This document shows positions 1 through 64,000 of a DNA stretch of 64,000 nt, piece after piece. A program made the position numbers and the translations under genes. Source of the stretch: a virus (taxonomy: Duplodnaviria > Caudoviricetes); the IMG/VR virus record IMGVR_UViG_3300028797_000108, positions 75,106 through 139,105 of that record; one strand, written 5' to 3'. Positions within the stretch are counted from its first letter, which is position 1, and each line of letters starts with the position of its first letter. The notes beneath the pieces are model-generated. The model saw nothing but the letters and a program-made list of their open reading frames with translations, had not been told where the DNA came from and ran no database searches.

Positions 1-1
1 A

Positions 2-310
2 AATGTTCAGAGGAATGTTGACGCTGATATCTTGAAGGCTATGGACACTGATACTCTCGGTGGTTTGTTCCATCAGGAATATGGCTCTGGTGGCAGCACA
101 GCAGCAACTGGTAGATATCTGCGTGAGAATAAAGCAGCGGCTCTGGAAGATCTTAGAAAGAACAATGGTAAGTTCTCCGAAGAGTTCGCTAACAAGATGG
201 CGGCTAGCCTTGGTGCTAACATGCGAAAAGAAACAAAGAACTCGTATGTTGACCGAACCAAATACTTCACTGGAAGAACTGGCTACGCGGTTTCACACAA
301 GCACGCCTAA
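2..310 (+). CDS. 3' end of a gene entering from the left edge (unknown, possibly virion protein)
   Basis: Frame open from base 2 to TAA at 308-310, followed by a hairpin. Confidence 0.6.
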   Translation, partial: NVQRNVDADILKAMDTDTLGGLFHQEYGSGGSTAATGRYLRENKAAALEDLRKNNGKFSEEFANKMAASLGANMRKETKNSYVDRTKYFTGRTGYAVSHKHA

Positions 311-320
311 AGACTATAAA

Positions 321-342
321 AGCGGCGTTTTTCAACGCCGCT
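321..342. terminator. Hairpin between convergent genes, probable bidirectional terminator
   Basis: AGCGGCGTT-TTTC-AACGCCGCT inverted repeat. Confidence 0.65.
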
Positions 343-347
343 ATGTT

Positions 348-860
348 TTACTTAACTTGAGGTTTTGTAATGATGCCCACAATCTTCGGCGGGACGCCGT
401 CAGGAATATCTTCTAAGTCGCAAGCACAGATCTTAACCTTGACCTTTTGCTTGAGGAAGTCGTAGTTCTTTTCATCCTTGTGCATGATCTTATCATTGAG
501 CTCGGCGTATTCCCTATCCAGCTTTTCTGTTTCATTCTGGAACTCAACATTCATGTCAGTAATGACCGGCTGTTTGTTCTCATCAAAAACAGGATTGCCT
601 TGTTCATCACGGTCAACATACTTCATAATGATGGATTTCATCTTCTGGCAGTATTCGTGATACTTAGGGTCGTTCTGTTCATCGTAGGTGCCTTGTGCGA
701 TTTGGGCATAAGGTGTGCCCAATAGTAGAACATTGTTGTAAATTACCAGGCCCCACTTAGCAGGAAGGTTTGTTGCTTCCAAGTTCTTGTGGCTGTATTC
801 AAACAATGCTTTAATTTCAAACAAAGCAACTTCTATATCTTTTTCGTAGATGTTTGCCAT
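348..860 (-). CDS. Hypothetical protein, paralog of 54118..54651
   Basis: 170 aa, GAGAGG RBS; shares KYVDRDxQG...P(V/I)(I/V)T(D/E)M..E(F/Y)Q and D(I/M)PDG(V/L)PP motifs with 54118..54651. Confidence 0.85.
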   Translation of the reverse strand: MANIYEKDIEVALFEIKALFEYSHKNLEATNLPAKWGLVIYNNVLLLGTPYAQIAQGTYDEQNDPKYHEYCQKMKSIIMKYVDRDEQGNPVFDENKQPVITDMNVEFQNETEKLDREYAELNDKIMHKDEKNYDFLKQKVKVKICACDLEDIPDGVPPKIVGIITKPQVK

Positions 861-868
861 ATCCTCTC

Positions 869-1471
869 CTATTCTAGGAATCTTGCAAGTCCAGAGACAC
901 CGTCGGTCGGATCATCAATGGTGTTGATGTTGTCAAAGTAGTCAAGGCCACTGACCATTCTCTTTTCTCTGTCCTTAATTTGGTTGACGCTTAAAATGAT
1001 ACTGTTCGAGACGATCTGGGTGATAAATGCAAATGCAGAGGAACCGCGAGCAGGATCATATCTGTTTATGTAGCTAAATGCACAAATAAGTGCGTCTTGA
1101 ATGATGTCATTTATGTCATCAGGATTCCGCAACGAGGTTCTTAACTTATATGAATTTATACGACCATTGATGATTAGCAGAAAGTCTTCACAGAGTTCAT
1201 TCTTTATCTTTTCAAACTCAGCGTCAAACGCTTTCTTCTCTTCGGGCGTAAATGCTTCATACTTAGCTTGAAGCGCCTCAATGCTTTTGACTTTGTTGAT
1301 GATAAAATCTTTACCTAGTTCAAACTTCTGTCCGTCAATCTTTTCATTGTTCTTCTTGTGTTCAAGTCGTGCGAGATAGGCAGCACACCAATCTCCCTTG
1401 TCGTTGATGTTCATACTATTGTAAAGATTCACCACCTCGCGTAAGCGTTTATTATTAACGTATTCGGGCAT
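869..1471 (-). CDS. gp55: T4 gp55-like late transcription sigma factor
   Basis: Starts MPEYVNNKRL (gp55 YVNNK motif); DIIQDALICAFSYINRYDP..SSAFAFITQI region 2 motif; GGAGA RBS before ATG 1471. Confidence 0.85.
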   Translation of the reverse strand: MPEYVNNKRLREVVNLYNSMNINDKGDWCAAYLARLEHKKNNEKIDGQKFELGKDFIINKVKSIEALQAKYEAFTPEEKKAFDAEFEKIKNELCEDFLLIINGRINSYKLRTSLRNPDDINDIIQDALICAFSYINRYDPARGSSAFAFITQIVSNSIILSVNQIKDREKRMVSGLDYFDNINTIDDPTDGVSGLARFLE

Positions 1472-1572
1472 AGAATCTCCTTTATCTATTTTGTAGCATG
1501 TTATATGCTGGTATAAAAATAACAAAAAAATGGGATCTTTGAAGACCCCATGAAAATTTTCCGAGGCTGTGC

Positions 1573-2472
1573 TTAATGGGTTCTGAAGTTACGGCTATGT
1601 GCCTGAGCCTGTGCTGCTTGAGCCTTTGCCTTGGCAGCAGATTCTTGTTTTGCCATTTCCTCGTTTTCTTCCTTAATCATTACATTTGTCAATTCGGCTA
1701 TCATCTCAAATTCAGGCCACGGAGTGTCATCGCTGATTTGATATGTAAGGTACTTGGTGATCTTCATTGACAAGGATATGATATCTCGCATGTTTATCTG
1801 TCCGAACAATGCGCTTTCTGATATCATACACTGCATAGGGTTGATACCGTGACAGTGCGGACACTCAAGATCAAAGTGCATGTCAAAGCCAGCGTCATAC
1901 TGCTTGCATGTATTCAAAAGGAATGTGAAGTCCATCACCTTCAAGTTCATAATGTACCTGACGGGGTCAGGCTTGCGTATCATTCTAGCCATCAACTGCA
2001 CATCAGGGTCTTCATCAACAATCTTCAAGTCAGCGACTGTTGACAGTTTAAGGCTAACCCATTCTCCAGATCTTGGAAGTTTGATGTTCCCAGGTGCTGA
2101 CTGCAACTGTTTCAATGGAATGTCATCTAGCTTGATGGTAAAGTCAAACGGACGGCGACAATAATTGCATTTGCCGACGCTGACGCGGTATCCGTTTTCC
2201 TTCATGAACGAGTTTGCTCGCAACCAGAAGATCAAGTATGTGCGGTCACACAAAGCCAAGTCTTCCACTTGAATGTTCATGTAGAAGCATCGGTCAATGA
2301 TTTCGTTAATGATTGTCTGCGCTGTGGCATCTGTCAATAGAGCAAGGAACTTAATGTCTCGAATGTTCAAGAACCTGCCCTTGATGAATGTACCTTCAGG
2401 ATAGACCAACCCTCTTGATGGAAGATCTTCCATTTCAATAGGTAGATAATTATACTGTTGCTGCTGCTGCAA
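1573..2472 (-). CDS. T4 gp26-like baseplate hub protein
   Basis: LPSRGLVYP N-terminus, DRTYLIFWLRANS, two CxxC pairs (CNYC, CPHC); TTG start at 2472 behind GGAGG (alternative ATG at 2433). Confidence 0.7.
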   Translation of the reverse strand: MQQQQQYNYLPIEMEDLPSRGLVYPEGTFIKGRFLNIRDIKFLALLTDATAQTIINEIIDRCFYMNIQVEDLALCDRTYLIFWLRANSFMKENGYRVSVGKCNYCRRPFDFTIKLDDIPLKQLQSAPGNIKLPRSGEWVSLKLSTVADLKIVDEDPDVQLMARMIRKPDPVRYIMNLKVMDFTFLLNTCKQYDAGFDMHFDLECPHCHGINPMQCMISESALFGQINMRDIISLSMKITKYLTYQISDDTPWPEFEMIAELTNVMIKEENEEMAKQESAAKAKAQAAQAQAHSRNFRTH

Positions 2473-3133
2473 AATGTGCCTCCAATGTTCCTGTAAAAAT
2501 ACCATTAACGACAATGCCGTTCGTAGACAAGCATGTGCCAGCAATGAAAGCAGGACAAGGCGGCGTTGATGTGACAGCCATCTGCAGATATCTTGATTCT
2601 AGCTCACAGAACTTATATGCGTCAAGCGCTGTGCCTAACGCCTTTACCGCAGCCATGAACTGAGCGCCATACATTGCGTAATGCGCCGAGCTCATCATAA
2701 CAACGCCCATACTGTTGCATACATAAGGAACAACAGGAGCAGACTGCAGCTCAGCAACGCTTCGGGTCGTTGATGATACGCGGTTAAAGTTCAATGACAT
2801 CTTGCTGCCGAACAGGTTAAACAGGTTGATGAACGACATTTCTGGAACACCACACCACAAGGCAGCCTTCACCTCACTTTCAGTCAAACGAATATGATTT
2901 GGAACGAAGTATCCAAAATTGTTAGCCACAGGAGTCGTAATCGGCGGGGAGAATGGAAGGACAGTCACTCCAGTCACTGGTAAGTGCCTTTTACCAAACT
3001 CATCTTCAAGTTCCTTCATATACTTGTTCAGCGCTTTTGTGGTATTCCTGATATAGAATTCCATATCGGGATTGTCACCTTCCAATCGCAACTGCGGATT
3101 TATCAACGGTCTCATGTGGGTTTCAAAACTCAT
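2450..3133 (-). CDS. Hypothetical late (virion?) protein
   Basis: 227 aa ORF directly behind TATAAATA late promoter. Confidence 0.75.
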   Translation of the reverse strand: MSFETHMRPLINPQLRLEGDNPDMEFYIRNTTKALNKYMKELEDEFGKRHLPVTGVTVLPFSPPITTPVANNFGYFVPNHIRLTESEVKAALWCGVPEMSFINLFNLFGSKMSLNFNRVSSTTRSVAELQSAPVVPYVCNSMGVVMMSSAHYAMYGAQFMAAVKALGTALDAYKFCELESRYLQMAVTSTPPCPAFIAGTCLSTNGIVVNGIFTGTLEAHFAAAATV

Positions 3134-3137
3134 GTTA

Positions 3138-3145
3138 TATTTATA
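3138..3145 (-). promoter_or_regulatory. T4-type late promoter
   Basis: TATAAATA on minus strand just upstream of ATG 3133. Confidence 0.65.
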
Positions 3146-3200
3146 ACCCGCAAACCACCCTACAAATGTACATTATAATTCCATTGGTAATTCAACAGAC

Positions 3201-3229
3201 AAAAAAGAGGACACCCGTAGATGTCCTCT
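3201..3229 (-). terminator. Rho-independent terminator
   Basis: AGAGGACA/TGTCCTCT stem followed by T6 on minus strand. Confidence 0.7.
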
Positions 3230-3252
3230 ATCATCATAATTGCTGTATTTAA

Positions 3253-3588
3253 TTACTGGTCCTGATACCATTCTTCAAAGTAATCATCAATGAGTTCTTC
3301 CCATTCATAGAACATATCAACAGTATCGGGATTGTCCTTTTCTGGGTCAAACTTTCTATTTTTAGTTACATCATACAAGTAATCAAGAATGCTAAGGCAC
3401 GGGCGTTCCTTCATCTTGTCTTGCATAGATTCTTTTACCCATTTCTGCAACAGAGCAGTAGTCACTTTATACTTAGTTAGACCATACTTTGCGATAAAGC
3501 CTCTAAGTTTCTGCATCAGTCCATTTGTTCCTGCCTCACAGATAAACCCTGCTTGCTGCAACTTTGTCAATGCTTCATTTAATTCCAT
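3253..3588 (-). CDS. Hypothetical protein
   Basis: 111 aa, AAGGAG RBS, late promoter upstream. Confidence 0.8.
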   Translation of the reverse strand: MELNEALTKLQQAGFICEAGTNGLMQKLRGFIAKYGLTKYKVTTALLQKWVKESMQDKMKERPCLSILDYLYDVTKNRKFDPEKDNPDTVDMFYEWEELIDDYFEEWYQDQ

Positions 3589-3622
3589 TTTGAAAATCTC
3601 CTTTGAAAAATTCCTTCTATTC

Positions 3623-3630
3623 TATTTATA
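3623..3630 (-). promoter_or_regulatory. T4-type late promoter
   Basis: TATAAATA on minus strand upstream of 3588. Confidence 0.65.
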
Positions 3631-3633
3631 CTT

Positions 3634-4776
3634 TTAGTTCAATCCTTTCCAGAATGAATTGGCGTCAATGCCAGCACCGAACATCGAGTCGCCTGGCAAG
3701 CTCATATACATCGGCGGCGGCAAAGCGTCATCACCAGTTGCCTTCACTTCAGCCACACAAACTCCGTCAAGGTCTATCTCCGGCTGCTGTAAGCAGTAGG
3801 CTGCCCAATACAACCCACTCACCAAGTCATCGTGATTATCACCAGTCGCACGATACACACCAGTGCTCACTTCTTCAAACCTTGAAAGCTCCTTCACAGT
3901 TTCCGAATCTACGACTTCAAGCTCCCCTCTTTCAATCATCGTCTTCAGTATCTTACAAGCATCAATCTTCGTTGAGCGGTCCGCACGAGTACCAAGGTTC
4001 CCTCTTTTGTCCGTCGAGATCATTCCGTTGTCGCCAATCTCGTAATATAGAACATCCGCTACTGTTCTGCCAATATCATTATTTTCAATAATGTACATAG
4101 CAGAGTTATACATCTCACTAATGTCATGAACGACTTCAGCAAAGTCCTCTGGGCGAATCGTATTTCTGTGATACACCGCAACCTGTTTATACTTTCCTTT
4201 CGCTACCACTCGCAGCACCTGCACCACTGAATAGTCAGCAGCAACACCCATCGCTGAATCCACGCCCATAACATACAATGCTTTCGGATCCGGCTTTTCA
4301 TATATCAAGAAGTCATACCCCAGCTTATATTCAACCGGGTCACAGATTTTCATCTTATCCAAACCTTCTTCCGAAATCAAAGTCGATGTAGAACCACCAA
4401 ACGCACAGTTATGGTTTATTACTCCATTTACTTCCAAGTACCTTATTCCATCAACATTTAATGGGGTATATACGTCATTTAATCCTATTTGCTTAATTTC
4501 AACAACAGTTCCGTCAAATAACTTCCCATCAACTGATATTGCTAATCTATCCCCTTTTTCTATCTTATCTAGTCTAATCCATTTACAACTATCAATAGTC
4601 AAATCCCATTCTTTTCCACGGGGGATAATTAACACCTGATGATCATTACTGCCTTTAATACAATTTAATGTACCGTCAGGTTCTCCATTTACTTTATATC
4701 TAATCTCGAGGCATTTTGCTTTTTTTCGCACAATACCGTCAAAATCCTTAAACCCATCATCTGTAAGTATCTGCAT
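3634..4776 (-). CDS. terL: Large terminase C-terminal (nuclease) half fused behind a split-intein C-fragment
   Basis: After HN/C the protein reads CAFGGSTSTLIS then gp17 nuclease motifs YVMGVDSAMG, DYSVVQV, IIENND, HDDLV; no ATPase Walker motifs; own AAGGAG RBS. Confidence 0.9.
   Translation of the reverse strand: MQILTDDGFKDFDGIVRKKAKCLEIRYKVNGEPDGTLNCIKGSNDHQVLIIPRGKEWDLTIDSCKWIRLDKIEKGDRLAISVDGKLFDGTVVEIKQIGLNDVYTPLNVDGIRYLEVNGVINHNCAFGGSTSTLISEEGLDKMKICDPVEYKLGYDFLIYEKPDPKALYVMGVDSAMGVAADYSVVQVLRVVAKGKYKQVAVYHRNTIRPEDFAEVVHDISEMYNSAMYIIENNDIGRTVADVLYYEIGDNGMISTDKRGNLGTRADRSTKIDACKILKTMIERGELEVVDSETVKELSRFEEVSTGVYRATGDNHDDLVSGLYWAAYCLQQPEIDLDGVCVAEVKATGDDALPPPMYMSLPGDSMFGAGIDANSFWKGLN
4408..4776 (-). 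mobile_element. Split intein C-fragment (IntC, 123 aa), atypically split TerL type
   Basis: Begins ILTDDGFKDFDGI without block-A Cys1; SxxH block B (GSNDH); block F/G VYTPLNV...NGVINHN followed by Cys+1 (4405-4407). Confidence 0.85.
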
Positions 4777-5226
4777 TATAATTACTCCTTATATCACTTC
4801 ACTACCCCTATTTAATAATCTGTTATCTAACTGTTGATAAGTTGTATACTCGGGGTTATCTAAAAGTGCATCTATTTCTTTATTTATTCCTATTATCTCC
4901 TTGGGTTATTTTTGTTGCTATCTTTGGGGTAGGGGTGGCTTTTTGTTGCTATCTTAAGATGTTGGGATATCTTTGGGTTGCTGTTGAACCCCTGGGTTAA
5001 CTTTGGGAATCTTAGAACTTTTATTAAATCCGTGTATGACATTCGGAAGCGCCACCGCGGCACCCGCAGAAAAAACCTCAGGTTCTACCCTTGACAGTGA
5101 CAAAATTTGGTCAAGCGCATCATTTCCCCTATGGTTTTTTCATATTTTACACAAAATGCCCAAATTTCATCAATTCCGCAGATCTGTAAATTTTTAAGAA
5201 AAATCGTCATTATTTCCCCTATACCA

Positions 5227-5257
5227 TTTACAGTTATTCCGAAAATTGTTATATTTT
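5227..5257 (+). promoter_or_regulatory. Early sigma70-type promoter
   Basis: TTTACA-17nt-TATATT with TTGT extension. Confidence 0.65.
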
Positions 5258-5285
5258 GATTGTTGAAATAATAGAGGTACTCAAT

Positions 5286-5708
5286 ATGGCAAAAAGACAG
5301 ATCAAACTTTCCGCACTCGCACAGCTTTTCGCTGACAACCTTAACGCTCACGCAAAGAACAACGGGTATGAACTGGACTATACGACCGCGGGCCAGATGG
5401 GTACCGACTACGATGAAATTCAAATTTACAACAAGGACGTTCTCGTAAGAGTCAGCGTTGGCCTGGGTCACATGGACTTCGGCGACGGCACGACCTATCC
5501 GTCCAACAACAAAGGAAAGATCGGGGTATATCCATCCTTCCGTCACGCACCTGGCGGCTGCTACTCCACGGTGCAGCTGAAGGGCAATGTTGAACTGGAC
5601 TACAGCGATCTGCGACCGGTTGACGTTGCGCCGATCCTCAAAATGTGGAAGGCGGTCGGTGAACGCTTCGCTGCGGTGAAGGCACTTATTGAGGAACCGA
5701 TCTGCTAA
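5286..5708 (+). CDS. Hypothetical early protein
   Basis: GAGG RBS, ATG 5286, first gene of early operon. Confidence 0.8.
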   Translation: MAKRQIKLSALAQLFADNLNAHAKNNGYELDYTTAGQMGTDYDEIQIYNKDVLVRVSVGLGHMDFGDGTTYPSNNKGKIGVYPSFRHAPGGCYSTVQLKGNVELDYSDLRPVDVAPILKMWKAVGERFAAVKALIEEPIC

Positions 5709-5720
5709 GGAGATTTGAAA

Positions 5721-6212
5721 ATGGCTACCGATATTATTGAAATGGTAAAGCAGAACCCCGAAGTCAAATCTTGGGTCATTCACGACTCGACGGAGTTCAA
5801 AATCCGAGGGGAGCATTTTGACAACATTCGCTTGAAGCTCATGGAAGCGCTGGATGTGCCGCCTAAGAGCGTGGTTGTCTACGATATGCGCCGCGCTGAA
5901 TTGGGCGACATTGACTGCCTGATTGATTTTTTCCAAGACATTCGCATGAAGACCGTTGAAGAATCTGCGGATGGCGAAGTCGGTCCGATGCCGACCTTGA
6001 TCTTGCACGGCATGAGCGGCGGTGATCTTAATGATGAAGCCATGGAACGCCTAGGTGATTACATTTCCCGTATTATGGGTAACAGCAGCGTTCCGGCTCG
6101 AGTGATGCTTTGGGTCACTAAGGCCGGCGACTCGCTCGCAAATGAAAAGAAACTGTTGCGCTATTTTGACAACATTGAAGGCGCATTTACCTGCTGTGGA
6201 GAGGTATACTAA
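5721..6212 (+). CDS. Hypothetical early protein
   Basis: AAGGAG RBS, tight packing. Confidence 0.8.
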   Translation: MATDIIEMVKQNPEVKSWVIHDSTEFKIRGEHFDNIRLKLMEALDVPPKSVVVYDMRRAELGDIDCLIDFFQDIRMKTVEESADGEVGPMPTLILHGMSGGDLNDEAMERLGDYISRIMGNSSVPARVMLWVTKAGDSLANEKKLLRYFDNIEGAFTCCGEVY

Positions 6213-6766
6213 TGGCTGAAGAAAACATCTATGAACACACTTTCTCGCACCCCGACTTTCGAGATATTGAATATGGAATGAGGGTGCTTCGCAAGTTTTG
6301 CGAACTGATGGGTATTACCGAAGACTTGCTCCTTCCTGAAGGAAGCGGCTGGTGCGTCAAATTGTCTAACTTGCCGAACAAGGAGGACTGGGATTTTCTC
6401 GAGTATGAATGGAGCTATTTGTTCCAGTGCTCGCCGAACCACAGTTTGGACTATCGCTGTTTGGACCACGATCTGACCGCTGGAAAGGTCGTTGAGGACT
6501 TGCTGGTAAACAACTTCAAGCTCAGCAAAAAGTACCCCCGTGGTTTCTCGTTCTATTGGGGACGAGATGACAAGACTGGTGAATTCTGGGTCAGAGATCA
6601 GTTCACTGGAACTTATCACAACGATATGGCTGCAGAAACCGTTGCGGAAATTGCAGCAAACAGACAGAAGGCAATGGGTGCTTTCTATGGTAAACTGGTC
6701 GCCAATTTGACTAAGTTCAGAAAGAAAATGGAACTGACTGTTGAAAAGGCATTTTACAAGGAATAA
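6212..6766 (+). CDS. Hypothetical early protein
   Basis: GGAGAGG RBS, TAATG coupling. Confidence 0.8.
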   Translation: MAEENIYEHTFSHPDFRDIEYGMRVLRKFCELMGITEDLLLPEGSGWCVKLSNLPNKEDWDFLEYEWSYLFQCSPNHSLDYRCLDHDLTAGKVVEDLLVNNFKLSKKYPRGFSFYWGRDDKTGEFWVRDQFTGTYHNDMAAETVAEIAANRQKAMGAFYGKLVANLTKFRKKMELTVEKAFYKE

Positions 6767-6768
6767 CA

Positions 6769-7323
6769 ATGTTTGACCAATTCGTGCTCGCAGAGCAAAT
6801 TGAAATGGAGATGATTATGCAGAAGTTCAAAGGAATGAAGTTCGCTTGCGAAATGATGGACATTATCGCTAAGGAATTTGGCGGAGCCGATCCGACGGTT
6901 GGCGCCTGCTCTAACAACGGAAGCAATTACATGTGCTTTTCGTTGAAGGAGAAAGACATCGGTGGTATCAGTAACTGGCTTGCTGGTATTGAACGAGGAA
7001 ATGACGCTGACATGATTCGCATTTGGCCGACTCGTCAGGTGTTCGAGTACTGGGTTGTCGCCATGCCTCGCAAGCAGTTGATTGAGAACTTTATTGCTCA
7101 CGGCTGCACCCTTTATAATAACAGGGAAAACCGAATCGTCAAGTGGAGCGCTGACATCAAGTTTGATGATTTCAAGACTCCTGCAGAAGCTGCAGAAAAG
7201 GTGGTGACTGAATTCCGTAATTTAGTTAGCCTCGGTGAAATCAACGACCGTCTGCACAGCAAGATTGAAAAACTCGTTGGTATTGAATTTGAAAAGATCG
7301 TGTGTCCGACAAAGAAGCAATAA
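6769..7323 (+). CDS. Hypothetical early protein
   Basis: AAGGA RBS; C-terminus similar to next ORF (F..FK...EA.E, K..KL...EFEK). Confidence 0.8.
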   Translation: MFDQFVLAEQIEMEMIMQKFKGMKFACEMMDIIAKEFGGADPTVGACSNNGSNYMCFSLKEKDIGGISNWLAGIERGNDADMIRIWPTRQVFEYWVVAMPRKQLIENFIAHGCTLYNNRENRIVKWSADIKFDDFKTPAEAAEKVVTEFRNLVSLGEINDRLHSKIEKLVGIEFEKIVCPTKKQ

Positions 7324-7793
7324 TGAACGTTCAAGAAAGACTCCGGTTTACGGCTGACTTCATTGACGCTGCTATCCGTGAGACTAATTCAACCTGCTTT
7401 CAGCACAGAATCGTCGATCACGAGCCTGCGTATGAGCTGTTTGTAAAGGACTGTCCTCGTGCCCATAATTTATATGGGTCTGGCAATGACGCCTGCTGGA
7501 TCATATTGTTAAAGCCGCATCAGGAACATTTCAGGTGCTATACAGTAGTTTCTTCTAGAGCGGATGCGATTAAGTTTTTCATCGAGAACGACCTAGAACT
7601 GCAGTATACAAAGATCTGCGACGGTAAAGATGTGATCCCATTCTCGCAATTTAAGAATGGCACGGAAGCCGGTGAATTTGCGGCAGCTAAAATAAACGCA
7701 GTTTTTGATCTTATGGATATTGCTGAAAAACTGTCCAAAAAGGCCAAAAAACTGGCAGAAGCTGAATTTGAGAAAGTTCCGTTCTTAAAATGA
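7323..7793 (+). CDS. Hypothetical early protein, distant paralog of 6769..7323
   Basis: TAATG coupling; shared C-terminal pattern. Confidence 0.75.
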   Translation: MNVQERLRFTADFIDAAIRETNSTCFQHRIVDHEPAYELFVKDCPRAHNLYGSGNDACWIILLKPHQEHFRCYTVVSSRADAIKFFIENDLELQYTKICDGKDVIPFSQFKNGTEAGEFAAAKINAVFDLMDIAEKLSKKAKKLAEAEFEKVPFLK

Positions 7794-7852
7794 TGGAAAC
7801 ACAACTAAAGAAGACGGGTGGAAAAATAATGATTTTGACTCAATTTTGACCA

Positions 7853-7892
7853 TTGACGGCGTATTGAAAAATAATTATATTTTACTCGTAAA
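7853..7892 (+). promoter_or_regulatory. Early promoter
   Basis: TTGACG-17-TATATT then TTACTCGTAAA. Confidence 0.8.
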
Positions 7893-7938
7893 TTGAAAAC
7901 AAACTGATAACTGAAACCCCTTTAACCAAGGACAAAAC

Positions 7939-9186
7939 ATGGCTGATATTGCTACTGTGAAATCTTTGCTCCGTAAGATGAGCCCCTCCCACACCCCGAT
8001 GATTCAGGGTATCCACGGTACTGGAAAGACCGAAGTTGTTCGCCAGCTTTGCGCTGAACCGGACGGCTGGAACCTTCGCTGCTGCGAACTTCAGGGTTCT
8101 CAGCTCTCTGACGTTGGTGACCTTATCGGTCTCCAGAAGATCATTGAATATGAAGAAGAAGTGGAAGTCTTCGTAGACGGCAAACCCGTGAAGACCACGG
8201 TGAAGCGTCAGGAAACTGCGTGGATTCCGCCTTACTGGTTCCCGAAGGACGGCAAGCCGTTCTGCCTCTTCTTGGACGAAATCAACCGTGCTGCGCCGCC
8301 TATCAAGCGTGCAATGATGCAGATCGGTAACGACCATCGCCTCTTGAATTTTGAACTTCCGGAAGGCTCCCGCGTGGTTTGCGCCATCAACCCGGACAAT
8401 GAAGGTAACTACGACGTTGAAGAATTTGACGACGCCGAAAACGACCGTTACTGGAAGATCTTGTTCACCCCGACCATTCAGGAATGGATTTTCCATGCCC
8501 GCAAGATCGGCGTTCTGGACTGTATCATTTCCTACATTGAAGCCCATGAAGAAGACCTTGACCCGTATGCAATGGCAGGCAAGGTGAAGACCAAGGGCTC
8601 CAACGACGAAGTTGACCAGCTCGGCGTTAAGCAGTCTCGCCGTTCTTGGGTTCGCCTTTCCAAGGATATGGTTCGTGCCCTTGAAATTGACCCGGATGCT
8701 TACAGCGGTCCTAAGGGCAACGCTGAACTCCGTTTGCTCGCTGCCGGTTGGGTAGGTGAAGCGATTGCTCAGAACTTCGCTTCCTGGTACCAGCAGCACG
8801 GCGCTGGCTTGCAGCCTAACCAGATTATTGAAGCTGACCCGAGCGACAAGAAGATCTGGGCAAAGCTCAAGAAGATGGGTGAAGCTCAGTCGCTCGAAAC
8901 CCTTCGCCTCGGCTCCGCAATTTGCGGCTACCTCCAGAAGGTTGAAGATAAGCTCGTAGAAAAGTCCAAGCCGACTGAATACGGTAAGCTTGTCGCCGAC
9001 AACTGGTATAAGTTCCTTACCAGCATCCCGAAGGAAGTGGCTGCTCAGGTGAACATGCAGGGCGTGGAAGCTGCTCGTAAGCAGAACCAAAAGGACCCGT
9101 CCACCTGCAAGTGGGTTGCTCGCCTCTCGGCGATAAATGAAAAGGTCTGCGACTTCTACATTGACCTCGCTGACTACGATGTGTAA
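7939..9186 (+). CDS. MoxR-family AAA+ ATPase
   Basis: Walker A GIHGTGKT, DLIGL, Walker B LFLDEINRA, AINP sensor, SRRSW motif. Confidence 0.9.
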   Translation: MADIATVKSLLRKMSPSHTPMIQGIHGTGKTEVVRQLCAEPDGWNLRCCELQGSQLSDVGDLIGLQKIIEYEEEVEVFVDGKPVKTTVKRQETAWIPPYWFPKDGKPFCLFLDEINRAAPPIKRAMMQIGNDHRLLNFELPEGSRVVCAINPDNEGNYDVEEFDDAENDRYWKILFTPTIQEWIFHARKIGVLDCIISYIEAHEEDLDPYAMAGKVKTKGSNDEVDQLGVKQSRRSWVRLSKDMVRALEIDPDAYSGPKGNAELRLLAAGWVGEAIAQNFASWYQQHGAGLQPNQIIEADPSDKKIWAKLKKMGEAQSLETLRLGSAICGYLQKVEDKLVEKSKPTEYGKLVADNWYKFLTSIPKEVAAQVNMQGVEAARKQNQKDPSTCKWVARLSAINEKVCDFYIDLADYDV

Positions 9187-9227
9187 AACCCTGCGGGAGG
9201 GTAATTCCCGCAATTTCCTTGGTTGGG

Positions 9228-9255
9228 ATGGGCGGCAGCAATGCCGCCCATTTTT
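9228..9255 (+). terminator. Rho-independent terminator
   Basis: ATGGGCGGCA-GCAA-TGCCGCCCAT-TTTT. Confidence 0.8.
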
Positions 9256-9314
9256 CGTCAATTCCGCAGATATGTAAATTTTTTGACAAAAATCATATTT
9301 TTTCATATCAACTA

Positions 9315-9354
9315 TTGACAAAAACCGTGGAAATTGTTATTATTTACTCGTAAA
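9315..9354 (+). promoter_or_regulatory. Early promoter
   Basis: TTGACA-17-TATTAT then TTACTCGTAAA. Confidence 0.8.
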
Positions 9355-9371
9355 CTAAGGGATTTTGAATT

Positions 9372-11345
9372 ATGGCTGAAAAGAACTACTACCTTGATAC
9401 AACTGGCATGGCTTGGGAACCCGTCCTCGCACATGCCCGCAACACTATCGCGGAAGCGATGAAAATTCTGCAGCTTGAACCGGCTGCAATGCTTTACCTT
9501 TCAATTTGTGAAATGGTTCCCATCAATGATAAGGATGTGACGCTGCGTCTTGCGACTGCGAACGCTGGCGGTCAAATTCAGCTCCAGTATAACCCGTATT
9601 GGATTTGCCGTTTGAATGACGCATCCGAATTGGCTTTCGCATTTTTCGGCGAAAGTTTGCGCATCGCCTTGCACCACGCCACTCACCGCCGTGCTATGCC
9701 GGCTGCGCCGCACAAGTTCGCCTCCGACTTGATTTGCTTTGAAAACCAGAAGCTCTTGTCCAAGTGGCGTTCCGATGTTAAAGAAATTTTGAAAAACCTG
9801 CCGTCTTACAGTCAGATCGCCCCTGCCATTGAACCGATGGGCTTCAAGAAGCGCGATATGTGGCAGCTTGAAAAGATCCGCGACTACCTGCGCCGCGTGC
9901 AGGAACAAATGCAACAGAAGAAGCAGGGTCAGGGTCAACCCCAGCAGGGTCAAGGCCAGGGCCAGCAGGGCCAGAGCTCCCAAAATCAAAATGGGCAGGG
10001 CCAGCAGTCGCAGCAGGGCCAAGGACAAGGACAACAGCAACAGTCCGGTCAGGGTCAGGGTCAGCAACAGCAGGGCCAAGGACAAGGACAACAGCAACAG
10101 TCCGGTCAGGGTCAGGGTCAGCAACAGCAGGGCCAAGGACAAGGACAACAGCAACAGCAGCAAGGCCAAGGAAACGGCCAAGGCCAACAGCAGCAGGGTC
10201 AGGGCCAGAACGGTCAGCAACAGCAGGGCCAAGGACAAGGTCAGCAGCAGCAAGGCCAAGGACAGGGACAGGGCCAAGGTCAGAACGGCGAAGGCCAAGA
10301 TCAAAACGGTCAGGGTCAGGGCCAGGGACAGGACGGTCAGGGTCAGGGTCAAAACGGACAAGGCTCCGGTAACGGCCAAGATCAACAGCAGGGCCAGAAC
10401 GGTCAGGGACAAGGTGGCGGCCAAGGCGGCCAGCAGGGTCAAGACCAGGGTCAGGGCGATGACGGTTCTTCCTCGGGTGACCAGGGTGCCAACCAGGGTG
10501 ACCGCAGCGATCCGTCCCACGGTTCCAACGGCCTTGACAGCTCGGCAGACTGCGGTGACCTTCGCGGCGACAATGCTCCGAAGAACAGCAGCAATGATAC
10601 GGGCAACGCCTTGAATGAACACTTTGCGGCTGACGAACGCCACGCTCGTAAGGCTACCCAAGAATGGGGTGAAAACACTCTTGTCCAGCAGGAAATCCGT
10701 AGCATCACCAAGCACCTCGGTTCTAACCCTGAACTTTGGGGTTCCATGCCTGGTGAACTTCAGGAAATGATTCGCCGTGCCAACACGCCGAAGTTTGACC
10801 CGACTCCGATTATCAAGCACTGGAAGCAGACTATTCAGTCTGAAGAATACTATGATACTCGTGCCAAGGCAAACAGACGCCACGGCTTTGACAGACCTGG
10901 CTGGCGCCACAAGATGAAGAGCTCGATGGTGGAATGCGTGGACGCTTCCGGTTCTATGAGCGACCGCGATGTTGCGGCAGGTGAAGCATTTGTGAACCTG
11001 TTCATCAAGCACTGCGAAACTTGGTTCTGTTATTGGGACGCTGCCTGCGGTCCGATTGAACCTGTCAAGAAGAAGCGTAAGGGTGACCTCAACCTCGAGA
11101 ACATGAGAGGCGGTACCGATCCCCGTTGCATCATTGACAGAATTGAAAAGGAAAGATTGCAGTTCGGCGGTATCTTGGTGTTCACTGACTGTGGCTTTGA
11201 CTGGCCGCGTCCGAAGACTAAGTACCTGAACAAGATCTTCATCATCGGCACGGAAAACTGCTGTGCTCCTCCGAGCTGGTGCCGCCACTTCCTGAACATC
11301 AAGGACATCAAGAAGTGGATGAAGGACCAGAACTTCGAGTTCTAA
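9372..11345 (+). CDS. VWA-domain partner of the MoxR ATPase (DUF2201-like) with long Gln/Gly linker
   Basis: C-terminal MIDAS VDASGSM..GGT..VFTD; N-terminal peptidase-like domain (LQYNP) with HExxH position reading GESLR; central Q/G tract. Confidence 0.85.
   Translation: MAEKNYYLDTTGMAWEPVLAHARNTIAEAMKILQLEPAAMLYLSICEMVPINDKDVTLRLATANAGGQIQLQYNPYWICRLNDASELAFAFFGESLRIALHHATHRRAMPAAPHKFASDLICFENQKLLSKWRSDVKEILKNLPSYSQIAPAIEPMGFKKRDMWQLEKIRDYLRRVQEQMQQKKQGQGQPQQGQGQGQQGQSSQNQNGQGQQSQQGQGQGQQQQSGQGQGQQQQGQGQGQQQQSGQGQGQQQQGQGQGQQQQQQGQGNGQGQQQQGQGQNGQQQQGQGQGQQQQGQGQGQGQGQNGEGQDQNGQGQGQGQDGQGQGQNGQGSGNGQDQQQGQNGQGQGGGQGGQQGQDQGQGDDGSSSGDQGANQGDRSDPSHGSNGLDSSADCGDLRGDNAPKNSSNDTGNALNEHFAADERHARKATQEWGENTLVQQEIRSITKHLGSNPELWGSMPGELQEMIRRANTPKFDPTPIIKHWKQTIQSEEYYDTRAKANRRHGFDRPGWRHKMKSSMVECVDASGSMSDRDVAAGEAFVNLFIKHCETWFCYWDAACGPIEPVKKKRKGDLNLENMRGGTDPRCIIDRIEKERLQFGGILVFTDCGFDWPRPKTKYLNKIFIIGTENCCAPPSWCRHFLNIKDIKKWMKDQNFEF
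10014..10157 (+). repeat. 57-bp tandem repeat (about 2.5 copies) inside the Gln/Gly tract
   Basis: CAGGGCCAAGGACAAGGACAACAGCAACAG starts at 10014, 10071, 10128. Confidence 0.9.
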
Positions 11346-11355
11346 GGAGGGCGCC

Positions 11356-12000
11356 ATGAGCTTTACAGACGCCATCAACGAGCGCTGGGTGGAAGAAGGC
11401 TTGAAGTACCAATTCAAGACTGTCCCGAAGGAGGCTCGTGAGTCCTTCTATGTGCCAGACGATCGGAAGAACCCCTACGGAGGCGGCAAATACATTCAGT
11501 CCGGCTTCGAGCACGTAATCTATGTGGAAGACATCCTAGGGCCTAACTGGCTTTACTACAAAGGCTTGCTACCGAAGTGGTATCAGTGGGGTCCATGGAA
11601 GGAGAAAGGTCCTCCGGTTATCCGTTGGGTTCCCAAGGAGCACCCGCTGAACGCTGATGATAACATTCGTGCACGCGTATGGTATCTGATGTGTCCAGCG
11701 GCGTTGAACCTGACAAGTCTATCAATGGACTTCACGGATGACGGCATGATCCTCTATCAGCAGCACCGCCCGTTCCGCGAAAACACCTCTACGGAAATGC
11801 CCGTGGACCCCAAGGATGTAAAGAAGTGCCTTGACAATGTGGTGAGATCAATACGCGGTTTAGAGCGAGTGAAGGAATTTGCCGAGCCATATCTGGTGCA
11901 GATAAATGATGCAGTAACGGGTTTTCGCCAACAAATAAACAAAATAAAGATTAAAAATAGCCTAATAAACGAGCGCGAAAAACCTAAATTTAAGCAGTAA
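11356..12000 (+). CDS. Hypothetical protein
   Basis: AAGGAGG RBS, 214 aa. Confidence 0.8.
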   Translation: MSFTDAINERWVEEGLKYQFKTVPKEARESFYVPDDRKNPYGGGKYIQSGFEHVIYVEDILGPNWLYYKGLLPKWYQWGPWKEKGPPVIRWVPKEHPLNADDNIRARVWYLMCPAALNLTSLSMDFTDDGMILYQQHRPFRENTSTEMPVDPKDVKKCLDNVVRSIRGLERVKEFAEPYLVQINDAVTGFRQQINKIKIKNSLINEREKPKFKQ

Positions 12001-12074
12001 AATTACAGTTTTTGGCAGAAAACCTCGTATTTTATGTTAAAATAAGCGATTGTCCATAATTCCCCTGAATACTC

Positions 12075-12092
12075 TGTAAACGAAAGTTTACA
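12075..12092. promoter_or_regulatory. Palindromic operator-like site TGTAAA-N6-TTTACA (also 13986, 22194, 24537, 27123; N7 variant 16154)
   Basis: Recurrent inverted repeat upstream of early promoters. Confidence 0.65.
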
Positions 12093-12122
12093 GAGTTTTT
12101 TCATATATTTTTGATTTTTCCA

Positions 12123-12162
12123 TTGACGGCGCGGGTGGAATTTGTTATATTTTACTCGTAAA
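12123..12162 (+). promoter_or_regulatory. Early promoter
   Basis: TTGACG-17-TATATT-TTACTCGTAAA. Confidence 0.85.
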
Positions 12163-12178
12163 CCAAGGGAATCTGACT

Positions 12179-12532
12179 ATGAGCAATATCGAGAAATTTT
12201 TCAACGCCGTCACCCACGAGCTTACCCCCGCCATTTTGAACGGCTCTAGCTTCCAGATTATTGACAACTGTTTGAACATTGAAAAGAAAATGCCGAATCC
12301 GGCGCCCTACATGAGCATTCATTCCAAGTTGCTCCATGTCACCGTTGATCCCTATGCAAAGCACCGCGTCGTGATTGACGAGGTTTGGGTCGGCCGCGAC
12401 GGCGAAGGCTCTATGTGGAGCGACAACATGGGCGGTCGCTATATTGACTGCACCGGCAAGAAATACAAAGACGGCGCAAAATTCGTCGCCGACAAGATCA
12501 ATGAATTTTACGGAGAAATGCTCAATGGCTAA
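12179..12532 (+). CDS. Hypothetical early protein
   Basis: Directly behind promoter, AAGGGA RBS. Confidence 0.8.
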   Translation: MSNIEKFFNAVTHELTPAILNGSSFQIIDNCLNIEKKMPNPAPYMSIHSKLLHVTVDPYAKHRVVIDEVWVGRDGEGSMWSDNMGGRYIDCTGKKYKDGAKFVADKINEFYGEMLNG

Positions 12533-12728
12533 GGCAATGATCGGCACTGTCAAGTTTGATACACTTGACTATTTGACCCGCGAAGAAATCATCGAGACCG
12601 CACAGTGGAACGACTTCGCTGCATACGTCTTTGAGGTGTTCAACTTTGACTTGACGCATTGCCCGTCTACCGCACTTTTCTCTATCACCGACATGCTCGA
12701 ATGGGCTGACTCTTACAGAGGTATCTAA
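12525..12728 (+). CDS. Small hypothetical protein
   Basis: GGAGA RBS, overlaps upstream stop, starts MAKAMIG. Confidence 0.7.
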   Translation: MAKAMIGTVKFDTLDYLTREEIIETAQWNDFAAYVFEVFNFDLTHCPSTALFSITDMLEWADSYRGI

Positions 12729-12729
12729 C

Positions 12730-12828
12730 ATGAAGAAAATCAAATTTTACACCACCAAGGCAATGCTCGCCATCGCTTGCGTGCCCGTTGACTTCCTCGC
12801 CTTAATCGTCTGGAGTTGCTGTGGCTGA
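12730..12828 (+). CDS. 32-aa hydrophobic peptide
   Basis: GAGG RBS; MKKIKFYTTKAMLAIACVPVDFLALIVWSCCG fills the gap between two genes. Confidence 0.5.
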   Translation: MKKIKFYTTKAMLAIACVPVDFLALIVWSCCG

Positions 12829-13528
12829 TATTCGTATACATAAGCACTTCACCGACATTACGCTTGCGACCGATAACCCAGGCCGTCAGCTCTGGTGGTA
12901 TGAGGTGATGACCCAGCTGGAGAAGGAGCCGTTCGCAGTCATTAAGATCGGCGTTCCGATGCCGCCACTTTGCGGTGCTTACTTCGGCGTTCGTAAGGGT
13001 ATCACCACGCTCTGCCTTTCAGCGGAAGCAGCCACCTTTGAAGACAATATGATCACCTTTGCCGATGATCGGTATTTCGCCATGTTTGTCCACGAAGCGA
13101 GCCACTTCCAGCACTTCTGCGTTGACCGCGGAACATTCAAGTCGCCGTCGCTTATCAACAAGTGTCCGATTGATTTTGACAGAATGGACCAGATTGCCAG
13201 CGGGGATAATCTTGTTGACCGTGTGAGCAATTCAGAGCTCCGTGACATTGAATATGAAGCCGGCTGGCGAGCAATGTTCAGCGACAAGAAGTTCAAGCTT
13301 TTCCCGGGATCAAGGCTTTTGCTCGAAATGATGATGGGCAACCTGTTCCTGTATGACATCAAGAACCAGACCGTTGAATGGGCCACCAAGATGAGAGAAC
13401 TTCTCGCAAACGGCGAAGACATTCAGGAATGGCTCGTAAAGAATTCGCTGCCCCTCTACAAGAAGTATTCTGAATGGGCAGACCCAAACCACATTATCAA
13501 AGGAGTATTAAATGATGAAGCTGTATGA
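12821..13528 (+). CDS. Putative zincin-type metallopeptidase-like protein
   Basis: FVHEASH (HExxH) and downstream EYEA. Confidence 0.6.
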   Translation: MADIRIHKHFTDITLATDNPGRQLWWYEVMTQLEKEPFAVIKIGVPMPPLCGAYFGVRKGITTLCLSAEAATFEDNMITFADDRYFAMFVHEASHFQHFCVDRGTFKSPSLINKCPIDFDRMDQIASGDNLVDRVSNSELRDIEYEAGWRAMFSDKKFKLFPGSRLLLEMMMGNLFLYDIKNQTVEWATKMRELLANGEDIQEWLVKNSLPLYKKYSEWADPNHIIKGVLNDEAV

Positions 13529-13787
13529 CACTTTCCAGGAAGACTGCCTTCTTGCCATCCGTAAGATCAAGGAGGCGAAGACCACCGAAGATCGGATCAA
13601 GGCGTCACTCAACCTCGCAAAGATCAAGGTTGACTATTACGAACAGCACGCCAACGCGGACGGAATCAAGAAGAATCAGGAGTACTATGCTTCGCAGCTG
13701 AAGAATGCACTCTGGAGCTATCAGGCGGTTCTTGATGAAGCTCATGATGCCGGCGTATGTTTGGCCGGATTGACCTACGCGGCGTAA
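13512..13787 (+). CDS. Hypothetical protein
   Basis: AAGGAG RBS. Confidence 0.75.
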   Translation: MMKLYDTFQEDCLLAIRKIKEAKTTEDRIKASLNLAKIKVDYYEQHANADGIKKNQEYYASQLKNALWSYQAVLDEAHDAGVCLAGLTYAA

Positions 13788-13796
13788 AATTTACCC

Positions 13797-13836
13797 TTGA
13801 CAGATGTCGGAATAGTTGTTATATTTTACCTGTAAA
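13797..13836 (+). promoter_or_regulatory. Early promoter
   Basis: TTGACA-17-TATATT. Confidence 0.8.
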
Positions 13837-13849
13837 ATTGAGGTGATTT

Positions 13850-13990
13850 ATGACAAAAGCTAAAGAATCTGAACGCCAGCGCTCCGAACGCATTCAAAAC
13901 AGTAACAACGGAGCAACGCTTCGCACCCGCACGGTGCCCAATAAGAAGGGCTACAAGCGCAAAAAGAAGGTTGACGAGGAAGATCTGTAA
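13850..13990 (+). CDS. 46-aa basic peptide with its own promoter
   Basis: GAGGTG RBS; MTKAKESERQ...LRTRTVPNKKGYKRKKKVDEEDL. Confidence 0.7.
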   Translation: MTKAKESERQRSERIQNSNNGATLRTRTVPNKKGYKRKKKVDEEDL

Positions 13991-14022
13991 ACGAAAATTT
14001 ACATTTTTTCCCATTTTAACCC

Positions 14023-14062
14023 TTGACAAGATCCGCGACAGTTGTTAAATTTTAACTGTAAA
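14023..14062 (+). promoter_or_regulatory. Early promoter
   Basis: TTGACA-17-TAAATT variant. Confidence 0.7.
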
Positions 14063-14081
14063 ATTGAATTAGAGGTGTCTC

Positions 14082-14681
14082 ATGGCTAACTTTACCCCGT
14101 TCCGACAGATTGACAAACTTGCACAGCGCAACTTCAAGACCGACTTCTATGGCCTTGACGGCATTTGGTTCAATAAGATCTACGGGCGCTATGTTGAGCC
14201 CTCTAAGAAGGTGCCGTCTGAAGGCTGGGAATTGACTGATCTCAAGCAGCATATTGTCTACGGGTTCCGCTATCATACCCGCATGCCGCACGCTGACTAC
14301 GAGAAGAACGCCACCCGTGTGGTTGAACTGCTCTCGCAGGCGTTCAACGCCATCAATAAGGCCAACAAGAAGGCCGCCCTCATGGCGGAAGCTGCGGGCC
14401 AGTTGAGCTTTGACGCCATCAAGGCGAAGTTCAACAAGATCGCCTATATTGAAAAGTGCTGCAAGAAGTTCCACAAGGTTCACCTCGTTGTTGAGGTAAA
14501 TGATGACGGCAGCTGGCGTTATGACAACAGCTGGGAAAAGCTTGACAACAAGGAGTACTACTCCGTTGATGATGTCAAGGCAGTCGTTAACAAGCTCGTG
14601 GACAACCGCTGCGCATGGTATGATCAGCGCAAGCAGCTGATGCTTGGGATCAAGGCGAAGGCGGCTGCCGTGGAAATTTAA
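14082..14681 (+). CDS. Hypothetical early protein
   Basis: GAGGTG RBS, 199 aa. Confidence 0.8.
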   Translation: MANFTPFRQIDKLAQRNFKTDFYGLDGIWFNKIYGRYVEPSKKVPSEGWELTDLKQHIVYGFRYHTRMPHADYEKNATRVVELLSQAFNAINKANKKAALMAEAAGQLSFDAIKAKFNKIAYIEKCCKKFHKVHLVVEVNDDGSWRYDNSWEKLDNKEYYSVDDVKAVVNKLVDNRCAWYDQRKQLMLGIKAKAAAVEI

Positions 14682-14694
14682 TTCAAATTTACCA

Positions 14695-14730
14695 TTGACG
14701 GAGATTTGAAAATTTGTTAAATTATAAATA
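14695..14730 (+). promoter_or_regulatory. Early promoter overlapping a TATAAATA late promoter
   Basis: TTGACG-17-TAAATT; TATAAATA at 14723-14730. Confidence 0.65.
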
Positions 14731-14753
14731 CTTACAACTGAGAGGTTGAACTC

Positions 14754-15176
14754 ATGATGACAAAAGACGAAGTTATCGCTTGGATGCGAGACACGGCGTC
14801 ACTGTCAGGCTTGAACTTTGAGACCGAGAGTGCTATGAACGGTACTCGCTATCACCTATTGAAGCGAGTCCAGAAATACAATTCTTGGATGGGTAACATG
14901 CGTGACGTAATGTTCGCCACTTTTTACGAAGATGGCAGCATGACCTTGCATCACCCACACAATTTCAGGTTCAGTCAAAAGGATGAACTTATTGACTACG
15001 AACGGACATACGCAGAAGGTTTCGGCGATCTGAACGAAATTGATCCTAAGGTCCTGAATGAATACCGAGCATATGTATGTAAGGGCGCAGCCGATATGGA
15101 CAAGCAAAAAGTGCTAGGCCATCAGGAACGTAAGATCAAACAGCTCCGCGCCGAAAGGGCGAATGGATTGAAATAA
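14754..15176 (+). CDS. Hypothetical protein
   Basis: GAGAGG RBS, 140 aa. Confidence 0.8.
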   Translation: MMTKDEVIAWMRDTASLSGLNFETESAMNGTRYHLLKRVQKYNSWMGNMRDVMFATFYEDGSMTLHHPHNFRFSQKDELIDYERTYAEGFGDLNEIDPKVLNEYRAYVCKGAADMDKQKVLGHQERKIKQLRAERANGLK

Positions 15177-15192
15177 CAACAAGAGGCAAAAG

Positions 15193-15342
15193 ATGAAACA
15201 GAAACGTGAAAAACATATTGAAACTCAAGAAGAAAAAGAAGCTCGCTGGGCAAAAGCCAAAAAGCAAGCGAGGTCTTTTGCCAGACAAGCGGGCATAAAG
15301 ATTGACCGCAAACCGAAGCTTACAGAATTATACGACTACTAG
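15193..15342 (+). CDS. 49-aa basic peptide
   Basis: GAGG RBS, ends just before the first tRNA. Confidence 0.6.
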   Translation: MKQKREKHIETQEEKEARWAKAKKQARSFARQAGIKIDRKPKLTELYDY

Positions 15343-15347
15343 TCTCA

Positions 15348-15431
15348 GGCCTTATGGCGGAACTGGTAGACGCTGGGGACTTAAAATCCCCTGCCAGTAA
15401 TGGCGTCCGGGTTCGAGTCCCGGTGGGGCCA
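15348..15431 (+). tRNA. tRNA-Leu(TAA)
   Basis: Cloverleaf, GGGGA-CTTAAAA-TCCCC, long variable arm. Confidence 0.95.
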
Positions 15432-15440
15432 TACATTTTT

Positions 15441-15571
15441 CGGGCGATAGTTCAAGCGGTCGGGAATACTTTCCGAGTAAAACAGAACGATCTCAGACCT
15501 TCGTGCTAGGTCGCGAGAAAACACGAAGTTAGGACGATAGACTTCCCTGGGTTCAAGTCCTGGGGCGCTCG
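15441..15571 (+). ncRNA. tRNA-like RNA with expanded multi-hairpin centre
   Basis: 5' CGGGCGATAGTTCAAGCGG, 3' T-arm CTGGG-TTCAAGT-CCTGG and acceptor strand, followed by CTA; no anticodon loop. Confidence 0.55.
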
Positions 15572-15582
15572 CTAGCTTTTAT

Positions 15583-15656
15583 ACCCTAGTAGCTCAACTG
15601 GATAGAGCAACGCTCTTCTAAAGCGTGGGTTGCAGGTTCGAGTCCTGCCTAGGGTA
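15583..15656 (+). tRNA. tRNA-Arg(TCT)
   Basis: ACGCT-CTTCTAA-AGCGT. Confidence 0.95.
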
Positions 15657-15663
15657 CTTCTTT

Positions 15664-15735
15664 GAGGGTAAAGCTTTGACGGTGAAGCAATAGACTTTTA
15701 ATCTATGGAACCGGCTTCGAGCTCCGGTACCCTCA
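15664..15735 (+). tRNA. tRNA-Lys(TTT)
   Basis: ATAGA-CTTTTAA-TCTAT; atypical T-arm. Confidence 0.85.
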
Positions 15736-15745
15736 CTAAATTTCT

Positions 15746-15816
15746 TGCCGGTTCGTATAGCGGTAGTATAGGGGACTTTGAATCCTTTGGCGTTGGTCCG
15801 ACTCCAGCACCGGCAG
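15746..15816 (+). tRNA. tRNA-Gln(TTG)
   Basis: GGGGA-CTTTGAA-TCCTT. Confidence 0.9.
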
Positions 15817-15880
15817 CTATAGATCACGAGGTGTGCAAATCCCTCAAGCAGAGTGAACTGCGATAACAAGTTAAACTCAA

Positions 15881-15953
15881 CGGCAGATAGCACAATGGTT
15901 AGTGCAGCGGACTCATAACCCGCCGGTTGAAGGTTCAAATCCTTCTTTGCCGA
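15881..15953 (+). tRNA. tRNA-CAT (Ile2 or elongator Met)
   Basis: GCGGA-CTCATAA-CCCGC. Confidence 0.9.
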
Positions 15954-16014
15954 TAGTTAATAAACTGTTGATAAAACTGTGCATTAACTGTATAATTCAA
16001 ATTTTGAACTATTC

Positions 16015-16040
16015 ATGGCGCCCTAAAAAGCGCCATTTTT
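16015..16040 (+). terminator. Rho-independent terminator
   Basis: ATGGCGC...GCGCCAT-TTTT. Confidence 0.65.
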
Positions 16041-16181
16041 CTATCTCAAAACGATGAAATTTAAGCAGTTATATTACAGTAATTTACAGTAAACCGCGTA
16101 GATTGTGTTGATTTAAGCACTGTTGATATATTGTCAATTTGATCATAAATCACTGTAAATAAAAAATTTACATTTCTACCA

Positions 16182-16221
16182 TTGACGGACTTCCAGATAG
16201 TTGTTATATTTTACTCGTAAA
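16182..16221 (+). promoter_or_regulatory. Early promoter
   Basis: TTGACG-17-TATATT-TTACTCGTAAA. Confidence 0.85.
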
Positions 16222-16246
16222 TTGAAAACAACAAGGAAACTGGAAT

Positions 16247-16438
16247 ATGAACAAACAAGAACTGATCCGCGCGCTGATTGAAACCGCCGAAAAGGAAGGC
16301 TCAAACATTCATTTTGACCATCAATTTGGGTGGGACGGTTTTGTTGATTCCAACGGCGAATTCTGGGCTACCGACGGTCACTCCGTCTCCGAAATTTGTC
16401 GCAGAATTTTCAGTGCCTGTCAGGAAGAATTCATCTAA
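16247..16438 (+). CDS. Small hypothetical protein
   Basis: Behind promoter, AAGGA RBS. Confidence 0.75.
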   Translation: MNKQELIRALIETAEKEGSNIHFDHQFGWDGFVDSNGEFWATDGHSVSEICRRIFSACQEEFI

Positions 16439-16450
16439 GGAGAACCGACA

Positions 16451-17023
16451 ATGATTTTGAAAATCAACTACGCTCGTGCCCTTTACGTTGAATCTGACAC
16501 GATCTATCCGGAAGGTCCCAACAGCGACCACACCTATCAAACGGTGCGCTGCGACGGCCGCATCCGCAAGACCTGTTGGTTCCGCCTCGGTGAAGCATTC
16601 TTGAAGTTCCCCGAACATCGCGCGGTCACCCGCAAGGAAATCGCCGCAGTGATGGAACATACCTTCAGCCCTGACGGCACAAAGGATTGGGGCACGGGTA
16701 TCTGGAGTCCGGATATGTGGACGACCTTCGTTCATGATGGCTTCATCAAGAAGTTTCAGAACGGAAATCGCTTCACCTATATGCTCTCCGATTGGGGTCG
16801 CAGGACTACCATCGCAGCGCAGCGCGACTTCAGCAAGGAATTCACGAAGGCAACGCTTCGCATTCAGGCTATGCCCAAATCGGTTGAAGAAGCCAAGCAG
16901 CTCGTCAAGATCAAGTTTGACAAGCACGAGAATTACCTCGCCCGCAAGGCCGCAGGTTTTCCGAAAAAGAAGGCTCGCCTCGCAAAGGCTGCCCTCCGCG
17001 CTGAAGCAAAAATTTTGAAATAA
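16451..17023 (+). CDS. Hypothetical basic protein
   Basis: AAGGAG RBS, 190 aa. Confidence 0.8.
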   Translation: MILKINYARALYVESDTIYPEGPNSDHTYQTVRCDGRIRKTCWFRLGEAFLKFPEHRAVTRKEIAAVMEHTFSPDGTKDWGTGIWSPDMWTTFVHDGFIKKFQNGNRFTYMLSDWGRRTTIAAQRDFSKEFTKATLRIQAMPKSVEEAKQLVKIKFDKHENYLARKAAGFPKKKARLAKAALRAEAKILK

Positions 17024-17048
17024 AATGAAAAAAATTCAAAATTTACCC

Positions 17049-17088
17049 TTGACAGTTCAAAATTAAATTGTTATATTTTAACTGTTGA
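17049..17088 (+). promoter_or_regulatory. Early promoter with no downstream ORF
   Basis: TTGACA-17-TATATT. Confidence 0.75.
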
Positions 17089-17094
17089 AATTGA

Positions 17095-17372
17095 ACAACT
17101 ACTGCCTCTGGTTCAACGCCGCGGGCCACGCAGGACAACAAAAACCCACGCGGTTCACCTACTGCCCATCCTAGGAAGGGCGACAACTTGGAGATTGAAA
17201 TGAAACTTTTGACGTGTATGTAGAACGGTTTGAGCTTTCATCGTATCAGCTCATCAATGATTGGGGCGATGAAGGCGAGCGGATTTTGATCCCACCGTTG
17301 CGGTAGGCCTAGATGAGCGTTGCTCGAGTTGCAGAAGATCCTCGGAAAAATCTTCACGGGCGTCACCCGGAA
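17095..17372 (+). ncRNA. Candidate structured ncRNA
   Basis: Between two promoters, no substantial ORF, several hairpins. Confidence 0.4.
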
Positions 17373-17391
17373 AAAATTGACAAAAATACCC

Positions 17392-17425
17392 TTGACAGTT
17401 TCAGAAAACTATTTTATATTTGATA
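17392..17425 (+). promoter_or_regulatory. Promoter of main tRNA cluster; late promoter TATAAATA also at 17507-17514
   Basis: TTGACA-17-TATATT. Confidence 0.75.
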
Positions 17426-17532
17426 CTGTCAAAACAAAATCAATCCCGAGCGGATTTGATTGCAGCTTGAAATAGCGGAAACACAAGATTTTGAAAAGTT
17501 GTTGTTTATAAATATGAATAACAACTGAACAT

Positions 17533-17605
17533 GCCTCGGTGGCGCAATTGGTAGCGCAGCGGACTCTTAATCCGTGGGTTGAAGGTTCGAGTCCTTCCCG
17601 GGGCA
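17533..17605 (+). tRNA. tRNA-Lys(CTT)
   Basis: GCGGA-CTCTTAA-TCCGT. Confidence 0.95.
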
Positions 17606-18221
17606 CTACTGGACAAGATCGCGTCAAACTGAAGAGGATTGTTAGTAGTAGCGAAGTACAAGCTATGAACAGGGTTGCTAGTAGGTTTGATGGCAACGCG
17701 TGCAGACCCCACCGATGAGGAGGGGTGAACTGCAGAGGAACCCGACCTGGGGGCGCATCGGGGTGAGTCTTGACAATTTGATGAAAGCGAATCATCGCAA
17801 GTCGTTGGATGTAGTTATAAATGGAAAAACAGGGTCCGCTTCGGCGAGCTCATAATTGTGGGTCCGACTCCCACCGTCCGTAAAACGATTCTGTGAGTAG
17901 TCAAAGGGCTAATCTAAAGCTTGCCTCCAATGCGAAAAAAGCTGAGCGTGCCACCGGCGAGCGATGGTGGGGTTACAGCATAACCACAAAGCTGCACAAT
18001 GCAAGATCGCCTTCGGCAGATAGTTCAAGCGTAGAACATCGGGTTGTCCCCGAAGATTACTGGGTAAAAGCCAAGGCTACCAGAAGTCACCGATTGTTGC
18101 ATATCCTGCTTGGGTCGCGGTTGGTCCCGTGAGACTCGCTCAGGCTTGGTTGAAGGTTCAACAAGTAAAAGAGGACTTAGGCTTGCTTGGCGCCTTAAGC
18201 CTAACCAGCACAAGCATTATT

Positions 18222-18295
18222 GGGGTCATAGCTCAATTTGGTAGAGCACTAGCTTTGCAAGCTAGGGGTTCCGGGTTCGAGTCCCGGTGGCTCCA
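18222..18295 (+). tRNA. tRNA-Ala(TGC)
   Basis: CTAGC-TTTGCAA-GCTAG, G3-U70. Confidence 0.95.
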
Positions 18296-18306
18296 CGAAA
18301 CATTTC

Positions 18307-18668
18307 GGGCTCCCTCCGCCATTTGCAAGTAAGACAAAGAAGGCACGACAAACCGAAAGTAGTTACATTGGTTGCTCTTTGTGGCTGCGATCTTGGTCCT
18401 TCCTAATGAAAGTACCATACAAAGGAGTAGGTAGATCCGTGAAGGAATCGCTCTAAGCTGGAGTAGATCGGATCGGGAATCGCTGAAACGACCGAAGATG
18501 CCTATAACAGAAAGGTTGATGGTGTGCAGCTAGCACTGTCGCTGAAGTAAATGTGCGGCATTGGAAGGATGGAAACGGTGAGGCGGTATACTGATGGGAC
18601 AGGGATAAGCTCCTGACTTTTAGGTATATGTGGTAGCCACTGTGGAGGTTCAAATCCTTCGGTGCCCA
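18307..18668 (+). ncRNA. About 360-nt candidate RNA ending in a tRNA-like T-arm and acceptor strand
   Basis: GGGCTCC (18307) can pair with GGTGCCC (18661); T-arm GGAGG-TTCAAAT-CCTTC; followed by A+CTA like the tRNAs. Confidence 0.4.
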
Positions 18669-18679
18669 CTAATTATTAT

Positions 18680-18753
18680 TGGATTGTAGCTCAGTTTGGT
18701 AGAGCGGTCGGCTGTTAACCGATTGGTCGCAGGTTCGAGTCCTGCCTTTCCAG
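18680..18753 (+). tRNA. tRNA-Asn(GTT)
   Basis: GTCGG-CTGTTAA-CCGAT. Confidence 0.9.
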
Positions 18754-18780
18754 CTAAACGCCGATTAGGCAACATTTTCT

Positions 18781-18856
18781 GTGCTATAGCCGTCCGCAGG
18801 AATCGGACGCCGGCAGTCGCCGGAAATCAGTGGTTCAATTCCACTCGTAGCCACCA
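18781..18856 (+). ncRNA. tRNA-like RNA with 4-nt anticodon loop and encoded CCA
   Basis: CCGGC-AGTC-GCCGG, T-arm AGTGG-TTCAATT-CCACT, ends GCCACCA. Confidence 0.55.
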
Positions 18857-18970
18857 AAGGAAATGGCTTGGTTAAGATAACCTCAACATCAAGTAGCCGA
18901 AAGGTGTGGGACACTTGACGATCAGACAACTCGAGTAATGCTGAACGCTTGAGTCCCAGCGCTTTTGATT

Positions 18971-19043
18971 GCCTGTATAGCTCAGCTGGTAGAGCAGCGG
19001 CTTTGTAACCCGCAGGTCGGGGGTTCGGATCCCTCTGCAGGCG
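18971..19043 (+). tRNA. tRNA-Thr(TGT)
   Basis: GCGGC-TTTGTAA-CCCGC. Confidence 0.9.
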
Positions 19044-19181
19044 CTAATGGTTGAATGTTGGGTATCCTATAGGAATAAACAATAGCCTATAGGTGGACCG
19101 AGCCCCGTTCTGTAATGGGATGGGTGCCCGCATTTCACAATGCCGGTAGTCCGGTGGTGGCGGAACCACCTTAAAAACTTG

Positions 19182-19256
19182 CGGGCTGTAGCTCAGTCTG
19201 GCTAGAGCACTTGATTTGGGATCAAGGGGTCGTGGGTTCAAATCCCGCCAGCCCGA
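19182..19256 (+). tRNA. tRNA-Pro(TGG)
   Basis: CTTGA-TTTGGGA-TCAAG. Confidence 0.95.
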
Positions 19257-19265
19257 TAACATTAT

Positions 19266-19338
19266 TGCGGAGTGGAGCAGTGGTTAGCTCGGCAGCCTCA
19301 TAAGCTGAAGGTCGTGGGTTCAAGTCCCACCTCCGCTA
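19266..19338 (+). tRNA. tRNA-Met(CAT), initiator-like
   Basis: fMet-like body (GCGGAGTGGAGCAG), 1:72 mismatch, CTCATAA loop; lacks the three G-C anticodon-stem pairs. Confidence 0.85.
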
Positions 19339-19350
19339 CTAAAAGTATTT

Positions 19351-19436
19351 GCCAGTGCGCCGACGTTGGAGAGTCGGACCGGACTGTAAATCCGGGGCCC
19401 TCACGGGCTTTGGTGGTTCAAATCCACCCTCTGGCA
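19351..19436 (+). tRNA. tRNA-Tyr(GTA)
   Basis: CCGGA-CTGTAAA-TCCGG, long variable arm. Confidence 0.9.
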
Positions 19437-19450
19437 CGAAAAGAATTTTT

Positions 19451-19522
19451 GGCTCCTTGGTCTAGAGGTTAGGACACCACATTTTCAATGTGAGAACCCG
19501 GGTTCGAGTCCCGGAGGAGCTA
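19451..19522 (+). tRNA. tRNA-Glu(TTC)
   Basis: Glu-type D-arm GTCTAGAGGTTAGGAC; CACA-TTTTCAA-TGTG. Confidence 0.9.
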
Positions 19523-19681
19523 CTAAGCCTCGGATGGCATCGTTTGATTATGGCAAGACGCCCACGCGAAGTGGGAAAGAGCGGTCCGAATCCGCTTGCC
19601 TGAACAGTGAGTACACGGTCTGGGGCTAGGAGCAAAAAGCTGAGAGACGTCGTAGGTGTATTGCTCCGGTACTTTTGAATT

Positions 19682-19752
19682 GGGTTCATAGTTTAATGGA
19701 TGAATACCGGCTTGTCACGCCGGCGGTACGGGATCGTGACCCGTTGGACCCG
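19682..19752 (+). tRNA. tRNA-Asp(GTC)
   Basis: CCGGC-TTGTCAC-GCCGG; atypical T-loop ATCGTGA. Confidence 0.85.
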
Positions 19753-19759
19753 CTAAAAA

Positions 19760-19977
19760 TTGCTGTTTGACAAATCAGGTGAACTGCAGATAGCCTGAGG
19801 CGTTGATTGCGGTTTGAGGTCCGGCGACGGCTGGATGCAAAGGAATAGCCGGAAGCGCGGTTCTAGAGGAAGTTCCTCAGGAGCCGGTGAAGGGAGGCCC
19901 CAAAAGGGCATTAAAACAACGGCGGGAAGGCACCCTCTAAAGAGCTCTGAATATGCAGCCCTCAGAGCAAACAGCAA
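19760..19977 (+). ncRNA. Candidate 218-nt multi-hairpin RNA
   Basis: Perfect 10-bp closing stem TTGCTGTTTG/CAAACAGCAA spanning the whole gap between two tRNAs. Confidence 0.55.
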
Positions 19978-19981
19978 CTAT

Positions 19982-20055
19982 CGGCATGCATAACGATTGG
20001 TTCGTTTGCCACTCTGATAAGGTGGAGATTGAAGGTTCAACTCCTTCCGTGCCGA
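19982..20055 (+). tRNA. tRNA-Ile(GAT)
   Basis: CCACT-CTGATAA-GGTGG. Confidence 0.9.
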
Positions 20056-20058
20056 CTA

Positions 20059-20118
20059 AAGATACTTACAGCAAAGTTATCAACATTCTTTTTTTGGTAG
20101 AATCGCAAAGGTATCTTG
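20059..20118 (+). ncRNA. Scaffold RNA copy A (short hairpin cargo)
   Basis: AAGATACT-TACAGCAA...GGTATCTTG. Confidence 0.6.
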
Positions 20119-20123
20119 ATTAT

Positions 20124-20196
20124 GCCGCGGTAGCCTAGGTGGTCATGGCGCGGGACTGAAAATCCTGAGATGTTGGTCCGATTCCAACCCTCGGCA
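20124..20196 (+). tRNA. tRNA-Phe(GAA)
   Basis: CGGGA-CTGAAAA-TCCTG. Confidence 0.9.
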
Positions 20197-20209
20197 CTAA
20201 AACAATTAT

Positions 20210-20281
20210 AGCGGGGAGAGGATGGTTCCTCCGCCGGTCTCATAAGCCGTGCTTCTGCAGGTTCGAGTCCTGCCGCCGCTA
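20210..20281 (+). tRNA. tRNA-Met(CAT), atypical D-arm
   Basis: CGGT-CTCATAA-GCCG, canonical T-arm. Confidence 0.75.
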
Positions 20282-20285
20282 CTAT

Positions 20286-20369
20286 GGCCTACTGGCGGAA
20301 CTGGTAGACGCGCCTGACTTAGGATCAGGTGCCCGTGAGGGCGTGGGAGTTCGAGTCTCTCGTAGGTCA
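20286..20369 (+). tRNA. tRNA-Leu(TAG)
   Basis: CCTGA-CTTAGGA-TCAGG. Confidence 0.95.
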
Positions 20370-20389
20370 CTAAAACACAAGGAGTTATT

Positions 20390-20596
20390 ATGACTGAACA
20401 AGAAGCAAAAAGAGCAAAAGAAATTGAAGCAATGCTGAATTGGAATTTGCAGCGATCCCAGGCCTTGGGTGAATTCCCTTTGCCCGTCACTTGTGGTATC
20501 ACTCAGATCTTTAACTGCGTTCAGTCTGAAAGGGCGGCTGCTTGGAAGCGCAAGAATGATATTGCGAACGGGCGAGTCCCTGATTCGGTTCCGTAG
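20390..20596 (+). CDS. Small hypothetical protein inside the tRNA cluster
   Basis: AAGGAG RBS, 68 aa; stop codon lies inside tRNA-Arg. Confidence 0.65.
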   Translation: MTEQEAKRAKEIEAMLNWNLQRSQALGEFPLPVTCGITQIFNCVQSERAAAWKRKNDIANGRVPDSVP

Positions 20597-20662
20597 CTCA
20601 GTCGGATTTAGAGCGCCACGCTACGAACGTGGAGGTCCCAGGTTCGAGTCCTGGCGGAACTA
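20587..20662 (+). tRNA. tRNA-Arg(ACG)
   Basis: CCACG-CTACGAA-CGTGG. Confidence 0.95.
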
Positions 20663-20719
20663 CTAAAGCGGTTTGGGTGGAGGTACGTCGCCGTTATAAA
20701 TATCTCAAATCGCTTTTAT

Positions 20720-20803
20720 GCTTACATGAATCCGAGCGGCAAAGGACGCAGTCTGCAAAACTGCGGGCGAAAGCCTTCGCAGGTTCGAGTCCTGCTGTAA
20801 GCT
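20720..20803 (+). tRNA. tRNA-Cys(GCA) with long variable arm
   Basis: GCAGT-CTGCAAA-ACTGC, U73, variable hairpin GGC-GAAA-GCC. Confidence 0.85.
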
Positions 20804-20809
20804 CTAATA

Positions 20810-20935
20810 AAGATAGAGACAGCAAAATTAAATGCTATCCCAAGGCTGAAACGAGGGGTCCGAATCCCCTCATGGAGGTTGGTCTTCCATTCGTCTAGTG
20901 GTCTAGGACTCAGCCAAAGCAAAAAATCTATCTTG
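20810..20935 (+). ncRNA. Scaffold RNA copy B carrying a circularly permuted tRNA (CCC anticodon-like)
   Basis: AAGATAGA/TCTATCTT stem; T-arm, sealed acceptor stem, D-arm in that order. Confidence 0.75.
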
Positions 20936-20939
20936 TCTT

Positions 20940-21023
20940 GGAGGGTTAGCCTAACGGTAAGGCAGCGGTCTTGAAAACCGCCGCGGGGAAACTCGCTTGT
21001 AGGTTCAAATCCTGCACCCTCCG
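20940..21023 (+). tRNA. tRNA-Ser(TGA)
   Basis: GCGGT-CTTGAAA-ACCGC, long variable arm. Confidence 0.95.
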
Positions 21024-21037
21024 CTAAAACATTTTAA

Positions 21038-21109
21038 GTCCCATTGGTGTAGTGGTAGCACGTCTCCTTGCCATGGAGAAGGTCGCCGGTCCGAATCCGG
21101 CATGGGGCT
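21038..21109 (+). tRNA. tRNA-Gly(GCC)
   Basis: TCTCC-TTGCCAT-GGAGA. Confidence 0.9.
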
Positions 21110-21113
21110 CTAT

Positions 21114-21240
21114 AGATACGCACAGCAATGTTAAAGCATGGTCTGATAAACCCCGTGTTGCAGGTTCGAGTCCTGTCGGGTCGCTGAAAGGTGACCTGTA
21201 GCTCAATCGGTAGAGCAGGAAAAGCAAAAAACGTATCTTG
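21114..21240 (+). ncRNA. Scaffold RNA copy C carrying a circularly permuted tRNA (GAT anticodon-like)
   Basis: AGATACG/CGTATCT stem; anticodon loop, T-arm, GAAA-capped acceptor stem, D-arm. Confidence 0.75.
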
Positions 21241-21245
21241 TATAA

Positions 21246-21316
21246 GTCCTATTGGTGTAGTGGTAACATTTCTGCCTTCCAAGCAGGTGTGGCGAGTTCG
21301 AGTCTCGCATAGGGCT
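21246..21316 (+). tRNA. tRNA-Gly(TCC)
   Basis: TCTGC-CTTCCAA-GCAGG. Confidence 0.9.
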
Positions 21317-21319
21317 CTA

Positions 21320-21442
21320 AAGGTGCTCTCAGCTAAATTTTCATAGGAAAATTCTAGAGTAGTATAATTGGTTATTACACCCTCCGATAAAAGAGGGAGA
21401 TCCTGGTTCGAGTCCAGGCGCCAGACCCCGAAAGGCATCTTG
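21320..21442 (+). ncRNA. Scaffold RNA copy D enclosing a degenerate tRNA in normal order
   Basis: AAGGTGCT/GGCATCTT stem, CAGCTAA; inner D-arm, CCCTC/GAGGG arm with 8-nt loop, T-arm. Confidence 0.65.
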
Positions 21443-21450
21443 ATCTTACC

Positions 21451-21522
21451 CCCGTGGTAGTGTAATGGTTAGCACACGAGCTTGTGGCGCTCGTAGTTCG
21501 GATTCGAGTTCCGGCCTTGGGA
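21451..21522 (+). tRNA. tRNA-His(GTG)
   Basis: CGAGC-TTGTGGC-GCTCG; no encoded G-1, A73. Confidence 0.85.
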
Positions 21523-21525
21523 TAT

Positions 21526-21599
21526 ACCTCCGTGGCGCAGTGGTTTAGCGCGGCTGCCCTACAAGCAGCGGGTCGTAGGTTCAACTCCTACCGGGGGTA
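21526..21599 (+). tRNA. tRNA-Val(TAC)
   Basis: GCTGC-CCTACAA-GCAGC (C33). Confidence 0.9.
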
Positions 21600-21603
21600 C
21601 TAT

Positions 21604-21675
21604 TGGGGCGTGGTGTAATTGGTAACACGCATGACTCTGACTCATGAATTCTTGGTTCAAGTCCAGGCGCCCCAA
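21604..21675 (+). tRNA. tRNA-Gln(CTG)
   Basis: CATGA-CTCTGAC-TCATG. Confidence 0.95.
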
Positions 21676-21755
21676 CTATGGTGACCCAAAGCCAAAACAA
21701 ATTGGGTCGTTTCTAGTGAGTAGCCTTGTAGCTAGATCTGTAATTAAAGGCCCTT

Positions 21756-21828
21756 AGGGATATAGTTCAATTGGTAGAACGGCGGACTCCAAACCCGCGT
21801 GTTAGAGGTTCAAATCCTTTTGTCCCTG
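21756..21828 (+). tRNA. tRNA-Trp(CCA)
   Basis: GCGGA-CTCCAAA-CCCGC. Confidence 0.9.
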
Positions 21829-21832
21829 TTAT

Positions 21833-21916
21833 GGCCGAGTGGCGGAATTGGTAGACGCGGCGGACTCAAAATCCGCTGACCGCGAGGTCGTGAGAGTTCA
21901 AGTCTCTCCTTGGCCA
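21833..21916 (+). tRNA. tRNA-Leu(CAA)
   Basis: GCGGA-CTCAAAA-TCCGC. Confidence 0.95.
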
Positions 21917-21920
21917 CTAT

Positions 21921-22038
21921 AGATACCAACAGCAAAAATGCGTCTTGCTCCTCCTGGGGTTATAGCTCAATTGGTAGAGCACCGCCGACATACTGGCGGG
22001 GGTTGCGGGTTCGAGTCCCGATATGCAATGGTATCTTG
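21921..22038 (+). ncRNA. Scaffold RNA copy E carrying a tRNA-Ala-like body permuted at the T-arm/acceptor junction
   Basis: AGATACCA/TGGTATCT stem; TTGCTCC precedes GGGGTTATAGCTCAATTGGTAGAGC. Confidence 0.7.
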
Positions 22039-22043
22039 ACTTT

Positions 22044-22129
22044 GGAGGAATACACTAATTGGTTAAGTGGCCACCCTGCTAAGGTGGTGTCCCGAAAGGG
22101 GCGTGAAGGTTCAAGTCCTTCTTCCTCCG
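22044..22129 (+). tRNA. tRNA-Ser(GCT)
   Basis: CCACC-CTGCTAA-GGTGG, long variable arm. Confidence 0.95.
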
Positions 22130-22159
22130 TATTGACATTTTTTGACAATTTCTTGTTAG

Positions 22160-22189
22160 CGCCCGAATTGATGAAATTCGGGCGTTTTT
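22160..22189 (+). terminator. Terminator of the tRNA cluster
   Basis: CGCCCGAATT...AATTCGGGCG-TTTTT. Confidence 0.85.
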
Positions 22190-22240
22190 GTTATGTAAAC
22201 TTTATTTTACATATTTTTTCATATTTTGCGGATTATTTAG

Positions 22241-22280
22241 TTGACAGGTGGCGTGGAAATTGTTATATTTTACTCGTAAA
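22241..22280 (+). promoter_or_regulatory. Early promoter
   Basis: TTGACA-17-TATATT-TTACTCGTAAA. Confidence 0.85.
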
Positions 22281-22304
22281 CAAAACAACTGAAGGATTTG
22301 AACT

Positions 22305-22781
22305 ATGAGTATTGATTCCAAACGCCGCTCCGATATCGCCTCCACCCCGTGGGAAAAGCTTGAATATGGCCGTGACCTTACCGATTGTCTTCGCAATGAC
22401 TACCCCGAAAATTATTGTTCTGTTGAAGACCGAAATGAATGGAACGGTTTTGTTTGCGGAAAAGATAAGATGCCGAAGCGCGTCCTGATCCGTGACTCCT
22501 TCATGCGCCGTATGCCTGACGGTCACTGGGTTGAACAGCGTAAGGATTGGGAAGCCCTTGAACTCCTTGATTTTGAAATGAAGGACGCCTACATGATGGG
22601 CAAAACTCCTGAAGGAGAAGAAATTTGGGTGAACCGCACCGTTCACGTCGCAGCCCGTGACTGGGACGAAGCAACGAGAATTTACAACTGGCACAAGGAT
22701 CGCTGGATGAGCTGCGGCTTGATTTCTGGCTGGATGAATTTCTGGACTGACCGTGCCATCAACGCTGAAAAGAAGGCTTAA
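22305..22781 (+). CDS. Hypothetical early protein
   Basis: Behind promoter, AAGGA RBS. Confidence 0.8.
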   Translation: MSIDSKRRSDIASTPWEKLEYGRDLTDCLRNDYPENYCSVEDRNEWNGFVCGKDKMPKRVLIRDSFMRRMPDGHWVEQRKDWEALELLDFEMKDAYMMGKTPEGEEIWVNRTVHVAARDWDEATRIYNWHKDRWMSCGLISGWMNFWTDRAINAEKKA

Positions 22782-22783
22782 TC

Positions 22784-23002
22784 ATGAAGCGAACCGTTTA
22801 CATCCCCATTGAAATTGAATGCAACGACGAATACCCGTTAACCGACAGCGAAGCCTGCGCTATTGCCAGCTCAATGGCTGAGGATTGCCGCGACGGTTTC
22901 TTCAGCAGCGACAATATGTGGGATCGTGCGAGCGAGACCCTCGGCGAATACGGCATGATTGATTTTGGTTACACAATTAAGAACCCCGTCAGCAACATTT
23001 AA
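22784..23002 (+). CDS. Small acidic hypothetical protein
   Basis: Operon position. Confidence 0.7.
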   Translation: MKRTVYIPIEIECNDEYPLTDSEACAIASSMAEDCRDGFFSSDNMWDRASETLGEYGMIDFGYTIKNPVSNI

Positions 23003-23019
23003 CAAAAGGACATACCACT

Positions 23020-23469
23020 ATGGCTTACAAAGAAGTTGTTTCCAAACGTCGCACCGTCACCTTTGATCTTGGCGCTGAAAAGGTGACCATGACCCTCCGT
23101 CGCTTTGAAGGCAAGGTCCGTCAGCGCGACCCGGTGACCTTTAAGAACCTGGGCTGGGGTAAGTCCGGTTACACTTGCGTCAAGTGCGACCACTTCCCGC
23201 ATGCTGACTGGCGCCCCTACATTGACTTCGGCACCAAGATGGCTGACTGTTCGTTGGACGGCTGGGAAGCTGAAAAGCCTGAGTGGCCGTTGATTGACCA
23301 GCTCGCTGAAAGCATGATCTTTGAATATAAGGGCTGGACCGATGATGAAGGTTACATCTCGGTTGAAACGGCACTGGCAGACATTGCCAAGTTCAATGAA
23401 AACCTTGTCAAGGAAATCGCCCGCAAGGAACTTGCTGAAGCCGGCGAAATCCTGAAGGAGATCAAGTAA
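23020..23469 (+). CDS. Hypothetical early protein
   Basis: AAGGA RBS. Confidence 0.8.
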   Translation: MAYKEVVSKRRTVTFDLGAEKVTMTLRRFEGKVRQRDPVTFKNLGWGKSGYTCVKCDHFPHADWRPYIDFGTKMADCSLDGWEAEKPEWPLIDQLAESMIFEYKGWTDDEGYISVETALADIAKFNENLVKEIARKELAEAGEILKEIK

Positions 23470-23548
23470 TGAAGTAATTTACATTCAGTGCTTAAATTTC
23501 ATCAAAACCGCAGTTGTGTAAACTTTCATATTTTTCCTACAATTACCC

Positions 23549-23588
23549 TTGCCACGCGTCCGAATAGTTGTTATATTTTACTCGTAAT
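23549..23588 (+). promoter_or_regulatory. Early promoter
   Basis: TTGCCA-17-TATATT-TTACTCGTAA. Confidence 0.8.
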
Positions 23589-23611
23589 CAAAAACAACAA
23601 AAGGAAATCCA

Positions 23612-23743
23612 ATGGAATTTAATGAGTTTGAATCTTGGTCCATCCGCCGCCGTCGCGCCATTCGCGCCGAAAGAATTGAAAAGATCAAGGCTTGGGCTGG
23701 CCTCGCACTCATTTTCGCTGCCATGATTTTTGTAGGAGACTAA
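23612..23743 (+). CDS. 43-aa membrane peptide
   Basis: AAGGA RBS; basic N-terminus and hydrophobic C-terminus. Confidence 0.65.
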   Translation: MEFNEFESWSIRRRRAIRAERIEKIKAWAGLALIFAAMIFVGD

Positions 23744-23744
23744 C

Positions 23745-24194
23745 ATGCTTTACACTGCGACAAAAGGTGAACATCAGGGCGAAGCCCACAGCGTTGCCGA
23801 ATGGCATTTGATTATCCGTCAGGTTACGGACAAGACTGCGAAAGGCACTCATGTGGCCGTCTGGAAGAAGGGCGTTGCCGATGGCTTGTATGTCAAAATG
23901 TCCGGCAAGGGCACGGGCGCACCCCGCAAGGCTGCCGTCAAGCAGGCCGCTGCACCGGCGCCCGCAAAAGATCAAACCTGGCACCCGCACGGCTCTGACA
24001 TCAAGCCTGTCAAATGGTGCGTGAGCGATCCTACGGATACCCGCAAGTGGGAGTACGTCAAGGAAGAATTTGATACGGAAGCAGCTCGTGATAAGCGACT
24101 CGCCGAAGTTCTCGCTGACAAAGAAAAGTATGATTATCGCTCCAAGGGTTGGGGCGACAAGAAGTTCAACCTCTGCTACTGGAAGGTAAAATAA
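23745..24194 (+). CDS. Hypothetical early protein
   Basis: AGGAG RBS. Confidence 0.8.
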   Translation: MLYTATKGEHQGEAHSVAEWHLIIRQVTDKTAKGTHVAVWKKGVADGLYVKMSGKGTGAPRKAAVKQAAAPAPAKDQTWHPHGSDIKPVKWCVSDPTDTRKWEYVKEEFDTEAARDKRLAEVLADKEKYDYRSKGWGDKKFNLCYWKVK

Positions 24195-24430
24195 TGAATG
24201 AAGCTGAAATGAAATTTGTCTCCGACGCTATTGCCAAGTATAACTTGCAGAGCACTGAAAATCACCATACCATTCAGATTGTTGATTTTACGGTATATCC
24301 GGAAGAACAGGCAAACGGCGCACAGATGGCGCTGAAGTTCAAGGAACACCGCTGGAAGGGTGATGTGGAAACAACCCTTGAATACAGAAATTTTGAACAG
24401 TTGAAAAATTGGTTCAATTTCCATACTTAA
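24194..24430 (+). CDS. Small hypothetical protein
   Basis: TAATG coupling. Confidence 0.7.
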   Translation: MNEAEMKFVSDAIAKYNLQSTENHHTIQIVDFTVYPEEQANGAQMALKFKEHRWKGDVETTLEYRNFEQLKNWFNFHT

Positions 24431-24584
24431 TTTGAGGAAATTTAAGCAGTTTTATTACAGATTTTTGCAGTTATCTTACGAGAATATGATGGATGGCGCA
24501 GTGCTGTATAATTACCAATTGAACACAAAATTACAGTGTAAATGAAAGTTTACAGAAAAAAATCATTTTTTCCTTTACAATTGG

Positions 24585-24624
24585 TTGACAGCTCAGCGAT
24601 AAATTGTTATATTTTACTCGTAAA
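24585..24624 (+). promoter_or_regulatory. Early promoter
   Basis: TTGACA-17-TATATT-TTACTCGTAAA. Confidence 0.85.
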
Positions 24625-24658
24625 CAAAACAAACAACAATTTTTCAAAGGATTGAACT

Positions 24659-24928
24659 ATGGCTAACAACACCGCTGCCCTCAAGAACCTCGCAAAGAAC
24701 CTCAAGGCCTCCGCTGTCAAGGTTCCGAAAAGCGTCAAGCTTTGCCCGAAGGTCTCCAAGCTTCCTCGCACCTGGTGCGGCGGTCACAGCGATCTGCCGA
24801 CTGACACGAAGTGGGAAAAGCTTCGCTACGGCATCTTTGACGCCATGAAGAAGGACAAGGGTGACAACCGCGCCCTCTGCGCAGCGGTCGCTCAGATGGC
24901 CCACAACAAGAAGTTCGGTATCCGTTAA
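24659..24928 (+). CDS. Small basic hypothetical protein
   Basis: Behind promoter, strong codon bias. Confidence 0.8.
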   Translation: MANNTAALKNLAKNLKASAVKVPKSVKLCPKVSKLPRTWCGGHSDLPTDTKWEKLRYGIFDAMKKDKGDNRALCAAVAQMAHNKKFGIR

Positions 24929-24953
24929 TCACTTTTCAAAAAGGAAACATCTT

Positions 24954-25529
24954 ATGAGAGCAAATTACAAGGAATTCATCAACGCCAACCGTTCCAAGCT
25001 CACCCACGCAGAAAAGCGGGCCATGAAGCAGGCCTCCTCGCACATCCATCAGTTGAACAGCGACATCAAGCTCGCCAAGCTTATTCGCCGTATTGAAGAT
25101 CTGCCGGAACTCAGCGAACTTCAGGCTGAAAAGCGCGACACTCAGGCCCACCTGACTCGTTTGATTGCGGGTATTCACGACCGCCTCACCCGTGCAGAAA
25201 AGCGCAAGCTTGAAGCAAAGCGCCCCGCACCGAAGACCGAGGCTAATCGCCCCCGCTTGACAAAGGCATTCGTTGAAGCAGCAGCTGCAGCCGGTGACCC
25301 GTGGGCACAGGTTTTGATGGCAGTCGCCGATCCTGATACCACTTGTTGCCGTGAGGTGCCGGTGGCAAAGATCAACCCCAAGAAGATCGCCGTGCTGAAG
25401 TCCGGTTCCTTCACTGTCAACCGCAAAACCGCTGTGGAACTGTTCAATAAGCTCCATGAGCTCATTCAAAACAAGGATTGGATTGAACATCCGGAAAACC
25501 GAGCTGTTGTGGATTTCAAATCTGTGTAA
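24954..25529 (+). CDS. Hypothetical basic protein
   Basis: AAGGA RBS, starts MRANYK. Confidence 0.8.
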   Translation: MRANYKEFINANRSKLTHAEKRAMKQASSHIHQLNSDIKLAKLIRRIEDLPELSELQAEKRDTQAHLTRLIAGIHDRLTRAEKRKLEAKRPAPKTEANRPRLTKAFVEAAAAAGDPWAQVLMAVADPDTTCCREVPVAKINPKKIAVLKSGSFTVNRKTAVELFNKLHELIQNKDWIEHPENRAVVDFKSV

Positions 25530-25568
25530 AAACTCGGAAAATTTGTGAAAAAAACTCACAAATATCCC

Positions 25569-25606
25569 TTGACAAGATCAACAAACTTTTTTATATTATA
25601 CTCGTT
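25569..25606 (+). promoter_or_regulatory. Early promoter
   Basis: TTGACA-17-TATATT-ATACTCGTT. Confidence 0.75.
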
Positions 25607-25672
25607 GCCTGATTGAAACAGCACTGACGCCAATCAACTGGCAACATTCACTTCAAACCGAAAGGTAAAACT

Positions 25673-26389
25673 ATGGCTAACAAGAACGCTAAGGCTATCG
25701 CTCAGGCCTCTAAGGTGAGCAAGAACGCTGCAACCGCTACCGCTAAGGCTGCTGCCCCGAAGTCCAAGATTGAACTGTTTGGTGCTGCACTCGTGAACTT
25801 TGTTCGCTCCAACTTCGCTTGTGTTGAACACAAGGAAGGCTCCCACGACTATTTCCTCCGTGGCGTTGACCTCGGCAACGGGGTGAAGATTGACTATCGC
25901 CTCAGCATCGCTGAAGCTCCGGCTAAGGAAGGCAAGCGTGCCTCCCACAAGCGTGAGCTCTACCGTATTGACGCTGAAGGCAAGGAACGCCTCGTTCAGT
26001 TCGGTACCTTCAAGAAGAAGTACCTCTACCCGCTCATGGGCATGGTCGTGGCCGGCAAGCCGTCCAAGGTCTCCAAGATGGTGATTGACAAGGAACTGAC
26101 CGGCAAGATCGCCGACGCTATCCGCGCCGACCGCAAGAGCTTCAAGCTCGCTGACGGTGTCCTCTCCGGTAAGGTGAAGGATGTGGGTTCCTTCCGCATG
26201 GTTGAAACCACAAAGACCCTCAAGAACGGCAAGACCCAGCTTGTCCGCCAGTTGTTCATTGACGGCGTGCTCAAGCTTGAAGGCGGCCAGCTTGGCAAGA
26301 TCAAGAACGCCTTCACCAAGGTCGGTGCCCACCGCACCATGAAGGATATTCTGGCCGACGCTAACGACGCCGTGTCCGACCTCATCTAA
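25673..26389 (+). CDS. Lys/Ala-rich hypothetical protein, probably highly expressed
   Basis: Own promoter and terminator, extreme codon bias. Confidence 0.85.
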   Translation: MANKNAKAIAQASKVSKNAATATAKAAAPKSKIELFGAALVNFVRSNFACVEHKEGSHDYFLRGVDLGNGVKIDYRLSIAEAPAKEGKRASHKRELYRIDAEGKERLVQFGTFKKKYLYPLMGMVVAGKPSKVSKMVIDKELTGKIADAIRADRKSFKLADGVLSGKVKDVGSFRMVETTKTLKNGKTQLVRQLFIDGVLKLEGGQLGKIKNAFTKVGAHRTMKDILADANDAVSDLI

Positions 26390-26405
26390 GGGATTTACCT
26401 CCCCA

Positions 26406-26450
26406 GTGGGGTGCCGGGTTTTTGATTGTTGTTACCGGCGCCCCACTTTT
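26406..26450 (+). terminator. Rho-independent terminator
   Basis: GTGGGGTGCCGG...CCGGCGCCCCAC-TTTTT. Confidence 0.7.
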
Positions 26451-26482
26451 TATTTCTTTTTAACAGCACAGAGGTAATCAAA

Positions 26483-27016
26483 ATGAATCTTACTGCTCCA
26501 GTAGTTATCACAGGCCAGGATGGCAACCCGCAAAAGACTGAAGTTGCTTTCCGCGTAAAGTTTATCCACTCCCCGTTCGTCCAGAAGGCTGGTGCCGACC
26601 AGGGTACTCCCGATCCTAAGGCTACCCGTTCAACGACTTGCACGATTGCAGTTGTTTCCCCGGGTCCCATCAACTCCAACTCCGAAAAGTTTGAGGCAGA
26701 AGGCAAGGACACCGTGTTCCTGACCCCGCTCGTTGAAGCCAAGTCAATTTGTAAGGGCCGTGATGTGGTTCTATTCTCTGCTGCTTATGGCCGCAAGAAT
26801 TCCCTTGAAAAGGCTCTGCGTGTTCTCGTTGACCGCACGAAGTATACCACTGAAAACGCCCATGTTCTTGAAGGTCTTGAAGGCTGCCCGTTTGGGTTCA
26901 CCGACGAAACCGTAAAGGCGTTCATCAAGGCGCTCCGCGAGCGTTATCCTCGTGGTTGGGATGTGGCTGCAAACCTCAGCAAAACCGCCCCGACGGTCTA
27001 CCCTTTTCAGGGTTAA
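26483..27016 (+). CDS. Hypothetical protein
   Basis: GAGG RBS; SICKGRD..FSAAYGRKNSLEKAL resembles a common phage C...D.F....G...A motif. Confidence 0.8.
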   Translation: MNLTAPVVITGQDGNPQKTEVAFRVKFIHSPFVQKAGADQGTPDPKATRSTTCTIAVVSPGPINSNSEKFEAEGKDTVFLTPLVEAKSICKGRDVVLFSAAYGRKNSLEKALRVLVDRTKYTTENAHVLEGLEGCPFGFTDETVKAFIKALRERYPRGWDVAANLSKTAPTVYPFQG

Positions 27017-27170
27017 ATAAGCTGTTTTATTACAGTTAAAAGCAGAAAACCTTCCATTTTGGGTTGTATCTGGCAGTTCCGTATAATTTGCCGATACAAC
27101 CCGTTTTCGTGTATTCTGTCAATGTAAATGTAAATTTACATAAAAATATGAAAAATCCTTTGAATTACCC

Positions 27171-27210
27171 TTGACGGTTGTCCGAATAGTTGTTATATTT
27201 TACTCGTAAA
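27171..27210 (+). promoter_or_regulatory. Early promoter
   Basis: TTGACG-17-TATATT-TTACTCGTAAA. Confidence 0.85.
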
Positions 27211-27230
27211 ACAAAACAAATGGGTATAAC

Positions 27231-28388
27231 ATGGCAACTTTGGCACAAACCCTCACTTCTGATCTTATCGCCTGTCTCGTTGATATTGACGCCGCGAATG
27301 CTAATGACAAGCTCTCTGGCAGCGTCCGTTCAAACATTAAGTGGTTCTGCAACAACTTCAGCGATCTTAGCAAGCTCAAGTTCAAAAAGTTCCTTGACCG
27401 ATTGCTGGATGACGCGGACGCTCTGGGCGTCACTGTGACCGTCACCGATGTTGAAGATGAAGCTGTTGAACTTTATATGTCGCACGAACCCTGGGACACC
27501 CCCGACGAAGAAAAGCCGTCAAAGTTCAAGATCCGCGTCTATTACCGCGGCGACATGCAGATTATCGTGTTCGCCCTCAACAAGGGTAAGTACCCCTCTG
27601 TGAAGTGGGTGAAGCAGACCCAGGCTATCCTCAAGGGCAAGGGTTGGCAGAAGTCCTATCGCGGCAACGACCTCAAGGGCACAGATTTCAACTTCCGCCT
27701 CGTATGGTTCAAGAACTGGCTGAAGCAGGCTAAGATTCAGCACGACCGCCTGATGCAGGAAAAGCGTGAGTACATCAAGTTCAAAAAGCGTCAGGAACTC
27801 AAGTGCGAGTGGTCCCTTGGTCAGATCGCCCCGATTGCGGAAATGATTGAGGAAAGGATCCCTGGCCTTCATGTGACTGTTGAACACAATGAGGCTGGTG
27901 ATGCCTTCTGGCTCCGTCTCTGGAATGTTGAATATAGTGATCCTTGGGGTGGCAAGCGCCACGCTATCTTCATGCCGATTGAAGCGTATGAAAGGTTCAA
28001 ACTTTATCAGGGCAACATCGGCTGGCGTGACTTCACTTACCTCAAGCTCAAGGAAGCTAACCCCTGCCTCGTGCCCATGTACAGCCTTGTCCGTCGCTGC
28101 GGCACCAGGGTTGAAAGAAACTATTACTGGGAACGCCCGACGATCTATATCGGTAAGGATAAGGGCGTTGACTCGGATGACTGCTACGTCACCATTGAAT
28201 GCGATCTTCCTGAAGGTTCTGCCTTCCAGAAGGCATTGCATATCAAACTCGACAAGATTGAGGAATATGTCAACGCTTGGCTGAGCTACGAAGAAAAGTG
28301 CTACCACACGTTGATGGACTACGATGCAAAGCTTCGCATCATCAACACAACAATACCTGAAGAATTCAAGATCAGTGAGGTAAAGTAA
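27231..28388 (+). CDS. Hypothetical protein
   Basis: 385 aa behind promoter. Confidence 0.85.
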   Translation: MATLAQTLTSDLIACLVDIDAANANDKLSGSVRSNIKWFCNNFSDLSKLKFKKFLDRLLDDADALGVTVTVTDVEDEAVELYMSHEPWDTPDEEKPSKFKIRVYYRGDMQIIVFALNKGKYPSVKWVKQTQAILKGKGWQKSYRGNDLKGTDFNFRLVWFKNWLKQAKIQHDRLMQEKREYIKFKKRQELKCEWSLGQIAPIAEMIEERIPGLHVTVEHNEAGDAFWLRLWNVEYSDPWGGKRHAIFMPIEAYERFKLYQGNIGWRDFTYLKLKEANPCLVPMYSLVRRCGTRVERNYYWERPTIYIGKDKGVDSDDCYVTIECDLPEGSAFQKALHIKLDKIEEYVNAWLSYEEKCYHTLMDYDAKLRIINTTIPEEFKISEVK

Positions 28389-29098
28389 TGGAACTCGAAA
28401 CCTTTAAGCGCAAACTGTGGAATCAGTTCAAGATCAAACTCCACGACGTTGTTGTCAATACAGACGTAATCCCTCAGAAGGGTAAGCGAACCCCTGTATG
28501 GACAGAGATCAGGTGGAAGGATATTCCTGCGCTCGTTGAACTGTCGGGGCATAAGTACTCGACACCGATCATCAAGGTGCTCATCGGCTACAGCTCTAAA
28601 GACAATTACTCGCGGCAGCGATACGTCTACCAGATAGCCTTCATGAAACCTCTCGGCGAACCGTCAAGGGTAGATCAGGTTATCATGCAGTATCAGATGG
28701 GATATCTCAATTCCATTCCGCGTGAGCGCAGCTGGTTGAATAGGGTGACGAAGATTGGTTCGGAACTCAACAGCGATCCTGATACAGAACTCGAATCTGA
28801 AAGCTGGGCGTTCCACATTCAGGAAATACTTAAGGGCGTGCTGCTCTGGGAATCTATTATCAAGGATCCGGAGATCGCTGCAGCTCGTAAGGCTTATGCA
28901 GAAGCAAAGGCCAAGGTCCGCGAAGCTCAGAAGGTTACCACGAAGATCCGCAGGGATTTCTATTCAAATGGATATTCCGAGCAGCACCTTGAGCATTACC
29001 AGCAGCTAAAGACCTGGAAGGTCAAGGCATGTAAGCAGCTGGCGTTGAAGTGCGAGTCGAGACCCCGCACATACGGTGGAGGTAAATGCTACGTCTAA
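28388..29098 (+). CDS. Hypothetical protein
   Basis: GAGG RBS, TAATG coupling. Confidence 0.8.
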   Translation: MELETFKRKLWNQFKIKLHDVVVNTDVIPQKGKRTPVWTEIRWKDIPALVELSGHKYSTPIIKVLIGYSSKDNYSRQRYVYQIAFMKPLGEPSRVDQVIMQYQMGYLNSIPRERSWLNRVTKIGSELNSDPDTELESESWAFHIQEILKGVLLWESIIKDPEIAAARKAYAEAKAKVREAQKVTTKIRRDFYSNGYSEQHLEHYQQLKTWKVKACKQLALKCESRPRTYGGGKCYV

Positions 29099-29469
29099 GC
29101 GTTGATCTCGCTGGGGTATCTATAGGCCGGCTGCTCCTGTACCCATGCCTTTAGATCCCTGCACACCTTGAGCAATTCCCATTTGGTATACGTTGCCCCC
29201 GCTAGATCTTCCTCAAACAGTCTAACGGGATCGTATTCCTTTCCCTGTTCCTTTTTAGATAGATAAAGGAAATGGAACGTATCGTTGGCGATCTCGTCAA
29301 TGGTTGCATCAATACTCATTAGGGTTTTCTTTTTGTCGTGCAGCATCAAACGTTTCAAATGCAATAAGGTGGTAAAGCTATTGCAGTTATCCAATAACGA
29401 TTCAATAGTGACGGACCTGTATGTATTGGCTACGAGATATTGGCGCAGCACTTGTGGTATTATTCTCAT
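29095..29469 (-). CDS. Hypothetical protein (lone minus-strand gene)
   Basis: GAGG RBS before ATG 29469; converges on 28388..29098. Confidence 0.6.
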   Translation of the reverse strand: MRIIPQVLRQYLVANTYRSVTIESLLDNCNSFTTLLHLKRLMLHDKKKTLMSIDATIDEIANDTFHFLYLSKKEQGKEYDPVRLFEEDLAGATYTKWELLKVCRDLKAWVQEQPAYRYPSEINA

Positions 29470-30029
29470 GGTAACCTCGTGGTATAATTTGTTTGACAAT
29501 AGGGGCAATACTATTGATATATTGCCGCAAAATTGTTATATTTGAATAAAATAACGAATAATCTATATATTTAGGCAAAACTCATGAAAAAGTAAGAAAA
29601 CTAAAGAATTTCACCGAAAACATGGGTAGATCATGGGTATGAGCCCGGGTCTTACTAGGTGGGTGGGCATGACGATGGGTCTTGGGAGAACTACCCATAC
29701 TGTCAGTATTGCTGATAGGGTTGCTGACAATACAAATTGACCATATTTTGACCCATTGCCGAAAACCAAAGGTGGAAACACGAAAAAATGTATTCAGTCC
29801 CCTAGCCGGATAAAAAGAGGGGGTTGTCAACCTCAGGCTACTATAGCAAAAGAAGACATCTCTTTCTTGAGGACGCGGCGGAGAAAAGCAGCGGCGGCGG
29901 ATTGAAAAAATCAAAAAATTTTCAAAAGATGAACCTCGGATTTTTAATGGTCCCTAATAAAAAAATTACAAAAATTTCAAAAATGATGGATTGACAAATA
30001 ACCCTCTTCTTCAAACAACGGAGAAAACA

Positions 30030-30299
30030 ATGATCGGAAAAGTTGGACAGGACGACGAACGGATTACCCCTACCCCTAGAACTCAAAAGGAGGAATATCA
30101 CAGGGATGGATTTTTGGGGCTCGTTTCAGAACTCGGTACATTTGGCATGATCTTCATGTCTATTGTATTTGTGGTGTTCTCTATACCTTTGGGGATCTTT
30201 GTATTTTCGGAATTGAGTTATATGGTACTTCTGATATTGGCTATCGTATGTATCTTAACTATGATTGTAATTTTATTATTGACTGAAATGGAGAGATAG
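30030..30299 (+). CDS. Small membrane protein (2 TM)
   Basis: GGAGA RBS, two hydrophobic segments. Confidence 0.7.
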   Translation: MIGKVGQDDERITPTPRTQKEEYHRDGFLGLVSELGTFGMIFMSIVFVVFSIPLGIFVFSELSYMVLLILAIVCILTMIVILLLTEMER

Positions 30300-30304
30300 G
30301 ACAG

Positions 30305-30679
30305 ATGAAAACAACAATTCAGAAATTTACCGTTGATAAAAACGGAAACAAGAAAAAAGCAAATGGAACTGTTAACCATATACGCAATGCCGCTATGTAC
30401 ACGGAAGGGTTGACCGTGGAGGTTGACGGGATTAGCGCTAGCGGGAAGAAGTTCATGACGACGATGACATTGAAAGCTAGCGACAGCGAAGCGGTGATGA
30501 ATCGGATTGCGATGCAGAAGTTGGGCGCTGACGGGATTGCTCAGTGTCTTGGCTTTGGATTGCCGATTTTGTCAAAGCCGGTTAAGCGCTGTTATGGAAT
30601 TGAAATTGACGGGCAGCACTTCTTTGTCATTAGGACGATGGCTGACCTGCAGAACTTGTGTACCTTTATTAACACTTAA
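30305..30679 (+). CDS. Hypothetical protein
   Basis: Operon packing. Confidence 0.8.
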   Translation: MKTTIQKFTVDKNGNKKKANGTVNHIRNAAMYTEGLTVEVDGISASGKKFMTTMTLKASDSEAVMNRIAMQKLGADGIAQCLGFGLPILSKPVKRCYGIEIDGQHFFVIRTMADLQNLCTFINT

Positions 30680-30690
30680 GGGAGGAACTT

Positions 30691-31356
30691 ATGGGATTTA
30701 ATACTCCGACGGCAGAACTTATTGGATTGCCTACAGCAAAGAAGGAAAACGGCGAAGCCAGATATGATCGTATCTGGGCTTACATTCAAGATGTGGTGGC
30801 GAAGATTGACAAGGTCTTTGAGGAAGAAGCGAACACTGATCTCGTTTATACGAAGAAGGTGAAGGACTTTAAGCGCTATCCGGGTGGCTACCGTTGTAAG
30901 ATTACTTATCGTTTCCGTTTGGGGACGGAAGAGCTTGTTTACCGTTTGGTGGCGTCAGAGACTGAAACCTTTGTGATGCATGCGAAGATTATCCTTGGAC
31001 CGGCTGATACCGGATATGCTTGTCCGATCCGAACAGCGGTTGCGGGCTTGCTTAACACTAATCCGAGAAATGTTTATCCAGATATGATCGGCGCCGCGCA
31101 GACATTCAATATGTCGGACTACTCTGTATTCAACACTGCAGAAAAGGTCGCGCCGAAGATTGAATTTGTCAGATGCTGGCTGCAGAATGCTAAGCGCTGG
31201 ATGCGTTGGATTCGTCTTGTGAAGGAGAAGGCAGAAGAGGAACTTGTGGTTTACCGTAAGGAATCGGAAGAGCTTGAACATCTTCTTTCTATCAACCGTA
31301 TGAGAAGGGAGAGCTTGGCGATTAAGCTGCACAACCTTATGAAGGTCCTACCTTAA
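30691..31356 (+). CDS. Hypothetical protein, C-terminal coiled coil
   Basis: GGAGG RBS. Confidence 0.8.
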   Translation: MGFNTPTAELIGLPTAKKENGEARYDRIWAYIQDVVAKIDKVFEEEANTDLVYTKKVKDFKRYPGGYRCKITYRFRLGTEELVYRLVASETETFVMHAKIILGPADTGYACPIRTAVAGLLNTNPRNVYPDMIGAAQTFNMSDYSVFNTAEKVAPKIEFVRCWLQNAKRWMRWIRLVKEKAEEELVVYRKESEELEHLLSINRMRRESLAIKLHNLMKVLP

Positions 31357-31369
31357 AGGAGAACTTAAA

Positions 31370-31624
31370 ATGGAAATCTATTTAGGTTTTATGTCGGCGT
31401 TCTGTGCGCTGCTTGCACTGATCTTTATCATCATGCTTTTCCGTCATAAGACGGTTAACCTGATGCAGAAACGATTGGCGCTTGCCATCATTATCTGCTT
31501 GCTTGAGTTTGCGAGTTTCCATTGGGTCTTGGGATGTATCTGGATTGGTACATCTTTTATTCAATGGCTTGACTTGCGGGAAGCGCAAGAGAAGAATGAA
31601 AATGGACACATAAGGATTGAGTGA
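31370..31624 (+). CDS. Small membrane protein
   Basis: AAGGAG RBS, hydrophobic. Confidence 0.75.
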   Translation: MEIYLGFMSAFCALLALIFIIMLFRHKTVNLMQKRLALAIIICLLEFASFHWVLGCIWIGTSFIQWLDLREAQEKNENGHIRIE

Positions 31625-31887
31625 TGGGCGCCAACATTGAAATCAAGCGTGTACATATTGCTGAGAATGACGATTCATTCTATCGGCACCGTATGCGCAT
31701 TCCGTATGATGGCGGAAATTCAGATAGAGGAACGATGTGGTTCTTTTACATAGCCATAGCGGTATCTTTATTGCTTGTCTTTTATGCCATACACATCGGA
31801 CATGATGTGCCTAACGAACCCACAGAACCTAAACCTTTAATTGAAAATTCATTCCAACAGATGGACACGGATTATGAAACATATTAA
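31621..31887 (+). CDS. Small single-TM protein
   Basis: Coupled start, one hydrophobic segment. Confidence 0.7.
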   Translation: MMGANIEIKRVHIAENDDSFYRHRMRIPYDGGNSDRGTMWFFYIAIAVSLLLVFYAIHIGHDVPNEPTEPKPLIENSFQQMDTDYETY

Positions 31888-32086
31888 GATTGAACCGTTT
31901 GACGGAATGCCAGATGACGAAAAGCTGAAGATCCTGTTAAAGCAGATGAAGCGTAAGCGCCGCATTGCTATGATTATTATGTGGGCATGCATCATTGGAT
32001 TTGCCTTCACGCTTAACTCGGTCATTATGGACGCACACGAAAAAGCTAAGCAACAGGTGGAAATTACACATGAGACCGGACATTGA
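31874..32086 (+). CDS. Small single-TM protein
   Basis: Starts MKHIKI, hydrophobic segment. Confidence 0.7.
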   Translation: MKHIKIEPFDGMPDDEKLKILLKQMKRKRRIAMIIMWACIIGFAFTLNSVIMDAHEKAKQQVEITHETGH

Positions 32087-32137
32087 CAGATTGCTTGCCC
32101 GCATTATCATGGTTGTGATGGTTATCATTATAATAGG

Positions 32138-32440
32138 ATGGTTAATATGAGCAATAAAATTACCAAGAAGGATGTTCTCGATGTGCTTTCTAAGATTGAA
32201 GGCATCATCATAACTCAGAATGATGACCGCAGGGTCGCATTCACGCATAATGTGTATGGCGGCGATGGCTGGGTTACATTTAAAGATGGCAAATTTGAAA
32301 AGGGCAACTTGTCACCTTGGGAGGAGGCAGACTTGTTTTTTGATTTTGCTATTGATGAACCGAACGAAATTTATTATATTATTAAGGCGGGATTGACCGC
32401 AGCGAAATGGAAAAGGAAACAACAACATGAACGAACTTGA
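32138..32440 (+). CDS. Hypothetical protein
   Basis: Operon packing; start could be 32147. Confidence 0.75.
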   Translation: MVNMSNKITKKDVLDVLSKIEGIIITQNDDRRVAFTHNVYGGDGWVTFKDGKFEKGNLSPWEEADLFFDFAIDEPNEIYYIIKAGLTAAKWKRKQQHERT

Positions 32441-33263
32441 CGAATGGCTTGCTACTATGGGCGCGATTGGCGTCTTTGGCGATAAAGATGCTAAGGAAAC
32501 AATGGCGCATGCCCTGAAGATGGCAGGCATACTTGCACGAGGAAAGAGCGAAGCAAAGCCAGATCCTCGTAATGCTCCTAATCCTGAAGGATATATTTGG
32601 ACAAGAGCAAAGGTGGCTAAAGTAGACAACATGCTTATGGCTGCCAAGGACGATAATTTCAATTACAGAAAGATTGTTCATACCGACGAAGCGCCGACCG
32701 AGAATGATAAGCATTGGTTCATCTTCGTTGAATGGGATGTTCAGATTGGCGATACTGCTTACTGGGAAATCAAGATCCGAGCAAATAACAATACCGCCAA
32801 CTTTTATGCGGCACCGGTAGAATTTGATTTATCGGCTGTTCAAGACGCATTGAACGGAATGATGTTTGAAGAATTCGGTTGGAATAAAGACGAATTTGAA
32901 CGCCGCTTCGTTGAGAAGTTGACAAAGCACCGTCGTGAATGGGCACTGTATGACACGATTGAAGATAAGGACATTGAACATACTCAGAAATACATAAACG
33001 CAACAAAGGCTGCTAACCGTTATCTGAAAAAGGCAATGCCCTTCATTGAAAAGACTGTCACCGAACATCAAGACATGCTTAACAGGGCTAAGCAACTGCA
33101 GAATGATGCGACCGCATTAAGGAACGCTGCGATTACGAAAGCAGGTAAGATCTTTGAAGTGGTCAATGATATGCAGGTGAATACCGAACCTCAAGAAAAA
33201 GATGAAGATGATGAAGATGATGAACAGTTGTTCACAGACGACTTATCTTGGGATTTCACATAA
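32427..33263 (+). CDS. Hypothetical protein, C-terminal coiled coil and acidic tail
   Basis: 278 aa, AAGGA RBS. Confidence 0.85.
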   Translation: MNELDEWLATMGAIGVFGDKDAKETMAHALKMAGILARGKSEAKPDPRNAPNPEGYIWTRAKVAKVDNMLMAAKDDNFNYRKIVHTDEAPTENDKHWFIFVEWDVQIGDTAYWEIKIRANNNTANFYAAPVEFDLSAVQDALNGMMFEEFGWNKDEFERRFVEKLTKHRREWALYDTIEDKDIEHTQKYINATKAANRYLKKAMPFIEKTVTEHQDMLNRAKQLQNDATALRNAAITKAGKIFEVVNDMQVNTEPQEKDEDDEDDEQLFTDDLSWDFT

Positions 33264-33994
33264 TGAGAGCTGACGCAATTTTACCTCTAGAAGGTATACC
33301 GCCTTTTACAAGAGAGGCGGTTATTGAAATGATACTTAAAAGATACGCTCATTACTTTCCGGAGCTGGGTTATGACAGCACGAAAGTCGCTGCGTTGCTT
33401 GACAAGATGAATATGCGAGACATCATTGTCTTCAATTCATTCGTCACGGAAATTATGAGGGTCTTTACGGTTGACCAGATTGACTTTGCTGTTGAGAAGG
33501 TCTCAAGTATCACGAATGCGATAACACTTCGCTTCTCTTTGAAGGACACAGGATTGACTTTGGGTATCCTTCACCTTGATAAGGATGTAGGTCATATCCT
33601 TCGCGGTTCTTTTGCCATTCCTAAATACTTGTATCACGGTAAGCTGGGAATGACTCCTCGTCAGATTGAAGACTGGGAGAAGAATGTTGAACCGATTACC
33701 GATTGCTATTGGATAAATTATAACCATGCGACATCTGGAAGAACAGATGCGATGGGTGTATGCCATGCAACCGAAGATTGTGTAAGCATGTGGAAGAAGA
33801 TGCAGAAGTGGCGTGAAGTTGTCATTCCTAATGATGTTAAAACAGCAGAAAAACTTGAGAACATTTCAAAGAAGATTCAAGATCTTGAGGAACAGCGTAA
33901 ACAAGTTATCAAGCTACACTTTGAAAAGATAAACAAGATTGCAGACGCACTTGAATTAAAGGATGTAGATAAAGATGTCGCAAGAAAATGGTGA
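33263..33994 (+). CDS. Hypothetical protein, C-terminal coiled coil
   Basis: TAATG coupling. Confidence 0.8.
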   Translation: MRADAILPLEGIPPFTREAVIEMILKRYAHYFPELGYDSTKVAALLDKMNMRDIIVFNSFVTEIMRVFTVDQIDFAVEKVSSITNAITLRFSLKDTGLTLGILHLDKDVGHILRGSFAIPKYLYHGKLGMTPRQIEDWEKNVEPITDCYWINYNHATSGRTDAMGVCHATEDCVSMWKKMQKWREVVIPNDVKTAEKLENISKKIQDLEEQRKQVIKLHFEKINKIADALELKDVDKDVARKW

Positions 33995-34607
33995 AGTAGA
34001 TGAAAGAAAGTTAAGTCTGGCGGAGGCTGAACGAAGATACGCAGACTTCAGACGAGGCTTGCCTTATGACAGGCGTGTTGTCTGCGAAAGAATTCAGTAC
34101 ATCTTGAATTCTTGTTTTCCGCACGGCAAAGTTTTCTTCAGACATCTAGCTTTGGGTCCTGACAGATACCGAGGACAATGGTCGCTTGGTGAATTAGGAC
34201 AATACATTGCTTTGTATGAATGGTGGAAAGATGGGCGGGCAGAAGACACGATTATTTTGTATGCGCCGAATATCCCAAAAGCAGACAGATTTGAAACATT
34301 TAACCAAAATCATACCGTAAACCGTGTGCAGGGCGACATTGAATATCTAATGCTTTGTAGCCTCTCGCCGCTTGTGTGTGGAGAATCCATTTGGGATGAA
34401 GACCAAGTCAATAAGCTAAGAGACCGTTGGGCATCTTGGCTGGCAGGCATGGATAAAATCACCAAGCTTGAAAAAGATTACCGAGACGACATCAAAGCAG
34501 ACGTCGCATACATTGAAGGACTGATTGAAAAATTGCGAGACCGCAATAAGGCTCAGTACACAAAGTACATAAACATTTTGAATGCATCTAAAAGAGGATT
34601 AGACTAA
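33975..34607 (+). CDS. Hypothetical protein, tandem paralog 1
   Basis: Aligns by eye with 34607..35239. Confidence 0.85.
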   Translation: MSQENGEVDERKLSLAEAERRYADFRRGLPYDRRVVCERIQYILNSCFPHGKVFFRHLALGPDRYRGQWSLGELGQYIALYEWWKDGRAEDTIILYAPNIPKADRFETFNQNHTVNRVQGDIEYLMLCSLSPLVCGESIWDEDQVNKLRDRWASWLAGMDKITKLEKDYRDDIKADVAYIEGLIEKLRDRNKAQYTKYINILNASKRGLD

Positions 34608-35239
34608 TGGCGGTTTATGATCTTCGTTCAATGATAGCACGGCAAGAGTCGGAAACCTACTGGAATACTTACCGTAGAGCAATTCCGGATAAGAACCGTG
34701 TCATCGCTGAAAGAATTCATCACATTATGAACACAAGCCTTGATACTGAGGATGTCTATTTCAAATTTTCAACAACTGGCATTCCTTACAAAAGGTTTTA
34801 TGCAGAATGGAAATATAAAAGCACAGGATGCACTGTTGCTTTTTATGATGTCAGCTCTGAAGAGAAAGACGGTCCAGATATTGTTTGCTTATATTCACCT
34901 TACTTTGATGAACGTTCATTCATTCCTTATAACAAGTCACATGGTAGTGACGCAGGGGAATACCGTGCCATAGAACATGTGTTGTTGACTAATGCAGAAT
35001 CAACCATTGGCTTAGAACAACTTTGGGATGAAGAAAAGGTTGACGCTTTCCGCGATAAATGGATTGGTTGGTATAAGGCGATGAAGATCATCAAAGAACT
35101 TGACATCAAGTATCGTGATGATACAGCAGATGACATTGCTACGATTAGAAAACTTCAACACGATTTAGAAGAAAGAAACAAAATTCAGTTTAAGAAATAT
35201 CAGAACATTTTTAATGCAACTCAAAAGGGATTATCATGA
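34607..35239 (+). CDS. Hypothetical protein, tandem paralog 2
   Basis: Same length (210 aa); shared ERI..I.N, WDE..V...RD.W..W, YRDD..D, Y.NI.NA. Confidence 0.85.
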   Translation: MAVYDLRSMIARQESETYWNTYRRAIPDKNRVIAERIHHIMNTSLDTEDVYFKFSTTGIPYKRFYAEWKYKSTGCTVAFYDVSSEEKDGPDIVCLYSPYFDERSFIPYNKSHGSDAGEYRAIEHVLLTNAESTIGLEQLWDEEKVDAFRDKWIGWYKAMKIIKELDIKYRDDTADDIATIRKLQHDLEERNKIQFKKYQNIFNATQKGLS

Positions 35240-36087
35240 ACTACCGAGATGAAGACTTTGAAGAAGCATACCGTCGCTGGGGCGATGAATATATGATTGA
35301 CCCGTATGATGGTAGAATGATTCGTCGCCGCGACATGGCTGACTACTTGAGATGGCAGCGTGAAAAGTATGGCTACAGATATAATGAGCCTTATTATGGC
35401 GGTCCTTGGAGTCGCCGTGAATTTGAAGATGAAGTCTTTGAACACATGCGCCGCCGAGAAGAACTTGAAGCATATAGGAAGAGCCTTTGGTTCAAGCGTG
35501 AGGCCGTTGAAGATGCAGTCAAAACTGTTCGTGAACTTATCGCCGAACAGACACAAGATTATCCTTATGTAAGAGAAGCGGTTATTTCAAACAAGCCGCC
35601 TAAAGAAGAGGGCGACAGACATCACATGCATGTTGTGTGGTCTTTCAAGATTGGCCCAATGGGCAAAGACTTGATTTCAGTAGACGGTGATGAAAACGGT
35701 TTAAGAGTAGAAGTTTTTGACCCTGCTTTCATTAACGGCGATAACATAAAGAAGCTCGCTCATGACTTCCTATGGTATAGAAATAAAGATGAAGGCGATG
35801 GTTATGTGTCCATTTGTTTGAAGAACCTCTTTAAGCGTGATGATCATAGGACATTTCGTGGCGATGCATCTCGTGACGATTGTAAGACCGCAATAAAGGA
35901 ATGCGTTCTAAAGATTAAAAGATTTAACAAGTTCCTTGAGAAGATGGAAAAGTCGCCGCTTGAAAAAGTTGTCGCTGAAAAGGACGCTCTTGAAGCAAAG
36001 ATTGCTGAACTGCGTGACGAACAGAAGCAACTTGTTGAAGTAGCCGAAACAAAAATCCTTAAAATGACAAGTGCATTGGAGCTATGA
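35236..36087 (+). CDS. Hypothetical protein, C-terminal coiled coil
   Basis: ATGA coupling, 283 aa. Confidence 0.85.
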   Translation: MNYRDEDFEEAYRRWGDEYMIDPYDGRMIRRRDMADYLRWQREKYGYRYNEPYYGGPWSRREFEDEVFEHMRRREELEAYRKSLWFKREAVEDAVKTVRELIAEQTQDYPYVREAVISNKPPKEEGDRHHMHVVWSFKIGPMGKDLISVDGDENGLRVEVFDPAFINGDNIKKLAHDFLWYRNKDEGDGYVSICLKNLFKRDDHRTFRGDASRDDCKTAIKECVLKIKRFNKFLEKMEKSPLEKVVAEKDALEAKIAELRDEQKQLVEVAETKILKMTSALEL

Positions 36088-36893
36088 TGGACATTACAAA
36101 ATTCTTTTTTGAGCCAAACACACCAGGCGTTGATAAAGACCTAATCGCTCGCACAAACGAACAGCGAGTTGCATTGTGCGGGTTGATTGGTACTTGTCTA
36201 GCAGCCTACATGGACCGTTCGGTCTTACCTTTCTCTTACCGTTGCTCGCCTACATACCAAAGCAATTGGTTTGAGATAACCTTTGACATGAACCTGAAGA
36301 ACCGAACACAGTTCTTCAAGATTGCTCGTGTTCGTTATGAAGTTGAAAAGACTGAAAGCGGCGGGCTCAAAGAAGATGGCTTTGTGGAGTTCATCATCCC
36401 AGATGAATTCAGTGATAAGCAGTCTTACATTGACAATGAAGGCGATGAAATGCGATACACATTAACCAAGGACGGTTTCCGTGGCGGTGAATGTGAAGAA
36501 TTGTTGAAATATCGTGACCCGAAAATTTTGCTTCATAACTTTAACTGGAAGAAGGTAAGAATTCCGCTACGAGATTTCCTATCACAGGAATATCAAGATT
36601 TTGTCAATAAGACTTTGAAGAATTGGTCTTATGTAAGCAAGCTCATGAAGAATGTTATGACATGGGATCTTGAAAAGACAAGCACAGAGCTTGCTAAAAT
36701 CCGTGATGAAATAAATGCTCTTCAGGAACGACGCCGTAATATGATACAGGCAGTAGGTAAAAAGTTCGGCATGGTAGGACGAACATTACCTATGCAAGGA
36801 TTGCCGACAGTTCCTGAAGAAGATTATGATGATGGCGATGAAAATGCACCTAAGTGGCAATTCAAAATTGAAAACACTTATGTGATGGATTAA
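36084..36893 (+). CDS. Hypothetical protein, C-terminal coiled coil
   Basis: ATGA coupling, 269 aa. Confidence 0.85.
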   Translation: MMDITKFFFEPNTPGVDKDLIARTNEQRVALCGLIGTCLAAYMDRSVLPFSYRCSPTYQSNWFEITFDMNLKNRTQFFKIARVRYEVEKTESGGLKEDGFVEFIIPDEFSDKQSYIDNEGDEMRYTLTKDGFRGGECEELLKYRDPKILLHNFNWKKVRIPLRDFLSQEYQDFVNKTLKNWSYVSKLMKNVMTWDLEKTSTELAKIRDEINALQERRRNMIQAVGKKFGMVGRTLPMQGLPTVPEEDYDDGDENAPKWQFKIENTYVMD

Positions 36894-36955
36894 AATTTCT
36901 AACTGACCAATTTACAAATGTCTTTTAATTTGTTATTTTTGAACTAGAGGAACTT

Positions 36956-37681
36956 ATGATTGAAATTACAAAGACAATAGATGGACATGATATGGGTCCA
37001 GGCGTTGATGAAGCAATTGAGCACATCAAGAACATTGAAGCAACTGTGAATGCTTGCTTGGACAGATATTTTCCAAATGAGAAATTTGATACCACAGAAT
37101 TTCAAGAAGCGGTTAGGACACACTTCCATGAACAAGGAATTGAAATTCAATGCAGGTTCAAGTTTGACAATTATGATCTTAGCCCGCTTAAGATGTTTTC
37201 CAATCGTTGGCGAGAAGGCGTCATACCTTTTGTGATTTCATACCGCCGAGACAGAGGAGTAACTCTTACCTATTATAATTTATTTGGACTGAATGATGAA
37301 GACACATTGAGCAATGTGAATCGTCTCATTATATCTGACAAAAATTATTTGGCAACTAATGACAACCTCATATTTGACCTTCGCACACGAATGATTAAGT
37401 TCAATGATAGCGATGTTAATTATGATTCTATCAGACACAGTTTTAAGGAAAGTGTCATTGACCCAATGATGGGTATTTTCTACCGTTTGAAGTGGGCATC
37501 AAAATTTAATGATGAACTAACGAAAGCTGAAAAGCAAGTAATGGAGGCCACACAAAAGTTTCATGAACTTGCTGATGCGGTTGAGACCGCGAAGAAAACA
37601 CGCGATGAATATGTAACGACAAAGGCTAAGAAGATTGCTCAAAAGATCAAACTTTTAATGGAGAAATGTAAAGATGCCTGA
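36956..37681 (+). CDS. Hypothetical protein, C-terminal coiled coil
   Basis: GAGGA RBS. Confidence 0.85.
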   Translation: MIEITKTIDGHDMGPGVDEAIEHIKNIEATVNACLDRYFPNEKFDTTEFQEAVRTHFHEQGIEIQCRFKFDNYDLSPLKMFSNRWREGVIPFVISYRRDRGVTLTYYNLFGLNDEDTLSNVNRLIISDKNYLATNDNLIFDLRTRMIKFNDSDVNYDSIRHSFKESVIDPMMGIFYRLKWASKFNDELTKAEKQVMEATQKFHELADAVETAKKTRDEYVTTKAKKIAQKIKLLMEKCKDA

Positions 37682-38363
37682 GGAATTGCAGTTTAAGGCT
37701 AGCGGCTCACTTGTTCTTACGATGATTCAAGACAAGGACTTGCTTGCTGATTACATTACACGATTGCTCAATGATTGGGGAATTACAACAAAATGCAGTT
37801 ATACTTCCGATGGGGCAAAAGGTGAAGATGCGTCTGGCACATTCGTTTGGAAGTTGACCGATAAAAAGCTGCAAGATCTTTTGAAAAAGTCTGCAAGGAT
37901 TGATAGCGGGACCAGATCTTCAATGTCGCCGCTTTCTATGCTTTATTCACCTAGCGGACTTTTCGCAAAAGGATGTAAGTACTGCATTCAATTTTATTAC
38001 CCAGCTTTTGATCCGCGTGATATGAGAAGCATGACTGCGACGATAATGAACAGCGAGGACCCAGTTGCTGCTATGCAGCAATATGGGCCACAGTTCAAGG
38101 TCCAGCGAGTCACAACGATTGATGACTTAAAGTATGCTGCCGACAAGTGGTTTGCTGTGCTTCAGATGCAAAAGCACATTCTTGAAATCGTGACGACAAC
38201 GGATGTTCATAAGCGCTATCAAGGTTTAATGGCGAAAAAGAGAAAATTGGAATCTGATTTGCGGCAAGTTGAAGATGAAATGCTTTCATTGATGAACTTG
38301 ACAATTAAAAAGTGCGAAAAATACTGCGAAATTGAAAATGAAAAACTGAACGGCCTAAAATAG
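37674..38363 (+). CDS. Hypothetical protein, C-terminal coiled coil
   Basis: Overlapping start, 229 aa. Confidence 0.85.
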   Translation: MPEELQFKASGSLVLTMIQDKDLLADYITRLLNDWGITTKCSYTSDGAKGEDASGTFVWKLTDKKLQDLLKKSARIDSGTRSSMSPLSMLYSPSGLFAKGCKYCIQFYYPAFDPRDMRSMTATIMNSEDPVAAMQQYGPQFKVQRVTTIDDLKYAADKWFAVLQMQKHILEIVTTTDVHKRYQGLMAKKRKLESDLRQVEDEMLSLMNLTIKKCEKYCEIENEKLNGLK

Positions 38364-38471
38364 GCGCTTATTTTTACGAAATTTAAGCGCTTTTATTACA
38401 GTTTTTTGCAGAGTTCCTGCGAGATTGTGTTATTTTGGGCTAACCGTATAATTGACCGTGAGGTATGAAAA

Positions 38472-39245
38472 ATGGCGATTGTTCATGAAGTCCGTGAAGG
38501 AGATTCTTATCGGTGGACTGACCGCCCTGACCGCGATATAGACACATGGAAATTCCGAAAGAGGTATGAAATGAAAAGACCGATACTTACAGGAAACGTT
38601 ATGACCGGAGAAACCGGCATTGAAATCTTCTGGAAGATTGTTCACGAAGAATTGGGCACTAATGTTGTTGCTTTCGCCAACACATACATGATAGATGTTG
38701 ACTGTTCTTATAAAGCATCATTGAAGGCACATCAAATTCCGTGTCTTGCTAAGTTCTCAAGATGGGTCGGTTCTTCAGAAATCATTGATGTGCTGTTCAA
38801 CCAACGAACTGGAGAACTTTACAGCGTTTGGATTGATGCACCATATCTTGATGAACAGCATGTAAGCAAAATTTACAAAGATATCGTTGGAGATGACAGT
38901 TTCTTTGATGAACAGACTAAGCAGGATAAATGGGTTAACGGTTCAGGCACCATTCAGTGGCAACCGCTGGAATTAGAAACCAGCACGCACATGCTTGATG
39001 TATCTGCCTTAAGATCTGCGCTGCAAAGAATTAGACGCTTAGGCGACATTCTTAAAGATGCAAGACAAAATGAAAGCATCAAAGCACTGCATCAAGAACT
39101 CAAAGATATCATTGAAGAAAATACAAGACGCTTGGCTGAATTTGAAACGAAAAGACAGACTATGCTTGCGAAGGAAGTCAAGAAAGCAGTCATTAAAGAT
39201 GAACGAGCAAAAGAATGTTTGACACCAGACGAACAACAAGATTAA
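38472..39245 (+). CDS. Hypothetical protein, C-terminal coiled coil
   Basis: GAGG RBS. Confidence 0.85.
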   Translation: MAIVHEVREGDSYRWTDRPDRDIDTWKFRKRYEMKRPILTGNVMTGETGIEIFWKIVHEELGTNVVAFANTYMIDVDCSYKASLKAHQIPCLAKFSRWVGSSEIIDVLFNQRTGELYSVWIDAPYLDEQHVSKIYKDIVGDDSFFDEQTKQDKWVNGSGTIQWQPLELETSTHMLDVSALRSALQRIRRLGDILKDARQNESIKALHQELKDIIEENTRRLAEFETKRQTMLAKEVKKAVIKDERAKECLTPDEQQD

Positions 39246-39898
39246 AATTTCCGCTACTGCAGAAGTATATCACCGAAACGCTTGGAGTAGATTTTTCCAA
39301 GCTTAACCCGGCGATACTTTCAGAAGAGGATGACGCTTGGGGTGAGTTGAGGTACTCCATAACCGTCAATGACATACCAGAATTTGGTAAGACACTGTTT
39401 ATCAAAGGAACAGCAGAGGTCATTACGATTGTGATGCGAAAATGCCCTGAGGATCCTGACGGCTATGTTCGTGTAGTTGACATTTGGTCGCCGTGCATTC
39501 CTGAAGACAAGTACTTACACGATTGGATTGATAAAGAAAATCTTCGTTGCTTGTATTATCAGCTTGCATACAACAAAGGTAAGATTGACGCTTACGATGT
39601 TAATGACGAACAACACATCACTTGGCGAAACCAGACCTTCGGGGAAGAACATATGAATGATATTCATTGTGTTCTGCTGTCAGAGTTTTCTGATGTCACT
39701 TACGGCATAAGAACGATGATAAATGAGTTCATGAGAACCTATGCTTGGGTTGGCGCAGCAAGAGAAACGATTCATTTTGACAACATGGTCGAGATGGAAC
39801 ATGTGGAAGACATTGAGGCTTTCATTGAAAAACAAATAGACAGACACTATAAGAAACTTGAATTACAAAATGAAAGGAAGATGGGACTAACTTTATGA
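39215..39898 (+). CDS. Hypothetical protein
   Basis: 227 aa, operon packing. Confidence 0.8.
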   Translation: MFDTRRTTRLKFPLLQKYITETLGVDFSKLNPAILSEEDDAWGELRYSITVNDIPEFGKTLFIKGTAEVITIVMRKCPEDPDGYVRVVDIWSPCIPEDKYLHDWIDKENLRCLYYQLAYNKGKIDAYDVNDEQHITWRNQTFGEEHMNDIHCVLLSEFSDVTYGIRTMINEFMRTYAWVGAARETIHFDNMVEMEHVEDIEAFIEKQIDRHYKKLELQNERKMGLTL

Positions 39899-40512
39899 AA
39901 AGAGGAAACAACAAGGAATTCCTTTACATCTCGGAAGTCTTTGACACATTTAAGGAATGTGGCCTTGAACTTTCTAAGGAATCAAAGGAACGCATTCTTA
40001 AGTCACTTCACAAGGAAGGTCATGCGCTTGTGACTTGGAATGATACTTTCAAGTCTAAGTGGGGTACTAACTCCCATGCCAGACTTTGGTTCATTGAATA
40101 TGAGGACCACTGGGCTTCCCGTTATCATGACGGAACTTCGCTCGGTCAGACCATTCACATGACTGCTTACACGCAGCCCGACATGGATGATGCAAAGTTC
40201 ATCAGGCAGCTAGTCACTCGTCCTCGTAAGATGGCGTTCGGCGCGAATGACTTTGACCTTACATATCCGTATAATCACACGATTAAGTGCAAGAAGCAAC
40301 TGTCGGCGTCAATCTTTCAGGTATCAAAGGTCATCAATGAACGAAATGGTTTGATGCACTCGGAGTCCTTCAATGAAGGCGTTAGGCACTATAAGGAAAA
40401 CGCGAAGAAGATCGGCGAGCTAAGAAAGGAAAACACTGCGTTCTTGACTTCGTATGTAGGCAAAATTTCAAAGAAGCTTGCCTTGAAGCGTGAAGCAGAA
40501 AATTTACATTAA
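39895..40512 (+). CDS. Hypothetical protein, C-terminal coiled coil
   Basis: ATGA coupling. Confidence 0.8.
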   Translation: MKRGNNKEFLYISEVFDTFKECGLELSKESKERILKSLHKEGHALVTWNDTFKSKWGTNSHARLWFIEYEDHWASRYHDGTSLGQTIHMTAYTQPDMDDAKFIRQLVTRPRKMAFGANDFDLTYPYNHTIKCKKQLSASIFQVSKVINERNGLMHSESFNEGVRHYKENAKKIGELRKENTAFLTSYVGKISKKLALKREAENLH

Positions 40513-40588
40513 CCTTTTCAATTTCTTCTAAACATTGTTATATTTTATAAGGTCATATATAACTATGTAAAACATTATAGGAGACGAT

Positions 40589-41899
40589 ATGAACATCGCG
40601 ATTGGAAAATTTGGAAGAAGTATGTTCTTTGATGAAAGTTCTTGGAGCATCTATGCGGGTGATGACTCGCCTAAGATTGTTTATCTTGAACTTGCAAGAA
40701 AGCATCCGAATGACACATTCTACATTTTGGGTGCATCTGACTTTACAAAGTGGAAGGAAAAGAACTCCGGATTCTTTGCAGAAGAACAAGTGCCTGAAAA
40801 CATTGTTGATGTGTGGAATACCGCAAAGGCCGAACTTGGACCTAAATACAATTTCGGCAAGAAGGGCTACACAGAAGAAATGATGTATAAGATTGAAGGC
40901 AAGGAACCATGGCGCATGCTTGACGAATATGTTGACACGCATGGCTTGCATTTTGACCTTGGCATTTTCATGCAGGGTCCTGATGCTCGTGTTTCAGTCA
41001 TGGGTGAACATATTCCTTGTAAGAACAAGAAGGGTTCTTTCTCACAGTGCTTGATGATGGCTGCTTTGTATAACGGCCCAATGCGTCACTTGATTAACAA
41101 GCACAAGTTCCCTTGGTATAACATTATTGAAGACCCACGCTATGTTCCTATTCAGGATGTGGATGTTATTCATCATGAAATTTTCAACCTTTCACAGTGT
41201 AATGAAACATATCAGATTTCATCAATGGATTCTTACACACAAGATCCTGACACTTATGAAAAGAAACCGTTCATTTTGAAATACAGCCAGACCGAAAGAT
41301 GGTTCTTGCGTAATTTGAAGAAGGTTGACTTTACCAATCCTGATGCGATTAAGGTCGGTAAGCATACATACCAGAAGAAGACTCCGTTCATCTTGACATT
41401 GAACGGCGGTTATGACCGTTTGGAATTCTTGGAGAACTGGGTTTTGAACAAATTGCCGAACTGTAAGGTTTATGGTAAGTGGTCAGACGAAGCACAGGAA
41501 AAACATCCGGGTACATTTATCAAGAAGGGTATCGTTGAAATTCAGGACAAGATGTGGGAAGCAATGTTCACATTTGTGCCTTCATTCATGAAGAGCCGAA
41601 AGAACTTCGTAACCCAGAAGGTCTGGAAGATGATGTATTATGGCATCATTCCGTTCTGGGATAAGAATTCATACGATGTGGATAACCTGTTCCACGACCT
41701 GCCTGATTTCTTCAAGGTTGACTCACCTGAACAGATGTGGGAACGCATTAAGTACTTGATGCAGAACCCTGAAGAATACAAGAAGTATCTCGGTATCATG
41801 TATAAGCTCTTGGAAGATAAATACTTCAATGGGGACTTTATTGACGAAGTCTTTAATCCGCTCATTGAAAAGCATCGTCCGGAAGCTGAAAAGAAATGA
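40589..41899 (+). CDS. Putative GT-B fold glycosyltransferase (possibly DNA-modifying)
   Basis: 436 aa; MNIAIG Rossmann start, VYGKW, NFVTQKVWKMMYYGIIPF and V.SPEQM..RI C-terminal pattern resemble GT1/beta-glucosyltransferase-like proteins. Confidence 0.55.
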   Translation: MNIAIGKFGRSMFFDESSWSIYAGDDSPKIVYLELARKHPNDTFYILGASDFTKWKEKNSGFFAEEQVPENIVDVWNTAKAELGPKYNFGKKGYTEEMMYKIEGKEPWRMLDEYVDTHGLHFDLGIFMQGPDARVSVMGEHIPCKNKKGSFSQCLMMAALYNGPMRHLINKHKFPWYNIIEDPRYVPIQDVDVIHHEIFNLSQCNETYQISSMDSYTQDPDTYEKKPFILKYSQTERWFLRNLKKVDFTNPDAIKVGKHTYQKKTPFILTLNGGYDRLEFLENWVLNKLPNCKVYGKWSDEAQEKHPGTFIKKGIVEIQDKMWEAMFTFVPSFMKSRKNFVTQKVWKMMYYGIIPFWDKNSYDVDNLFHDLPDFFKVDSPEQMWERIKYLMQNPEEYKKYLGIMYKLLEDKYFNGDFIDEVFNPLIEKHRPEAEKK

Positions 41900-42282
41900 C
41901 CTATCACAACGCTTTGATATTTCTCAAAGACACCGCTGACGAACTAACCGCCAGCGGTTTTTCTGTATGTGAAGATGAAGAAAGGTCAACAGTCTTTCCG
42001 CAATACATTTTCAAAGTTGATGATACGGTTGTCGGCAAAATCGAGATATCCCATATTGACCCCTACAAGGATGATTGTAGCATTAAATGGGAATGTCAAT
42101 GGTATTCAATGCCTGACCCCACAAAGGGAGAATACCGCGGTCTATATAAACATGACACAGGTTATTGGGACAGCGTGGGCAGGTTCTTAGGCGAAATGTG
42201 CTATCTGGCTATGCCTGGAGAGAAACGAAAACGACGAGATTTGAAAGTAAAACAACTGAAAGAGGAAAGGGAAACGCTTTAG
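41896..42282 (+). CDS. Hypothetical protein
   Basis: ATGA coupling. Confidence 0.75.
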   Translation: MTYHNALIFLKDTADELTASGFSVCEDEERSTVFPQYIFKVDDTVVGKIEISHIDPYKDDCSIKWECQWYSMPDPTKGEYRGLYKHDTGYWDSVGRFLGEMCYLAMPGEKRKRRDLKVKQLKEERETL

Positions 42283-42298
42283 GGCGTTTCCCTTTTTT
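42266..42298 (+). terminator. Rho-independent terminator
   Basis: AAAGGGAAACGC...GCGTTTCCCTTT-TTT. Confidence 0.8.
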
Positions 42299-42300
42299 GT

Positions 42301-42308
42301 TATAAATA
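42301..42308 (+). promoter_or_regulatory. T4-type late promoter
   Basis: TATAAATA before the structural operon. Confidence 0.75.
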
Positions 42309-42340
42309 AATTGAGAAAGATTTTATAAAGAGGATTTCAG

Positions 42341-43303
42341 ATGTTAATTAGCGGTGGACAAGTTATTGCTATTGATAAGGTGGCACATGACACTACCTTG
42401 TCAGGTGACGGCCTATTCAATAAGCTCGGCGTCAATACATCTCTCTTGCTGACGAAGCAGGAAGCTGCTAGTTCATATCAACCTAAGGGTGACTATGCAT
42501 ACCGCAGTGAACTGGCATCATACTATACAAAGTCGGAGGTCAACACGACCTTCGCTAAAATTGCGAATGTTTATAGCAAGTCGGACATTGATAACAACTT
42601 CCAGCGTAAAGGCAATTATGCTACGGTTGCTGCCGTTCAGGCGGTTCAAAATGACTTGAACCAGGTTAAGTATGATCTTCCAAGAACATATTTGACAAAG
42701 GTAGACGCAGCGAGCCTTTATGCCTCAAAGACGGACCTTTCAAATCAGTACACAAGAATTACGGATGAAACTGACAATAAGTTGCAGATCATGCGTGAAG
42801 AAGAAGCTGATTTGAGACATCTAACTGAAGAACACATTTCTGATGAAACTCGTCACTTGGTTGAAGAGTCATGGAATTTCATTAATCAGTTGTCGGCGGC
42901 AGGCATAGATCATATCGTCACTACGGTTGGTCTTGACGAACTAGACAACAATACATTGTATGGCGTCTTTAACATCGGTCCGGGTCAATGGGAATGGCGC
43001 GAAATTGCCGGTGGTGGCCAAGGCATTATGGGCATTGACGCTGACCGCCCATTAAATGCAGTTAGAACAGATGATACATATCGCATTTACATGGACTTCA
43101 GCGCGGTTGATGTTATTGACCGAGCAAAGGCTTTGGTCGAGAATACAAATGTCGGCGCAAGCGGTATATTCATTGATACTCCTGAACCGAAGGTGACACG
43201 ATTCTATTCTGACCGAACAAAGGTAATCTTTACCGACGCCGAACCAACAACGGCAGTGAATGAAATCTATATGATGACTATGACAGCGGATTTGTTGGAA
43301 TAA
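42341..43303 (+). CDS. Fibre/whisker-like virion protein
   Basis: HDTTLSGDG, YQPKGDY and YYTKSEV fibre-type repeats. Confidence 0.65.
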   Translation: MLISGGQVIAIDKVAHDTTLSGDGLFNKLGVNTSLLLTKQEAASSYQPKGDYAYRSELASYYTKSEVNTTFAKIANVYSKSDIDNNFQRKGNYATVAAVQAVQNDLNQVKYDLPRTYLTKVDAASLYASKTDLSNQYTRITDETDNKLQIMREEEADLRHLTEEHISDETRHLVEESWNFINQLSAAGIDHIVTTVGLDELDNNTLYGVFNIGPGQWEWREIAGGGQGIMGIDADRPLNAVRTDDTYRIYMDFSAVDVIDRAKALVENTNVGASGIFIDTPEPKVTRFYSDRTKVIFTDAEPTTAVNEIYMMTMTADLLE

Positions 43304-43323
43304 ATACACAAAGGGAATAGGAA

Positions 43324-45648
43324 ATGGCAAATAAAGAAGTATTTTATCAGGTCGTAAGCGGTGACAAGATCCTACCCGTGTATGATGTTGATGCTCATAA
43401 TCGCATCGCCGCAGAAGGTCAAGCACTCGAAGGCCTATCTGGCGAGTTCAAGACATTCTCCGGAGCTATCTCTGGTAAGGTCTCAGGACTAAGTGGCGAG
43501 TTCAAAGATTTCGTAACCCAAACAAATCAGGAGTTCATTAACACATCTTCGTGGGCAAATGAAACATTTCAGCCGACAGGTGATTATGTTTCAGCGTCAG
43601 ATTTCTCAGCCTTCCAACAGCAGGTTGAAGATGCTCTAGATACGAAAGTTGACAAATCTACTTATAATGATTTTGTTGAAGAGGCTAGAGCGTGGGATAA
43701 TGAATTTTATACAGCCGGTGCTGACATTGAAATTTCAGGGCATGAAATTTCAGTTAAAAGTGATTTTGTAAGATTACCCTACTTACAAGCAAATTATTAT
43801 GACAAAGACACCGTTGATGAAAAGATAGCAAATTTCGGCGGGTTCCAAAAGGCGTCACCGACTGGCGCTGATAATCATCCTGATGTCAGCGAACCTCGCA
43901 CAAATATCATTTATCTTGTAAAGGTCGGCACATCTGAAAAGGATCCTTACTACGAATGGATTTATGATGCCGTAAACGGATGGGAGTGTATTGGCGAAAT
44001 GTCAGTGCCGCTTGCTGACTATTACACAAAGATTGAAGCCGATGCAAGGTTCCAACCTATTGGCGATTATGTTTCAGCAAGTGACCTCAACAATTATTAC
44101 ACGGTACCTGAAGTAAATGATATTGTCAGTGACCTTGAAGACCGTGTTGAGTCTGCTTATGGTGACTTGTTTAACACAACGCTCAAGGCCGGCACAAAGA
44201 TCACAATAACAACAGCAGCTGGTGCTAAGCCGGATGATATTGAATACACAATCAATGCTGATGCACCTGATATTCCTACGCTTGAAGGCGAAAGCGGTAT
44301 CAGCGCACAATACATCACTGCACAAAATAAGTGGAAGGTAGGTCTTGAAAGATTTGATGACGCTGGCTTTGCCAAGTTCTCAACATCAGCAAACACATTT
44401 GCGACAAGCGCTAAGCTTATTGGCTATCATCAAGATCTTAACTTAAACGAAAACAAGATATCACTTGTTGAAGACAAAATCATTATGCAGCCTGGCTTGT
44501 ATCACGTTGACATGCAGATCACGCTGTCAACTACTGGTGCTGAAAATGCTTATTATGAAACTATCATCAGATCATTGGCAGGATCTTGCTCAGACACCAA
44601 GATCATTGATGCATCATTCCAGCATAGTGAAACCGTTGACCTATCTTATGACATTAAGATTGCCAATGATGATACTCCACTTGAAACAACCATTGAAGGT
44701 TTCCAGGTTGGTGGTACCGCTACAGTTAATAACTTGAACATCCATGAAATTTTGCAGATGCCTTCTAAGATTAACGGAGGCGGCGGCAATTATGTGGCTG
44801 GTGATGGTATTAACATTATCAATGACACGGTTTCAGTTAAGATAGGCGACGGTCTTTGGGTTCCGGCATCATCAAACAATTTGGAAGTTAAGCTCGGCAA
44901 GGGTTTGACATTCTCAAGCGACGGCGGCATTAACGCATTGACGATTGACAATAAGGTTGAAGATGTTGTGGACACAGTTGAAAAATTGTCAGAAGACCTT
45001 GACACAAAGGTGACGGTTAACATGCCAGTTGCTTCAATTACCGACGTGTTCCATTCAGAGTACTGGCAAAACATTGACCAAGGTCAAGATGACGAAGGCT
45101 TGTATATTGCTCAGCTATTCTCAGTGCCTATCAACAATAAACTTTATGTTAGCGCGGCTGACGCAGAAATGATTACGAACATCGCAATTTATTCACATCA
45201 GGCATTCAGCAATTCAGATGTTATTTTCGGATTGCTTGAATTTGACTTTGATGGCAACGGCGGAACTGGTGATACGAACTGGGTAGCCGATACTGGTCCT
45301 GTTAGTTGGAACGCCGCTGGTAGACATGAATTCCCGCTAATTCATATGCATCCTGACCGTGCTGAACTTCAGGCTAACAAGATGTATTATGCAGTCGCTT
45401 GCGTTAAGAAAGGCTCTAGAAACAATTTGTGGCTGGCTGGAACAACAGGCTATTCACAAGCATTTAACAGTGACCCACGCATTGCATTTGGTTTTGGTAA
45501 CTGCACTACTGGCACTGGTGAGAACGCATTGAGATTTGACACATCGGCTGGTACGATTAGAAACGTTTCACGTTCTTATAATGAAACATGCCACTCTAAC
45601 CCAAGATTCTTTATGCAAATAAGAAACAAGAAGGTACCGAAGGCTTAA
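43324..45648 (+). CDS. Tail-fibre-like virion protein
   Basis: 774 aa; FQPxGDYVSASD twice, YTAG/YVAGDGINI repeats, YYTKIE. Confidence 0.7.
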   Translation: MANKEVFYQVVSGDKILPVYDVDAHNRIAAEGQALEGLSGEFKTFSGAISGKVSGLSGEFKDFVTQTNQEFINTSSWANETFQPTGDYVSASDFSAFQQQVEDALDTKVDKSTYNDFVEEARAWDNEFYTAGADIEISGHEISVKSDFVRLPYLQANYYDKDTVDEKIANFGGFQKASPTGADNHPDVSEPRTNIIYLVKVGTSEKDPYYEWIYDAVNGWECIGEMSVPLADYYTKIEADARFQPIGDYVSASDLNNYYTVPEVNDIVSDLEDRVESAYGDLFNTTLKAGTKITITTAAGAKPDDIEYTINADAPDIPTLEGESGISAQYITAQNKWKVGLERFDDAGFAKFSTSANTFATSAKLIGYHQDLNLNENKISLVEDKIIMQPGLYHVDMQITLSTTGAENAYYETIIRSLAGSCSDTKIIDASFQHSETVDLSYDIKIANDDTPLETTIEGFQVGGTATVNNLNIHEILQMPSKINGGGGNYVAGDGINIINDTVSVKIGDGLWVPASSNNLEVKLGKGLTFSSDGGINALTIDNKVEDVVDTVEKLSEDLDTKVTVNMPVASITDVFHSEYWQNIDQGQDDEGLYIAQLFSVPINNKLYVSAADAEMITNIAIYSHQAFSNSDVIFGLLEFDFDGNGGTGDTNWVADTGPVSWNAAGRHEFPLIHMHPDRAELQANKMYYAVACVKKGSRNNLWLAGTTGYSQAFNSDPRIAFGFGNCTTGTGENALRFDTSAGTIRNVSRSYNETCHSNPRFFMQIRNKKVPKA

Positions 45649-45649
45649 T

Positions 45650-45970
45650 ATGTTAAGAAATTATAACAGATTATATTTGAACAAGCAAACCGATCATGAG
45701 GCAAGCAAAGTCATTTATGATTCTCACGGCGTCACTGGTCTAGAATGGAACCAATACATCGGACGAATCATCATTAATGATTTCATCAAGCAGCTTGATG
45801 ACCATGTTGGTACTGAATTTGCGCCTTACATGGGCGTGCTGCCTTTCATTGAGTATGGAATGTTTCAGTCAGCGATAGGCGTCATACAGCAGATTGAAAT
45901 CCCTGGTTTGGAACGCCAGAAAGCTTGGCTGCTTGAAGCGTTGAAGGAAGGTGAGGACCGTTATGAGTAA
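45650..45970 (+). CDS. Hypothetical protein (possible fibre chaperone)
   Basis: 106 aa between fibre-like genes. Confidence 0.75.
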   Translation: MLRNYNRLYLNKQTDHEASKVIYDSHGVTGLEWNQYIGRIIINDFIKQLDDHVGTEFAPYMGVLPFIEYGMFQSAIGVIQQIEIPGLERQKAWLLEALKEGEDRYE

Positions 45971-47588
45971 GTTAAATAAAATTATTACCAATCTTCCGGT
46001 TTCATTGACAACGGAAGAAAATGAAGCGCTTAGCCAAACCTTCTCAGCCGTAACTGCTGCTGGAGGTGGTGGCGGCGGACAAAGCATTCGTTATGCTGGT
46101 GACGGCACTACTATTGTGTTGAACACAACGCAGAATACTTTCAGCTTGCATCAAGACTACATTAACGCAGTTCAGGGAATACCTACGAAAGTTACTGATC
46201 TTACTGACTCAGCGAATTATGAACTTACATCACATGCATCATCAACATATTTGACAAAGGCAAGCGCCGATAATGATTATGGCGCTAAGGCTGATGTTAC
46301 TGCGCTTAAGGAAGCATCGGCCGGTTGGGATAAAGGTGCTGCACTTACTGCATATAGTGCGAATGGTAAATGGCTTATTGCTGATGATATTACTGGAAAA
46401 CAAGATACGCTTACATTTGGATATAATGGTTCTAAGATTAGTGCCATCAATGAAACAGCCATTGACCAACCTGATGTCAGCAACTTCTTAACAAAAGAAA
46501 TTGCAGACACTTATTATCAGCCGACTGGAAATTATCAGCCCGCCGGTGCTTATGCAACAAGCAGCACTATTGCTGGTGACAGCGTGTATGGATTGACTAC
46601 CGCTGGATGGCAAATTGTTGAAGGCGGCGGAGGCGGAGGCGGCGGAATGATTGCCGTCACGCATGATGATACACTAAGTGGCGACGGAACAGACGCAGCA
46701 CACAAGCTAGGTGTTGTTTGGTCAACATTAAGTGCAGGCACAGTAAATTCTGCATTAAGCGCAGGAAGCGCAGCGAAGGCAGCATTATTGGGTACATCAA
46801 GCTTGGCTGATATTACAGCTGCCATCAATTTGAAAGCTGATGCAACTGATATTTCTGATATGTTAACCAAGACGCTTGCTGCGTCATTATATCAGGCAAA
46901 AACTGATATGACTGCATATCAAACAACGGCTGGTATGACAGCATATCAGACAACAGCTAGCATGTCAGATTACTGGAAGAAAACTGAAACAAGTAGTGAT
47001 GCACAGATTTCGGCAGCTTTAGCTGCTAAGCAAGAAACATTGACATTCAATTTTGCTGATGCTAGCACTACACAAATATCAGGCATAAACGGATATGACT
47101 TTGTTATTCCTTCTTTGCCGCACATCACAGTTATTCCTGGTACATATATTTCTGCCTCTGAAGGCACTGGTAGCGATGCTGGTAAATGGACAGTTGGAGT
47201 AAATGCTACTGCTAAAAACTACATAGACGCAATACCAAATAAAGTTACCAAGCCTGATGTTGCTGATAAGAACTTTATTTACACAACGTCTGGAAGCACT
47301 TCGGGATGGACTGATGCTGATGCGATTTATGCAACAACGGCAGCGGTTGATGCTAAGCTAAGTAAGGCTGACATTAGCATTACAGGCGCTGATAACGTTT
47401 TGAGAATAAAAGAAGCCGCAAATACATCGGCTACATTCTCAGCTGTTTCATGGTATGCTAATACCGCGGTCAATGCATTTAAGGCACAGAAGATATTTGT
47501 CGTTCGTAATGACGATGATATTATGGCTCATGCCCAATTTGCGAATAACCAAGGTTGCCTGTTCTTTGTTGTGTCAGGTCACTCGTAA
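45963..47588 (+). CDS. Fibre-like virion protein
   Basis: Ala/Thr/Ser-rich, poly-Gly hinges, KQDTL, HDDTLSGDG, YQPTGNYQPAGAY. Confidence 0.7.
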   Translation: MSKLNKIITNLPVSLTTEENEALSQTFSAVTAAGGGGGGQSIRYAGDGTTIVLNTTQNTFSLHQDYINAVQGIPTKVTDLTDSANYELTSHASSTYLTKASADNDYGAKADVTALKEASAGWDKGAALTAYSANGKWLIADDITGKQDTLTFGYNGSKISAINETAIDQPDVSNFLTKEIADTYYQPTGNYQPAGAYATSSTIAGDSVYGLTTAGWQIVEGGGGGGGGMIAVTHDDTLSGDGTDAAHKLGVVWSTLSAGTVNSALSAGSAAKAALLGTSSLADITAAINLKADATDISDMLTKTLAASLYQAKTDMTAYQTTAGMTAYQTTASMSDYWKKTETSSDAQISAALAAKQETLTFNFADASTTQISGINGYDFVIPSLPHITVIPGTYISASEGTGSDAGKWTVGVNATAKNYIDAIPNKVTKPDVADKNFIYTTSGSTSGWTDADAIYATTAAVDAKLSKADISITGADNVLRIKEAANTSATFSAVSWYANTAVNAFKAQKIFVVRNDDDIMAHAQFANNQGCLFFVVSGHS

Positions 47589-47606
47589 ATAATCTGAGGA
47601 CTATTT

Positions 47607-49247
47607 ATGGCTTGGAAAATTGATGGAAAAATTGGGTTGCTTGCATCTAATTATGAAGGCAACCCACAGCAAGATACTTACCGTATTGCATATAAAGATG
47701 CAAGCGGTAATGATTATGAAATTGAAAAGGTGTATTTTCTATCGGCTGATGACATTGCATATTTTGAGACGTTGACACAACAGGAACAACTTGCAGAACT
47801 TGCTACAGGTAAATATAATGTATGGCATCGTTATTGGGATCCTATGTATTACTTTGCACACTGTTATACTTATCAGAGCAATTCTTTACCTTCATTTTTA
47901 TTCTCACCTGAAAAATCTGGTGAACTTAAATCATTTACCGTTTATACCAAATCAGCCTGTAATGCAAAGTCACACTTGATTTTGGCAAGGTATGATGGCG
48001 ATGATATTGCTACATTAGATTATTCAAAGTTTTATGTCATTGCGAATAATAACGACTTCACAATTCGTTCATCAACGCTTTGCGATTTCAAAACACAATA
48101 TAATGAAGATGTTTATGAAACGGTCATAGAATACACAGGCTCATCGCCAATGCTGCTGAGCAAAAGCACGCATTACATGTTTGTAGCTAGGATGCGTCAT
48201 GATAATGATAATAATTATGATCTTGTGTATGACGCTGACTTGTCCGCAACAGAACCTGTTGCCCGTTCGTTGCAGTATGATAACTATAACATTCATGATA
48301 ATAAAAATCAGTACTGGCGTGATGCAGTAAATGCAACTGTTGAAAACGGATTTGTAAAATTCGGCATATCGGCTGATGATCTACAGTGGGCTAATGAAAA
48401 CGAACCGTTTTCAGCGTGTTATGTTGAATGGGATCAGTATGATGATTCCACAAAAACATTATCATGGCATACATTGTGTAATTATCCGGTAGGTTCAAAT
48501 AATCCTATTGATGTTAGCGATGATGTTGAATGGTATAGACTTAACAATGTCAATCCCAGAATTTCAGCTACATCAATTAAGACATCAGCATATACTGCAT
48601 TTGCTGATGATGGCATGCGCTTTGCATCAATACTTGCTTGTAATGAACACAAGTCACCTACTGCACGCGGCGGATTCCGTTATCCTTATAATGAACCTGA
48701 TGACCAAACATATTCATCATGTATAGATACATATCAGTACTATAGGATATCTGGTGAACAGTATGCATGCTTGCTGTATACGCCTACAACTGACTGTCGT
48801 CTTGTTTCTTTCTCATTCTTCAATAACTCGACTTGCGCATATAATGTTGACAACCGCGCAATAATTGAACTTAATGATGCAAAGACCCAAGGAACGGCAT
48901 ACGGCGCATTAACAGAAGACCATCGCATTGAATATAAGAAATCACGAGTTATAACGATGACTGGAACAACTGAAGTAAGTAGCCAAGTTGAAATGATTTA
49001 TAAGCATTACATGGTTCCTTCGCAAACAATAAATTTGTCAGCAGGAAAAACTTATGCATTTGCTTTGTATAATGATTTCAATGATTCTAAACATGGCATA
49101 GCATATTTTAGAAAAAATGCTTCAGCAGACGAAAGACACTATAACATCATACGAAGTAATCCTTATTACCTTGGCGGATGGACAGCTACTGACTATAATG
49201 CATACGCAATTATTACAACGGCAGCAGTTGAAGACGCACAAGCATAA
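47607..49247 (+). CDS. Hypothetical virion protein (possible receptor-binding, beta-rich)
   Basis: 546 aa, Tyr/Asn/Asp-rich, internally duplicated domain pattern (F.P...L.SF...). Confidence 0.7.
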   Translation: MAWKIDGKIGLLASNYEGNPQQDTYRIAYKDASGNDYEIEKVYFLSADDIAYFETLTQQEQLAELATGKYNVWHRYWDPMYYFAHCYTYQSNSLPSFLFSPEKSGELKSFTVYTKSACNAKSHLILARYDGDDIATLDYSKFYVIANNNDFTIRSSTLCDFKTQYNEDVYETVIEYTGSSPMLLSKSTHYMFVARMRHDNDNNYDLVYDADLSATEPVARSLQYDNYNIHDNKNQYWRDAVNATVENGFVKFGISADDLQWANENEPFSACYVEWDQYDDSTKTLSWHTLCNYPVGSNNPIDVSDDVEWYRLNNVNPRISATSIKTSAYTAFADDGMRFASILACNEHKSPTARGGFRYPYNEPDDQTYSSCIDTYQYYRISGEQYACLLYTPTTDCRLVSFSFFNNSTCAYNVDNRAIIELNDAKTQGTAYGALTEDHRIEYKKSRVITMTGTTEVSSQVEMIYKHYMVPSQTINLSAGKTYAFALYNDFNDSKHGIAYFRKNASADERHYNIIRSNPYYLGGWTATDYNAYAIITTAAVEDAQA

Positions 49248-49294
49248 CTAGATTATCATTTTCATGGCGGCGCTCACCGGCACCGCCTTTATAG

Positions 49295-49302
49295 TATAAA
49301 TA
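49295..49302 (+). promoter_or_regulatory. T4-type late promoter
   Basis: TATAAATA following a hairpin at about 49266-49288. Confidence 0.7.
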
Positions 49303-49318
49303 CAAAAAAGGGTAAGAT

Positions 49319-49768
49319 ATGCTAGTAGAAACATTTAATAAGATCGTTGATAACATCGCAGCACTGAATGAAAAAGAAGAAATTCATGTTTCTCCTCCTG
49401 ATGAACAGCCGGTTGAACATGAGGAATCAACTGAATCCGCTGATCCGAGAACAGCACTTCGTGACTCTATCAAGTCTCAGGCAGAAATTGCTGAAAGCGT
49501 GATTAAGTCTATCGGAGAAGCATACGCTGACAAATGCAACCACATGACCATTATGGGCAACATGGAAGACCAGATTAAGAACTGGGAACAAACAATGAAG
49601 GGTGCCTGTCATCAGGTTGTGCAGATGGTGAACTCAAAGAAGTTCACTGTTGATAAGCGCGTATGTAACCCACATGCATTTAATATGATTAAGGATTGTG
49701 CTTCTCGTGATACTGACGCATTGAAGACTGCGGCTGCGGTTATCGTATTTTACAATTCTTTGGGATAA
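49319..49768 (+). CDS. Hypothetical late protein
   Basis: 149 aa behind late promoter. Confidence 0.8.
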   Translation: MLVETFNKIVDNIAALNEKEEIHVSPPDEQPVEHEESTESADPRTALRDSIKSQAEIAESVIKSIGEAYADKCNHMTIMGNMEDQIKNWEQTMKGACHQVVQMVNSKKFTVDKRVCNPHAFNMIKDCASRDTDALKTAAAVIVFYNSLG

Positions 49769-49778
49769 GAGGTAAGGA

Positions 49779-51470
49779 ATGGCGCTTGTTGAGCAATTAC
49801 AACCTATTGCTGGTTGGAGCCATGATACAGTTGCTGACGGCGACTGGATGCAGTCTAAGACCATCAAGCCGATTGATGCAAACATCAAGATGCTTGCAGC
49901 GGCCTGTGATGACAACGGATTAGACCAGATCCCAGCAATTTCGGCTGCGGCATTTTCAGGCGCTTCCGCATGGCAGCAAGTAAGCGCCTATGCCGATAAA
50001 TTTGATGACATGCAGGCAAGCGCTGCATCAGGCGCTTCTGCTTGGGACAAAATAAAGAACTATAACATGACGGCACTTTCTGCTAGTGCGATGTCAGGCG
50101 CATTGGCATGGAATAAGATTGGTGACCCTAGCATTGACCTTAAGGAAATACGCGGCTCAGCACAGAGCGGTTTTGCAGCATATCAAAAATTAGAAGGCTA
50201 TGATCTTGCAGAAATTTCACAGTCCGCTGCTCTGGGTAAATCTGCGTATGATTACATCAGTCCGCGTGTTGGAGATTTGAATAGAGCACTTACAACATAC
50301 AATGCTGCCTACAGTGCAGGATTGTTGGGTGTATCTGCATGGAACACAGTTACATCAAATGAAGGTAAATGGAATAATGCTTACAGCGCGCTAACATCAA
50401 GAAGTGCGTCATGGAATGAAGGACGCATAACTGTTTGGATATACAGCGGCCTATGGAATGATGCGTCAAAATGGGTAACCGCAAATTCTGCTAAGTGGAA
50501 CATTGACATTGATGTTTATAACAATAACTATCAAAAGTGGAATAATGCAACTGGTATTGTTGAAGCTGATTCGGCTAGATGGAATAGTGCAGCAAGCGTC
50601 ATTGAAGGCGGCTCCGCAAAATGGAACAATGCGGTTGACACATTACGAAATTACTCTGCCGGATGGACGGCAGCTAAGAGCCAGCTTGATGCATCTGCTA
50701 AGTACTGGAACAGCGCTTATGATGTGATGAAGAATAACTCCGCAACATGGACGGCTATGTATGATGTTGTGAACCGCTCAGCAACAAACTGGAGCAACGC
50801 GGTCAACCAATTCAATACAAGCTCTTCAATTTGGACAACGACTGTCAATAACTACAACTCGAACACAGCTAAGTGGAACAGCGCAACGGCAACACTCAGC
50901 GCTCGTTCAGGTGTATGGCTTGACACGGTTGGTACTGTTGCAGCAGGTAAGTCAAAATGGAATTCTGACTATAACACAGTTTGTGCAAACTCAGCCAAAT
51001 GGAATTCTTGTGCTACAACGGTAAGTAATAACAGAGCTAAGTGGGACGCTGCTGGCACATATTTGGTTGACAAATATGTCAGTGCTTTGTCATCCATCTA
51101 TCTCACAATTACAGCTAAGTCTGGATATTGGGATTCAGCATACTCAGCATATGTATCAGCATTTGATAAGTTTGGAAACACGCTGACGATCGTTCAAAAT
51201 AATGTCGGCGCATGGAATGATACCGCTGGCTGGTATAGATCTAACTCAGCAACTACGACTGCATTTACATACGCAGTCACTGCTGGTTCAGCAGCATGGA
51301 CAAATGCTGCGTCAAAGGTTGTCGCAAGTGCGAAGTATTGGGACCAAGCATACTCAGCATTGACTGGAAGCAGAGGAACTTATATTCAGGGCTGGGACAT
51401 TACGGCCGCGGTCTATACAGGGTCTTATCCTTCTTCACCAAGTGCTAAAACGGTTTATTTCGTAGGTTAA
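49779..51470 (+). CDS. SAxWN-repeat coiled-coil fibre-like protein
   Basis: Many (N)S(A/G)xWN units with mostly 14-residue spacing. Confidence 0.75.
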   Translation: MALVEQLQPIAGWSHDTVADGDWMQSKTIKPIDANIKMLAAACDDNGLDQIPAISAAAFSGASAWQQVSAYADKFDDMQASAASGASAWDKIKNYNMTALSASAMSGALAWNKIGDPSIDLKEIRGSAQSGFAAYQKLEGYDLAEISQSAALGKSAYDYISPRVGDLNRALTTYNAAYSAGLLGVSAWNTVTSNEGKWNNAYSALTSRSASWNEGRITVWIYSGLWNDASKWVTANSAKWNIDIDVYNNNYQKWNNATGIVEADSARWNSAASVIEGGSAKWNNAVDTLRNYSAGWTAAKSQLDASAKYWNSAYDVMKNNSATWTAMYDVVNRSATNWSNAVNQFNTSSSIWTTTVNNYNSNTAKWNSATATLSARSGVWLDTVGTVAAGKSKWNSDYNTVCANSAKWNSCATTVSNNRAKWDAAGTYLVDKYVSALSSIYLTITAKSGYWDSAYSAYVSAFDKFGNTLTIVQNNVGAWNDTAGWYRSNSATTTAFTYAVTAGSAAWTNAASKVVASAKYWDQAYSALTGSRGTYIQGWDITAAVYTGSYPSSPSAKTVYFVG

Positions 51471-51471
51471 T

Positions 51472-53187
51472 ATGGCGATTGAGATTACAGCTTTAGCAAA
51501 CGTATCTAGGGAAACGCTAGCAGATGGTGTATGGTTTACCGACAAGATCATCGGCGTAGCGGACCAAGATCTTCAAAACATTGCTCAAGCGCTTGATGAT
51601 AATGACATTGCGAATTTACCGAATGTCATCGCTAGTGCTAAGCTAGGTGCTTCAGCATGGAACGCCGTTAAGAATCAAGACTTTGCCAAGATGTCGGCAA
51701 ATGCCGTAAGTGGTGCATCTGCTTGGATGAATGTAAGCGCATTTGATTATGATGGCGTTTCACGCAGTGCTTATTCGGGTTTTAAGGCCGCAGAAAAAAC
51801 ATTGCCGTATGACATCACAACTATTAAAGAACAAGCCAAACTTGGTTATGTTGCATACCAAGATTGCAGTGCATATAATCTTTCAGCAATACAGAACAGT
51901 GCTAAAAGTGCCCGCGGTGCATACAACAACATATCGGCTAACACTTCTACGATAAACAACCTCATTTCAACATGTTCTGCGTTTTCTAGCATATCAGCCT
52001 TTGGTCCAGTAACCATTTGGTATCTAAACGAAAATAGCGCCAGATGGAATGAAACAACAGCTAATCTTTCATTGTATGAAACTGCGTATGACGCATTGCT
52101 TCCCTATGAAAAATGGAGGGAAGACCCGACTAAACGATACAATGAAATGACTGCATTCTGGAATAATGTGCAGCTTAAGTTTGGCCGCTTGCAGACAAGC
52201 CTTGGTGAAATATCAGCTGATGCAAATAACATGCACAATGTAATAAGTGCATATTCAGCTCGTTGGAACCGTATGGACAGTGGGCAGCGCAGCGGATATG
52301 GCGCAAGCGCTTGGAACCAGTTGCCTGGCGAGACTGCAACATTCTGGCATTTGTCATCTGTTTCAGCTAAGTCTGCTAACTGGACATGGGCACATGACAA
52401 GACAAACCAAAGTGCTACAAAATTCACTAGCGCGGCAAACATCATTAGCACAAACAGAAATAAGTGGTTGTTGCCTTCTGCATTCAACACTTATACAAAT
52501 TTTGTGACAAGCTACCGTAAGAACTCTGAGATTTATAACCGTGCGTTCTATTCTGGTGCTTCATCTTTGTCAGCGTTGTCTGGATGGGCAGACACCTGTA
52601 AGAGCGATGTTGATGCAAGTGCTTCAAAGTGGAATAGCATAACCGTTAATCCTGACTGGACGGCTACTTATGGAAAAGTAAATGCCAACTCAGCCAACTG
52701 GCAACGCTATTGGACAAGCGCAGATAACATGAGCAGTTGCGTCACCGTTTTCAGTTCGCATTCAGGTACACAAACTTCACCGATGTGGGAACAGATGGCG
52801 TATGGCAAGAGCGATTGGTGGGGCAAGATTGGTTCTTGGACAGGTATAGTTGGAAGCAACTCAAGTTATTGGCTTGATCTTTCTGCAGTCCGTCGCGGAC
52901 TAACAGGTAATCCTAGCTATTCTGCTGCATTGACCGTAACTAATGCAAAGACCATTACATCAACAAGCGCTAACTTTAGTGCGTGGTATACGCTTTATGA
53001 TTATAACGGCGGAAAGGCTGAAGCATTGACTGAAATGTATAAGACATACACAGCTAACTCAGCATCTAAATGGCTCAAAACAAACGGCACAAATGCTTCA
53101 TTGAGAATTTTAAGAAGAAAAGGTTGGTTCACTAAGTATCATACAGGTACATCTGAAATTGCCAACACAATCTTTTTGATGTCATAG
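51472..53187 (+). CDS. SAxWN-repeat protein, paralog of 49779..51470
   Basis: Shared N-terminus T(V/L)ADGxW and GASAW/SAxWN repeats. Confidence 0.75.
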   Translation: MAIEITALANVSRETLADGVWFTDKIIGVADQDLQNIAQALDDNDIANLPNVIASAKLGASAWNAVKNQDFAKMSANAVSGASAWMNVSAFDYDGVSRSAYSGFKAAEKTLPYDITTIKEQAKLGYVAYQDCSAYNLSAIQNSAKSARGAYNNISANTSTINNLISTCSAFSSISAFGPVTIWYLNENSARWNETTANLSLYETAYDALLPYEKWREDPTKRYNEMTAFWNNVQLKFGRLQTSLGEISADANNMHNVISAYSARWNRMDSGQRSGYGASAWNQLPGETATFWHLSSVSAKSANWTWAHDKTNQSATKFTSAANIISTNRNKWLLPSAFNTYTNFVTSYRKNSEIYNRAFYSGASSLSALSGWADTCKSDVDASASKWNSITVNPDWTATYGKVNANSANWQRYWTSADNMSSCVTVFSSHSGTQTSPMWEQMAYGKSDWWGKIGSWTGIVGSNSSYWLDLSAVRRGLTGNPSYSAALTVTNAKTITSTSANFSAWYTLYDYNGGKAEALTEMYKTYTANSASKWLKTNGTNASLRILRRKGWFTKYHTGTSEIANTIFLMS

Positions 53188-53194
53188 GTTTAAC

Positions 53195-54121
53195 ATGGGA
53201 TTGATTAGAGTCACACAAAGCACAGCAAGTTCAAACAAGATCTGCTATCCTTTCATGAAGGGTGGTAAGGAGAAGATTGCTTTCTGCCCGGTTTGGCATA
53301 AGGATAATGGAACTTCATTTCTTCCTTATGGTGCTAAAGCAATTTGGAAACCTGACTCTCAGAATGAAACAACACAATGGAATGTTCGCCAATATTATGC
53401 TACCTCTAAGGACACATCTACTTATACATGTCCTGCAGGTCATGCGCCGTTCCAACATAAGTTCGTTTCATCACACGGCTTTCATATGACCAACACAACT
53501 TTTGAAAGGTCAACAGGTAACTGGACATTCTCAACTACGGCAAACCTCGCAAATGTTGGACTTGGTGCAGCAGGTACCGGCGTTTCATCAAATCTGCCAT
53601 TTTCAATTTATCCAGTTAGCGGACACTGGGAATGCTATTATGGCATCGCACCCGCACTTGAGTCAACATGCATGGGTAATAAAGCAACAGGTAAGATGGT
53701 GTTCGGCGCTGTTATGATGTTGCCATCTGCTATGAAGGACGGCGCGGTGACGGCATTCTGGTCAGAAGCGCCATTAGGCAAAACACTTAAACTAGAAGGC
53801 GGCCATTATAAAGCAGGACCTTCAGCGTGGTGGGAAAACGGAGGCTATGGATCGTATAGCCGTCAATGGTCATGGCAAGTTACTACTGCTACAACAGCAA
53901 TTACACCTAGCTGGCCTTCTGATGGCTCATCTATATTCACTGGTTTGAAGTGGCTAGGACATGATAGTTCACTGGGTGGTGAAATGATGTTCTTCCAAGG
54001 TTCAGCAACTGTCAGCTCGGGTTCTTTGATTATGCCACCGCATTTCTATTACACACGAACTGGTGTAACGAACCCGGTAACCACTCACATTTATGATGAG
54101 TGGGTTGCCTTCATAACCTAA
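53195..54121 (+). CDS. Hypothetical virion protein (possible fibre tip/adhesin)
   Basis: 308 aa, Gly/Thr/Ser/Trp-rich, last gene of late operon. Confidence 0.7.
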   Translation: MGLIRVTQSTASSNKICYPFMKGGKEKIAFCPVWHKDNGTSFLPYGAKAIWKPDSQNETTQWNVRQYYATSKDTSTYTCPAGHAPFQHKFVSSHGFHMTNTTFERSTGNWTFSTTANLANVGLGAAGTGVSSNLPFSIYPVSGHWECYYGIAPALESTCMGNKATGKMVFGAVMMLPSAMKDGAVTAFWSEAPLGKTLKLEGGHYKAGPSAWWENGGYGSYSRQWSWQVTTATTAITPSWPSDGSSIFTGLKWLGHDSSLGGEMMFFQGSATVSSGSLIMPPHFYYTRTGVTNPVTTHIYDEWVAFIT

Positions 54122-54651
54122 TAAATCTTAGAATAGATTTCAACGATTGCCGGCGGTAAACCGTCCGGCATATCTAGTATGTCGTTATAAAGAATGATTG
54201 GGAACTGCACATTGTGCTGCTTGAGGAACTCTTCAAACATCAAGTTCCTGTCAGCCGGCAAGGCAACGACATCTTTGTATTCGTCAAGCAACTTAATCAG
54301 TTCTTCCTGATATTCATTTTGCATTTCAGTGACGATAGGGTCGCCAAAAGCATCTGTTTTTGCTTCACCTTGGGCGTCACGGTCAACATATTTACGCTTT
54401 AGAGCATCTAATTTTTCCTGATGTTCACCAATCCTTTTCATGATTGGGTCAAAGCGTTCATGCACTTCACGGTCAATCTTTTCATCAAACTCCAGCATCG
54501 CCTTGCGGTTTTCAATCGTCAGCAGCGAGTATGTAATTGTCATACCTGGGTTGCCCATTGATGATTGATAATGATCCATCAAGATCTTAAAATCGTAATA
54601 TGAAATGTTTGCTATCTTTTCAAAACAGCCCTTTGTTAGATTCGTATTCAT
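54118..54651 (-). CDS. Hypothetical protein, paralog of 348..860
   Basis: Shared KYVDRD motif. Confidence 0.8.
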   Translation of the reverse strand: MNTNLTKGCFEKIANISYYDFKILMDHYQSSMGNPGMTITYSLLTIENRKAMLEFDEKIDREVHERFDPIMKRIGEHQEKLDALKRKYVDRDAQGEAKTDAFGDPIVTEMQNEYQEELIKLLDEYKDVVALPADRNLMFEEFLKQHNVQFPIILYNDILDMPDGLPPAIVEIYSKIY

Positions 54652-55507
54652 GTAGCCTCAGTCTTCCTGATGATGGTGTAAATGTTAATTCTGAAAATTT
54701 GATTTCGTTATTTATATGATATAGGTCAACCCTAACAAACTTAAAAGGCTCAGCAAGTTTCTTAACATAAGGCATCATTTGTTCGCATATAGCCTTTTCT
54801 GATTTTGAAAGAAAGTCTCTGGCGGGTTGTGCGCCCATTGCGTATTTGCCAACCCAGGCGATTGAACGAAGAGCATCTTTGTGTTCTTTGACTGTTAGGT
54901 TCAATGCATTGACTTCACCGTCTTCACACCAGAACTCCCAATTCATAAGGTGCCCTAAGTCAGGTTGAATGACGAACCCGGGTGCGATATGTTCATATTG
55001 CCATTCATACCCAGTGATGTAAGCGTAGTTCAGGTTATACCATTCCCACACCTTTTGCTGAATATATGTAGGGTCAAAATTATCGGTCTTTTCAAACTTG
55101 ATGTTCCAGCCAGAACCGTGCGCCATCTTGATGATGTACTTACCGTTAGGCAAATTCTTCCAGTCATTATCTGTCAGGTAGCAGCGGGAGTACATAACAG
55201 GTTCAATGGCAAGCTCTGGCATGCCGACTTCATTCAAGTTCCAGTGAGAGCAAATTTTGTCTGCCCACTTTTGCTTGAGTTCATTCCTATCATACAACTT
55301 GTAATTGCATATACGGTCAACGACATTCTTAGGATGTAAGATGTCAACATACGGCACATGGATTTTTAACCATGCTTCGCCGTATGCGATTTTATTTTCC
55401 GCAAACCTGCATGCATTGTATTCGGTTTGATGTAACCCAGCCTTCCATTCTTTATAGTACTCGGCTGGGTCCATCATTTTAGGTATAGGAAACATCAAGT
55501 ACTCCAC
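54620..55507 (-). CDS. TupA-like ATP-grasp protein
   Basis: ADK, YIIKMAHGSGWN, YEWQYEHI.P, FVRVDLY, FSELTFTPSSG; true start may be the Met near 55477. Confidence 0.8.
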   Translation of the reverse strand: MEYLMFPIPKMMDPAEYYKEWKAGLHQTEYNACRFAENKIAYGEAWLKIHVPYVDILHPKNVVDRICNYKLYDRNELKQKWADKICSHWNLNEVGMPELAIEPVMYSRCYLTDNDWKNLPNGKYIIKMAHGSGWNIKFEKTDNFDPTYIQQKVWEWYNLNYAYITGYEWQYEHIAPGFVIQPDLGHLMNWEFWCEDGEVNALNLTVKEHKDALRSIAWVGKYAMGAQPARDFLSKSEKAICEQMMPYVKKLAEPFKFVRVDLYHINNEIKFSELTFTPSSGRLRLHEYESNKGLF

Positions 55508-56354
55508 TGCACGGAGTGAATGTCATCTCACCGAAGTATATTTTTCCGTCAACACAATACATATCAACACGAACAAATGGGTAGCCTGCACATAGCTGCT
55601 TAACATAAGGTTTCATTCGTTCAAGTATCTCTTTTTGCTTTGGGTTGAGCTTCATCATAGCTGGAGGCATGCCGATAAACCATTTAGGGCATTCACCGTT
55701 TTCATCTACGAAGGCGACATAATCTTCAAAATTTTTACCGAGCTTCTTCGTCAGTCCAACACCCTCTATCTGGCCGTTAATGCACCAGAAAGACCAGTCT
55801 AAGGGAGTTTCAGTTAGGAGCTTTTGAATTACTATGCCGGGCTTTATCCACTTATATTGAACCTCGTAGCCTGAGATATAAGCATAGTTCTGTTTCAACC
55901 AACCGTTGATCTTGTCAAGAACAATCTTCTTATCAGATTTGCCCGGCGTGTACTTAACATTCCATCCCGAACCGTGATTGGTCTTGATGATGTAAGTGGC
56001 ATTCTTGTCTGTCATTGTGTCAAAAATGTCTTCTTCAAACTGTGGCTTATATGCTTTGTAAACATACGGCACTGCAAGGGATTCCAATCCCTTCTTAGCA
56101 AGCATGTCATAAGCATAGCACTTATCAGACCAAGCCATTCTGTCACAGACTTCTTCCCACGGTGCATGAATAAGACGGATCTTTTCATGGCAGATTAGGT
56201 CAACGACATTCTGTGGGTTGTCAATGTTGACTTGCTTACGGCTCATTAGCCATTCACGAGCGAACTTTTCTTTATCATCGGAAAAGCGGCAAGCATCATA
56301 CTCGCCGATAGGATACTTACCGCTTAATAAATCTTGTTTGTATTGGTTAATCAT
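55479..56354 (-). CDS. TupA-like ATP-grasp protein
   Basis: YIIKTNHGSGWN, YEVQYKWIKP, FVRVDMY, FGEMTFTPCSG. Confidence 0.85.
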   Translation of the reverse strand: MINQYKQDLLSGKYPIGEYDACRFSDDKEKFAREWLMSRKQVNIDNPQNVVDLICHEKIRLIHAPWEEVCDRMAWSDKCYAYDMLAKKGLESLAVPYVYKAYKPQFEEDIFDTMTDKNATYIIKTNHGSGWNVKYTPGKSDKKIVLDKINGWLKQNYAYISGYEVQYKWIKPGIVIQKLLTETPLDWSFWCINGQIEGVGLTKKLGKNFEDYVAFVDENGECPKWFIGMPPAMMKLNPKQKEILERMKPYVKQLCAGYPFVRVDMYCVDGKIYFGEMTFTPCSGVLDVSYT

Positions 56355-57244
56355 AATTCAAAAAGAGCCTTTGTCTGTTGCATTGTAAACTCAGGCATTA
56401 TATATCCGTCAGCATAAGCATTGTGATAAATGTTCTTATCATACCACTGATGGTCAACTGCTGCACTGCCGCGTTCCCACTTCTTTTCCCAATCCCACTT
56501 GGTCTTGATGTGGTAGTGATACAAGCGAAGGCATGCAGTCGGGTCAACGGAACCGTATGTTGTATCAGAGTATGCACTGCCGTTCACGATTGAGCTGCGA
56601 ACACCCATGAATTCTTTTTCAAGTCTATCACGCACATAAGGCACATGACCGCGTTCAGCAGTTTCTTGATTATTGAACTGATATCTTACATGCGGGTTAT
56701 ACTTGAGGATGCACTTGCCTTGAGCCGATTCATCAACACGACGATACACACAGAGGTCAAGCAAGTTTTTCTGAATTTCACGATTATCATGGATGTATGG
56801 AGTTGACATCAAGATCTGCGGCATCAAGATAACATCCGTTTTACGTTCAGGACCGTCAAATTTATACAGGCAGTCATCAACATATTGTTCAAGCGGGATG
56901 TATTTCTTATTTTCACATTCTGGAATGCGTTCTTCAAACTTCTTCCAGTAGTCTTGATAGTACCAAATGTATTCGTCATCATCAATGAATGCGACAAGTT
57001 CACCAGCACGGAACCCAAAACGGTTTTCATTCAAGATATCATCAAAGAGCTGCCACTGGTCAGGCCAACCTTGAAGTTCTTCGTATGTATCGCCGTGATT
57101 GAGGTCCATGTAATTTCTGATGGCACTGTTATCACCGTTGTTGATGATATGAATTGTCCAACCCATAGCCTTGTGATACTTATACCACAAGTGAAGGTCA
57201 AAGAAATTGTAAGGCTTTGTAAGTAGAACGATGTGTTTCATCAT
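56351..57244 (-). CDS. GT-A glycosyltransferase (GT92/GT2-like)
   Basis: W..YH...G, IINN, AFIDDDEY, KCI, LYHYHIKT..DW..K..RG. Confidence 0.75.
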   Translation of the reverse strand: MMKHIVLLTKPYNFFDLHLWYKYHKAMGWTIHIINNGDNSAIRNYMDLNHGDTYEELQGWPDQWQLFDDILNENRFGFRAGELVAFIDDDEYIWYYQDYWKKFEERIPECENKKYIPLEQYVDDCLYKFDGPERKTDVILMPQILMSTPYIHDNREIQKNLLDLCVYRRVDESAQGKCILKYNPHVRYQFNNQETAERGHVPYVRDRLEKEFMGVRSSIVNGSAYSDTTYGSVDPTACLRLYHYHIKTKWDWEKKWERGSAAVDHQWYDKNIYHNAYADGYIMPEFTMQQTKALFEL

Positions 57245-57543
57245 TAGTAAACTCCTTTTCTTATGTTCTCTTCTACTCTGTTAATAATTTCGCCTGCGAC
57301 ATAATACCTTAACATGTCGCAATGATGTGTATGCATGTATTCTTCCCACATTGATGTGTTGTAAGTTTCACGACATACCTTTGAAATGATTTCATCAAAT
57401 TGTTTGTCAAGGTCAATGTGGTCACACACATAATCAAAGATGTCAGAGGCGCGGTAGCCTCGTGCTTCAGCACATTCATAAAGGCGTTTCACCGCACCGT
57501 CACAAATCTTCTTCTTCCACTGTTCAAAAGTTTCAAGTTTCAT
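57244..57543 (-). CDS. Hypothetical protein
   Basis: Coupled on both sides. Confidence 0.75.
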   Translation of the reverse strand: MKLETFEQWKKKICDGAVKRLYECAEARGYRASDIFDYVCDHIDLDKQFDEIISKVCRETYNTSMWEEYMHTHHCDMLRYYVAGEIINRVEENIRKGVY

Positions 57544-58586
57544 TACTGATTAGCTCCTTTGAATGTATCATACAGTTTAATGAGTTCATTGTAGAGCTCT
57601 TGCTTATCAAGGTTCGTTTCAATTTCGTCAATGTATGAACGGAACAGACCGACAAGGTTTAGCGACTCAACATCAATAGATAATTCCGTCTTGTTGTCAG
57701 GACTGTCGCCGTTATAAGTGTTCACCGGATAGGCAGGACCTAGAGAATTCAAATGCTGAACGAAGTCAAAGATCTTCTTTGTTTCATTTTGCTTATCATA
57801 CGGAATTTCAATGTCAACCTGGTTGCCTGGGATCTTGCTTTCATCTACATTCGGGTAGATGTATTTCGTAAAGATCATTGACTCGGTGTTGGTGAACCAT
57901 TCAAAGCCGTTATTGCTTAGGTCAAGAATGCCGTAGCCACGGTTCTGCCCACGGTCAATGCGTGTAATCTGATATGGCGAACCGATGTAAGTGATGGTCT
58001 TTTCGCCGTCACCAAATTTCTTGATGGAACGAGCATGATAGTGACCTGTGTAAGTGTAGTCAATCTTGTCAATGACCTGTGAAATGGTGACGCCTTCAGT
58101 ACTTAGCCCACCACCCATGTCAAATCCTACGATGTCCAAGTGAGCAAACGCATACTTATACTTCTTTTCAAGGATTGTGTCAAAGTCTGTATATTTTGTT
58201 ATCCACGGAAGCATCAGAACTTCAGTGTTGCCTAGCATCACCTCAGTCGGCTTTTCATACACAGTCACATTTGGGAGCAAGTCAAGAGGCTTAAGCGAGT
58301 TGACCTCCGTTGTAGTTGTATGATAGATGTCGTGGTTGCCAACGACTACATGTATCTTGAAGTCCTTCAGTACATTCTTGAACAAGTCAATGACAATGTT
58401 TTCGGTTTGAACGTTCACCGCCTGTCGTGTATCATAGATGTCACCGCATACGATGATTGTGTCAATTTCCTTTTCTTTTAATTCTTTTACAAGCTGGTTT
58501 TTGAAAAATCTTAGTTGTGATTCTTGGAAAGTTCTATCGGATTTCTTTACACCTAGATGTAAATCAGCGATTAGAGCTACCTTCAT
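57543..58586 (-). CDS. gp47: T4 gp47-like recombination nuclease (Mre11/SbcD)
   Basis: ADLHLG, GDIYD, GNHD, AHL, GHYH, YIGSPY. Confidence 0.92.
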   Translation of the reverse strand: MKVALIADLHLGVKKSDRTFQESQLRFFKNQLVKELKEKEIDTIIVCGDIYDTRQAVNVQTENIVIDLFKNVLKDFKIHVVVGNHDIYHTTTTEVNSLKPLDLLPNVTVYEKPTEVMLGNTEVLMLPWITKYTDFDTILEKKYKYAFAHLDIVGFDMGGGLSTEGVTISQVIDKIDYTYTGHYHARSIKKFGDGEKTITYIGSPYQITRIDRGQNRGYGILDLSNNGFEWFTNTESMIFTKYIYPNVDESKIPGNQVDIEIPYDKQNETKKIFDFVQHLNSLGPAYPVNTYNGDSPDNKTELSIDVESLNLVGLFRSYIDEIETNLDKQELYNELIKLYDTFKGANQ

Positions 58587-58908
58587 TTTGTATCTTACTC
58601 TCCAATAATTTAATGTATTCGTCCTGTTTTGAAATAATGTAAGCCATGTTCTCTAGCTTTGCAGCAAATTCATCACGGATCTGGTCCATCTTAGCATTGA
58701 TGAAGTCACTTGCATTAGTGATTATGTGTGCTTCAAGATTGTTCATCTTGTTCTGCATATCATCTCTAATAACACGGTCTTGCTCAGCAACAACATTCAT
58801 GATTGTGCTGTTATTTCTGATCTGTTCGTCAGACACAACATCAGCAAGTTGCTGAAGTTCAGCCGGTGGGAGAACATCTTTAAAGATATCTCTTATTTGT
58901 CCTGTCAT
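58564..58908 (-). CDS. Hypothetical coiled-coil protein
   Basis: Fills gap between gp46 and gp47. Confidence 0.75.
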   Translation of the reverse strand: MTGQIRDIFKDVLPPAELQQLADVVSDEQIRNNSTIMNVVAEQDRVIRDDMQNKMNNLEAHIITNASDFINAKMDQIRDEFAAKLENMAYIISKQDEYIKLLESKIQNEGSSNR

Positions 58909-58909
58909 T

Positions 58910-60661
58910 TTATTTTCCTTTCTTTAGTTCTGAGAATAAACTCTTCTTTTCAATTTCAATAATCTCATTCCAGTTAATCTGAATGTCACTTAGCTTGTGG
59001 CTAATCAGATAGATGCCGAGATTTTTCTCATTTTCAGTTACGATGTTATAGAGGGTTGACAAGAACTGCTCAGTTCCTGCGTTGTCCACGCCTGCGTCCA
59101 TAACTTCGTCAATGAAAAGGATTGAGCAAGACCAATTTGAAATCATCTTTGAGATGTCAAAGAAGGACAACAAAATAGCCATGTCAATTCTTGATTTTTC
59201 ACCACCCGAGAACTGATTGTAATCTTGTTCAAAACGGCCAGTGGTAATCTTTTCTTCCATGTATGGGTCAAACTCAAGCTGCACAGACAGTTCAAATTTA
59301 CGAAGATAGAAGTTGATGCGCTGATTGAGGATTGGGAGGAGCTTCTTGAAGAAGTACATTCTCAAACCTTCATCGCCCAAGATGTCAATTAACTTATTGT
59401 CTATTGCGATCTTGTGGTCAATTGTGTTTATTTCTTCAGTCAGTGCATTAACCTTTTCTGTCAGGTCAGCGAGCTTAACTTCATATTCAGCAACGCTGAA
59501 GTCGCAAGTCTTGTTCTTGCATTCTTCAAGCTGCTTCTTCAATTCTTCAAGCTGCTGGGTATTCGTCTGCAGTTTGACTTCCTCAGCGATAACCTTTTGG
59601 TTAATCAAGTTAACACGCTGCTGAAGTGCATCATATTTTTTCTTGCGTTCATTCAGTTCATTCTGACGAGAAATCAAATCAGGAATGATCTTTTCATCAA
59701 TTTCTTTTAAGCGAGCACGAAGTTCATTGAAATGTTCAACCGCACGAGCGTCATCAAGTTTTTCACCGCAGATTGGACAAACGGCTTCACCGTTAATTTC
59801 TTGCAGCGTCTTATTGATGTGGTCTCTTTCATGATTGCTTGAGCCAAGCTGCGTATTCACAAAGCTGAACTCATCAATTCCTGGCGCCTCAACAGTTCCT
59901 TTCATTTTCTCAATGGCAGCCTTGCCAGATGATACATGACTTTGCTGTTCTGCGATGACATCTTCATAAGAAGCGATTGATGACTCAAGTGAAGCGATGT
60001 TCCGTGCCTTCGTTTCATCAAACTTTGCTATGTAATCGTTAATCTTGTCAATGTAGCTCTTATTGTCAATGACGTTTGACTGCAAGCCAGCAAGTTCGGT
60101 CAACTTGATTCTCTGTTCTGACTTGTTCAATGCATCACGCTTCTTAACATCCTTTGCCATAGCGGTCAAAACGTCAATGTTAAAGATACTTTCAATAAGA
60201 GAACGCTTATCACCAATGCTCATCGTTAAGAACGGCTTATTGTTCGTCACTGCAATTCCGACAATGTTCTTGAACAAGCGTTCATTAATGCCAAGCAGTT
60301 TATCAACTTCCTCTTGGTTAAGACGCTTAGAAGAAAGATTGTCAATTTCTTCGCCATTTTTATATAGTGAGAACAAAGTAGGTTTCAAACCTCTTATAAT
60401 CTTATAGTGGTCATTGGCTATCTTGAATGAAATTTCAACGACAAGGTCTTTTCCGTTATACTTATTGATGAGCTGGTTAATCTTAATGTTTCTAAACGGC
60501 TTTCCGAAGAGGCAAAAGTTAATTGCATCCAAAATCGTTGACTTACCTGAACCGTTCTGAGCCTTAACTAGGTTAAGACCGTTGCTGAAGTCCAAAGAAG
60601 TCCAGCGATTGCCGTATGATAAAACATTCTTAAATCTTAACTGCTCAAATTCAACAAACAT
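58910..60661 (-). CDS. gp46: T4 gp46-like recombination ATPase (Rad50/SbcC)
   Basis: FKNVLSYGN, NGSGKST, zinc hook CPICG, FSGGE, FIDEVMD, LISH. Confidence 0.95.
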   Translation of the reverse strand: MFVEFEQLRFKNVLSYGNRWTSLDFSNGLNLVKAQNGSGKSTILDAINFCLFGKPFRNIKINQLINKYNGKDLVVEISFKIANDHYKIIRGLKPTLFSLYKNGEEIDNLSSKRLNQEEVDKLLGINERLFKNIVGIAVTNNKPFLTMSIGDKRSLIESIFNIDVLTAMAKDVKKRDALNKSEQRIKLTELAGLQSNVIDNKSYIDKINDYIAKFDETKARNIASLESSIASYEDVIAEQQSHVSSGKAAIEKMKGTVEAPGIDEFSFVNTQLGSSNHERDHINKTLQEINGEAVCPICGEKLDDARAVEHFNELRARLKEIDEKIIPDLISRQNELNERKKKYDALQQRVNLINQKVIAEEVKLQTNTQQLEELKKQLEECKNKTCDFSVAEYEVKLADLTEKVNALTEEINTIDHKIAIDNKLIDILGDEGLRMYFFKKLLPILNQRINFYLRKFELSVQLEFDPYMEEKITTGRFEQDYNQFSGGEKSRIDMAILLSFFDISKMISNWSCSILFIDEVMDAGVDNAGTEQFLSTLYNIVTENEKNLGIYLISHKLSDIQINWNEIIEIEKKSLFSELKKGK

Positions 60662-60743
60662 AAATACCTTTTTAATCGGATGTTATAAAAATAACAAAAA
60701 TTTTCCCACATGACATTATAGGCGGTTTATTTTCTTCCGCCTA

Positions 60744-61166
60744 TTACATATTTGTGGTTGTGATCTTCTTGTAGTCGAGATAGTTCTTTATCGTGTAATG
60801 CATGTCTTTCAAATTAGCAAGTGTTTCGCCGATGTAATCAAGATAATACTTCTGCTCGGCGAGCTGACGATAAAGGGCTGTGTATTTCGGGTCAGCGAAA
60901 ATCTGGCTTTCAATTTCTTTAGTCGTGTTCCACTGAACATCGTCATCAATACGATAATGCTTAAAAAGCTGACCGTAGAGTTCATCCAGCTCAATCTTTA
61001 ATTTCTCGACTTCATACTTCTGTTGAGTATAGAACTTCTGCATATATTGGATTTCCGTCGGAAGCGCATTGTTCTTCTTTGCGATTTCCGCCATAGTATC
61101 CGGCATTGTGCAGTATCTTTCCCCAACCTGCTGTAGTTGTGCGAATATCTGCGGTGTGATAATCAT
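60744..61166 (-). CDS. uvsY: UvsY-like recombination mediator
   Basis: 140 aa helical; I.ADP.Y and MHYTIKNYLDYKK C-terminus; next to gp46/47. Confidence 0.75.
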   Translation of the reverse strand: MIITPQIFAQLQQVGERYCTMPDTMAEIAKKNNALPTEIQYMQKFYTQQKYEVEKLKIELDELYGQLFKHYRIDDDVQWNTTKEIESQIFADPKYTALYRQLAEQKYYLDYIGETLANLKDMHYTIKNYLDYKKITTTNM

Positions 61167-61217
61167 TAAAATAACCTCTAATCAATTATAATAATTTATT
61201 TGGGTTTGAAATGATAG

Positions 61218-61358
61218 GACGAAAATTTTCCATCATCGCCCGCTTACATACTACTTCGGAAAAATTTCATCATCGCCGTTGACCTATGAAATCTTTTTTA
61301 TATTTTGACCGTTAAGTATGGCGACTTAAGCAACTCGACGGAAAAATTTTTTCGTCAT
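61218..61358. repeat. Imperfect direct repeats in divergent intergenic region
   Basis: GAAAATTTTCCATCATCGCC, GAAAAATTTCATCATCGCC, GAAAAATTTTTTCGTCAT. Confidence 0.6.
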
Positions 61359-61406
61359 TCATTCTACCTCGGAAAATGTTGTTATATTTTACACGACATT
61401 ATAAAC

Positions 61407-61584
61407 CTTACTGACCGGAGCGAGACTCAACCCAATGAGCTATCGGCAGGTGTAAGTTGCGACCTAGCAGAGGTGCGGCTAGGGCTGTTCGTATAGTACC
61501 AAAGGATGAACTGTTCACGACAGTTCAGTATGCCGTCACAGGCGTATGGAATGTAGTCCGAGTACAGGGTGACCGCTCGGTAAG
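61407..61584 (+). ncRNA. Candidate structured ncRNA
   Basis: Behind TTGTTATATTTT promoter motif; closing stem CTTACTGA/TCGGTAAG; internal hairpins; no credible ORF. Confidence 0.5.
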
Positions 61585-61772
61585 TCCATTGTAAGTCCTC
61601 TTGCGAAGTCATACAGTTCACCAGTCAAAACAAAGTTTAGATTGATGTTAACTGGAGATTGTGAGTTCCCGATATGGGCTTGCTGTCTCCAGTTACCATA
61701 TCAAACAAAGATTTAGAATTCCCCTTAAATAAATAAAATACAAAAACACAAATAATAGAGAGGAATTTAATC

Positions 61773-62192
61773 ATGAGAACATTACAACGCAGAAGACACA
61801 AGCGCGGTGGCATGTATGCAACACTGAAGCATGAGGATTTGAAGATTAACGGAAATACCGGCAAGATTTCCGTGCCGACACCTCCGAGAACTGCAGCTGC
61901 TCAGGTTCAGTCTGACTTTGACCGTGAATACGAAGCATTCATTGCTGAACAGCAGGCTAAGAAGAAGGCACGCTTGGAAGCAGAAGCAAAGGCTTTGGCA
62001 GAAAAGGTTGAAGAACCTGTAGCCGAACAGACAGAATCACCTGTCACCGAAGGACCAGATATTGATGTCACAGAAAAGACCGAAGAAGATGTAGTTGCTG
62101 AAACTGTAGAAGAAACAGTTGACGAAGCTGCGGAACCGGTCACTGTTGAGACAAAGAAGAGCCGTAAGAAGAAAGCAGCAACCGCTGAATAA
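61773..62192 (+). CDS. Hypothetical acidic low-complexity protein
   Basis: GAGAGGA RBS, followed by terminator. Confidence 0.8.
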   Translation: MRTLQRRRHKRGGMYATLKHEDLKINGNTGKISVPTPPRTAAAQVQSDFDREYEAFIAEQQAKKKARLEAEAKALAEKVEEPVAEQTESPVTEGPDIDVTEKTEEDVVAETVEETVDEAAEPVTVETKKSRKKKAATAE

Positions 62193-62215
62193 TCTTAAAC
62201 ACAATTGGCTCATGG

Positions 62216-62241
62216 GAGGGTGCATCTGCACCCTCTTTTTT
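62216..62241 (+). terminator. Rho-independent terminator
   Basis: GAGGGTGCA-TC-TGCACCCTC-TTTTTT. Confidence 0.75.
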
Positions 62242-62245
62242 CATG

Positions 62246-62253
62246 TATAAATA
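62246..62253 (+). promoter_or_regulatory. T4-type late promoter
   Basis: TATAAATA. Confidence 0.7.
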
Positions 62254-62267
62254 ATCTGAGGTTCAAA

Positions 62268-63029
62268 ATGAAAAGTGAAGTAGTTCTTATTGCTAAATTT
62301 TTTCGTATCTTTGATGCGTTAGAATGGGTTCGTCATTATACACGCCTCGGGTTTGACCACATAACCATTTACGACAACAATACATCGTGTTTTGATGTAT
62401 CATCGCTTATGGTGCTGTTCCCAAACTTAACGGTGTGTAAGATTATGGGCAAACCATCACAATGCGAAGTCTATAATAACCACAGAATGCTACATCGTGA
62501 ATATGATTGGCAGTTCTTCTGTGATGACGATGAATTCCTTTACATTGACAAGAAGAAATTCAACAATGTAAATGAGTTCCTAGCATCGTTGCCGCCGTTC
62601 ATTCAGCAGTTTGGCGTGTACTGGAAGTATATGTCGTATGCGGGCGGTCAGGTTCCAGAAGATAGACCTGTCACACGCATGACTGAAGATATGATGTTCA
62701 CTGATAATGCTCCATATCTGACGCATATCAAGAGTTTTGTCAAGAATACACTTAACCCGGTTGACAACCGCTTTGATATTCCGCACTTGATTTACAATGT
62801 GCCGACATATACGATTGACGGTCCAGCAGAAAGTGCATCAACCATTCGTAATCCTTTTGATGACTACATTTCATTACATCACTACTACCGTAGGTCAAAG
62901 GCTGAGTTCAAAGAAAAGATGGAACGCAACCGAATTGACGCTGATTTGAAGTATAAGGATTACGAAGGTCAGAATGAATATGAAAAAGATCATAAGTATG
63001 ACATATTAGACAGTAGAATTTTGTTATGA
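62268..63029 (+). CDS. GT-A glycosyltransferase (GT92/GT2-like)
   Basis: EWVRHY..LGFDHITIYDNN, FFCDDDEFL, HIKSFV, LHHYYRRSKAEF..K..R. Confidence 0.8.
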   Translation: MKSEVVLIAKFFRIFDALEWVRHYTRLGFDHITIYDNNTSCFDVSSLMVLFPNLTVCKIMGKPSQCEVYNNHRMLHREYDWQFFCDDDEFLYIDKKKFNNVNEFLASLPPFIQQFGVYWKYMSYAGGQVPEDRPVTRMTEDMMFTDNAPYLTHIKSFVKNTLNPVDNRFDIPHLIYNVPTYTIDGPAESASTIRNPFDDYISLHHYYRRSKAEFKEKMERNRIDADLKYKDYEGQNEYEKDHKYDILDSRILL

Positions 63030-63640
63030 TTTACACCGTGCTTAGAGAGAACCAGCCGCACCTCGGTTTTATTGAGGCAACAAGGGTACCTGTGATAAAT
63101 ACAGATACCTCTGATCTGGCTGAACTTGCTGCATATAAGAAGCTAGACCTTTCAAACAAGTTTATTGGCTTTGAACATGTAAGAAGATATTTCTCTACGA
63201 AGCACGGAAGACCTTTAACTGAAGAAGAGCTGATAAAGAAGCTGGGTGACAAAGACATTATCGTCCCTAGCATTCAAATGATGCCACTTAAAGAATGGAT
63301 TCACCCGTCAACCTTTGCTTACACGAATAAGATATGTAGGCTACACCCAGAATATAAGGATGCAGTTGACGAAGTGCTTAACGGCACGACGATGTACCCA
63401 CATAATATGCTCTTTACAAGGTCTAAGACATTCAAAGAATACCGATCTTGGCTTTTCAACATAATAGGTACTGGCGGCACTGTGTGTACTGACCCAAAAG
63501 CTAAGTCCCATTATGGAGAGACCCTTTTAACGATTTATTGTAAACACAATTTTAAGCATAGCACAGTCACTTGTAATGTGACAGCATGGTCGCATGACCT
63601 AAGTCACATCGTAGACACAATTTCAGGCGTAGGCGATTGA
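63026..63640 (+). CDS. DUF4422-like polysaccharide biosynthesis protein
   Basis: AEL.A, FIGFEHVRRYF, DIIVP, NMLF, F.EY.SWLF.I, YGE.L. Confidence 0.65.
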   Translation: MIYTVLRENQPHLGFIEATRVPVINTDTSDLAELAAYKKLDLSNKFIGFEHVRRYFSTKHGRPLTEEELIKKLGDKDIIVPSIQMMPLKEWIHPSTFAYTNKICRLHPEYKDAVDEVLNGTTMYPHNMLFTRSKTFKEYRSWLFNIIGTGGTVCTDPKAKSHYGETLLTIYCKHNFKHSTVTCNVTAWSHDLSHIVDTISGVGD

Positions 63641-63642
63641 GG

Positions 63643-63650
63643 TATAAATA
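63643..63650 (+). promoter_or_regulatory. T4-type late promoter
   Basis: TATAAATA upstream of uvsW. Confidence 0.7.
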
Positions 63651-63654
63651 GATT

Positions 63655-64000
63655 ATGATAGAAATCACAATAGCAAAAGTTAATGAATCTTTCCTAGAAG
63701 TGAAAGCTAACCCAGATATTCTGAGTGAGCTATGGTCAAGATATTCAGCATATAAAGCAGGCTACCAATTTCATCCAAAATTCAAGAACCGTATTTGGGA
63801 CGGTAAGATCCATCTCTTTAATATCCGTTCAGGTATCCTGCCGATTGGCTTCTTGGCTGACTTGCTAGGATATGCGAAGCTCAAGGGTTACGAGTATGAA
63901 CTCGAAAACATCACTACCGAAGACTTAAAGTCTAAAATAGATGATGCAGAGTATGATGCCCAAATCCTTGAAAACATGAAATCCTCAGGAATGACAATTC
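63655..64000 (+). CDS. uvsW: UvsW-like DNA helicase, N-terminal part (runs off window)
   Basis: MIEITIAKVNESFL...GYQFHPKFKNRIWDGKIHLF...LPIG matches the UvsW N-terminal motif; not in the ORF track. Confidence 0.85.
   Translation, partial: MIEITIAKVNESFLEVKANPDILSELWSRYSAYKAGYQFHPKFKNRIWDGKIHLFNIRSGILPIGFLADLLGYAKLKGYEYELENITTEDLKSKIDDAEYDAQILENMKSSGMTI

What the first reader, a model, noticed from the sequence alone, without database searches (positions are those of the whole stretch)
20059..22038. Family of five scaffold RNAs that wrap tRNA parts, including permuted tRNAs
Seen: five elements between ordinary tRNAs (20059-20118, 20810-20935, 21114-21240, 21320-21442, 21921-22038) share one frame. 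Each has a 7-8 bp terminal stem whose sequence covaries between copies (AGATACT/GGTATCT, AGATAGA/TCTATCT, AGATACG/CGTATCT, AGGTGCT/GGCATCT, AGATACC/GGTATCT), an unpaired CAGC(A/T)A right after the 5' strand and an invariant TCTTG end. The cargo differs: a hairpin, two tRNAs opened in the anticodon arm, an unpermuted degenerate tRNA, and a tRNA opened at the T/acceptor junction. Known: bacterial YrlA Y RNAs join a protein-binding terminal stem (Ro60/Rsr) to a tRNA-mimic domain ordered T-arm, closed acceptor stem, D-arm. Inference: a modular protein-handle plus tRNA-mimic system, either a divergent Y RNA class or a new one, possibly decoys for host tRNA-targeting defences or adaptors for an RNA repair/degradation complex.
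Basis: partly seen in the sequence, partly recalled or inferred. Interest (0 to 1): 0.92.

Follow-up and report, generated by a model that had tools for sequence, protein, structure and literature searches.

The report
Phage Y-like RNAs with shared handle
Five small RNAs wedged between the tRNA genes of a rumen giant phage belong to a large RNA family I could not find described, which shares one conserved "handle", carries swappable tRNA-like parts, and in other phages and bacteria sits next to the gene of a Ro60-shaped ring protein, so they are probably its RNA partners.

Summary
Five elements (20060-20118, 20811-20935, 21114-21240, 21321-21442, 21921-22038, + strand) share a 7-8 bp covarying terminal stem, (A)CAGC(A/U)A just after the 5' strand and an unpaired UG after AUCU.

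They are not a local oddity. A covariance model built only from other phages' elements recovers exactly these five as the window's top hits. The same handle occurs in at least 35 IMG/VR contigs, in cultured phages and in rumen and gut bacteria.

Family members lie beside a DUF2828-DUF7788 gene:
- 6 of 7 complete handle-bearing phage records carry the gene.
- 53 of 80 bacterial loci chosen by protein alone have hits, nearly all just upstream on the gene's strand.
- My AlphaFold model of that protein matches only Ro60/TROVE structures.

Elements 2 and 3 have YrlA topology but lack the YrlA motif and fall below Rfam's threshold.

This 139-kb record (about 37% complete) holds no such gene, although two contigs with a syntenic tRNA array (L035, L008) have it right after the array.

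Verdict: a new variant of the Ro60/Y-RNA kind. RNA-protein binding is inferred, not shown. The scan has met this family before on other DNA. The handle also matches Dictyostelium Class I RNAs.

The parts
20060..20118 (+). Handle RNA 1, the 'mini' type. It has an 8-bp terminal stem (AGAUACUU with AGGUAUCU), ACAGCAA, a small hairpin interior and a 3' UG. It has no tRNA-like part.
   Evidence: R1 scores 40.3 bits, E 4e-6, over the full model. RNAfold structure. It lies 3 nt after tRNA-Ile and 5 nt before tRNA-Phe.
20811..20935 (+). Handle RNA 2. It has a 7-bp stem and ACAGCAA. Its cargo is a permuted tRNA-Glu-like body in the order T-arm, acceptor closed by a UUGGU loop, D-arm (YrlA topology).
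   Evidence: R1 scores 19.8 bits. Counterparts with the same cargo at L008:1649-1777 and L035:2011-2142 keep the T, acceptor and D stems through compensatory changes.
21114..21240 (+). Handle RNA 3. It has a 7-bp stem and ACAGCAA. Its cargo has YrlA topology (T-arm, closed acceptor, D-arm).
   Evidence: Rfam YrlA RF02553 scores 42.8 bits (gathering score 69), E 5e-7, through the tRNA-like domain. R1 scores 24.4 bits. A 10-sequence alifold shows 10 pairs with compensatory changes.
21321..21442 (+). Handle RNA 4. Its stem is AGGUGCU with GGCAUCU (two G-U pairs) and its motif is CAGCUA. A 5' hairpin is followed by an unpermuted degenerate tRNA with a mismatched acceptor and an 8-nt anticodon loop.
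   Evidence: ARAGORN calls tRNA-??? at 21353-21428. R1 scores 18.5 bits. L035:6420-6549, in the corresponding stretch of that array (after tRNA-Gly(gcc), before tRNA-His), has similar architecture.
21921..22038 (+). Handle RNA 5. It has an 8-bp stem and ACAGCAA. Its cargo is a short closed hairpin followed by D arm, anticodon-like arm (6- or 8-nt loop) and T arm, with no 3' acceptor strand.
   Evidence: Rfam tRNA scores 30.7 bits, model positions 6-65, at 21961-22023. R1 scores 21.1 bits. The same slot before tRNA-Ser(gct) holds a YrlA-type cargo in L035 and L008.
15348..22130 (+). tRNA array of 29 tRNA-type calls (one of them, at 21353-21428, is the cargo of element 4) in which the five elements are embedded. 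They are presumably co-transcribed and released by tRNA-processing enzymes.
   Evidence: ARAGORN and Rfam calls. Spacers to the flanking tRNAs are 3-8 nt.
22158..22186 (+). Intrinsic-terminator-like hairpin (12 bp plus a T run) closing the array 28 nt after the last tRNA.

Best explanation
The five elements are members of a widespread RNA family of phages and bacteria that I could not find described. I call them ACAGCAA-handle RNAs. Each is a bipartite small RNA. The 'handle' is a 6-9 bp terminal stem, a single-stranded (A)CAGCAA just after the 5' strand, an A-rich 3' approach and an unpaired 3' (U)G. It is the constant part and most likely the binding site for a Ro60-fold ring protein of the DUF2828-DUF7788 (HEAT ring plus vWA) family. 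The interior is an exchangeable effector module: nothing, a hairpin, or a tRNA body in one of three topologies. By analogy with Y RNAs, that module would tether the ring protein to other factors (tRNA-recognising enzymes, exonucleases) or gate its access to substrates. In this phage the RNAs are made as part of the tRNA operon and are cut out by the enzymes that process the flanking tRNAs. RNase P would act on the downstream tRNA, and RNase Z or a similar enzyme on the upstream one. The protein partner would come from the unsequenced 63% of the genome or from the host, since rumen bacteria encode the same protein-RNA pair. Shown here: the family, its covariation, its genomic linkage to the protein, and the protein's predicted fold. 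Inferred: binding, processing and function.
For: - Family: the pattern with an AGATAC/GTATCT stem hits 35 IMG/VR contigs with very diverse interiors.
- Membership: model R1, built from 26 non-window elements, finds the five window elements as the top five hits.
- Stem covariation on 87 distinct sequences: 93.7% of cells are paired. There are 117 double-change cells against 33 +/- 6.5 in shuffles (0 of 500 reach it). The covariation score is 0.51 against at most 0.10 for slid registers.
- G-U pairs and constant strand orientation argue for an RNA-level structure.
- Linkage to the protein, starting from the RNA: DUF7788 is in 17 of 31 handle-bearing records and 6 of 7 records that are at least 90% complete. 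The base rate is 706 of 50,697 cultured phage records.
- Linkage, starting from the protein: six of eight cultured phage lineages (Ben, PK-3, LP-048, PC14, phiN3, Mordin) have handle RNAs within 3 kb of the gene by scan or model. Tyson has three, read by eye just after the gene. KVP40 has only a by-eye candidate about 3 kb away.
- In 80 bacterial loci chosen by protein alone, R1 gives 98 hits in 53 loci, 94 on the gene's strand and nearly all within about 800 nt upstream.
- Two contigs with a syntenic tRNA array (L035, L008) have the gene 0.8-1.6 kb after the array. L035 also shares a GH10 gene with this record at 73-82%.
- Fold: the AF2 model (pLDDT 77) has its top 11 listed PDB matches all in Ro60/TROVE entries, E 4.5e-7 to 2e-4, TM 0.36-0.59.
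- Processing: 44 of 82 family members have a same-strand tRNA within 10 nt, with typical spacers of 3-5 nt upstream and 4-7 nt downstream.
- Negative control: phage K has tRNAs and abundant non-coding RNAs beside them but neither the gene nor handle hits.
Against: - No DUF2828, DUF7788 or TROVE gene is in the 139-kb record. The syntenic position after the array holds a terminator and unrelated ORFs.
- No binding, expression or end-mapping data exist for any family member that I could find.
- The sequence profile of the protein does not reach Ro60 in the PDB; only the fold comparison does.
- In bacteria, the position just upstream of the gene on the same strand would also fit a cis-acting leader.
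- In Dictyostelium, the one protein shown to bind the look-alike Class I RNAs directly is an RRM protein, not a Ro-like one (PMC7919456).
Confidence: 0.7

Rival explanations
1. They are canonical YrlA-type Y RNAs that bind a TROVE-domain Ro60/Rsr from the phage or the host, as in Salmonella, M. smegmatis and mycobacteriophages.
For: Elements 2 and 3 have exactly the YrlA order of T-arm, closed acceptor and D-arm. Element 3 matches RF02553 over the full model at E 5e-7. Y RNAs with the other arm order are also known, such as Yrn1 (PMC4201824).
Against: The score is below Rfam's gathering threshold (42.8 against 69), and it comes from the tRNA-like domain, not the stem. The defining GNCGAAN0-1G motif is replaced by ACAGCAA (PMC4201824). 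There is no TROVE gene in the record. Family-wide, the neighbour is DUF2828-DUF7788, and Pfam finds no TROVE domain in it.
Confidence: 0.08
2. They are protein-independent decoys. The tRNA-like cargos soak up host tRNA-targeting defence nucleases or toxins, and the handle merely stabilises the RNA ends.
For: They sit in a phage tRNA array, and such arrays have been reported to counter tRNA-targeting defences (my recollection of the literature, not checked here). Some family members carry intact 7-nt anticodon loops, for example L013, L023 and L006.
Against: Element 1 and the whole 'mini' class have no tRNA part. The YrlA-type cargos lack an anticodon loop, the usual nuclease target. Bacteria themselves encode the same RNAs next to the ring-protein gene. 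A stabilising stem would not need an invariant ACAGCAA and UG.
Confidence: 0.1
3. They are only processing punctuation or cis-regulatory structures (nuclease entry sites in the tRNA operon, or leaders of the DUF2828 gene) with no function as separate RNAs.
For: They are tightly packed between tRNAs. In bacteria they lie just upstream of the gene on the same strand.
Against: In Enterococcus phage Ben the four-RNA array has its own consensus promoter and a terminator ahead of the gene's promoter. In this window they are far from any such gene. tRNAs elsewhere in the same array abut each other without them. Variable tRNA-like cargos that are structurally maintained by compensatory changes are not needed for punctuation.
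Confidence: 0.06
4. They are decayed tRNA duplications with chance inverted repeats.
For: Elements 4 and 5 are degenerate tRNAs by ARAGORN and Rfam.
Against: The motif count is 5 against 0.56 expected. The handle is conserved in unrelated phages and bacteria. The stem covaries. The cargo stems also show compensatory changes.
Confidence: 0.02

Closest known systems
YrlA (Y RNA-like A, Rfam RF02553) with Rsr/Ro60 of bacteria and mycobacteriophages (Chen et al. 2014, PMC4201824)
   Same: Both are bipartite: a terminal stem with a conserved single-stranded motif after the 5' strand, plus a tRNA-like domain ordered T-arm, closed acceptor, D-arm. Both are encoded beside a Ro60-fold HEAT-ring/vWA protein, often in several copies.
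   Different: The motif is ACAGCAA, not GNCGAAN0-1G. There is no second helix between the handle and the tRNA-like domain. The 3' UG tail is conserved. Interiors are far more varied. The partner family is DUF2828-DUF7788, not TROVE. Scores are below Rfam's threshold.
Thermus phage phiLo phiRo60 with Yrl1/Yrl2 (PMC12135203; PDB 9KOP, 9L5Y)
   Same: A phage-encoded Ro60-fold protein with small RNAs encoded just upstream. It is the best structural match to the DUF2828-type model. It forms complexes with host PNPase in vitro, which gives a precedent for how such an RNP could work.
   Different: Yrl1 and Yrl2 carry the CGAA motif in a stem-bulge-stem structure and no tRNA-like cargo is described. 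The protein was found in UniProt as a Ro60 homolog.
Dictyostelium Class I RNAs (Kjellin et al. 2021, PMC7919456)
   Same: They have a 6-bp terminal stem joining the ends, the motif CCUUACAGCAA directly after the 5' strand, a variable and often A-rich interior, an unpaired 3' UG and a length of 42-65 nt. That is the same architecture as element 1 and the 'mini' class.
   Different: They are eukaryotic, with their own DUSE promoter, and were reported as restricted to Dictyostelia. The first pair is G-C, not A-U. The known direct binder is the RRM protein Rnp1A. No tRNA-like cargo is known. I could not test whether dictyostelids have a DUF2828 protein that binds them.
D. radiodurans Yrn1 with Rsr and PNPase (the RYPER complex)
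   Same: It is a Y RNA whose effector module has tRNA-like D and T arms in the unpermuted order, as in elements 4 and 5. It tethers the ring protein to an exonuclease (as described in PMC4201824).
   Different: The binding motif and the protein family differ. It is not embedded in a tRNA operon.

Membership tests
YrlA / bacterial Y RNA (RF02553) | tRNA-like domain ordered T-arm, loop-closed acceptor stem, D-arm | tested here: met
   Met for elements 2 and 3. Not met for elements 1, 4 and 5.
YrlA / bacterial Y RNA (RF02553) | GNCGAAN0-1G motif near the 5' end (presumed Rsr contact; PMC4201824) | tested here: not met
   The Rfam consensus shows GGCGAAUG. The window elements have (A)CAGC(A/U)A there, and the model aligns nothing to that motif.
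YrlA / bacterial Y RNA (RF02553) | Score at or above Rfam's gathering threshold (69 bits) | tested here: not met
   The best score is 42.8 bits (element 3). The other four give no YrlA hit at E <= 10.
YrlA / bacterial Y RNA (RF02553) | Encoded near a TROVE-domain Ro60/Rsr gene | tested here: not met
   PF05731 is absent from the 139-kb record. The record is only about 37% complete, but contigs with a syntenic array and family members elsewhere sit next to DUF2828-DUF7788 instead.
ACAGCAA-handle RNAs beside DUF2828-DUF7788 genes (no published description or Rfam family found; defined operationally here) | Terminal stem of 6-9 bp that covaries | tested here: met
   Five of five elements have it.
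ACAGCAA-handle RNAs beside DUF2828-DUF7788 genes (no published description or Rfam family found; defined operationally here) | (A)CAGCAA 0-3 nt after the 5' strand, and an unpaired (U)G after the 3' strand | tested here: met
   Five of five; element 4 has CAGCUA.
ACAGCAA-handle RNAs beside DUF2828-DUF7788 genes (no published description or Rfam family found; defined operationally here) | Match to a covariance model built without the window's sequences | tested here: met
   R1 scores 40.3 to 18.5 bits for the five elements, which are the top five hits in the window. E is 4e-6 for element 1 and 0.009-0.16 for the long ones.
ACAGCAA-handle RNAs beside DUF2828-DUF7788 genes (no published description or Rfam family found; defined operationally here) | A DUF2828-DUF7788 (Ro60-fold) gene in the same genome, usually within 3 kb | tested here: inconclusive
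   Absent from the 139 kb and from the syntenic position. Present right after the syntenic array in L035 and L008. 63% of the genome is unseen.
ACAGCAA-handle RNAs beside DUF2828-DUF7788 genes (no published description or Rfam family found; defined operationally here) | Physical binding of the handle to the ring protein | not testable with these tools
   Needs EMSA, RIP or a structure.
Dictyostelium Class I RNAs | Short terminal stem plus the 11-nt motif CCUUACAGCAA next to the 5' strand, conserved ends, 42-65 nt | tested here: inconclusive
   The stem, ACAGCAA (7 of the 11 nt), the 3' UG and the 59-nt size of element 1 match. The first four motif bases and the first base pair differ, and four of the five elements are twice as long.
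Dictyostelium Class I RNAs | Dictyostelid gene with an upstream DUSE promoter | tested here: not met
   These are phage genes inside a bacterial-type tRNA operon.
Functional tRNA | Seven-pair acceptor stem with free ends and a 7-nt anticodon loop | tested here: not met
   Element 4 has 5 of 7 acceptor pairs, an 8-nt loop, and both ends run on into the handle. Element 5 has no 3' acceptor strand. Elements 2 and 3 have a closed acceptor and no anticodon arm.

The most novel reading that the evidence does not exclude
The ACAGCAA handle marks one ancient ribonucleoprotein class made of a DUF2828-type Ro60-like ring plus handle RNAs. The class would span bacteria, their phages and the so far orphan Class I RNAs of Dictyostelium. 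This phage, which carries five such RNAs but (as far as sequenced) no ring gene, would use them to capture or re-aim the host's own ring protein during infection.
Probability: 0.2. Interest if true: 0.9.

Novelty: new variant of a known kind. Interest (0 to 1): 0.7.

Why it matters
Ro60/Y-RNA particles are known from animals, some bacteria and a few phages, always with a TROVE protein and a CGAA-type RNA motif.

These elements point to a second and apparently much more widespread version, with a different protein family and a different RNA handle. The ring-protein family is present in 1.4% of cultured phage records and in hundreds of bacterial species' genomes (handle RNAs were checked only in samples of these). 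Its design is openly modular: one handle, many tRNA-like or non-tRNA cargos, and in this lineage a cargo that differs at the same genomic slot.

That gives a direct experimental handle on three questions:
- what Y-like RNAs tether to the ring;
- why large phages carry odd "tRNA-like" genes in their tRNA arrays, which annotation pipelines miss or miscall;
- what the Dictyostelium Class I RNAs bind.

For genome annotation, it explains unassigned spacers and "tRNA-???" calls in phage tRNA clusters.

Tried and rejected
- A search for relatives with the ORF just after the array (22305-22781) found none.
- Terminase relatives in IMG/VR are only short contigs, at best 57% identical.
- The one larger relative found through the 657-aa protein (G031, 184 kb, 54% complete) has handle RNAs near its end but no DUF7788. 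The contig breaks off about 1.2 kb after the last of them, so this is uninformative.
- I considered the 657-aa vWA-bearing protein at 9372-11345, next to an AAA_5 ATPase, as a hidden partner. I rejected it because its homologues carry PF13203 (DUF2201_N) and only the MIDAS motif aligns with the ring protein.
The 220-257 kb ENA/Logan contigs encoding homologues of that protein (89-91% identical for the two closest) could therefore not be examined for the partner gene.
- The sequence profile of the ring protein against the PDB gave only a weak vWA hit. The fold search was needed.
- The abundant tRNA-adjacent non-coding RNAs of phage K (PMC9241854) are not family members, and phage K lacks the gene.
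- A relaxed regex scan of the whole record gave noise: 23 candidates against 1-8 in plain shuffles, and none outside the five elements has the handle ends.
- Literature searches for DUF2828, DUF7788, the Class I motif string and Ro-like phage RNAs found no description of this family. The Sim et al. 2020 review and Avesson et al. 2011 are not held.
- The ESM Atlas gave no information on eukaryotic members.
Full report
**What is there**

The window is the last 64 kb of a 139,105-bp IMG/VR virus record that CheckV rates about 37% complete. It carries a + strand tRNA array of 29 tRNA-type calls from 15348 to 22130. The array closes with a strong terminator-like hairpin at 22158-22186.

The motif AGRTN5CAGCWA occurs five times in the window, only at these sites, against 0.56 expected. 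It occurs at one other place in the record, where no handle structure or model hit was found. Every element ends in AUCUUG.

- The terminal stems are 7-8 bp and differ by compensatory changes at positions 5-7.
- Element 4 uses two G-U pairs, which only work on this strand as RNA.
- Each element starts 3-6 nt after the preceding tRNA and ends 4-8 nt before the next.

The cargo descriptions are correct:
- Element 1 is a plain hairpin.
- Elements 2 and 3 are tRNA bodies ordered T-arm, loop-closed acceptor, D-arm.
- Element 4 is an unpermuted degenerate tRNA. ARAGORN calls it tRNA-??? with a four-base anticodon.
- Element 5 is a short closed hairpin followed by D, anticodon-like and T arms (Rfam tRNA 30.7 bits).

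**Rfam**

Only element 3 matches a described family besides tRNA. It hits YrlA (RF02553) at 42.8 bits against a gathering score of 69. The alignment draws its score from the T-arm, closed acceptor and D-arm, not from the terminal stem. The motif that defines YrlA, GNCGAAN0-1G (PMC4201824), is visible in the Rfam consensus but has no counterpart here. These elements carry (A)CAGC(A/U)A instead.

**It is a large family**

A pattern made of the handle alone (AGATAC, three free bases, CAGCAA, an 85-115 nt gap, GTATCTTG) hit 35 IMG/VR contigs. The interiors are very diverse:
- YrlA-type permuted tRNAs;
- tRNA-like bodies in the D, anticodon, T order, some with regular 7-nt anticodon loops;
- non-tRNA interiors;
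- tandem 60-nt mini units.

Scanning those loci with a looser rule gave 94 distinct elements, usually several per locus. Lengths are bimodal, 44-95 and 106-149 nt. The start AGA was not imposed, yet 104 of 129 candidates have it.

I built covariance model R1 from 26 short elements of other phages, with only the 7-bp stem as structure. The next hit scores 12.8. Nothing else in the 139-kb record matches.

On 87 distinct matches the stem shows:
- 93.7% of cells paired;
- six of seven pairs with double changes;
- 117 double-change cells against 33 +/- 6.5 in shuffles (0 of 500 shuffles reach it);
- a covariation score of 0.51 against at most 0.10 when the register is slid.

The cargo helices of the element 2 and element 3 types also keep pairing through compensatory changes.

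**The neighbour gene**

A blastn of element 3 led to Enterococcus phage Ben. There, four handle RNAs form their own promoter-to-terminator unit directly upstream of a 510-aa protein with DUF2828, DUF7788 and a weak vWA match.

I then tested the link in both directions.

*Starting from the RNA.* DUF7788 is present in 17 of 31 records that carry the handle pattern, and in 6 of 7 that are at least 90% complete. Only 706 of 50,697 cultured phage records (1.4%) encode the protein.

*Starting from the protein alone, in phages.* Cultured phages of eight lineages were examined:
- Six (Ben, Bacillus PK-3, Listeria LP-048, Campylobacter PC14, Sinorhizobium phiN3, Citrobacter Mordin) have handle RNAs within 3 kb of the gene by scan or model.
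- Mycobacteriophage Tyson has three, read by eye, right after the gene, before a terminator.
- KVP40 has only a long candidate about 3 kb from the gene, found by eye.

*Starting from the protein alone, in bacteria.* In 80 bacterial-genome loci taken purely by protein similarity, R1 gives 98 hits at E <= 0.1 in 53 loci. Of these, 94 are on the gene's strand, and almost all fall in the 800 nt before its start. The loci include rumen isolates such as Ruminococcus albus AR67, R. flavefaciens ND2009 and Ruminococcus sp. XPD3002. In XPD3002 I read seven tandem handle RNAs.

*Negative control.* Phage K has tRNAs and abundant tRNA-adjacent non-coding RNAs (PMC9241854), but it has neither the gene nor handle hits.

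**What the protein is**

A sequence profile of eleven family members reaches only a weak vWA hit in the PDB. An AlphaFold2 model (mean pLDDT 77) has its top 11 listed Foldseek matches all in Ro60/TROVE entries:
- the Thermus phage phiLo Ro60 (9KOP, 9L5Y);
- Xenopus Ro (1YVR, 1YVP, 2I91);
- Deinococcus Rsr (2NVO);
- human Ro60 (9NEN and complexes).

E-values run from 4.5e-7 to 2e-4 and TM-scores from 0.36 to 0.59, over nearly the full length. After these come only generic vWA domains. GenBank annotators already label some members "Ro-like RNA binding protein". The Ro-likeness of the protein is therefore not new. The RNA family and its pairing with this protein are what I could not find described.

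**This phage in particular**

The 139 kb contain no DUF2828, DUF7788, TROVE, RtcB or CCA-adding enzyme gene.

Two short contigs, L035 and L008, carry a clearly syntenic tRNA array: the same tRNA order near the end, a counterpart of element 2 with the same cargo, and an element just before the final tRNA-Ser(gct). L035 also shares a GH10 gene with this record at 73-82% identity. In both contigs the ring-protein gene follows the array by 0.8-1.6 kb.

In the window that position holds a terminator, a promoter-like site and unrelated small ORFs. The partner is therefore either elsewhere in the unsequenced 63% or supplied by the host. The second option is plausible because rumen bacteria encode the same pair.

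The last slot of the array shows cargo exchange. L035 and L008 have a YrlA-type cargo there, whereas the window has the D, anticodon, T type.

**How it most likely works**

Shown:
- a conserved, covarying handle;
- exchangeable interiors that are themselves structurally conserved;
- tight genomic linkage to a protein predicted to have the Ro60 fold;
- tight packing between tRNAs. 44 of 82 family members have a tRNA within 10 nt, with spacers of 3-5 nt upstream and 4-7 nt downstream.

Inferred:
- The handle is the ring protein's binding site. It would be analogous to the conserved stem and 5'-strand motif of Y RNAs that Ro60 contacts (PMC4201824, PMC12135203).
- The interior acts as the effector module that tethers or gates the ring, as Y RNA does for PNPase in the RYPER complex.
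- In this phage the RNAs are released from the tRNA operon transcript by the enzymes that process the flanking tRNAs.

What the particle does is unknown. Neighbours in other phages point to RNA damage and repair, but that is context only. They include RtcB and an RNA ligase in Listeria LP-048, a macro-domain protein in phiN3 and a histidine phosphatase in L035.

**Rivals**

- Canonical YrlA-Rsr fails on the motif, the Rfam threshold and the neighbour gene.
- Protein-independent decoys do not explain the cargo-less mini class, the missing anticodon loops, or the presence of the RNAs beside the gene in bacteria.
- Pure punctuation or a cis-acting leader does not explain the stand-alone transcription unit in phage Ben or the structurally maintained cargos.
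- Decayed tRNAs are excluded by the family-wide conservation.

**Dictyostelium**

Earlier notes of this scan pointed to Class I RNAs. I checked the published sequences (PMC7919456, supplementary files 19, 46 and 48). They have a 6-bp terminal stem, CCUUACAGCAA directly after the 5' strand, a variable interior and an unpaired 3' UG, at 42-65 nt. That is the architecture of element 1 and the mini class.

The paper reports the class as restricted to dictyostelids and names an RRM protein, Rnp1A, as the direct binder. I could not test whether dictyostelids have a DUF2828 protein. I treat this as a striking resemblance, not as membership.

**Standing**

The scan has already noted this family on other DNA many times. 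I re-derived the main claims independently here: the family, the protein link, the fold, and the Class I resemblance. I add the bacterial-locus test, the tRNA-spacing statistics, and the syntenic comparison showing that the partner gene is missing from its expected place in this phage.

One tool (look-up of encoding contigs) was closed, which blocked the most direct route to a more complete relative.

Noticed in passing
window 61501-61603 (+): Rfam cow-rumen-2 RNA (RF02947) matches at 74.1 bits, above its gathering score of 66. It is a motif of unknown function, consistent with a rumen origin.
   Followed up: no
window 20210-20280 (+): A tRNA-sized element between tRNA-Phe and tRNA-Leu that ARAGORN does not call. 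It has a T-arm and a CUCAUAA loop (CAU anticodon). Only a weak tRNA-Sec model hit (25 bits, E 0.18) covers it. It may be an odd or degenerate tRNA.
   Followed up: no
window 19524-19681 and 19754-19981 (+): Two non-tRNA spacers of 158 and 228 nt lie inside the array. The first contains a T-arm-like hairpin. The tRNA-Ile that follows the second scores only 29.3 bits in Rfam. They have no handle and no Rfam family.
   Followed up: no
window 20391-20586 (+): A small ORF of about 65 codons sits inside the tRNA array and ends directly at the start of tRNA-Arg(acg).
   Followed up: no
window 7939-11345 (+): An AAA_5 (MoxR/CobS-like) ATPase is followed by a 657-aa protein with a C-terminal vWA MIDAS motif. 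Its homologues carry PF13203 (DUF2201_N). It is a common phage pair and not the Ro-like partner.
   Followed up: yes
L036 (Enterococcus phage Ben) 3567-3620, 3755-3805, 3910-3960, 4090-4142: Each of the four handle RNAs is preceded by a module of about 55 nt with three covarying small helices and a conserved AUAAAG junction. It has no Rfam match. It may stand in for the flanking tRNA as a processing signal.
   Followed up: partly
L035 7730-8326 and 10588-12384; G000:C1:15584-17395: In contig L035 a histidine-phosphatase-superfamily gene lies between the tRNA array and the ring-protein gene. A GH10 xylanase-like gene follows, and its 73-82% identical homologue sits about 75 kb away from the array in this record.
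   Followed up: partly
L019 7441-7791; L009, L018, L019 (tRNA with anticodon cta); L015 3019-3093 (anticodon tta): Other handle-bearing phage contigs carry a tmRNA and suppressor-type tRNAs (CUA, UUA anticodons) in the same arrays. This hints at stop-codon reassignment in those phages.
   Followed up: no
L068 (Listeria phage LP-048) 7810-11464: An RtcB-like ligase, a DUF1768 protein and a putative RNA ligase lie 1.3-4 kb downstream of the DUF2828 gene and its two handle RNAs.
   Followed up: no
window 20820-20853 (element 2): In the element 2 type, the handle's CAGC can pair with the GCUG of the cargo's junction helix (an alifold alternative), because that helix contains the same CAGC on its 3' side. 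This is either a possible conformational switch or a coincidence.
   Followed up: no

What the first reader, a model, noticed from the sequence alone, without database searches (positions are those of the whole stretch)
20810..20935. Permuted tRNA carrying a CCC anticodon otherwise absent from the set
Seen: ATCCCAA-GGCTG (3' anticodon strand), T-arm AGGGG-TCCGAAT-CCCCT, ATGGAGG-TTGGT-CTTCCAT (acceptor stem closed by a 5-nt loop), D-arm TC-GTCTAGTGGTCTAGGAC, then CAGCC pairing with GGCTG. The break is on the 5' side of the anticodon loop and is clamped by TGCT/AGCA. Known: permuted tRNA genes matured through circular intermediates occur in some algae and archaea. Inference: either a precursor of tRNA-Gly(CCC) needing ligation, or a mimic of an anticodon-cleaved tRNA.
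Basis: partly seen in the sequence, partly recalled or inferred. Interest (0 to 1): 0.78.

Follow-up and report, generated by a model that had tools for sequence, protein, structure and literature searches.

The report
Phage Y-RNA-like tRNA-Gly mimic
The "back-to-front tRNA" is real and conserved, but it is most likely not a tRNA gene: it is a small phage RNA that shows a sealed tRNA look-alike on a conserved stem, of the kind bound by Ro60-type ring proteins.

Summary
At 20810-20936 a terminal 8-bp stem encloses, in this order, an anticodon-like AUCCCAA, an anticodon-stem strand, a T arm, a 7-bp acceptor stem sealed by a 5-nt loop, a D arm and the other anticodon-stem strand. ARAGORN calls the de-permuted sequence tRNA-Gly(CCC). 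No other CCC tRNA lies in the 139-kb record.

Four metagenome orthologues keep the fold with compensatory changes and keep an NCC triplet.

I do not think it is a tRNA precursor. The same "handle" closes five elements in this array: one with no cargo, two with tRNA parts in another arrangement. The handle is AAGAUAnn stem, ACAGCAA, UCUUG end. It recurs in about 80 viral contigs and in cultured Enterococcus, Felix O1-like and mycobacterial phages.

There it flanks a DUF2828-DUF7788 gene, present in 23 of 24 near-complete carrier genomes against 1.4% of GenBank phages. That protein models as Ro60. GGG is 3.6% of Gly codons. No RNA ligase gene was found.

Best reading: a YrlA-type Y RNA with a Gly-like anticodon bulge.

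Caveat: this 37%-complete record has no Ro60-like gene.

The scan has noted this handle/Ro60-like system before on other DNA: 229 notes in at least 174 genomes.

The parts
20810..20817 (+). Handle, 5' strand of the terminal stem P1 (AAGATAGA)
   Evidence: It pairs with 20927-20934. The stem covaries between the five window copies and between orthologues.
20819..20832 (+). Handle motif ACAGCAA, two variable bases, then TTAAA; predicted single-stranded
   Evidence: Identical in the sister copy at 21122-21135. CAGCAA is invariant in the E1 orthologues. The motif is present in viral contigs and cultured phages next to the Ro60-like gene.
20833..20836 (+). P2, 5' strand (TGCT)
   Evidence: It pairs with AGCA at 20918-20921. 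Each orthologue has a different helix at this position. Duplex against shuffles: p 0.003, 0.046, 0.15 and 0.085.
20837..20843 (+). Anticodon-loop-like 7-mer ATCCCAA (U33, CCC, A37, A38), shown as a bulge between P2 and the anticodon-like stem
   Evidence: An NCC triplet followed by A is kept in all four orthologues, while the neighbouring loop sequence is not alignable.
20844..20848 (+). Anticodon-like stem, 3' strand (GGCTG)
   Evidence: It pairs with 20911-20915. Paired in 100% of cells, with 2 pairs changed on both sides.
20853..20871 (+). T arm: 6-bp stem, loop TCCGAAT
   Evidence: 2 pairs changed on both sides.
20872..20890 (+). Acceptor-like 7-bp stem sealed by the loop TTGGT; no encoded CCA
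   Evidence: 96.7% paired, 2 pairs changed on both sides. The loop TTGGT is identical in E1, L115, L116 and L117.
20891..20910 (+). U8-C9, D arm (GTCT / AGTGGTCTA / GGAC) and position 26
   Evidence: Invariant in all orthologues. By my reading of the sequence, U8, A14, G15, G18, G19, A21 and C48 are in place for an L shape.
20911..20915 (+). Anticodon-like stem, 5' strand (CAGCC)
20916..20926 (+). 3' side of the handle's internal loop (AAAGCAAAAAA), including the P2 3' strand AGCA at 20918-20921
   Evidence: An identical 11-mer occurs in the sister copy at 21221-21231.
20927..20936 (+). Handle, 3' strand of P1 (TCTATCTT) and the conserved end GT
   Evidence: The ending ATCTTG is shared by all five window copies.
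20059..20119 (+). Sister handle RNA with no tRNA cargo, only a short hairpin
21113..21241 (+). Sister handle RNA with permuted tRNA-Ile(GAT)-like cargo
   Evidence: Rfam YrlA 42.8 bits, E 4e-7, below the gathering score of 69. ARAGORN call after de-permutation.
21320..21443 (+). Sister handle RNA whose cargo is an unpermuted tRNA-like body with an 8-nt anticodon loop
21920..22039 (+). Sister handle RNA whose cargo has D, anticodon and T arms in normal order

Best explanation
The element is a phage small RNA of the Y-RNA type, closest to bacterial and phage YrlA. It is not a tRNA gene.

Inferred: it is co-transcribed with the tRNA array. It is freed when its neighbours, tRNA-Cys 6 nt upstream and tRNA-Ser 4 nt downstream, are processed.

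Shown by conservation and covariation: its two ends pair into an 8-bp stem. With the unpaired ACAGCAA and the UCUUG end, this stem forms a conserved handle.

Inferred from co-occurrence, synteny and fold: the handle is the docking site of a phage Ro60-like ring protein (DUF2828-DUF7788).

Shown: the rest of the RNA is a tRNA-shaped module. It has a T/D elbow, a sealed acceptor stem and an anticodon-like stem. A Gly-type NCC loop is displayed as a bulge next to a short helix, P2.

Inferred by analogy with Ro60-Y RNA-PNPase particles and YrlA: the tRNA-shaped module brings a tRNA-recognising partner to the ring, or distracts one. Candidates are an exonuclease, RNase P or the CCA enzyme, an RNA repair ligase, or a host anticodon nuclease. 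The result would be a tRNA surveillance, repair or decoy particle for the phage's large tRNA set.
For: (1) Anatomy and fold.

(2) Selection: four orthologues are 86-89% identical, at least as conserved as the flanking real tRNAs (72-82%). 92.4% of cells are paired, and 8 pairs changed on both sides.

(3) Same handle, different cargo: five copies lie in this array.

(4) Spread:
- 77 viral-contig loci have the handle followed by a T arm.
- Handles also occur in Enterococcus phage EfV12-phi1.
- They occur in Shigella phage Sf17, a Felix O1-like phage.
- They occur in Mycobacterium phage Clautastrophe, just after its annotated 'Ro-like RNA binding protein'.

(5) Partner:
- DUF7788 is present in 3 of 4 and in 20 of 20 carrier genomes that are at least 90% complete.
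- A homologue is found in only 711 of 50,697 GenBank phage records.
- Handle RNAs lie on the same strand within a few hundred nt of the gene in 4 of 4 loci. My scan also finds clean handles within about 500 nt in about half of 15 further loci.
- The contigs that hold E1 orthologues carry the gene after their tRNA array.

(6) The partner models as Ro60.
- The model has pLDDT 81.
- The Foldseek top 13 hits are all Ro60/TROVE.
- VIA-align gives Z 16.3 to Thermus phage phiLo Ro60 and Z 12-13 to Xenopus, human and Deinococcus Ro60, over about 400 residues. The next unrelated chains score 8.3 or less.

(7) Precedent:
- YrlA has the T - acceptor-like stem-loop - D order. M. smegmatis YrlA is cut by RNase P and receives CCA (PMC4201824).
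- Phage Ro60 binds upstream-encoded Y-like RNAs and host PNPase (PMC12135203).
- Rfam YrlA scores the sister copy 42.8 bits, EfV12 45.2 bits and Clautastrophe 39.3 bits.
Against: No Ro60-like gene (TROVE, DUF2828 or DUF7788) is in this 139-kb record. CheckV rates it only 37% complete.

E1 itself gets no Rfam YrlA hit, even at E up to 10.

The published YrlA motif GNCGAAN0-1G is not literally present.

One 91%-complete carrier genome lacks the protein.

Binding, processing and expression are all untested.

A conserved NCC triplet in a canonical-looking loop is not a feature of described YrlA RNAs. It could point to a decoding-related role.
Confidence: 0.68

Rival explanations
1. It is a true circularly permuted tRNA-Gly(CCC) gene. 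The two flanks are cut off, the ends are joined by an RNA ligase into a circle, and RNase P plus a 3' nuclease and the CCA enzyme open the acceptor loop to give a decoding tRNA.
For: ARAGORN calls the de-permuted sequence tRNA-Gly(CCC). No CCC tRNA exists elsewhere in the record. The NCC triplet and U73 are kept in the orthologues. 31 of 38 permuted family members can be de-permuted into a tRNA call.
Against: - The flanks form no bulge-helix-bulge, and no splicing-type endonuclease is known in bacteria or phages.
- No RtcB, Rnl1 or Rnl2 gene is in the record.
- The same flanks close cargo-less and unpermuted copies.
- The flanks track a Ro60-like gene.
- GGG is 3.6% of Gly codons, and tRNA-Gly(UCC) is present.
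- The T stem has 6 bp, so the acceptor/T stack is 13 bp.
- The first acceptor pair is C1-G72, where I recall G1-C72 as a bacterial Gly identity element.
- In L115 and L117 the loop lacks U33. In L118 the loop has 6-7 nt in another register.
- In sister subfamilies the triplet differs between near-identical bodies: GAA against GCA, and GAU, UGU, UUU and GUU.
Confidence: 0.06
2. It is a tRNA mimic that works without a Ro60-like protein. One possibility is a decoy or competitive inhibitor for a host tRNA-targeting defence nuclease, or for a tRNA-modifying enzyme, that reads the Gly anticodon. [quoted passage not shown]
For: The Ro60-like gene is absent from the held record. A conserved NCC bulge is displayed next to a stable helix. 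A 7-bp acceptor stem is the determinant named for RNase P cleavage of M. smegmatis YrlA. The anticodon triplets of sister subfamilies vary while the loop frame is kept.
Against: The conserved handle would have no role. Handle and Ro60-like gene co-occur in 23 of 24 near-complete carrier genomes. The record is only 37% complete, so absence of the gene here is weak evidence.
Confidence: 0.16
3. It is a decaying relic or a mere processing spacer of the tRNA operon, with no function of its own.
For: It fills a gap between two tRNAs. It is not recognised by ARAGORN or by the Rfam tRNA model.
Against: It is 86-89% identical in related phages, more than the neighbouring tRNAs. Compensatory changes occur in four helices. 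The handle is conserved across very different phages.
Confidence: 0.04

Closest known systems
YrlA, the tRNA-like Y RNA bound by bacterial and mycobacteriophage Ro60/Rsr (Rfam RF02553; Chen et al. 2014, PMC4201824)
   Same: The 5' and 3' ends pair into a stem next to a single-stranded protein-binding motif. The tRNA-like domain has the order T arm - acceptor-like stem-loop - D arm. It is encoded with tRNAs or Ro60-type genes in phages. A 7-bp acceptor version is an RNase P and CCA substrate.
   Different: E1 has ACAGCAA instead of GNCGAAN0-1G. It gets no Rfam hit, and the sister copy reaches only 42.8 of the 69 bits needed. It keeps a complete anticodon-like loop with a Gly-type triplet and an extra helix P2. 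The presumed partner is the DUF2828-DUF7788 type, which resembles Ro60 by fold only. It sits inside a tRNA array, with no Ro60-like gene in the held record.
Thermus phage phiLo Ro60 with Yrl1 and Yrl2 (PMC12135203; PDB 9KOP, 9L5Y)
   Same: A phage-encoded Ro60 ring binds Y-like RNAs encoded next to its gene. These RNAs have a 5'-3' stem flanking a bulge that holds a short conserved motif. The particle recruits host PNPase. 9KOP is the best structural match of the modelled partner protein (Z 16.3).
   Different: The motif there is CGAA. The paper text I searched has no occurrence of 'tRNA-like'. Sequence identity of the proteins is about 15%.
Permuted tRNA genes of Cyanidioschyzon merolae and other algae and archaea
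   Same: The 3' half precedes the 5' half, and the acceptor ends are linked by a short intervening sequence. De-permutation gives a cloverleaf.
   Different: Those genes rely on a bulge-helix-bulge, a splicing endonuclease and a ligase (my own knowledge). Here the flanks are a conserved protein-type handle, no such motif is present, and break points differ between family members.
Class I RNAs of dictyostelid social amoebas (PMC7919456)
   Same: They start with AAG and have a short terminal stem in which structure, not sequence, is kept. A conserved motif lies next to the 5' strand, with C, C, A, A at its positions 6, 9, 10 and 11. They have a variable middle and end in CUGU. The handle here starts AAG, has CAGCAA next to the 5' strand, and ends CUUGU.
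   Different: Those RNAs are eukaryotic, 42-65 nt, and have no tRNA-like cargo. Their reported protein partner is an RRM protein. The literal motif is not printed in the paper's text, so I could not compare it letter by letter.

Membership tests
YrlA (RF02553; Chen et al. 2014) | tRNA-like domain in the order T arm, acceptor-like stem-loop, D arm | tested here: met
YrlA (RF02553; Chen et al. 2014) | Stem formed by the 5' and 3' ends | tested here: met
   8-bp P1. It covaries among copies and orthologues.
YrlA (RF02553; Chen et al. 2014) | Motif GNCGAAN0-1G near the 5' end | tested here: not met
   The sequence has ACAGCAA at that place (motif as defined). EfV12-phi1 has the intermediate ACAGCGA.
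YrlA (RF02553; Chen et al. 2014) | Reaches the Rfam gathering score (69 bits) | tested here: not met
   No hit for E1 at E up to 10. The sister copy scores 42.8 bits. Copies beside Ro-like genes in EfV12 and Clautastrophe score 45.2 and 39.3 bits.
YrlA (RF02553; Chen et al. 2014) | Encoded within about 4 kb of a Ro60 orthologue, on the same strand | tested here: not met
   No TROVE, DUF2828 or DUF7788 in the 139-kb record, which is 37% complete. In relatives L115 and L116 the Ro60-like gene is on the same strand, 5.7 and 6.8 kb downstream of the E1 orthologue.
YrlA (RF02553; Chen et al. 2014) | Bound by Ro60/Rsr | not testable with these tools
   Needs pull-down or gel-shift experiments.
Permuted tRNA genes (algal/archaeal type) | 3' half before 5' half; a cloverleaf after rotation | tested here: met
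   ARAGORN calls tRNA-Gly(CCC) after de-permutation.
Permuted tRNA genes (algal/archaeal type) | Bulge-helix-bulge at the leader/trailer junction | tested here: not met
   Reading. Both putative ends lie at the same end of a 4-bp helix, inside a 2 x 7-nt internal loop. There are no opposed 3-nt bulges.
Permuted tRNA genes (algal/archaeal type) | An end-joining enzyme is available | tested here: inconclusive
   No RtcB, Rnl1 or Rnl2 in the record. The record is incomplete, and the host is unknown.
Permuted tRNA genes (algal/archaeal type) | Canonical 12-bp acceptor/T stack | tested here: not met
   7 + 6 bp. The extra pair is kept with covariation in the orthologues.
Permuted tRNA genes (algal/archaeal type) | A mature, joined, CCA-ended tRNA exists | not testable with these tools
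   Needs tRNA-seq.
Phage handle RNAs paired with the DUF2828-DUF7788 Ro60-like protein (recurrent in this scan; no publication found) | Terminal stem starting AAG, unpaired (A)CAGC(A/G)A after the 5' strand, 3' end UCU(U/A/C)G | tested here: met
Phage handle RNAs paired with the DUF2828-DUF7788 Ro60-like protein (recurrent in this scan; no publication found) | The partner gene is in the same genome | tested here: inconclusive
   Absent from the held 37% of the genome. Present in 23 of 24 near-complete carrier genomes and in the relatives L115 and L116.
Dictyostelid Class I RNAs | AAG start, 6-bp terminal stem, 11-nt motif beside the 5' strand, CUGU end | tested here: inconclusive
   The paper's description fits the handle at C6, C9, A10 and A11 and at both ends. 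The literal motif is not in the text. No Rfam model hit here.

The most novel reading that the evidence does not exclude
The handle RNAs may be a modular display system. A phage Ro60-like ring would carry interchangeable tRNA mimics, each showing a chosen anticodon loop.

In that case E1 would be the Gly-specific member. The rapid swapping of anticodon triplets on otherwise constant bodies in sister subfamilies would reflect an arms race with host anticodon-specific nucleases or other tRNA-targeting defences.

The particle would then act as a decoy, a sensor or a repair platform. The long-unknown function of YrlA-type Y RNAs could then be tested in ordinary phage-host pairs such as Felix O1-like, Enterococcus and Listeria phages.
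Probability: 0.2. Interest if true: 0.85.

Novelty: new variant of a known kind. Interest (0 to 1): 0.55.

Why it matters
Y RNAs with a tRNA-like domain have been known since 2014, and a phage Ro60 with its RNAs was solved in 2025. What the tRNA-like part is for remains open.

This element shows a version that keeps a whole anticodon-like loop, here Gly-type and conserved. It lives inside a phage tRNA array. It belongs to a very widespread handle family whose likely partner is a remote Ro60 look-alike annotated only as DUF2828.

Cultured Felix O1-like, Enterococcus, Listeria and mycobacterial phages carry the same pair. The function could therefore be tested with ordinary genetics and pull-downs.

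It also matters for annotation. Such elements can be mistaken for permuted or broken tRNA genes.

Tried and rejected
- **Ribozyme flanks.** Rfam at E up to 10 over 15200-22400 and over 20790-21260 gave no ribozyme or intron family on the element.
- **Bulge-helix-bulge junction.** Not present, by inspection.
- **TROVE (PF05731).** No hit in the own record, in four carrier records, or in EfV12-phi1. The partner is of the DUF2828-DUF7788 type instead.
- **Sequence searches of the partner against PDB.** These found no Ro60: phmmer gave nothing, and a 16-sequence profile gave only one unrelated weak hit. The link to Ro60 rests on the predicted fold only.
- **Exact-pattern search for E1's T arm and acceptor in viral contigs.** 0 hits.
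- **Relatives through the downstream ORF 22305-22781.** None found.
- **blastn of E1 against GenBank phages.** Only a tRNA-Glu D-arm match.
- **First handle-pattern scan.** It returned mostly chance matches; only 4 of 28 were true.
- **Papers.** 'permuted tRNA' with 'bacteriophage' gave no phage case. 'DUF2828' gave nothing relevant. The supplement of Chen et al. 2014 and the 2020 Annual Review are not held. I therefore could not check whether the 22 phage YrlA RNAs of that paper already include ACAGCAA-type handles.
- **Helix P2.** Its support is modest per sequence because the strands are AU-rich.

Full report
**What is there**

The window is the 3' part of a 139-kb IMG/VR phage record that CheckV rates 37% complete. 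Between 15.3 and 22.1 kb it holds 29 ARAGORN tRNAs.

The finding fills the gap between tRNA-Cys, which ends at 20804, and tRNA-Ser, which starts at 20940.

In order these are:
- an anticodon-like 7-mer
- the 3' strand of an anticodon-like stem
- a 4-nt variable loop
- a T arm
- a 7-bp acceptor stem sealed by a 5-nt loop, with no CCA
- U8-C9 and a D arm
- the 5' strand of the anticodon-like stem

An 8-bp stem joins 20810-20817 to 20927-20934. It is followed on the 5' side by ACAGCAA..TTAAA, preceded on the 3' side by AAAGCAAAAAA, and ends in ..TCTTGT.

The RNA folds well beyond chance (z -4.45, 0 of 200 shuffles).

**Is it a tRNA written back to front?**

Formally, yes. I rotated the sequence at the acceptor loop and joined the two anticodon-stem ends. 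ARAGORN then calls tRNA-Gly(CCC). One extra nucleotide lies between the T stem and the acceptor stem, which I read as a 6-bp T stem.

No CCC tRNA exists elsewhere in the record; Gly GCC and UCC do. By my reading of the sequence, the nucleotides needed for the L shape are in place (U8, A14, G15, G18, G19, A21, C48, C56, A58).

**It is conserved**

One metagenome scan found four orthologues: L116, L115, L117 and L118. They sit in related phage tRNA arrays.

They are 86-89% identical to E1 over the body. The flanking real tRNAs align at 72-82%.

On the alignment A2, my five-helix structure is paired in 92.4% of cells. Eight pairs changed on both sides. No shuffle reached these values, and sliding the partners gives at most 53%.

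A short extra helix, P2, lies between the handle loop and the anticodon-like bulge. It has a different sequence in each orthologue. Support per sequence is modest.

The anticodon-like triplet stays Gly-type in all of them (CCC, CCC, UCC, and UCC or CCC). The adjoining loop sequence cannot even be aligned. However, U33 is lost in L115 and L117, and the L118 loop is in another register.

**The frame is a family handle**

Five elements in this array share it:
- 20059-20119 has only a hairpin as cargo.
- E1 and 21113-21241 carry permuted tRNA bodies.
- 21320-21443 and 21920-22039 carry tRNA parts in another arrangement.

Their terminal stems covary, while ACAGCAA (TCAGCTA in the 21320 copy) and the ending TCTTG stay.

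A pattern of handle plus T loop hit 77 viral-contig loci. After extraction, 60 distinct elements showed many cargo types.

Of 38 elements of 110-145 nt, 31 can be de-permuted into an ARAGORN tRNA call. The break lies at different positions of the anticodon stem.

Near-identical bodies carry different triplets. One group has GAA against GCA. The sister type has GAU here, UGU in L115 and L116, UUU in L052, and GUU in L076 and L088.

A decoding tRNA could not change its anticodon this freely on one body.

**The partner**

The sister copy gives a sub-threshold Rfam YrlA match (42.8 bits against 69).

blastn of that copy led to Enterococcus Schiekvirus phages. In EfV12-phi1, three handle RNAs lie directly upstream of gp087 on the same strand. 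gp087 is a 510-aa 'RNA-binding protein' with Pfam DUF2828 + DUF7788 and belongs to phrog_850.

- **Co-occurrence.** DUF7788 is present in 3 of 4, and then in 20 of 20, handle-carrying viral genomes that are at least 90% complete. It is present in 27 of the 30 large carrier records. Only 711 of 50,697 GenBank phage records hold a homologue.
- **Synteny.** Handle RNAs flank the gene in all four loci first checked. My scan finds clean handles within about 500 nt in about half of 15 further loci, and none in five.
- **Cultured phages.** Handle RNAs also flank the gene in Shigella phage Sf17, a Felix O1-like phage, where four lie in the tRNA array just after it. In Mycobacterium phage Clautastrophe, three lie just after the annotated 'Ro-like RNA binding protein'. 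One of those three scores 39.3 bits with Rfam YrlA.
- **Relatives of this phage.** L115 and L116, which hold E1 orthologues, carry the gene after their arrays.

**The partner protein looks like Ro60 by fold**

An AlphaFold2 model of the G002 protein has pLDDT 81 and pTM 0.76.

Its 13 best Foldseek hits are all Ro60/TROVE structures. VIA-align gives:
- Z 16.3 to Thermus phage phiLo Ro60
- Z 12-13 to Xenopus, human and Deinococcus Ro60, over about 400 residues covering both the ring and the vWA domain
- Z 8.3 or less for the best unrelated chains, which match the vWA domain only

Sequence searches alone do not see this relation.

**What is known**

Chen et al. 2014 described YrlA. It has a terminal stem, a short single-stranded motif, and a tRNA-like domain in the order T - acceptor-like stem-loop - D. 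They found it near Ro60 genes in 254 bacteria and 22 phages. M. smegmatis YrlA, whose acceptor stem has 7 bp, is cut by RNase P and receives CCA.

A 2025 paper showed that Thermus phage phiLo Ro60 binds two upstream-encoded Y-like RNAs and host PNPase.

A jumbo-phage survey notes ROT/TROVE proteins with a tRNA-like partner as RNA-repair platforms.

I found no paper on the ACAGCAA handle or on DUF2828 as an RNA partner.

**Against the precursor model**

- There is no bulge-helix-bulge.
- No RtcB, Rnl1 or Rnl2 gene is in the record.
- GGG is only 83 of 2326 Gly codons.
- The acceptor/T stack is 13 bp.
- The first acceptor pair is C1-G72.
- The same flanks occur on non-tRNA cargo.

**Reading**

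E1 is a Y-RNA-like small RNA, closest to YrlA. I infer that it is excised from the array transcript when its neighbours are processed. I infer that a Ro60-like ring protein holds it by the handle. It presents a sealed tRNA shape with a Gly-type anticodon bulge to some tRNA-recognising partner.

- **Shown here:** the anatomy, its conservation and covariation, membership of the handle family, and the link between handle and gene across phages.
- **From a model only:** the Ro60-like fold of the partner protein.
- **Inferred:** binding, processing and function.

**Main caveat**

The held 37% of this genome has no Ro60-like gene.

**Earlier notes of the scan**

Earlier notes reached the same handle/Ro60-like reading for the sister copy. 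The same system has been noted on many other genomes: 229 notes in at least 174 genomes. I tested the main points independently here.

Noticed in passing
window 20720-20804: The ARAGORN tRNA-Cys(GCA) is 85 nt with a long extra arm. Rfam does not call it a tRNA at gathering score, and it scores 40.7 bits on the tRNA-Sec model (cut-off 47). The same odd tRNA-Cys recurs next to the E1 orthologue region in L115 and L116.
   Followed up: no
window 19982-20056 and 21113-21241: The ordinary tRNA-Ile(GAT) scores only 29.3 bits on the Rfam tRNA model. The permuted sister element carries the identical anticodon loop CTGATAA.
   Followed up: partly
window 61501-61603: Rfam cow-rumen-2 RNA, 74.1 bits, above its gathering score of 66. 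This fits a rumen origin.
   Followed up: no
L111 (Listeria phage WIL-1, NC_025440.1) 962-1513 and 5341 onward: A ROOL RNA-like match (87 bits, below the gathering score of 99.1) lies about 1 kb upstream of the Ro60-like 'RNA-binding protein' gene. A 'tRNA splicing ligase' gene, by its name likely RtcB, lies 1.3 kb downstream. My handle scan found none in this locus.
   Followed up: no
L034, L046, L078, L091, L095; and L052, L076, L088, L115, L116 against window 21113-21241: Within cargo subfamilies the body is nearly constant, but the anticodon triplet differs (GAA/GCA; GAU/UGU/UUU/GUU). In most copies the loop keeps a pyrimidine-U ... A-A frame. Variation looks concentrated in the triplet and the D loop. 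I did not test this statistically.
   Followed up: partly
window about 17040-17090, 17390-17430 and 22240-22280: Repeated promoter-like blocks (TTGACAG, a spacer, then a TATATTT-like box) precede the genes and RNA groups inside and after the array.
   Followed up: no
window 43324-53187: Six consecutive large ORFs (436-774 aa) have no PHROG match at E 1e-5. The phage is very divergent; only an SbcC-like nuclease subunit and an ATPase were recognised among ten large ORFs.
   Followed up: no

What the first reader, a model, noticed from the sequence alone, without database searches (positions are those of the whole stretch)
21114..21240. Circularly permuted tRNA-Ile-like RNA with acceptor stem capped by a GAAA tetraloop
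Seen: the order is GGT-CTGATAA-ACC (GAT anticodon loop), canonical T-arm GCAGG-TTCGAGT-CCTGT, 3' acceptor strand CGGGTCGC, linker TGAAAG, 5' acceptor strand GTGACCTG, canonical TA-GCTC-AATCGGTA-GAGC D-arm. Inference: the D/T elbow is intact but there is no free 3' end, so it cannot be charged unless recut; a GNRA cap suggests selection for a closed stem.
Basis: partly seen in the sequence, partly recalled or inferred. Interest (0 to 1): 0.82.

Follow-up and report, generated by a model that had tools for sequence, protein, structure and literature searches.

The report
Sealed, permuted tRNA mimic on handle
This stretch of a large rumen phage really is a tRNA-Ile written back to front with its acceptor end sealed, but it is most likely not a tRNA gene: it is one member of a widespread, undescribed family of phage small RNAs that show tRNA look-alikes on a conserved "handle", probably bound by a Ro60-like ring protein.

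Summary
Joining 21192-21219 to 21140-21184 gives a 73-nt cloverleaf that ARAGORN calls tRNA-Ile(GAU), even at 115% of its threshold. The native order is not called.

The element is wrapped in a conserved handle: a 7-bp stem, then ACAGCAA, with the 3' strand ending UCU-UG. The handle occurs five times in this tRNA array. I found 200 distinct copies in other phage contigs, and more in cultured Felixounaviruses.

Cargo in these copies varies. It can be nothing, a bare anticodon hairpin, a normal-order tRNA body, or a body permuted at 28/29, 31/32 or 43/44. Covariation supports every helix (96% paired against 27-42% in slid controls). The GAAA cap is not conserved; only the closure of the stem is.

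Rfam YrlA matches below threshold (42.8 against 69 bits), and no TROVE gene is present. Instead the handle travels with DUF2828, which I modelled and found to be Ro60-shaped. DUF2828 is present in 22 of 23 near-complete handle-bearing phages, and in 0 of 18 control records without a handle. It often lies directly downstream of a handle.

This record is only 37% complete and shows no such gene.

Best reading: a Y-RNA-like tRNA mimic. The scan has reached this reading before on other DNA (15 notes, at least 12 genomes). I found no description of the RNA family in the literature.

The parts
21114..21120 (+). Handle stem, 5' strand (AGAUACG). It lies 3 nt after tRNA-Gly(GCC), which ends at 21110.
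   Evidence: Pairs with 21232-21238. 7 of 7 pairs are kept in 9 homologues, 4 of them with changes on both sides. The pattern AGATANNNACAGCAA occurs 4 times exactly in the window, all in the array.
21122..21128 (+). Invariant single-stranded handle motif ACAGCAA
   Evidence: Invariant in alignment A2. In 17 phage records there were 60+ occurrences on one strand, clustered in tRNA arrays, against 1 for the reversed control pattern.
21129..21139 (+). A/U-rich 5' linker (UGUUAAAGCAU) ending in the family's W-D-GG junction
   Evidence: Read from the sequence. Variable in the homologues and unpaired in the RNAalifold consensus.
21140..21154 (+). Positions 29-43 of the tRNA: 3-bp hairpin GGU/ACC with the canonical 7-nt loop CUGAUAA (anticodon GAU), then C42 C43
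   Evidence: All 3 hairpin pairs covary. ARAGORN reads the anticodon as gat.
21155..21176 (+). Variable loop GUGUU and T arm GCAGG-UUCGAGU-CCUGU
   Evidence: T stem is 100% paired in 9 homologues, with 4 of 5 pairs changed on both sides. This part aligns to the YrlA model.
21177..21198 (+). Closed acceptor arm: 3' strand CGGGUCG, C73, cap U-GAAA-G, G-1, 5' strand UGACCUG (7 bp plus 2 extra pairs)
   Evidence: The MFE fold gives 9 bp and a GAAA loop. 6 of 7 acceptor pairs covary. The cap sequence is not conserved.
21199..21219 (+). U8 A9, D arm GCUC-AAUCGGUA-GAGC, A26, and G27 G28, which pair with C42 C43
   Evidence: D stem is 94% paired. The 27-28:42-43 pairs are 89% paired, one of them with GC/CG exchange.
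21220..21240 (+). A-rich 3' linker (AAAAGCAAAAAA), handle stem 3' strand CGUAUCU, and the UG tail. tRNA-Gly(UCC) starts 5 nt later, at 21246.
20060..20118 (+). Sibling handle element A: 59 nt, with no tRNA-like cargo
   Evidence: Exact motif match and complementary ends.
20811..20935 (+). Sibling handle element B: a second permuted tRNA-like body, broken at about 31/32, with loop AUCCCAA (CCC) and cap UUGGUC
   Evidence: It is 82-89% identical to elements in L187 and L021.
21321..21442 (+). Sibling handle element E: a degenerate handle (AGGUGCU / GGCAUCU-UG, motif UCAGCUA) carrying a normal-order tRNA-like body with an 8-nt loop. ARAGORN calls it 'tRNA-??? (ataa)'.
   Evidence: The handle was read by eye.
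21921..22038 (+). Sibling handle element D: a normal-order D arm, anticodon arm and T arm without an acceptor stem
   Evidence: Exact motif and 8-bp stem. Rfam tRNA scores 30.7 bits over model positions 6-65 only.

Best explanation
The element is a small non-coding RNA of the Y-RNA type, not a tRNA gene.

Inferred: it is transcribed with the tRNA array. The enzymes that trim the neighbouring tRNAs release it, since those tRNAs lie 3 nt upstream and 5 nt downstream.

Shown by covariation: its two ends pair into a 7-bp stem. That stem, with the unpaired ACAGCAA beside it and the UCU-UG end, forms a conserved handle. The rest folds into a complete tRNA L-shape with a sealed acceptor end. Its chain enters and leaves through the anticodon stem at position 28/29.

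Inferred from co-occurrence, gene adjacency and fold: the handle is the binding site of a Ro60-shaped ring protein of the DUF2828 family. The tRNA-like module then serves as in bacterial YrlA. It would be the stable, tRNA-enzyme-recognised part that recruits or blocks another factor, such as a host exoribonuclease or a defence protein.

The RNA may be opened at the cap by RNase P and given CCA, as M. smegmatis YrlA is. Even then it would stay a two-piece particle on the handle, not a translating tRNA.
For: 1. The structure is real. RNAalifold on 9 homologues independently finds the handle stem, anticodon hairpin, T arm, acceptor stem and D arm. 96.3% of cells pair against 27-42% when slid, 19 pairs have changes on both sides, and 0 of 500 shuffles match. 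G-U pairs sit on the + strand only, so selection acts on this RNA strand.

2. The conserved unit is the handle, not the tRNA.
- There are five copies in this array and 200 distinct copies in the fetched phage loci.
- Lengths are bimodal: 50-70 nt and 100-140 nt.
- Cargo ranges from nothing or a bare anticodon hairpin to tRNA bodies in normal order or permuted at 28/29, 31/32 or 43/44.
- Copies always lie on the tRNA strand, a few nt from the neighbouring tRNAs.

3. The topology matches YrlA. Rfam RF02553 aligns end to end at 42.8 bits, E = 1e-8.

4. There is a partner protein.
- DUF2828 (phrog_850, 'RNA-binding protein') is present in 12 of 17 and 39 of 49 handle-bearing records.
- Among near-complete records the figure is 22 of 23. 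It is 0 of 18 in control records without a handle.
- A handle lies within 160 nt upstream of the DUF2828 ORF in L188/189, L190, L191, L194/195, G010 and G087.
- The DUF2828 model (pLDDT 77.7) has Ro60 proteins as all of its 13 best PDB matches, over the full length. The best is phage phiLo Ro60 at E = 4.7e-8.

5. Cultured phages show the same arrangement. In Felixounavirus CL1 the DUF2828 gene sits directly upstream of a tRNA array holding four handle elements, one of them permuted. The same stretch is conserved in 221 phage records.

6. Literature.
- Felixounavirus Bas63 gp130 is Ro60-like, lies upstream of the tRNA genes and counters the ppl defence. Its authors guessed that some of the 'tRNA genes' are Y RNAs (10.1101/2024.10.10.617714).
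- Phage phiLo Ro60 binds Y-like RNAs and host PNPase (PMC12135203).

7. A relative has both parts together. G087 shares tRNA and handle segments at 73-96% identity. It has an orthologue of this element just after tRNA-Gly(GCC), and a handle plus DUF2828 gene right after the array.
Against: - No DUF2828 or TROVE gene is present in the 139 kb held for this phage (37% complete), nor in its relative G014. For this genome the partner is therefore only assumed.
- No binding, expression or end-mapping data exist.
- The handle lacks the GNCGAAN0-1G motif of known bacterial Y RNAs.
- The co-occurrence could partly reflect shared ancestry of the phages sampled.
- This element is a better tRNA by score than the array's ordinary tRNA-Ile(GAU), which drops out at 110% of the ARAGORN threshold and scores 29.3 bits in Rfam.
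- The anticodon loop keeps every canonical feature, which a pure protein-tether role does not require.
Confidence: 0.6

Rival explanations
1. It is a true circularly permuted tRNA-Ile(GAU) gene. The flanks are cut off, G28 is ligated to G29 to give a circle, RNase P and 3' trimming then open the cap, and CCA addition yields a working tRNA. This is the pathway known in red and green algae and in one archaeon.
For: - The reordered sequence is an excellent tRNA: ARAGORN calls it at 115% of threshold, and all tertiary nucleotides and a canonical anticodon loop are present.
- The acceptor stem has the 7 bp that RNase P needs.
- The array's ordinary tRNA-Ile(GAU) scores poorly.
- The handle stem would bring the two cut sites together.
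Against: - No bulge-helix-bulge is present. The linkers next to the junction are A-rich, variable and unpaired in the consensus.
- No RtcB gene lies in the held 139 kb.
- To my knowledge, no tRNA splicing endonuclease is known in bacteria or their phages.
- The same handle carries bare anticodon hairpins, T arms alone, bodies lacking a D arm, normal-order bodies without an acceptor stem, or nothing.
- Caps can be as short as 3-4 nt, or can hold an 80-nt insert.
- The orthologue at the same array position in G087 has anticodon UGU. The class-I copy in G014, at a nearby but not identical position, has GUU.
- The discriminator base does not track the anticodon. Here it is C73, where bacterial tRNA-Ile has A73 (from my own knowledge).
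Confidence: 0.12
2. It is an anticodon-loop bait. The handle mainly gives stability and correct processing, and the displayed tRNA or anticodon arm soaks up a host factor that reads anticodon loops. That factor could be an anticodon nuclease of an anti-phage defence, or a tRNA-modifying enzyme. Sealing the acceptor end keeps the bait out of translation. This could act with or without the Ro60-like protein.
For: - Many short family members carry only an anticodon-like hairpin with canonical 7-nt loops (CUGUUAA, CUGUAAA, CUGAAAA, CUUUUAA and others).
- 128 of 200 elements have a hairpin with at least a 4-bp stem and a U33/R37 7-nt loop, against 44 expected from shuffles. This count includes T loops.
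- L031 and L038 are 96% identical outside the loop (5 of 118 differ) but differ at 5 of 7 loop positions.
- The anticodon differs among relatives of this element: GAU here, UGU at the same array position in G087, and GUU in G014's class-I copy nearby.
- Bas63 gp130 has a counter-defence phenotype.
Against: - Other close pairs keep identical loops, so the loops are not generally hypervariable.
- Some cargos have no anticodon-like loop at all.
- No anticodon nuclease or its target is known for the unknown host.
- ppl, the defence that gp130 counters, is predicted to be a DNA-directed enzyme rather than a tRNA nuclease.
Confidence: 0.15
3. It is a decaying relic: two tandem tRNA-Ile copies that each lost one end, or debris from recombination within the tRNA array, with no function of its own.
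For: Permuted genes can arise from tandem duplication followed by loss. tRNA arrays are recombination-prone, and the array also holds other odd tRNA-like pieces.
Against: - The two truncations meet exactly at 28/29.
- All stems covary across distant phages.
- The handle is conserved from rumen phages to coliphages.
- The same architecture recurs dozens of times.
Confidence: 0.04
4. It is a DNA-level element, such as an inverted-repeat cassette boundary or a recombination site, rather than an RNA.
For: The element has terminal inverted repeats with a variable core and fixed outer bases, it is present in many copies, and its content is cassette-like.
Against: - The orientation is strictly the same as the tRNAs (forward-only or reverse-only in most records).
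- G-U pairs are tolerated on the transcribed strand only.
- The packing against tRNA ends fits RNA processing.
Confidence: 0.03

Closest known systems
YrlA, the tRNA-like Y RNA bound by bacterial and mycobacteriophage Ro60/Rsr (Rfam RF02553; Chen et al. 2014, PMC4201824)
   Same: [quoted passage not shown]
- Inside, the order is variable region, T arm, closed 'acceptor' stem-loop, D arm, with the tRNA tertiary nucleotides kept, including the A15-U48 pair.
- There is no free CCA end.
- The Rfam model aligns end to end (42.8 bits, E = 1e-8).
   Different: - The score is below the gathering threshold of 69 bits.
- The motif is ACAGCAA instead of GNCGAAN0-1G.
- There is no inner Ro-binding helix.
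- The element keeps a complete canonical anticodon hairpin.
- It lies inside a tRNA array, not next to a TROVE gene.
- The associated protein family is DUF2828, not TROVE.
Phage Ro60 particles: Thermus phage phiLo Ro60 with Yrl1/Yrl2 (PMC12135203; PDB 9KOP, 9L5Y), and Felixounavirus Bas63 gp130 (preprint 10.1101/2024.10.10.617714)
   Same: - Each has a phage-encoded Ro60-shaped ring protein with small RNAs encoded beside its gene.
- phiLo Ro60 is the best structural match of the DUF2828 model (TM 0.58/0.61).
- The Bas63 gene lies directly upstream of the tRNA array, as the DUF2828 gene does in CL1.
   Different: - The phiLo RNAs were picked by a CGAA motif and are not tRNA-shaped.
- For Bas63 the RNAs were only guessed at and never defined.
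- No such protein gene is seen in the part of this phage that is held.
Circularly permuted tRNA genes of Cyanidioschyzon merolae, prasinophyte algae and Thermofilum pendens (named from my own knowledge; mentioned in PMC3400036 and PMC4238349)
   Same: The 3' half lies upstream of the 5' half on one strand, a short linker joins the acceptor strands, and reordering gives a canonical cloverleaf.
   Different: - Those genes have a bulge-helix-bulge at the leader/trailer junction, and their hosts have a splicing endonuclease.
- Here the junction is unstructured and is bounded by a conserved handle that also occurs without any tRNA.
Class I RNAs of dictyostelid social amoebae (PMC7919456)
   Same: - These are RNAs of about 60 nt with a short covarying stem joining the 5' and 3' ends.
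- A conserved, unpaired 11-nt motif lies directly after the 5' strand. Its fixed positions (C6, C9, A10, A11) fit ...CAGCAA.
- The interior is variable and the 3' end is conserved (CUGU there, CUUG here).
   Different: - Class I RNAs are eukaryotic, have their own promoter element, and carry no tRNA-like cargo.
- Their reported binder is an RRM protein.
- The letter-level match of the motif rests on positions given in the text and on my memory of the logo. I did not test it with a model.

Membership tests
Circularly permuted tRNA gene (algal/archaeal type) | The 3' half is upstream of the 5' half on the same strand, and the reordered sequence scores as a tRNA | tested here: met
   ARAGORN calls tRNA-Ile(gat) on 21192-21219 joined to 21140-21184, up to 115% of threshold. 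The native order is not called.
Circularly permuted tRNA gene (algal/archaeal type) | A bulge-helix-bulge motif formed by the leader and trailer at the processing junction | tested here: not met
   The linkers next to the 28/29 junction are A/U-rich, differ between homologues, and are unpaired in the RNAalifold consensus. The only conserved flank pairing is the distal 7-bp handle stem.
Circularly permuted tRNA gene (algal/archaeal type) | A splicing endonuclease and ligase are available | tested here: inconclusive
   No RtcB in the 139 kb held. The record is 37% complete and the host is unknown.
Circularly permuted tRNA gene (algal/archaeal type) | A circular intermediate and a mature linear tRNA exist | not testable with these tools
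YrlA (Rfam RF02553) | Reaches the Rfam gathering score of 69 bits | tested here: not met
   42.8 bits, E = 1e-8. Only the tRNA-like part aligns, and the six pairs of the inner stem are missing. There is no YrlA hit at gathering score in 141 kb of related arrays.
YrlA (Rfam RF02553) | T arm, closed acceptor-like stem-loop and D arm, in that order, between paired 5' and 3' ends, with tRNA tertiary nucleotides | tested here: met
YrlA (Rfam RF02553) | GNCGAAN0-1G motif near the 5' end (proposed Ro60 contact) | tested here: not met
   The motif here is ACAGCAA, invariant in the family. The YrlA motif is defined in PMC4201824.
YrlA (Rfam RF02553) | Encoded within about 4 kb of a TROVE-domain Ro60 gene, on the same strand | tested here: not met
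   TROVE (PF05731) is absent from G000 and from 19 handle-bearing records, 5 of them complete.
Handle RNAs (stem + ACAGCAA ... UG), the family seen in this scan beside DUF2828 | A 7-8 bp terminal stem that covaries, ACAGCAA directly after its 5' strand, and a 3' strand followed by NG | tested here: met
Handle RNAs (stem + ACAGCAA ... UG), the family seen in this scan beside DUF2828 | Lies within a phage tRNA array, on the tRNA strand, a few nt from its neighbours | tested here: met
   3 nt after tRNA-Gly(GCC) and 5 nt before tRNA-Gly(UCC). The same holds in related arrays.
Handle RNAs (stem + ACAGCAA ... UG), the family seen in this scan beside DUF2828 | A DUF2828 (Ro60-shaped) gene in the same genome | tested here: inconclusive
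   None in the 139 kb held, by Pfam model or by profile A1, but the record is 37% complete. DUF2828 is present in 22 of 23 near-complete handle-bearing records and in the relative G087.
Dictyostelid Class I RNA | A short 5'/3' stem plus an adjacent unpaired 11-nt motif with fixed T3, C6, C9, A10, A11 | tested here: inconclusive
   C6, C9, A10 and A11 fit ACGC-ACAGCAA. T3 falls in the variable stem (it is G here). I compared against the paper's text only; no model was run.

The most novel reading that the evidence does not exclude
The handle RNAs may be a programmable bait library. Each one shows a sealed tRNA or a bare anticodon arm with a chosen anticodon on a Ro60-like ring protein. The particle would capture a host factor that reads anticodon loops, such as a defence nuclease or a modifying enzyme, and hand it to a nuclease or neutralise it. 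In members with a 7-bp acceptor stem, such as this one, RNase P would open the cap and CCA would be added. That would give a protein-tethered, two-piece and possibly chargeable tRNA, something with no described counterpart.
Probability: 0.18. Interest if true: 0.88.

Novelty: new variant of a known kind. Interest (0 to 1): 0.7.

Why it matters
Phage tRNA arrays are usually read as codon-usage helpers. This element shows that they also hide a second class of gene: tRNA-shaped RNAs that cannot be charged and that share a handle tied to a Ro60-like protein.

The family is widespread. It occurs from rumen and gut phages to Felixounaviruses grown in many laboratories, where the elements are unannotated or are called 'tRNA-OTHER' or 'hypothetical protein'.

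One member of the protein family already has a counter-defence phenotype. Defining the RNA partner would therefore:
- make that mechanism testable;
- extend Y RNA biology to a new handle and a new protein family;
- correct tRNA counts in phage annotation;
- possibly explain the orphan Class I RNAs of social amoebae.

Tried and rejected
- **Splicing motif:** I looked for a conserved 4-bp helix with flanking bulges between the linkers. B has UGCU/AGCA, but C and the homologues have nothing consistent.
- **Known ribozymes or other RNA families:** Rfam at E up to 10 over 19950-22150 gave only tRNA-type hits, YrlA and noise. There was no hammerhead, twister, pistol, hatchet or intron hit.
- **T4 stable RNAs rnaC and rnaD:** I fetched and read them. 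They have no handle.
- **TROVE and RtcB genes:** absent.
- **A fuller relative of this phage:**
  - The 774-aa ORF found no related viral contigs.
  - It found nothing in five large handle-bearing records either.
  - G014 shares the array order but also lacks DUF2828 in its held 47%.
- **Sequence search of DUF2828 against solved structures:** nothing. Only the fold comparison showed the likeness to Ro60.
- **Literature:** searches for permuted tRNAs in phages, and for DUF2828, found no description of this RNA family.
- **General hypervariability of the anticodon loop:** only one striking close pair. Other close pairs keep the same loop.

Full report
**What is there.** The window holds a 7-kb array of 29 ARAGORN tRNAs on the + strand. 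The record is an IMG/VR virus contig of 139 kb, estimated 37% complete. The finding lies between tRNA-Gly(GCC), which ends at 21110, and tRNA-Gly(UCC), which starts at 21246.

One addition matters. G27 G28 (21218-19), at the end of the D-arm half, pair with C42 C43 (21153-54). The chain is therefore broken inside the anticodon stem, between positions 28 and 29.

Joining 21192-21219 to 21140-21184 gives a 73-nt cloverleaf with a 7-bp acceptor stem, a 4-bp D stem, a 5-bp anticodon stem, the loop CUGAUAA, a 5-nt variable loop and a 5-bp T stem. All the usual tertiary-pair nucleotides are present.

ARAGORN calls this molecule tRNA-Ile(gat), and still does so at 115% of its default thresholds. Only three of seven ordinary tRNAs of the array pass at that level. 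The native order is not called at all. The native RNA folds with a 9-bp acceptor helix capped by GAAA (MFE -39 kcal/mol, z = -3.07).

**The context that changes the reading.** The element is enclosed by AGAUACG...CGUAUCU. The 5' strand is followed at once by ACAGCAA, and the 3' strand by UG.

The pattern AGATANNNACAGCAA occurs exactly four times in the window, all in the array and all on the + strand. The positions are 20060, 20811, 21114 and 21921. A degenerate fifth copy lies at 21321-21442. The stem differs between copies but stays complementary.

The cargo differs from copy to copy:
- A has nothing tRNA-like.
- B has a second permuted tRNA body, broken at about 31/32, with a CCC loop.
- C is the permuted tRNA-Ile.
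- D and E have tRNA bodies in normal order that lack an acceptor stem.

**The family elsewhere.** Two pattern scans of IMG/VR, together with targeted fetching of arrays, gave 200 distinct stem-bounded elements.
- Lengths are bimodal: 50-70 nt and 100-140 nt.
- In 17 records the motif occurred more than 60 times, nearly always on one strand and clustered. The reversed control pattern occurred once.
- The elements sit inside tRNA arrays, on the tRNA strand, 3-8 nt from their neighbours.
- Many short members carry only an anticodon-like hairpin with a canonical 7-nt loop.
- Long members carry tRNA bodies in normal order, or permuted at 28/29, 31/32 or 43/44.
- The caps that close the acceptor stem are 3-11 nt long and unrelated in sequence.
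- One relative has about 80 nt, itself tRNA-like, inserted in the cap.

So closure of the stem is conserved. The GNRA loop is particular to this copy.

**Is the fold selected?** I aligned nine class-I relatives (those broken at 28/29) with MAFFT.

RNAalifold, with no guidance, recovered the handle stem, the 3-bp anticodon hairpin, the T arm, the acceptor stem and the D arm. 17 of its 24 pairs showed changes on both sides.

With the full structure written in:
- 96.3% of cells pair, against 27-42% when partners are slid by 1-3 columns.
- 19 of 28 pairs have changes on both sides, against 3-8 when slid.
- No shuffle out of 500 reaches any observed measure.

G-U pairs appear on the + strand only, so selection acts on this RNA strand.

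**What it resembles.** At a relaxed threshold, Rfam's YrlA model (the tRNA-like Y RNA of bacterial Ro60) aligns end to end at 42.8 bits, E = 1e-8. That is below the gathering score of 69 bits. The match comes from the T arm, closed acceptor and D arm lying in the YrlA order. YrlA's inner stem and its GNCGAA motif are absent.

No TROVE gene is present in this record or in 19 other handle-bearing records. No related array holds a full-score YrlA. The element therefore works like YrlA but fails three of YrlA's defining features.

**The likely partner.** Earlier notes of this scan pointed to DUF2828, and I tested that lead.
- PF11443 is found in 12 of 17 and then 39 of 49 handle-bearing records. 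That is 22 of 23 of the near-complete ones.
- In a control set of chance-matched viral contigs, 0 of 18 records without a handle have it. One further control record has it and probably does carry a handle.
- The protein belongs to phrog_850, 'RNA-binding protein'.
- It has no sequence match to solved structures.
- An AlphaFold model built from six sequences (pLDDT 77.7) has Ro60 proteins as all 13 of its best PDB matches, over the full length. Phage phiLo Ro60 is first, at E = 4.7e-8 and TM 0.58/0.61.
- A handle lies within 160 nt upstream of the DUF2828 reading frame in at least six lineages. This parallels the YrlA-rsr arrangement.

The protein family is present in 708 cultured-phage records. 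In Felixounavirus CL1 the gene sits directly upstream of a tRNA array that holds four handle elements, one with a permuted tRNA-like cargo. That stretch is conserved in 221 phage records, where the elements are unannotated.

The PhageMaP preprint reports that the Felixounavirus Bas63 protein at this position (gp130) is Ro60-like and counters the ppl defence. Its authors guessed that some 'tRNA genes' are Y RNAs. Phage phiLo Ro60 binds two Y-like RNAs and host PNPase.

**This genome.** No DUF2828 gene is seen in the 139 kb held, nor in G014, which shares the array order. G087, a 14-kb contig, shares tRNA and handle segments at 73-96% identity. It has an orthologue of this element directly after tRNA-Gly(GCC), with the loop CUUGUAA instead of CUGAUAA. 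It also has a handle and a DUF2828 gene right after the array. The partner is therefore plausible for this lineage but not shown.

**Mechanism, with status.**
- Shown: the fold, the handle and the family.
- Inferred from spacing: release by the processing of the neighbouring tRNAs.
- Inferred from co-occurrence, adjacency and fold: binding of the handle by the Ro60-like protein.
- By analogy: the tRNA module as a stable, enzyme-recognised domain that tethers or blocks another factor.

M. smegmatis YrlA, which also has a 7-bp acceptor stem, is cut by RNase P and receives CCA in vivo. The same could happen at this cap and would give a two-piece particle.

**Rivals.**

*A true permuted tRNA gene.* The quality of the cloverleaf and the weak score of the array's ordinary tRNA-Ile speak for it. 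Several things speak against it:
- the unstructured junction;
- handle copies with partial or no tRNA;
- the variable break points;
- the differing anticodons: UGU at the same array position in G087, and GUU in G014's class-I copy nearby;
- discriminator bases that do not follow the anticodon.

*An anticodon-loop bait.* The bare anticodon hairpins suggest this role. So does one pair of elements that is 96% identical outside the loop but differs at 5 of 7 loop positions. Other close pairs keep the same loop, however.

*A relic or a DNA-level element.* Neither fits the covariation or the strand bias.

**Novelty.** Y RNAs with tRNA-like domains, and phage Ro60 proteins, are known. This handle, its link to DUF2828, the complete anticodon arm and the range of permutations are not described in the papers I could search. 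The scan itself has met the family before on other DNA: 15 notes in at least 12 genomes. The resemblance to dictyostelid Class I RNAs (short stem, adjacent unpaired motif ending CAGCAA by the positions given, conserved 3' end) is a lead that I did not test.

Noticed in passing
window 61501-61603 (+): Full-length match to Rfam cow-rumen-2 RNA (RF02947): 74.1 bits against a gathering score of 66. This is an orphan motif known from rumen metagenomes, here located in a phage record.
   Followed up: no
window 19982-20056 (+): The array's ordinary tRNA-Ile(GAU) is a weak tRNA. It scores 29.3 bits in Rfam and drops out of ARAGORN at 110% of threshold. It is followed at once by the empty handle element A.
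   Followed up: partly
window 15432-15582, 17606-18222, 18296-18680, 18754-18971, 19523-19982: Long GC-rich gaps in the tRNA array with tRNA-like ends (T arms, GATAGTTCAAGCG boxes) and no Rfam match.
   Followed up: no
L080:7951-8161 (-), compared with L076:7510-7641 (-): Two near-identical handle elements differ by an insertion of about 80 nt, itself tRNA-like, exactly in the loop that caps the acceptor stem. ARAGORN calls the insert tRNA-Phe(aaa).
   Followed up: partly
L031:2183-2307 (-) against L038:7468-7593 (+): These handle elements are 96% identical outside the anticodon loop (5 of 118 differ) but differ at 5 of 7 loop positions (CUGCAAA against UUAGGGA), as if the loop had been swapped.
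   Followed up: partly
L071:8419-9007 (-); L076:5753-6103 (-); L080:5998-6365 (-): Related phage tRNA arrays also hold a ROOL RNA (303 bits) and phage-encoded tmRNAs (101-108 bits). Several hold amber-suppressor tRNAs (anticodon CTA), which suggests TAG recoding in those phages.
   Followed up: no
L194:~900-945 (+) and L071:~1040-1130 (-): A minimal handle (44 nt), or two ACAGCAA motifs, abut the ribosome-binding site of the DUF2828 gene. This could let the protein regulate its own mRNA.
   Followed up: partly
window 7939-9186 and 9372-11345 (+): An AAA_5 (dynein-related / MoxR-CobS-like) ATPase sits next to a 657-aa ORF with no Pfam match. From memory this looks like the CobS/CobT-like pair seen in large phages. 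It is not the Ro60-like partner.
   Followed up: no
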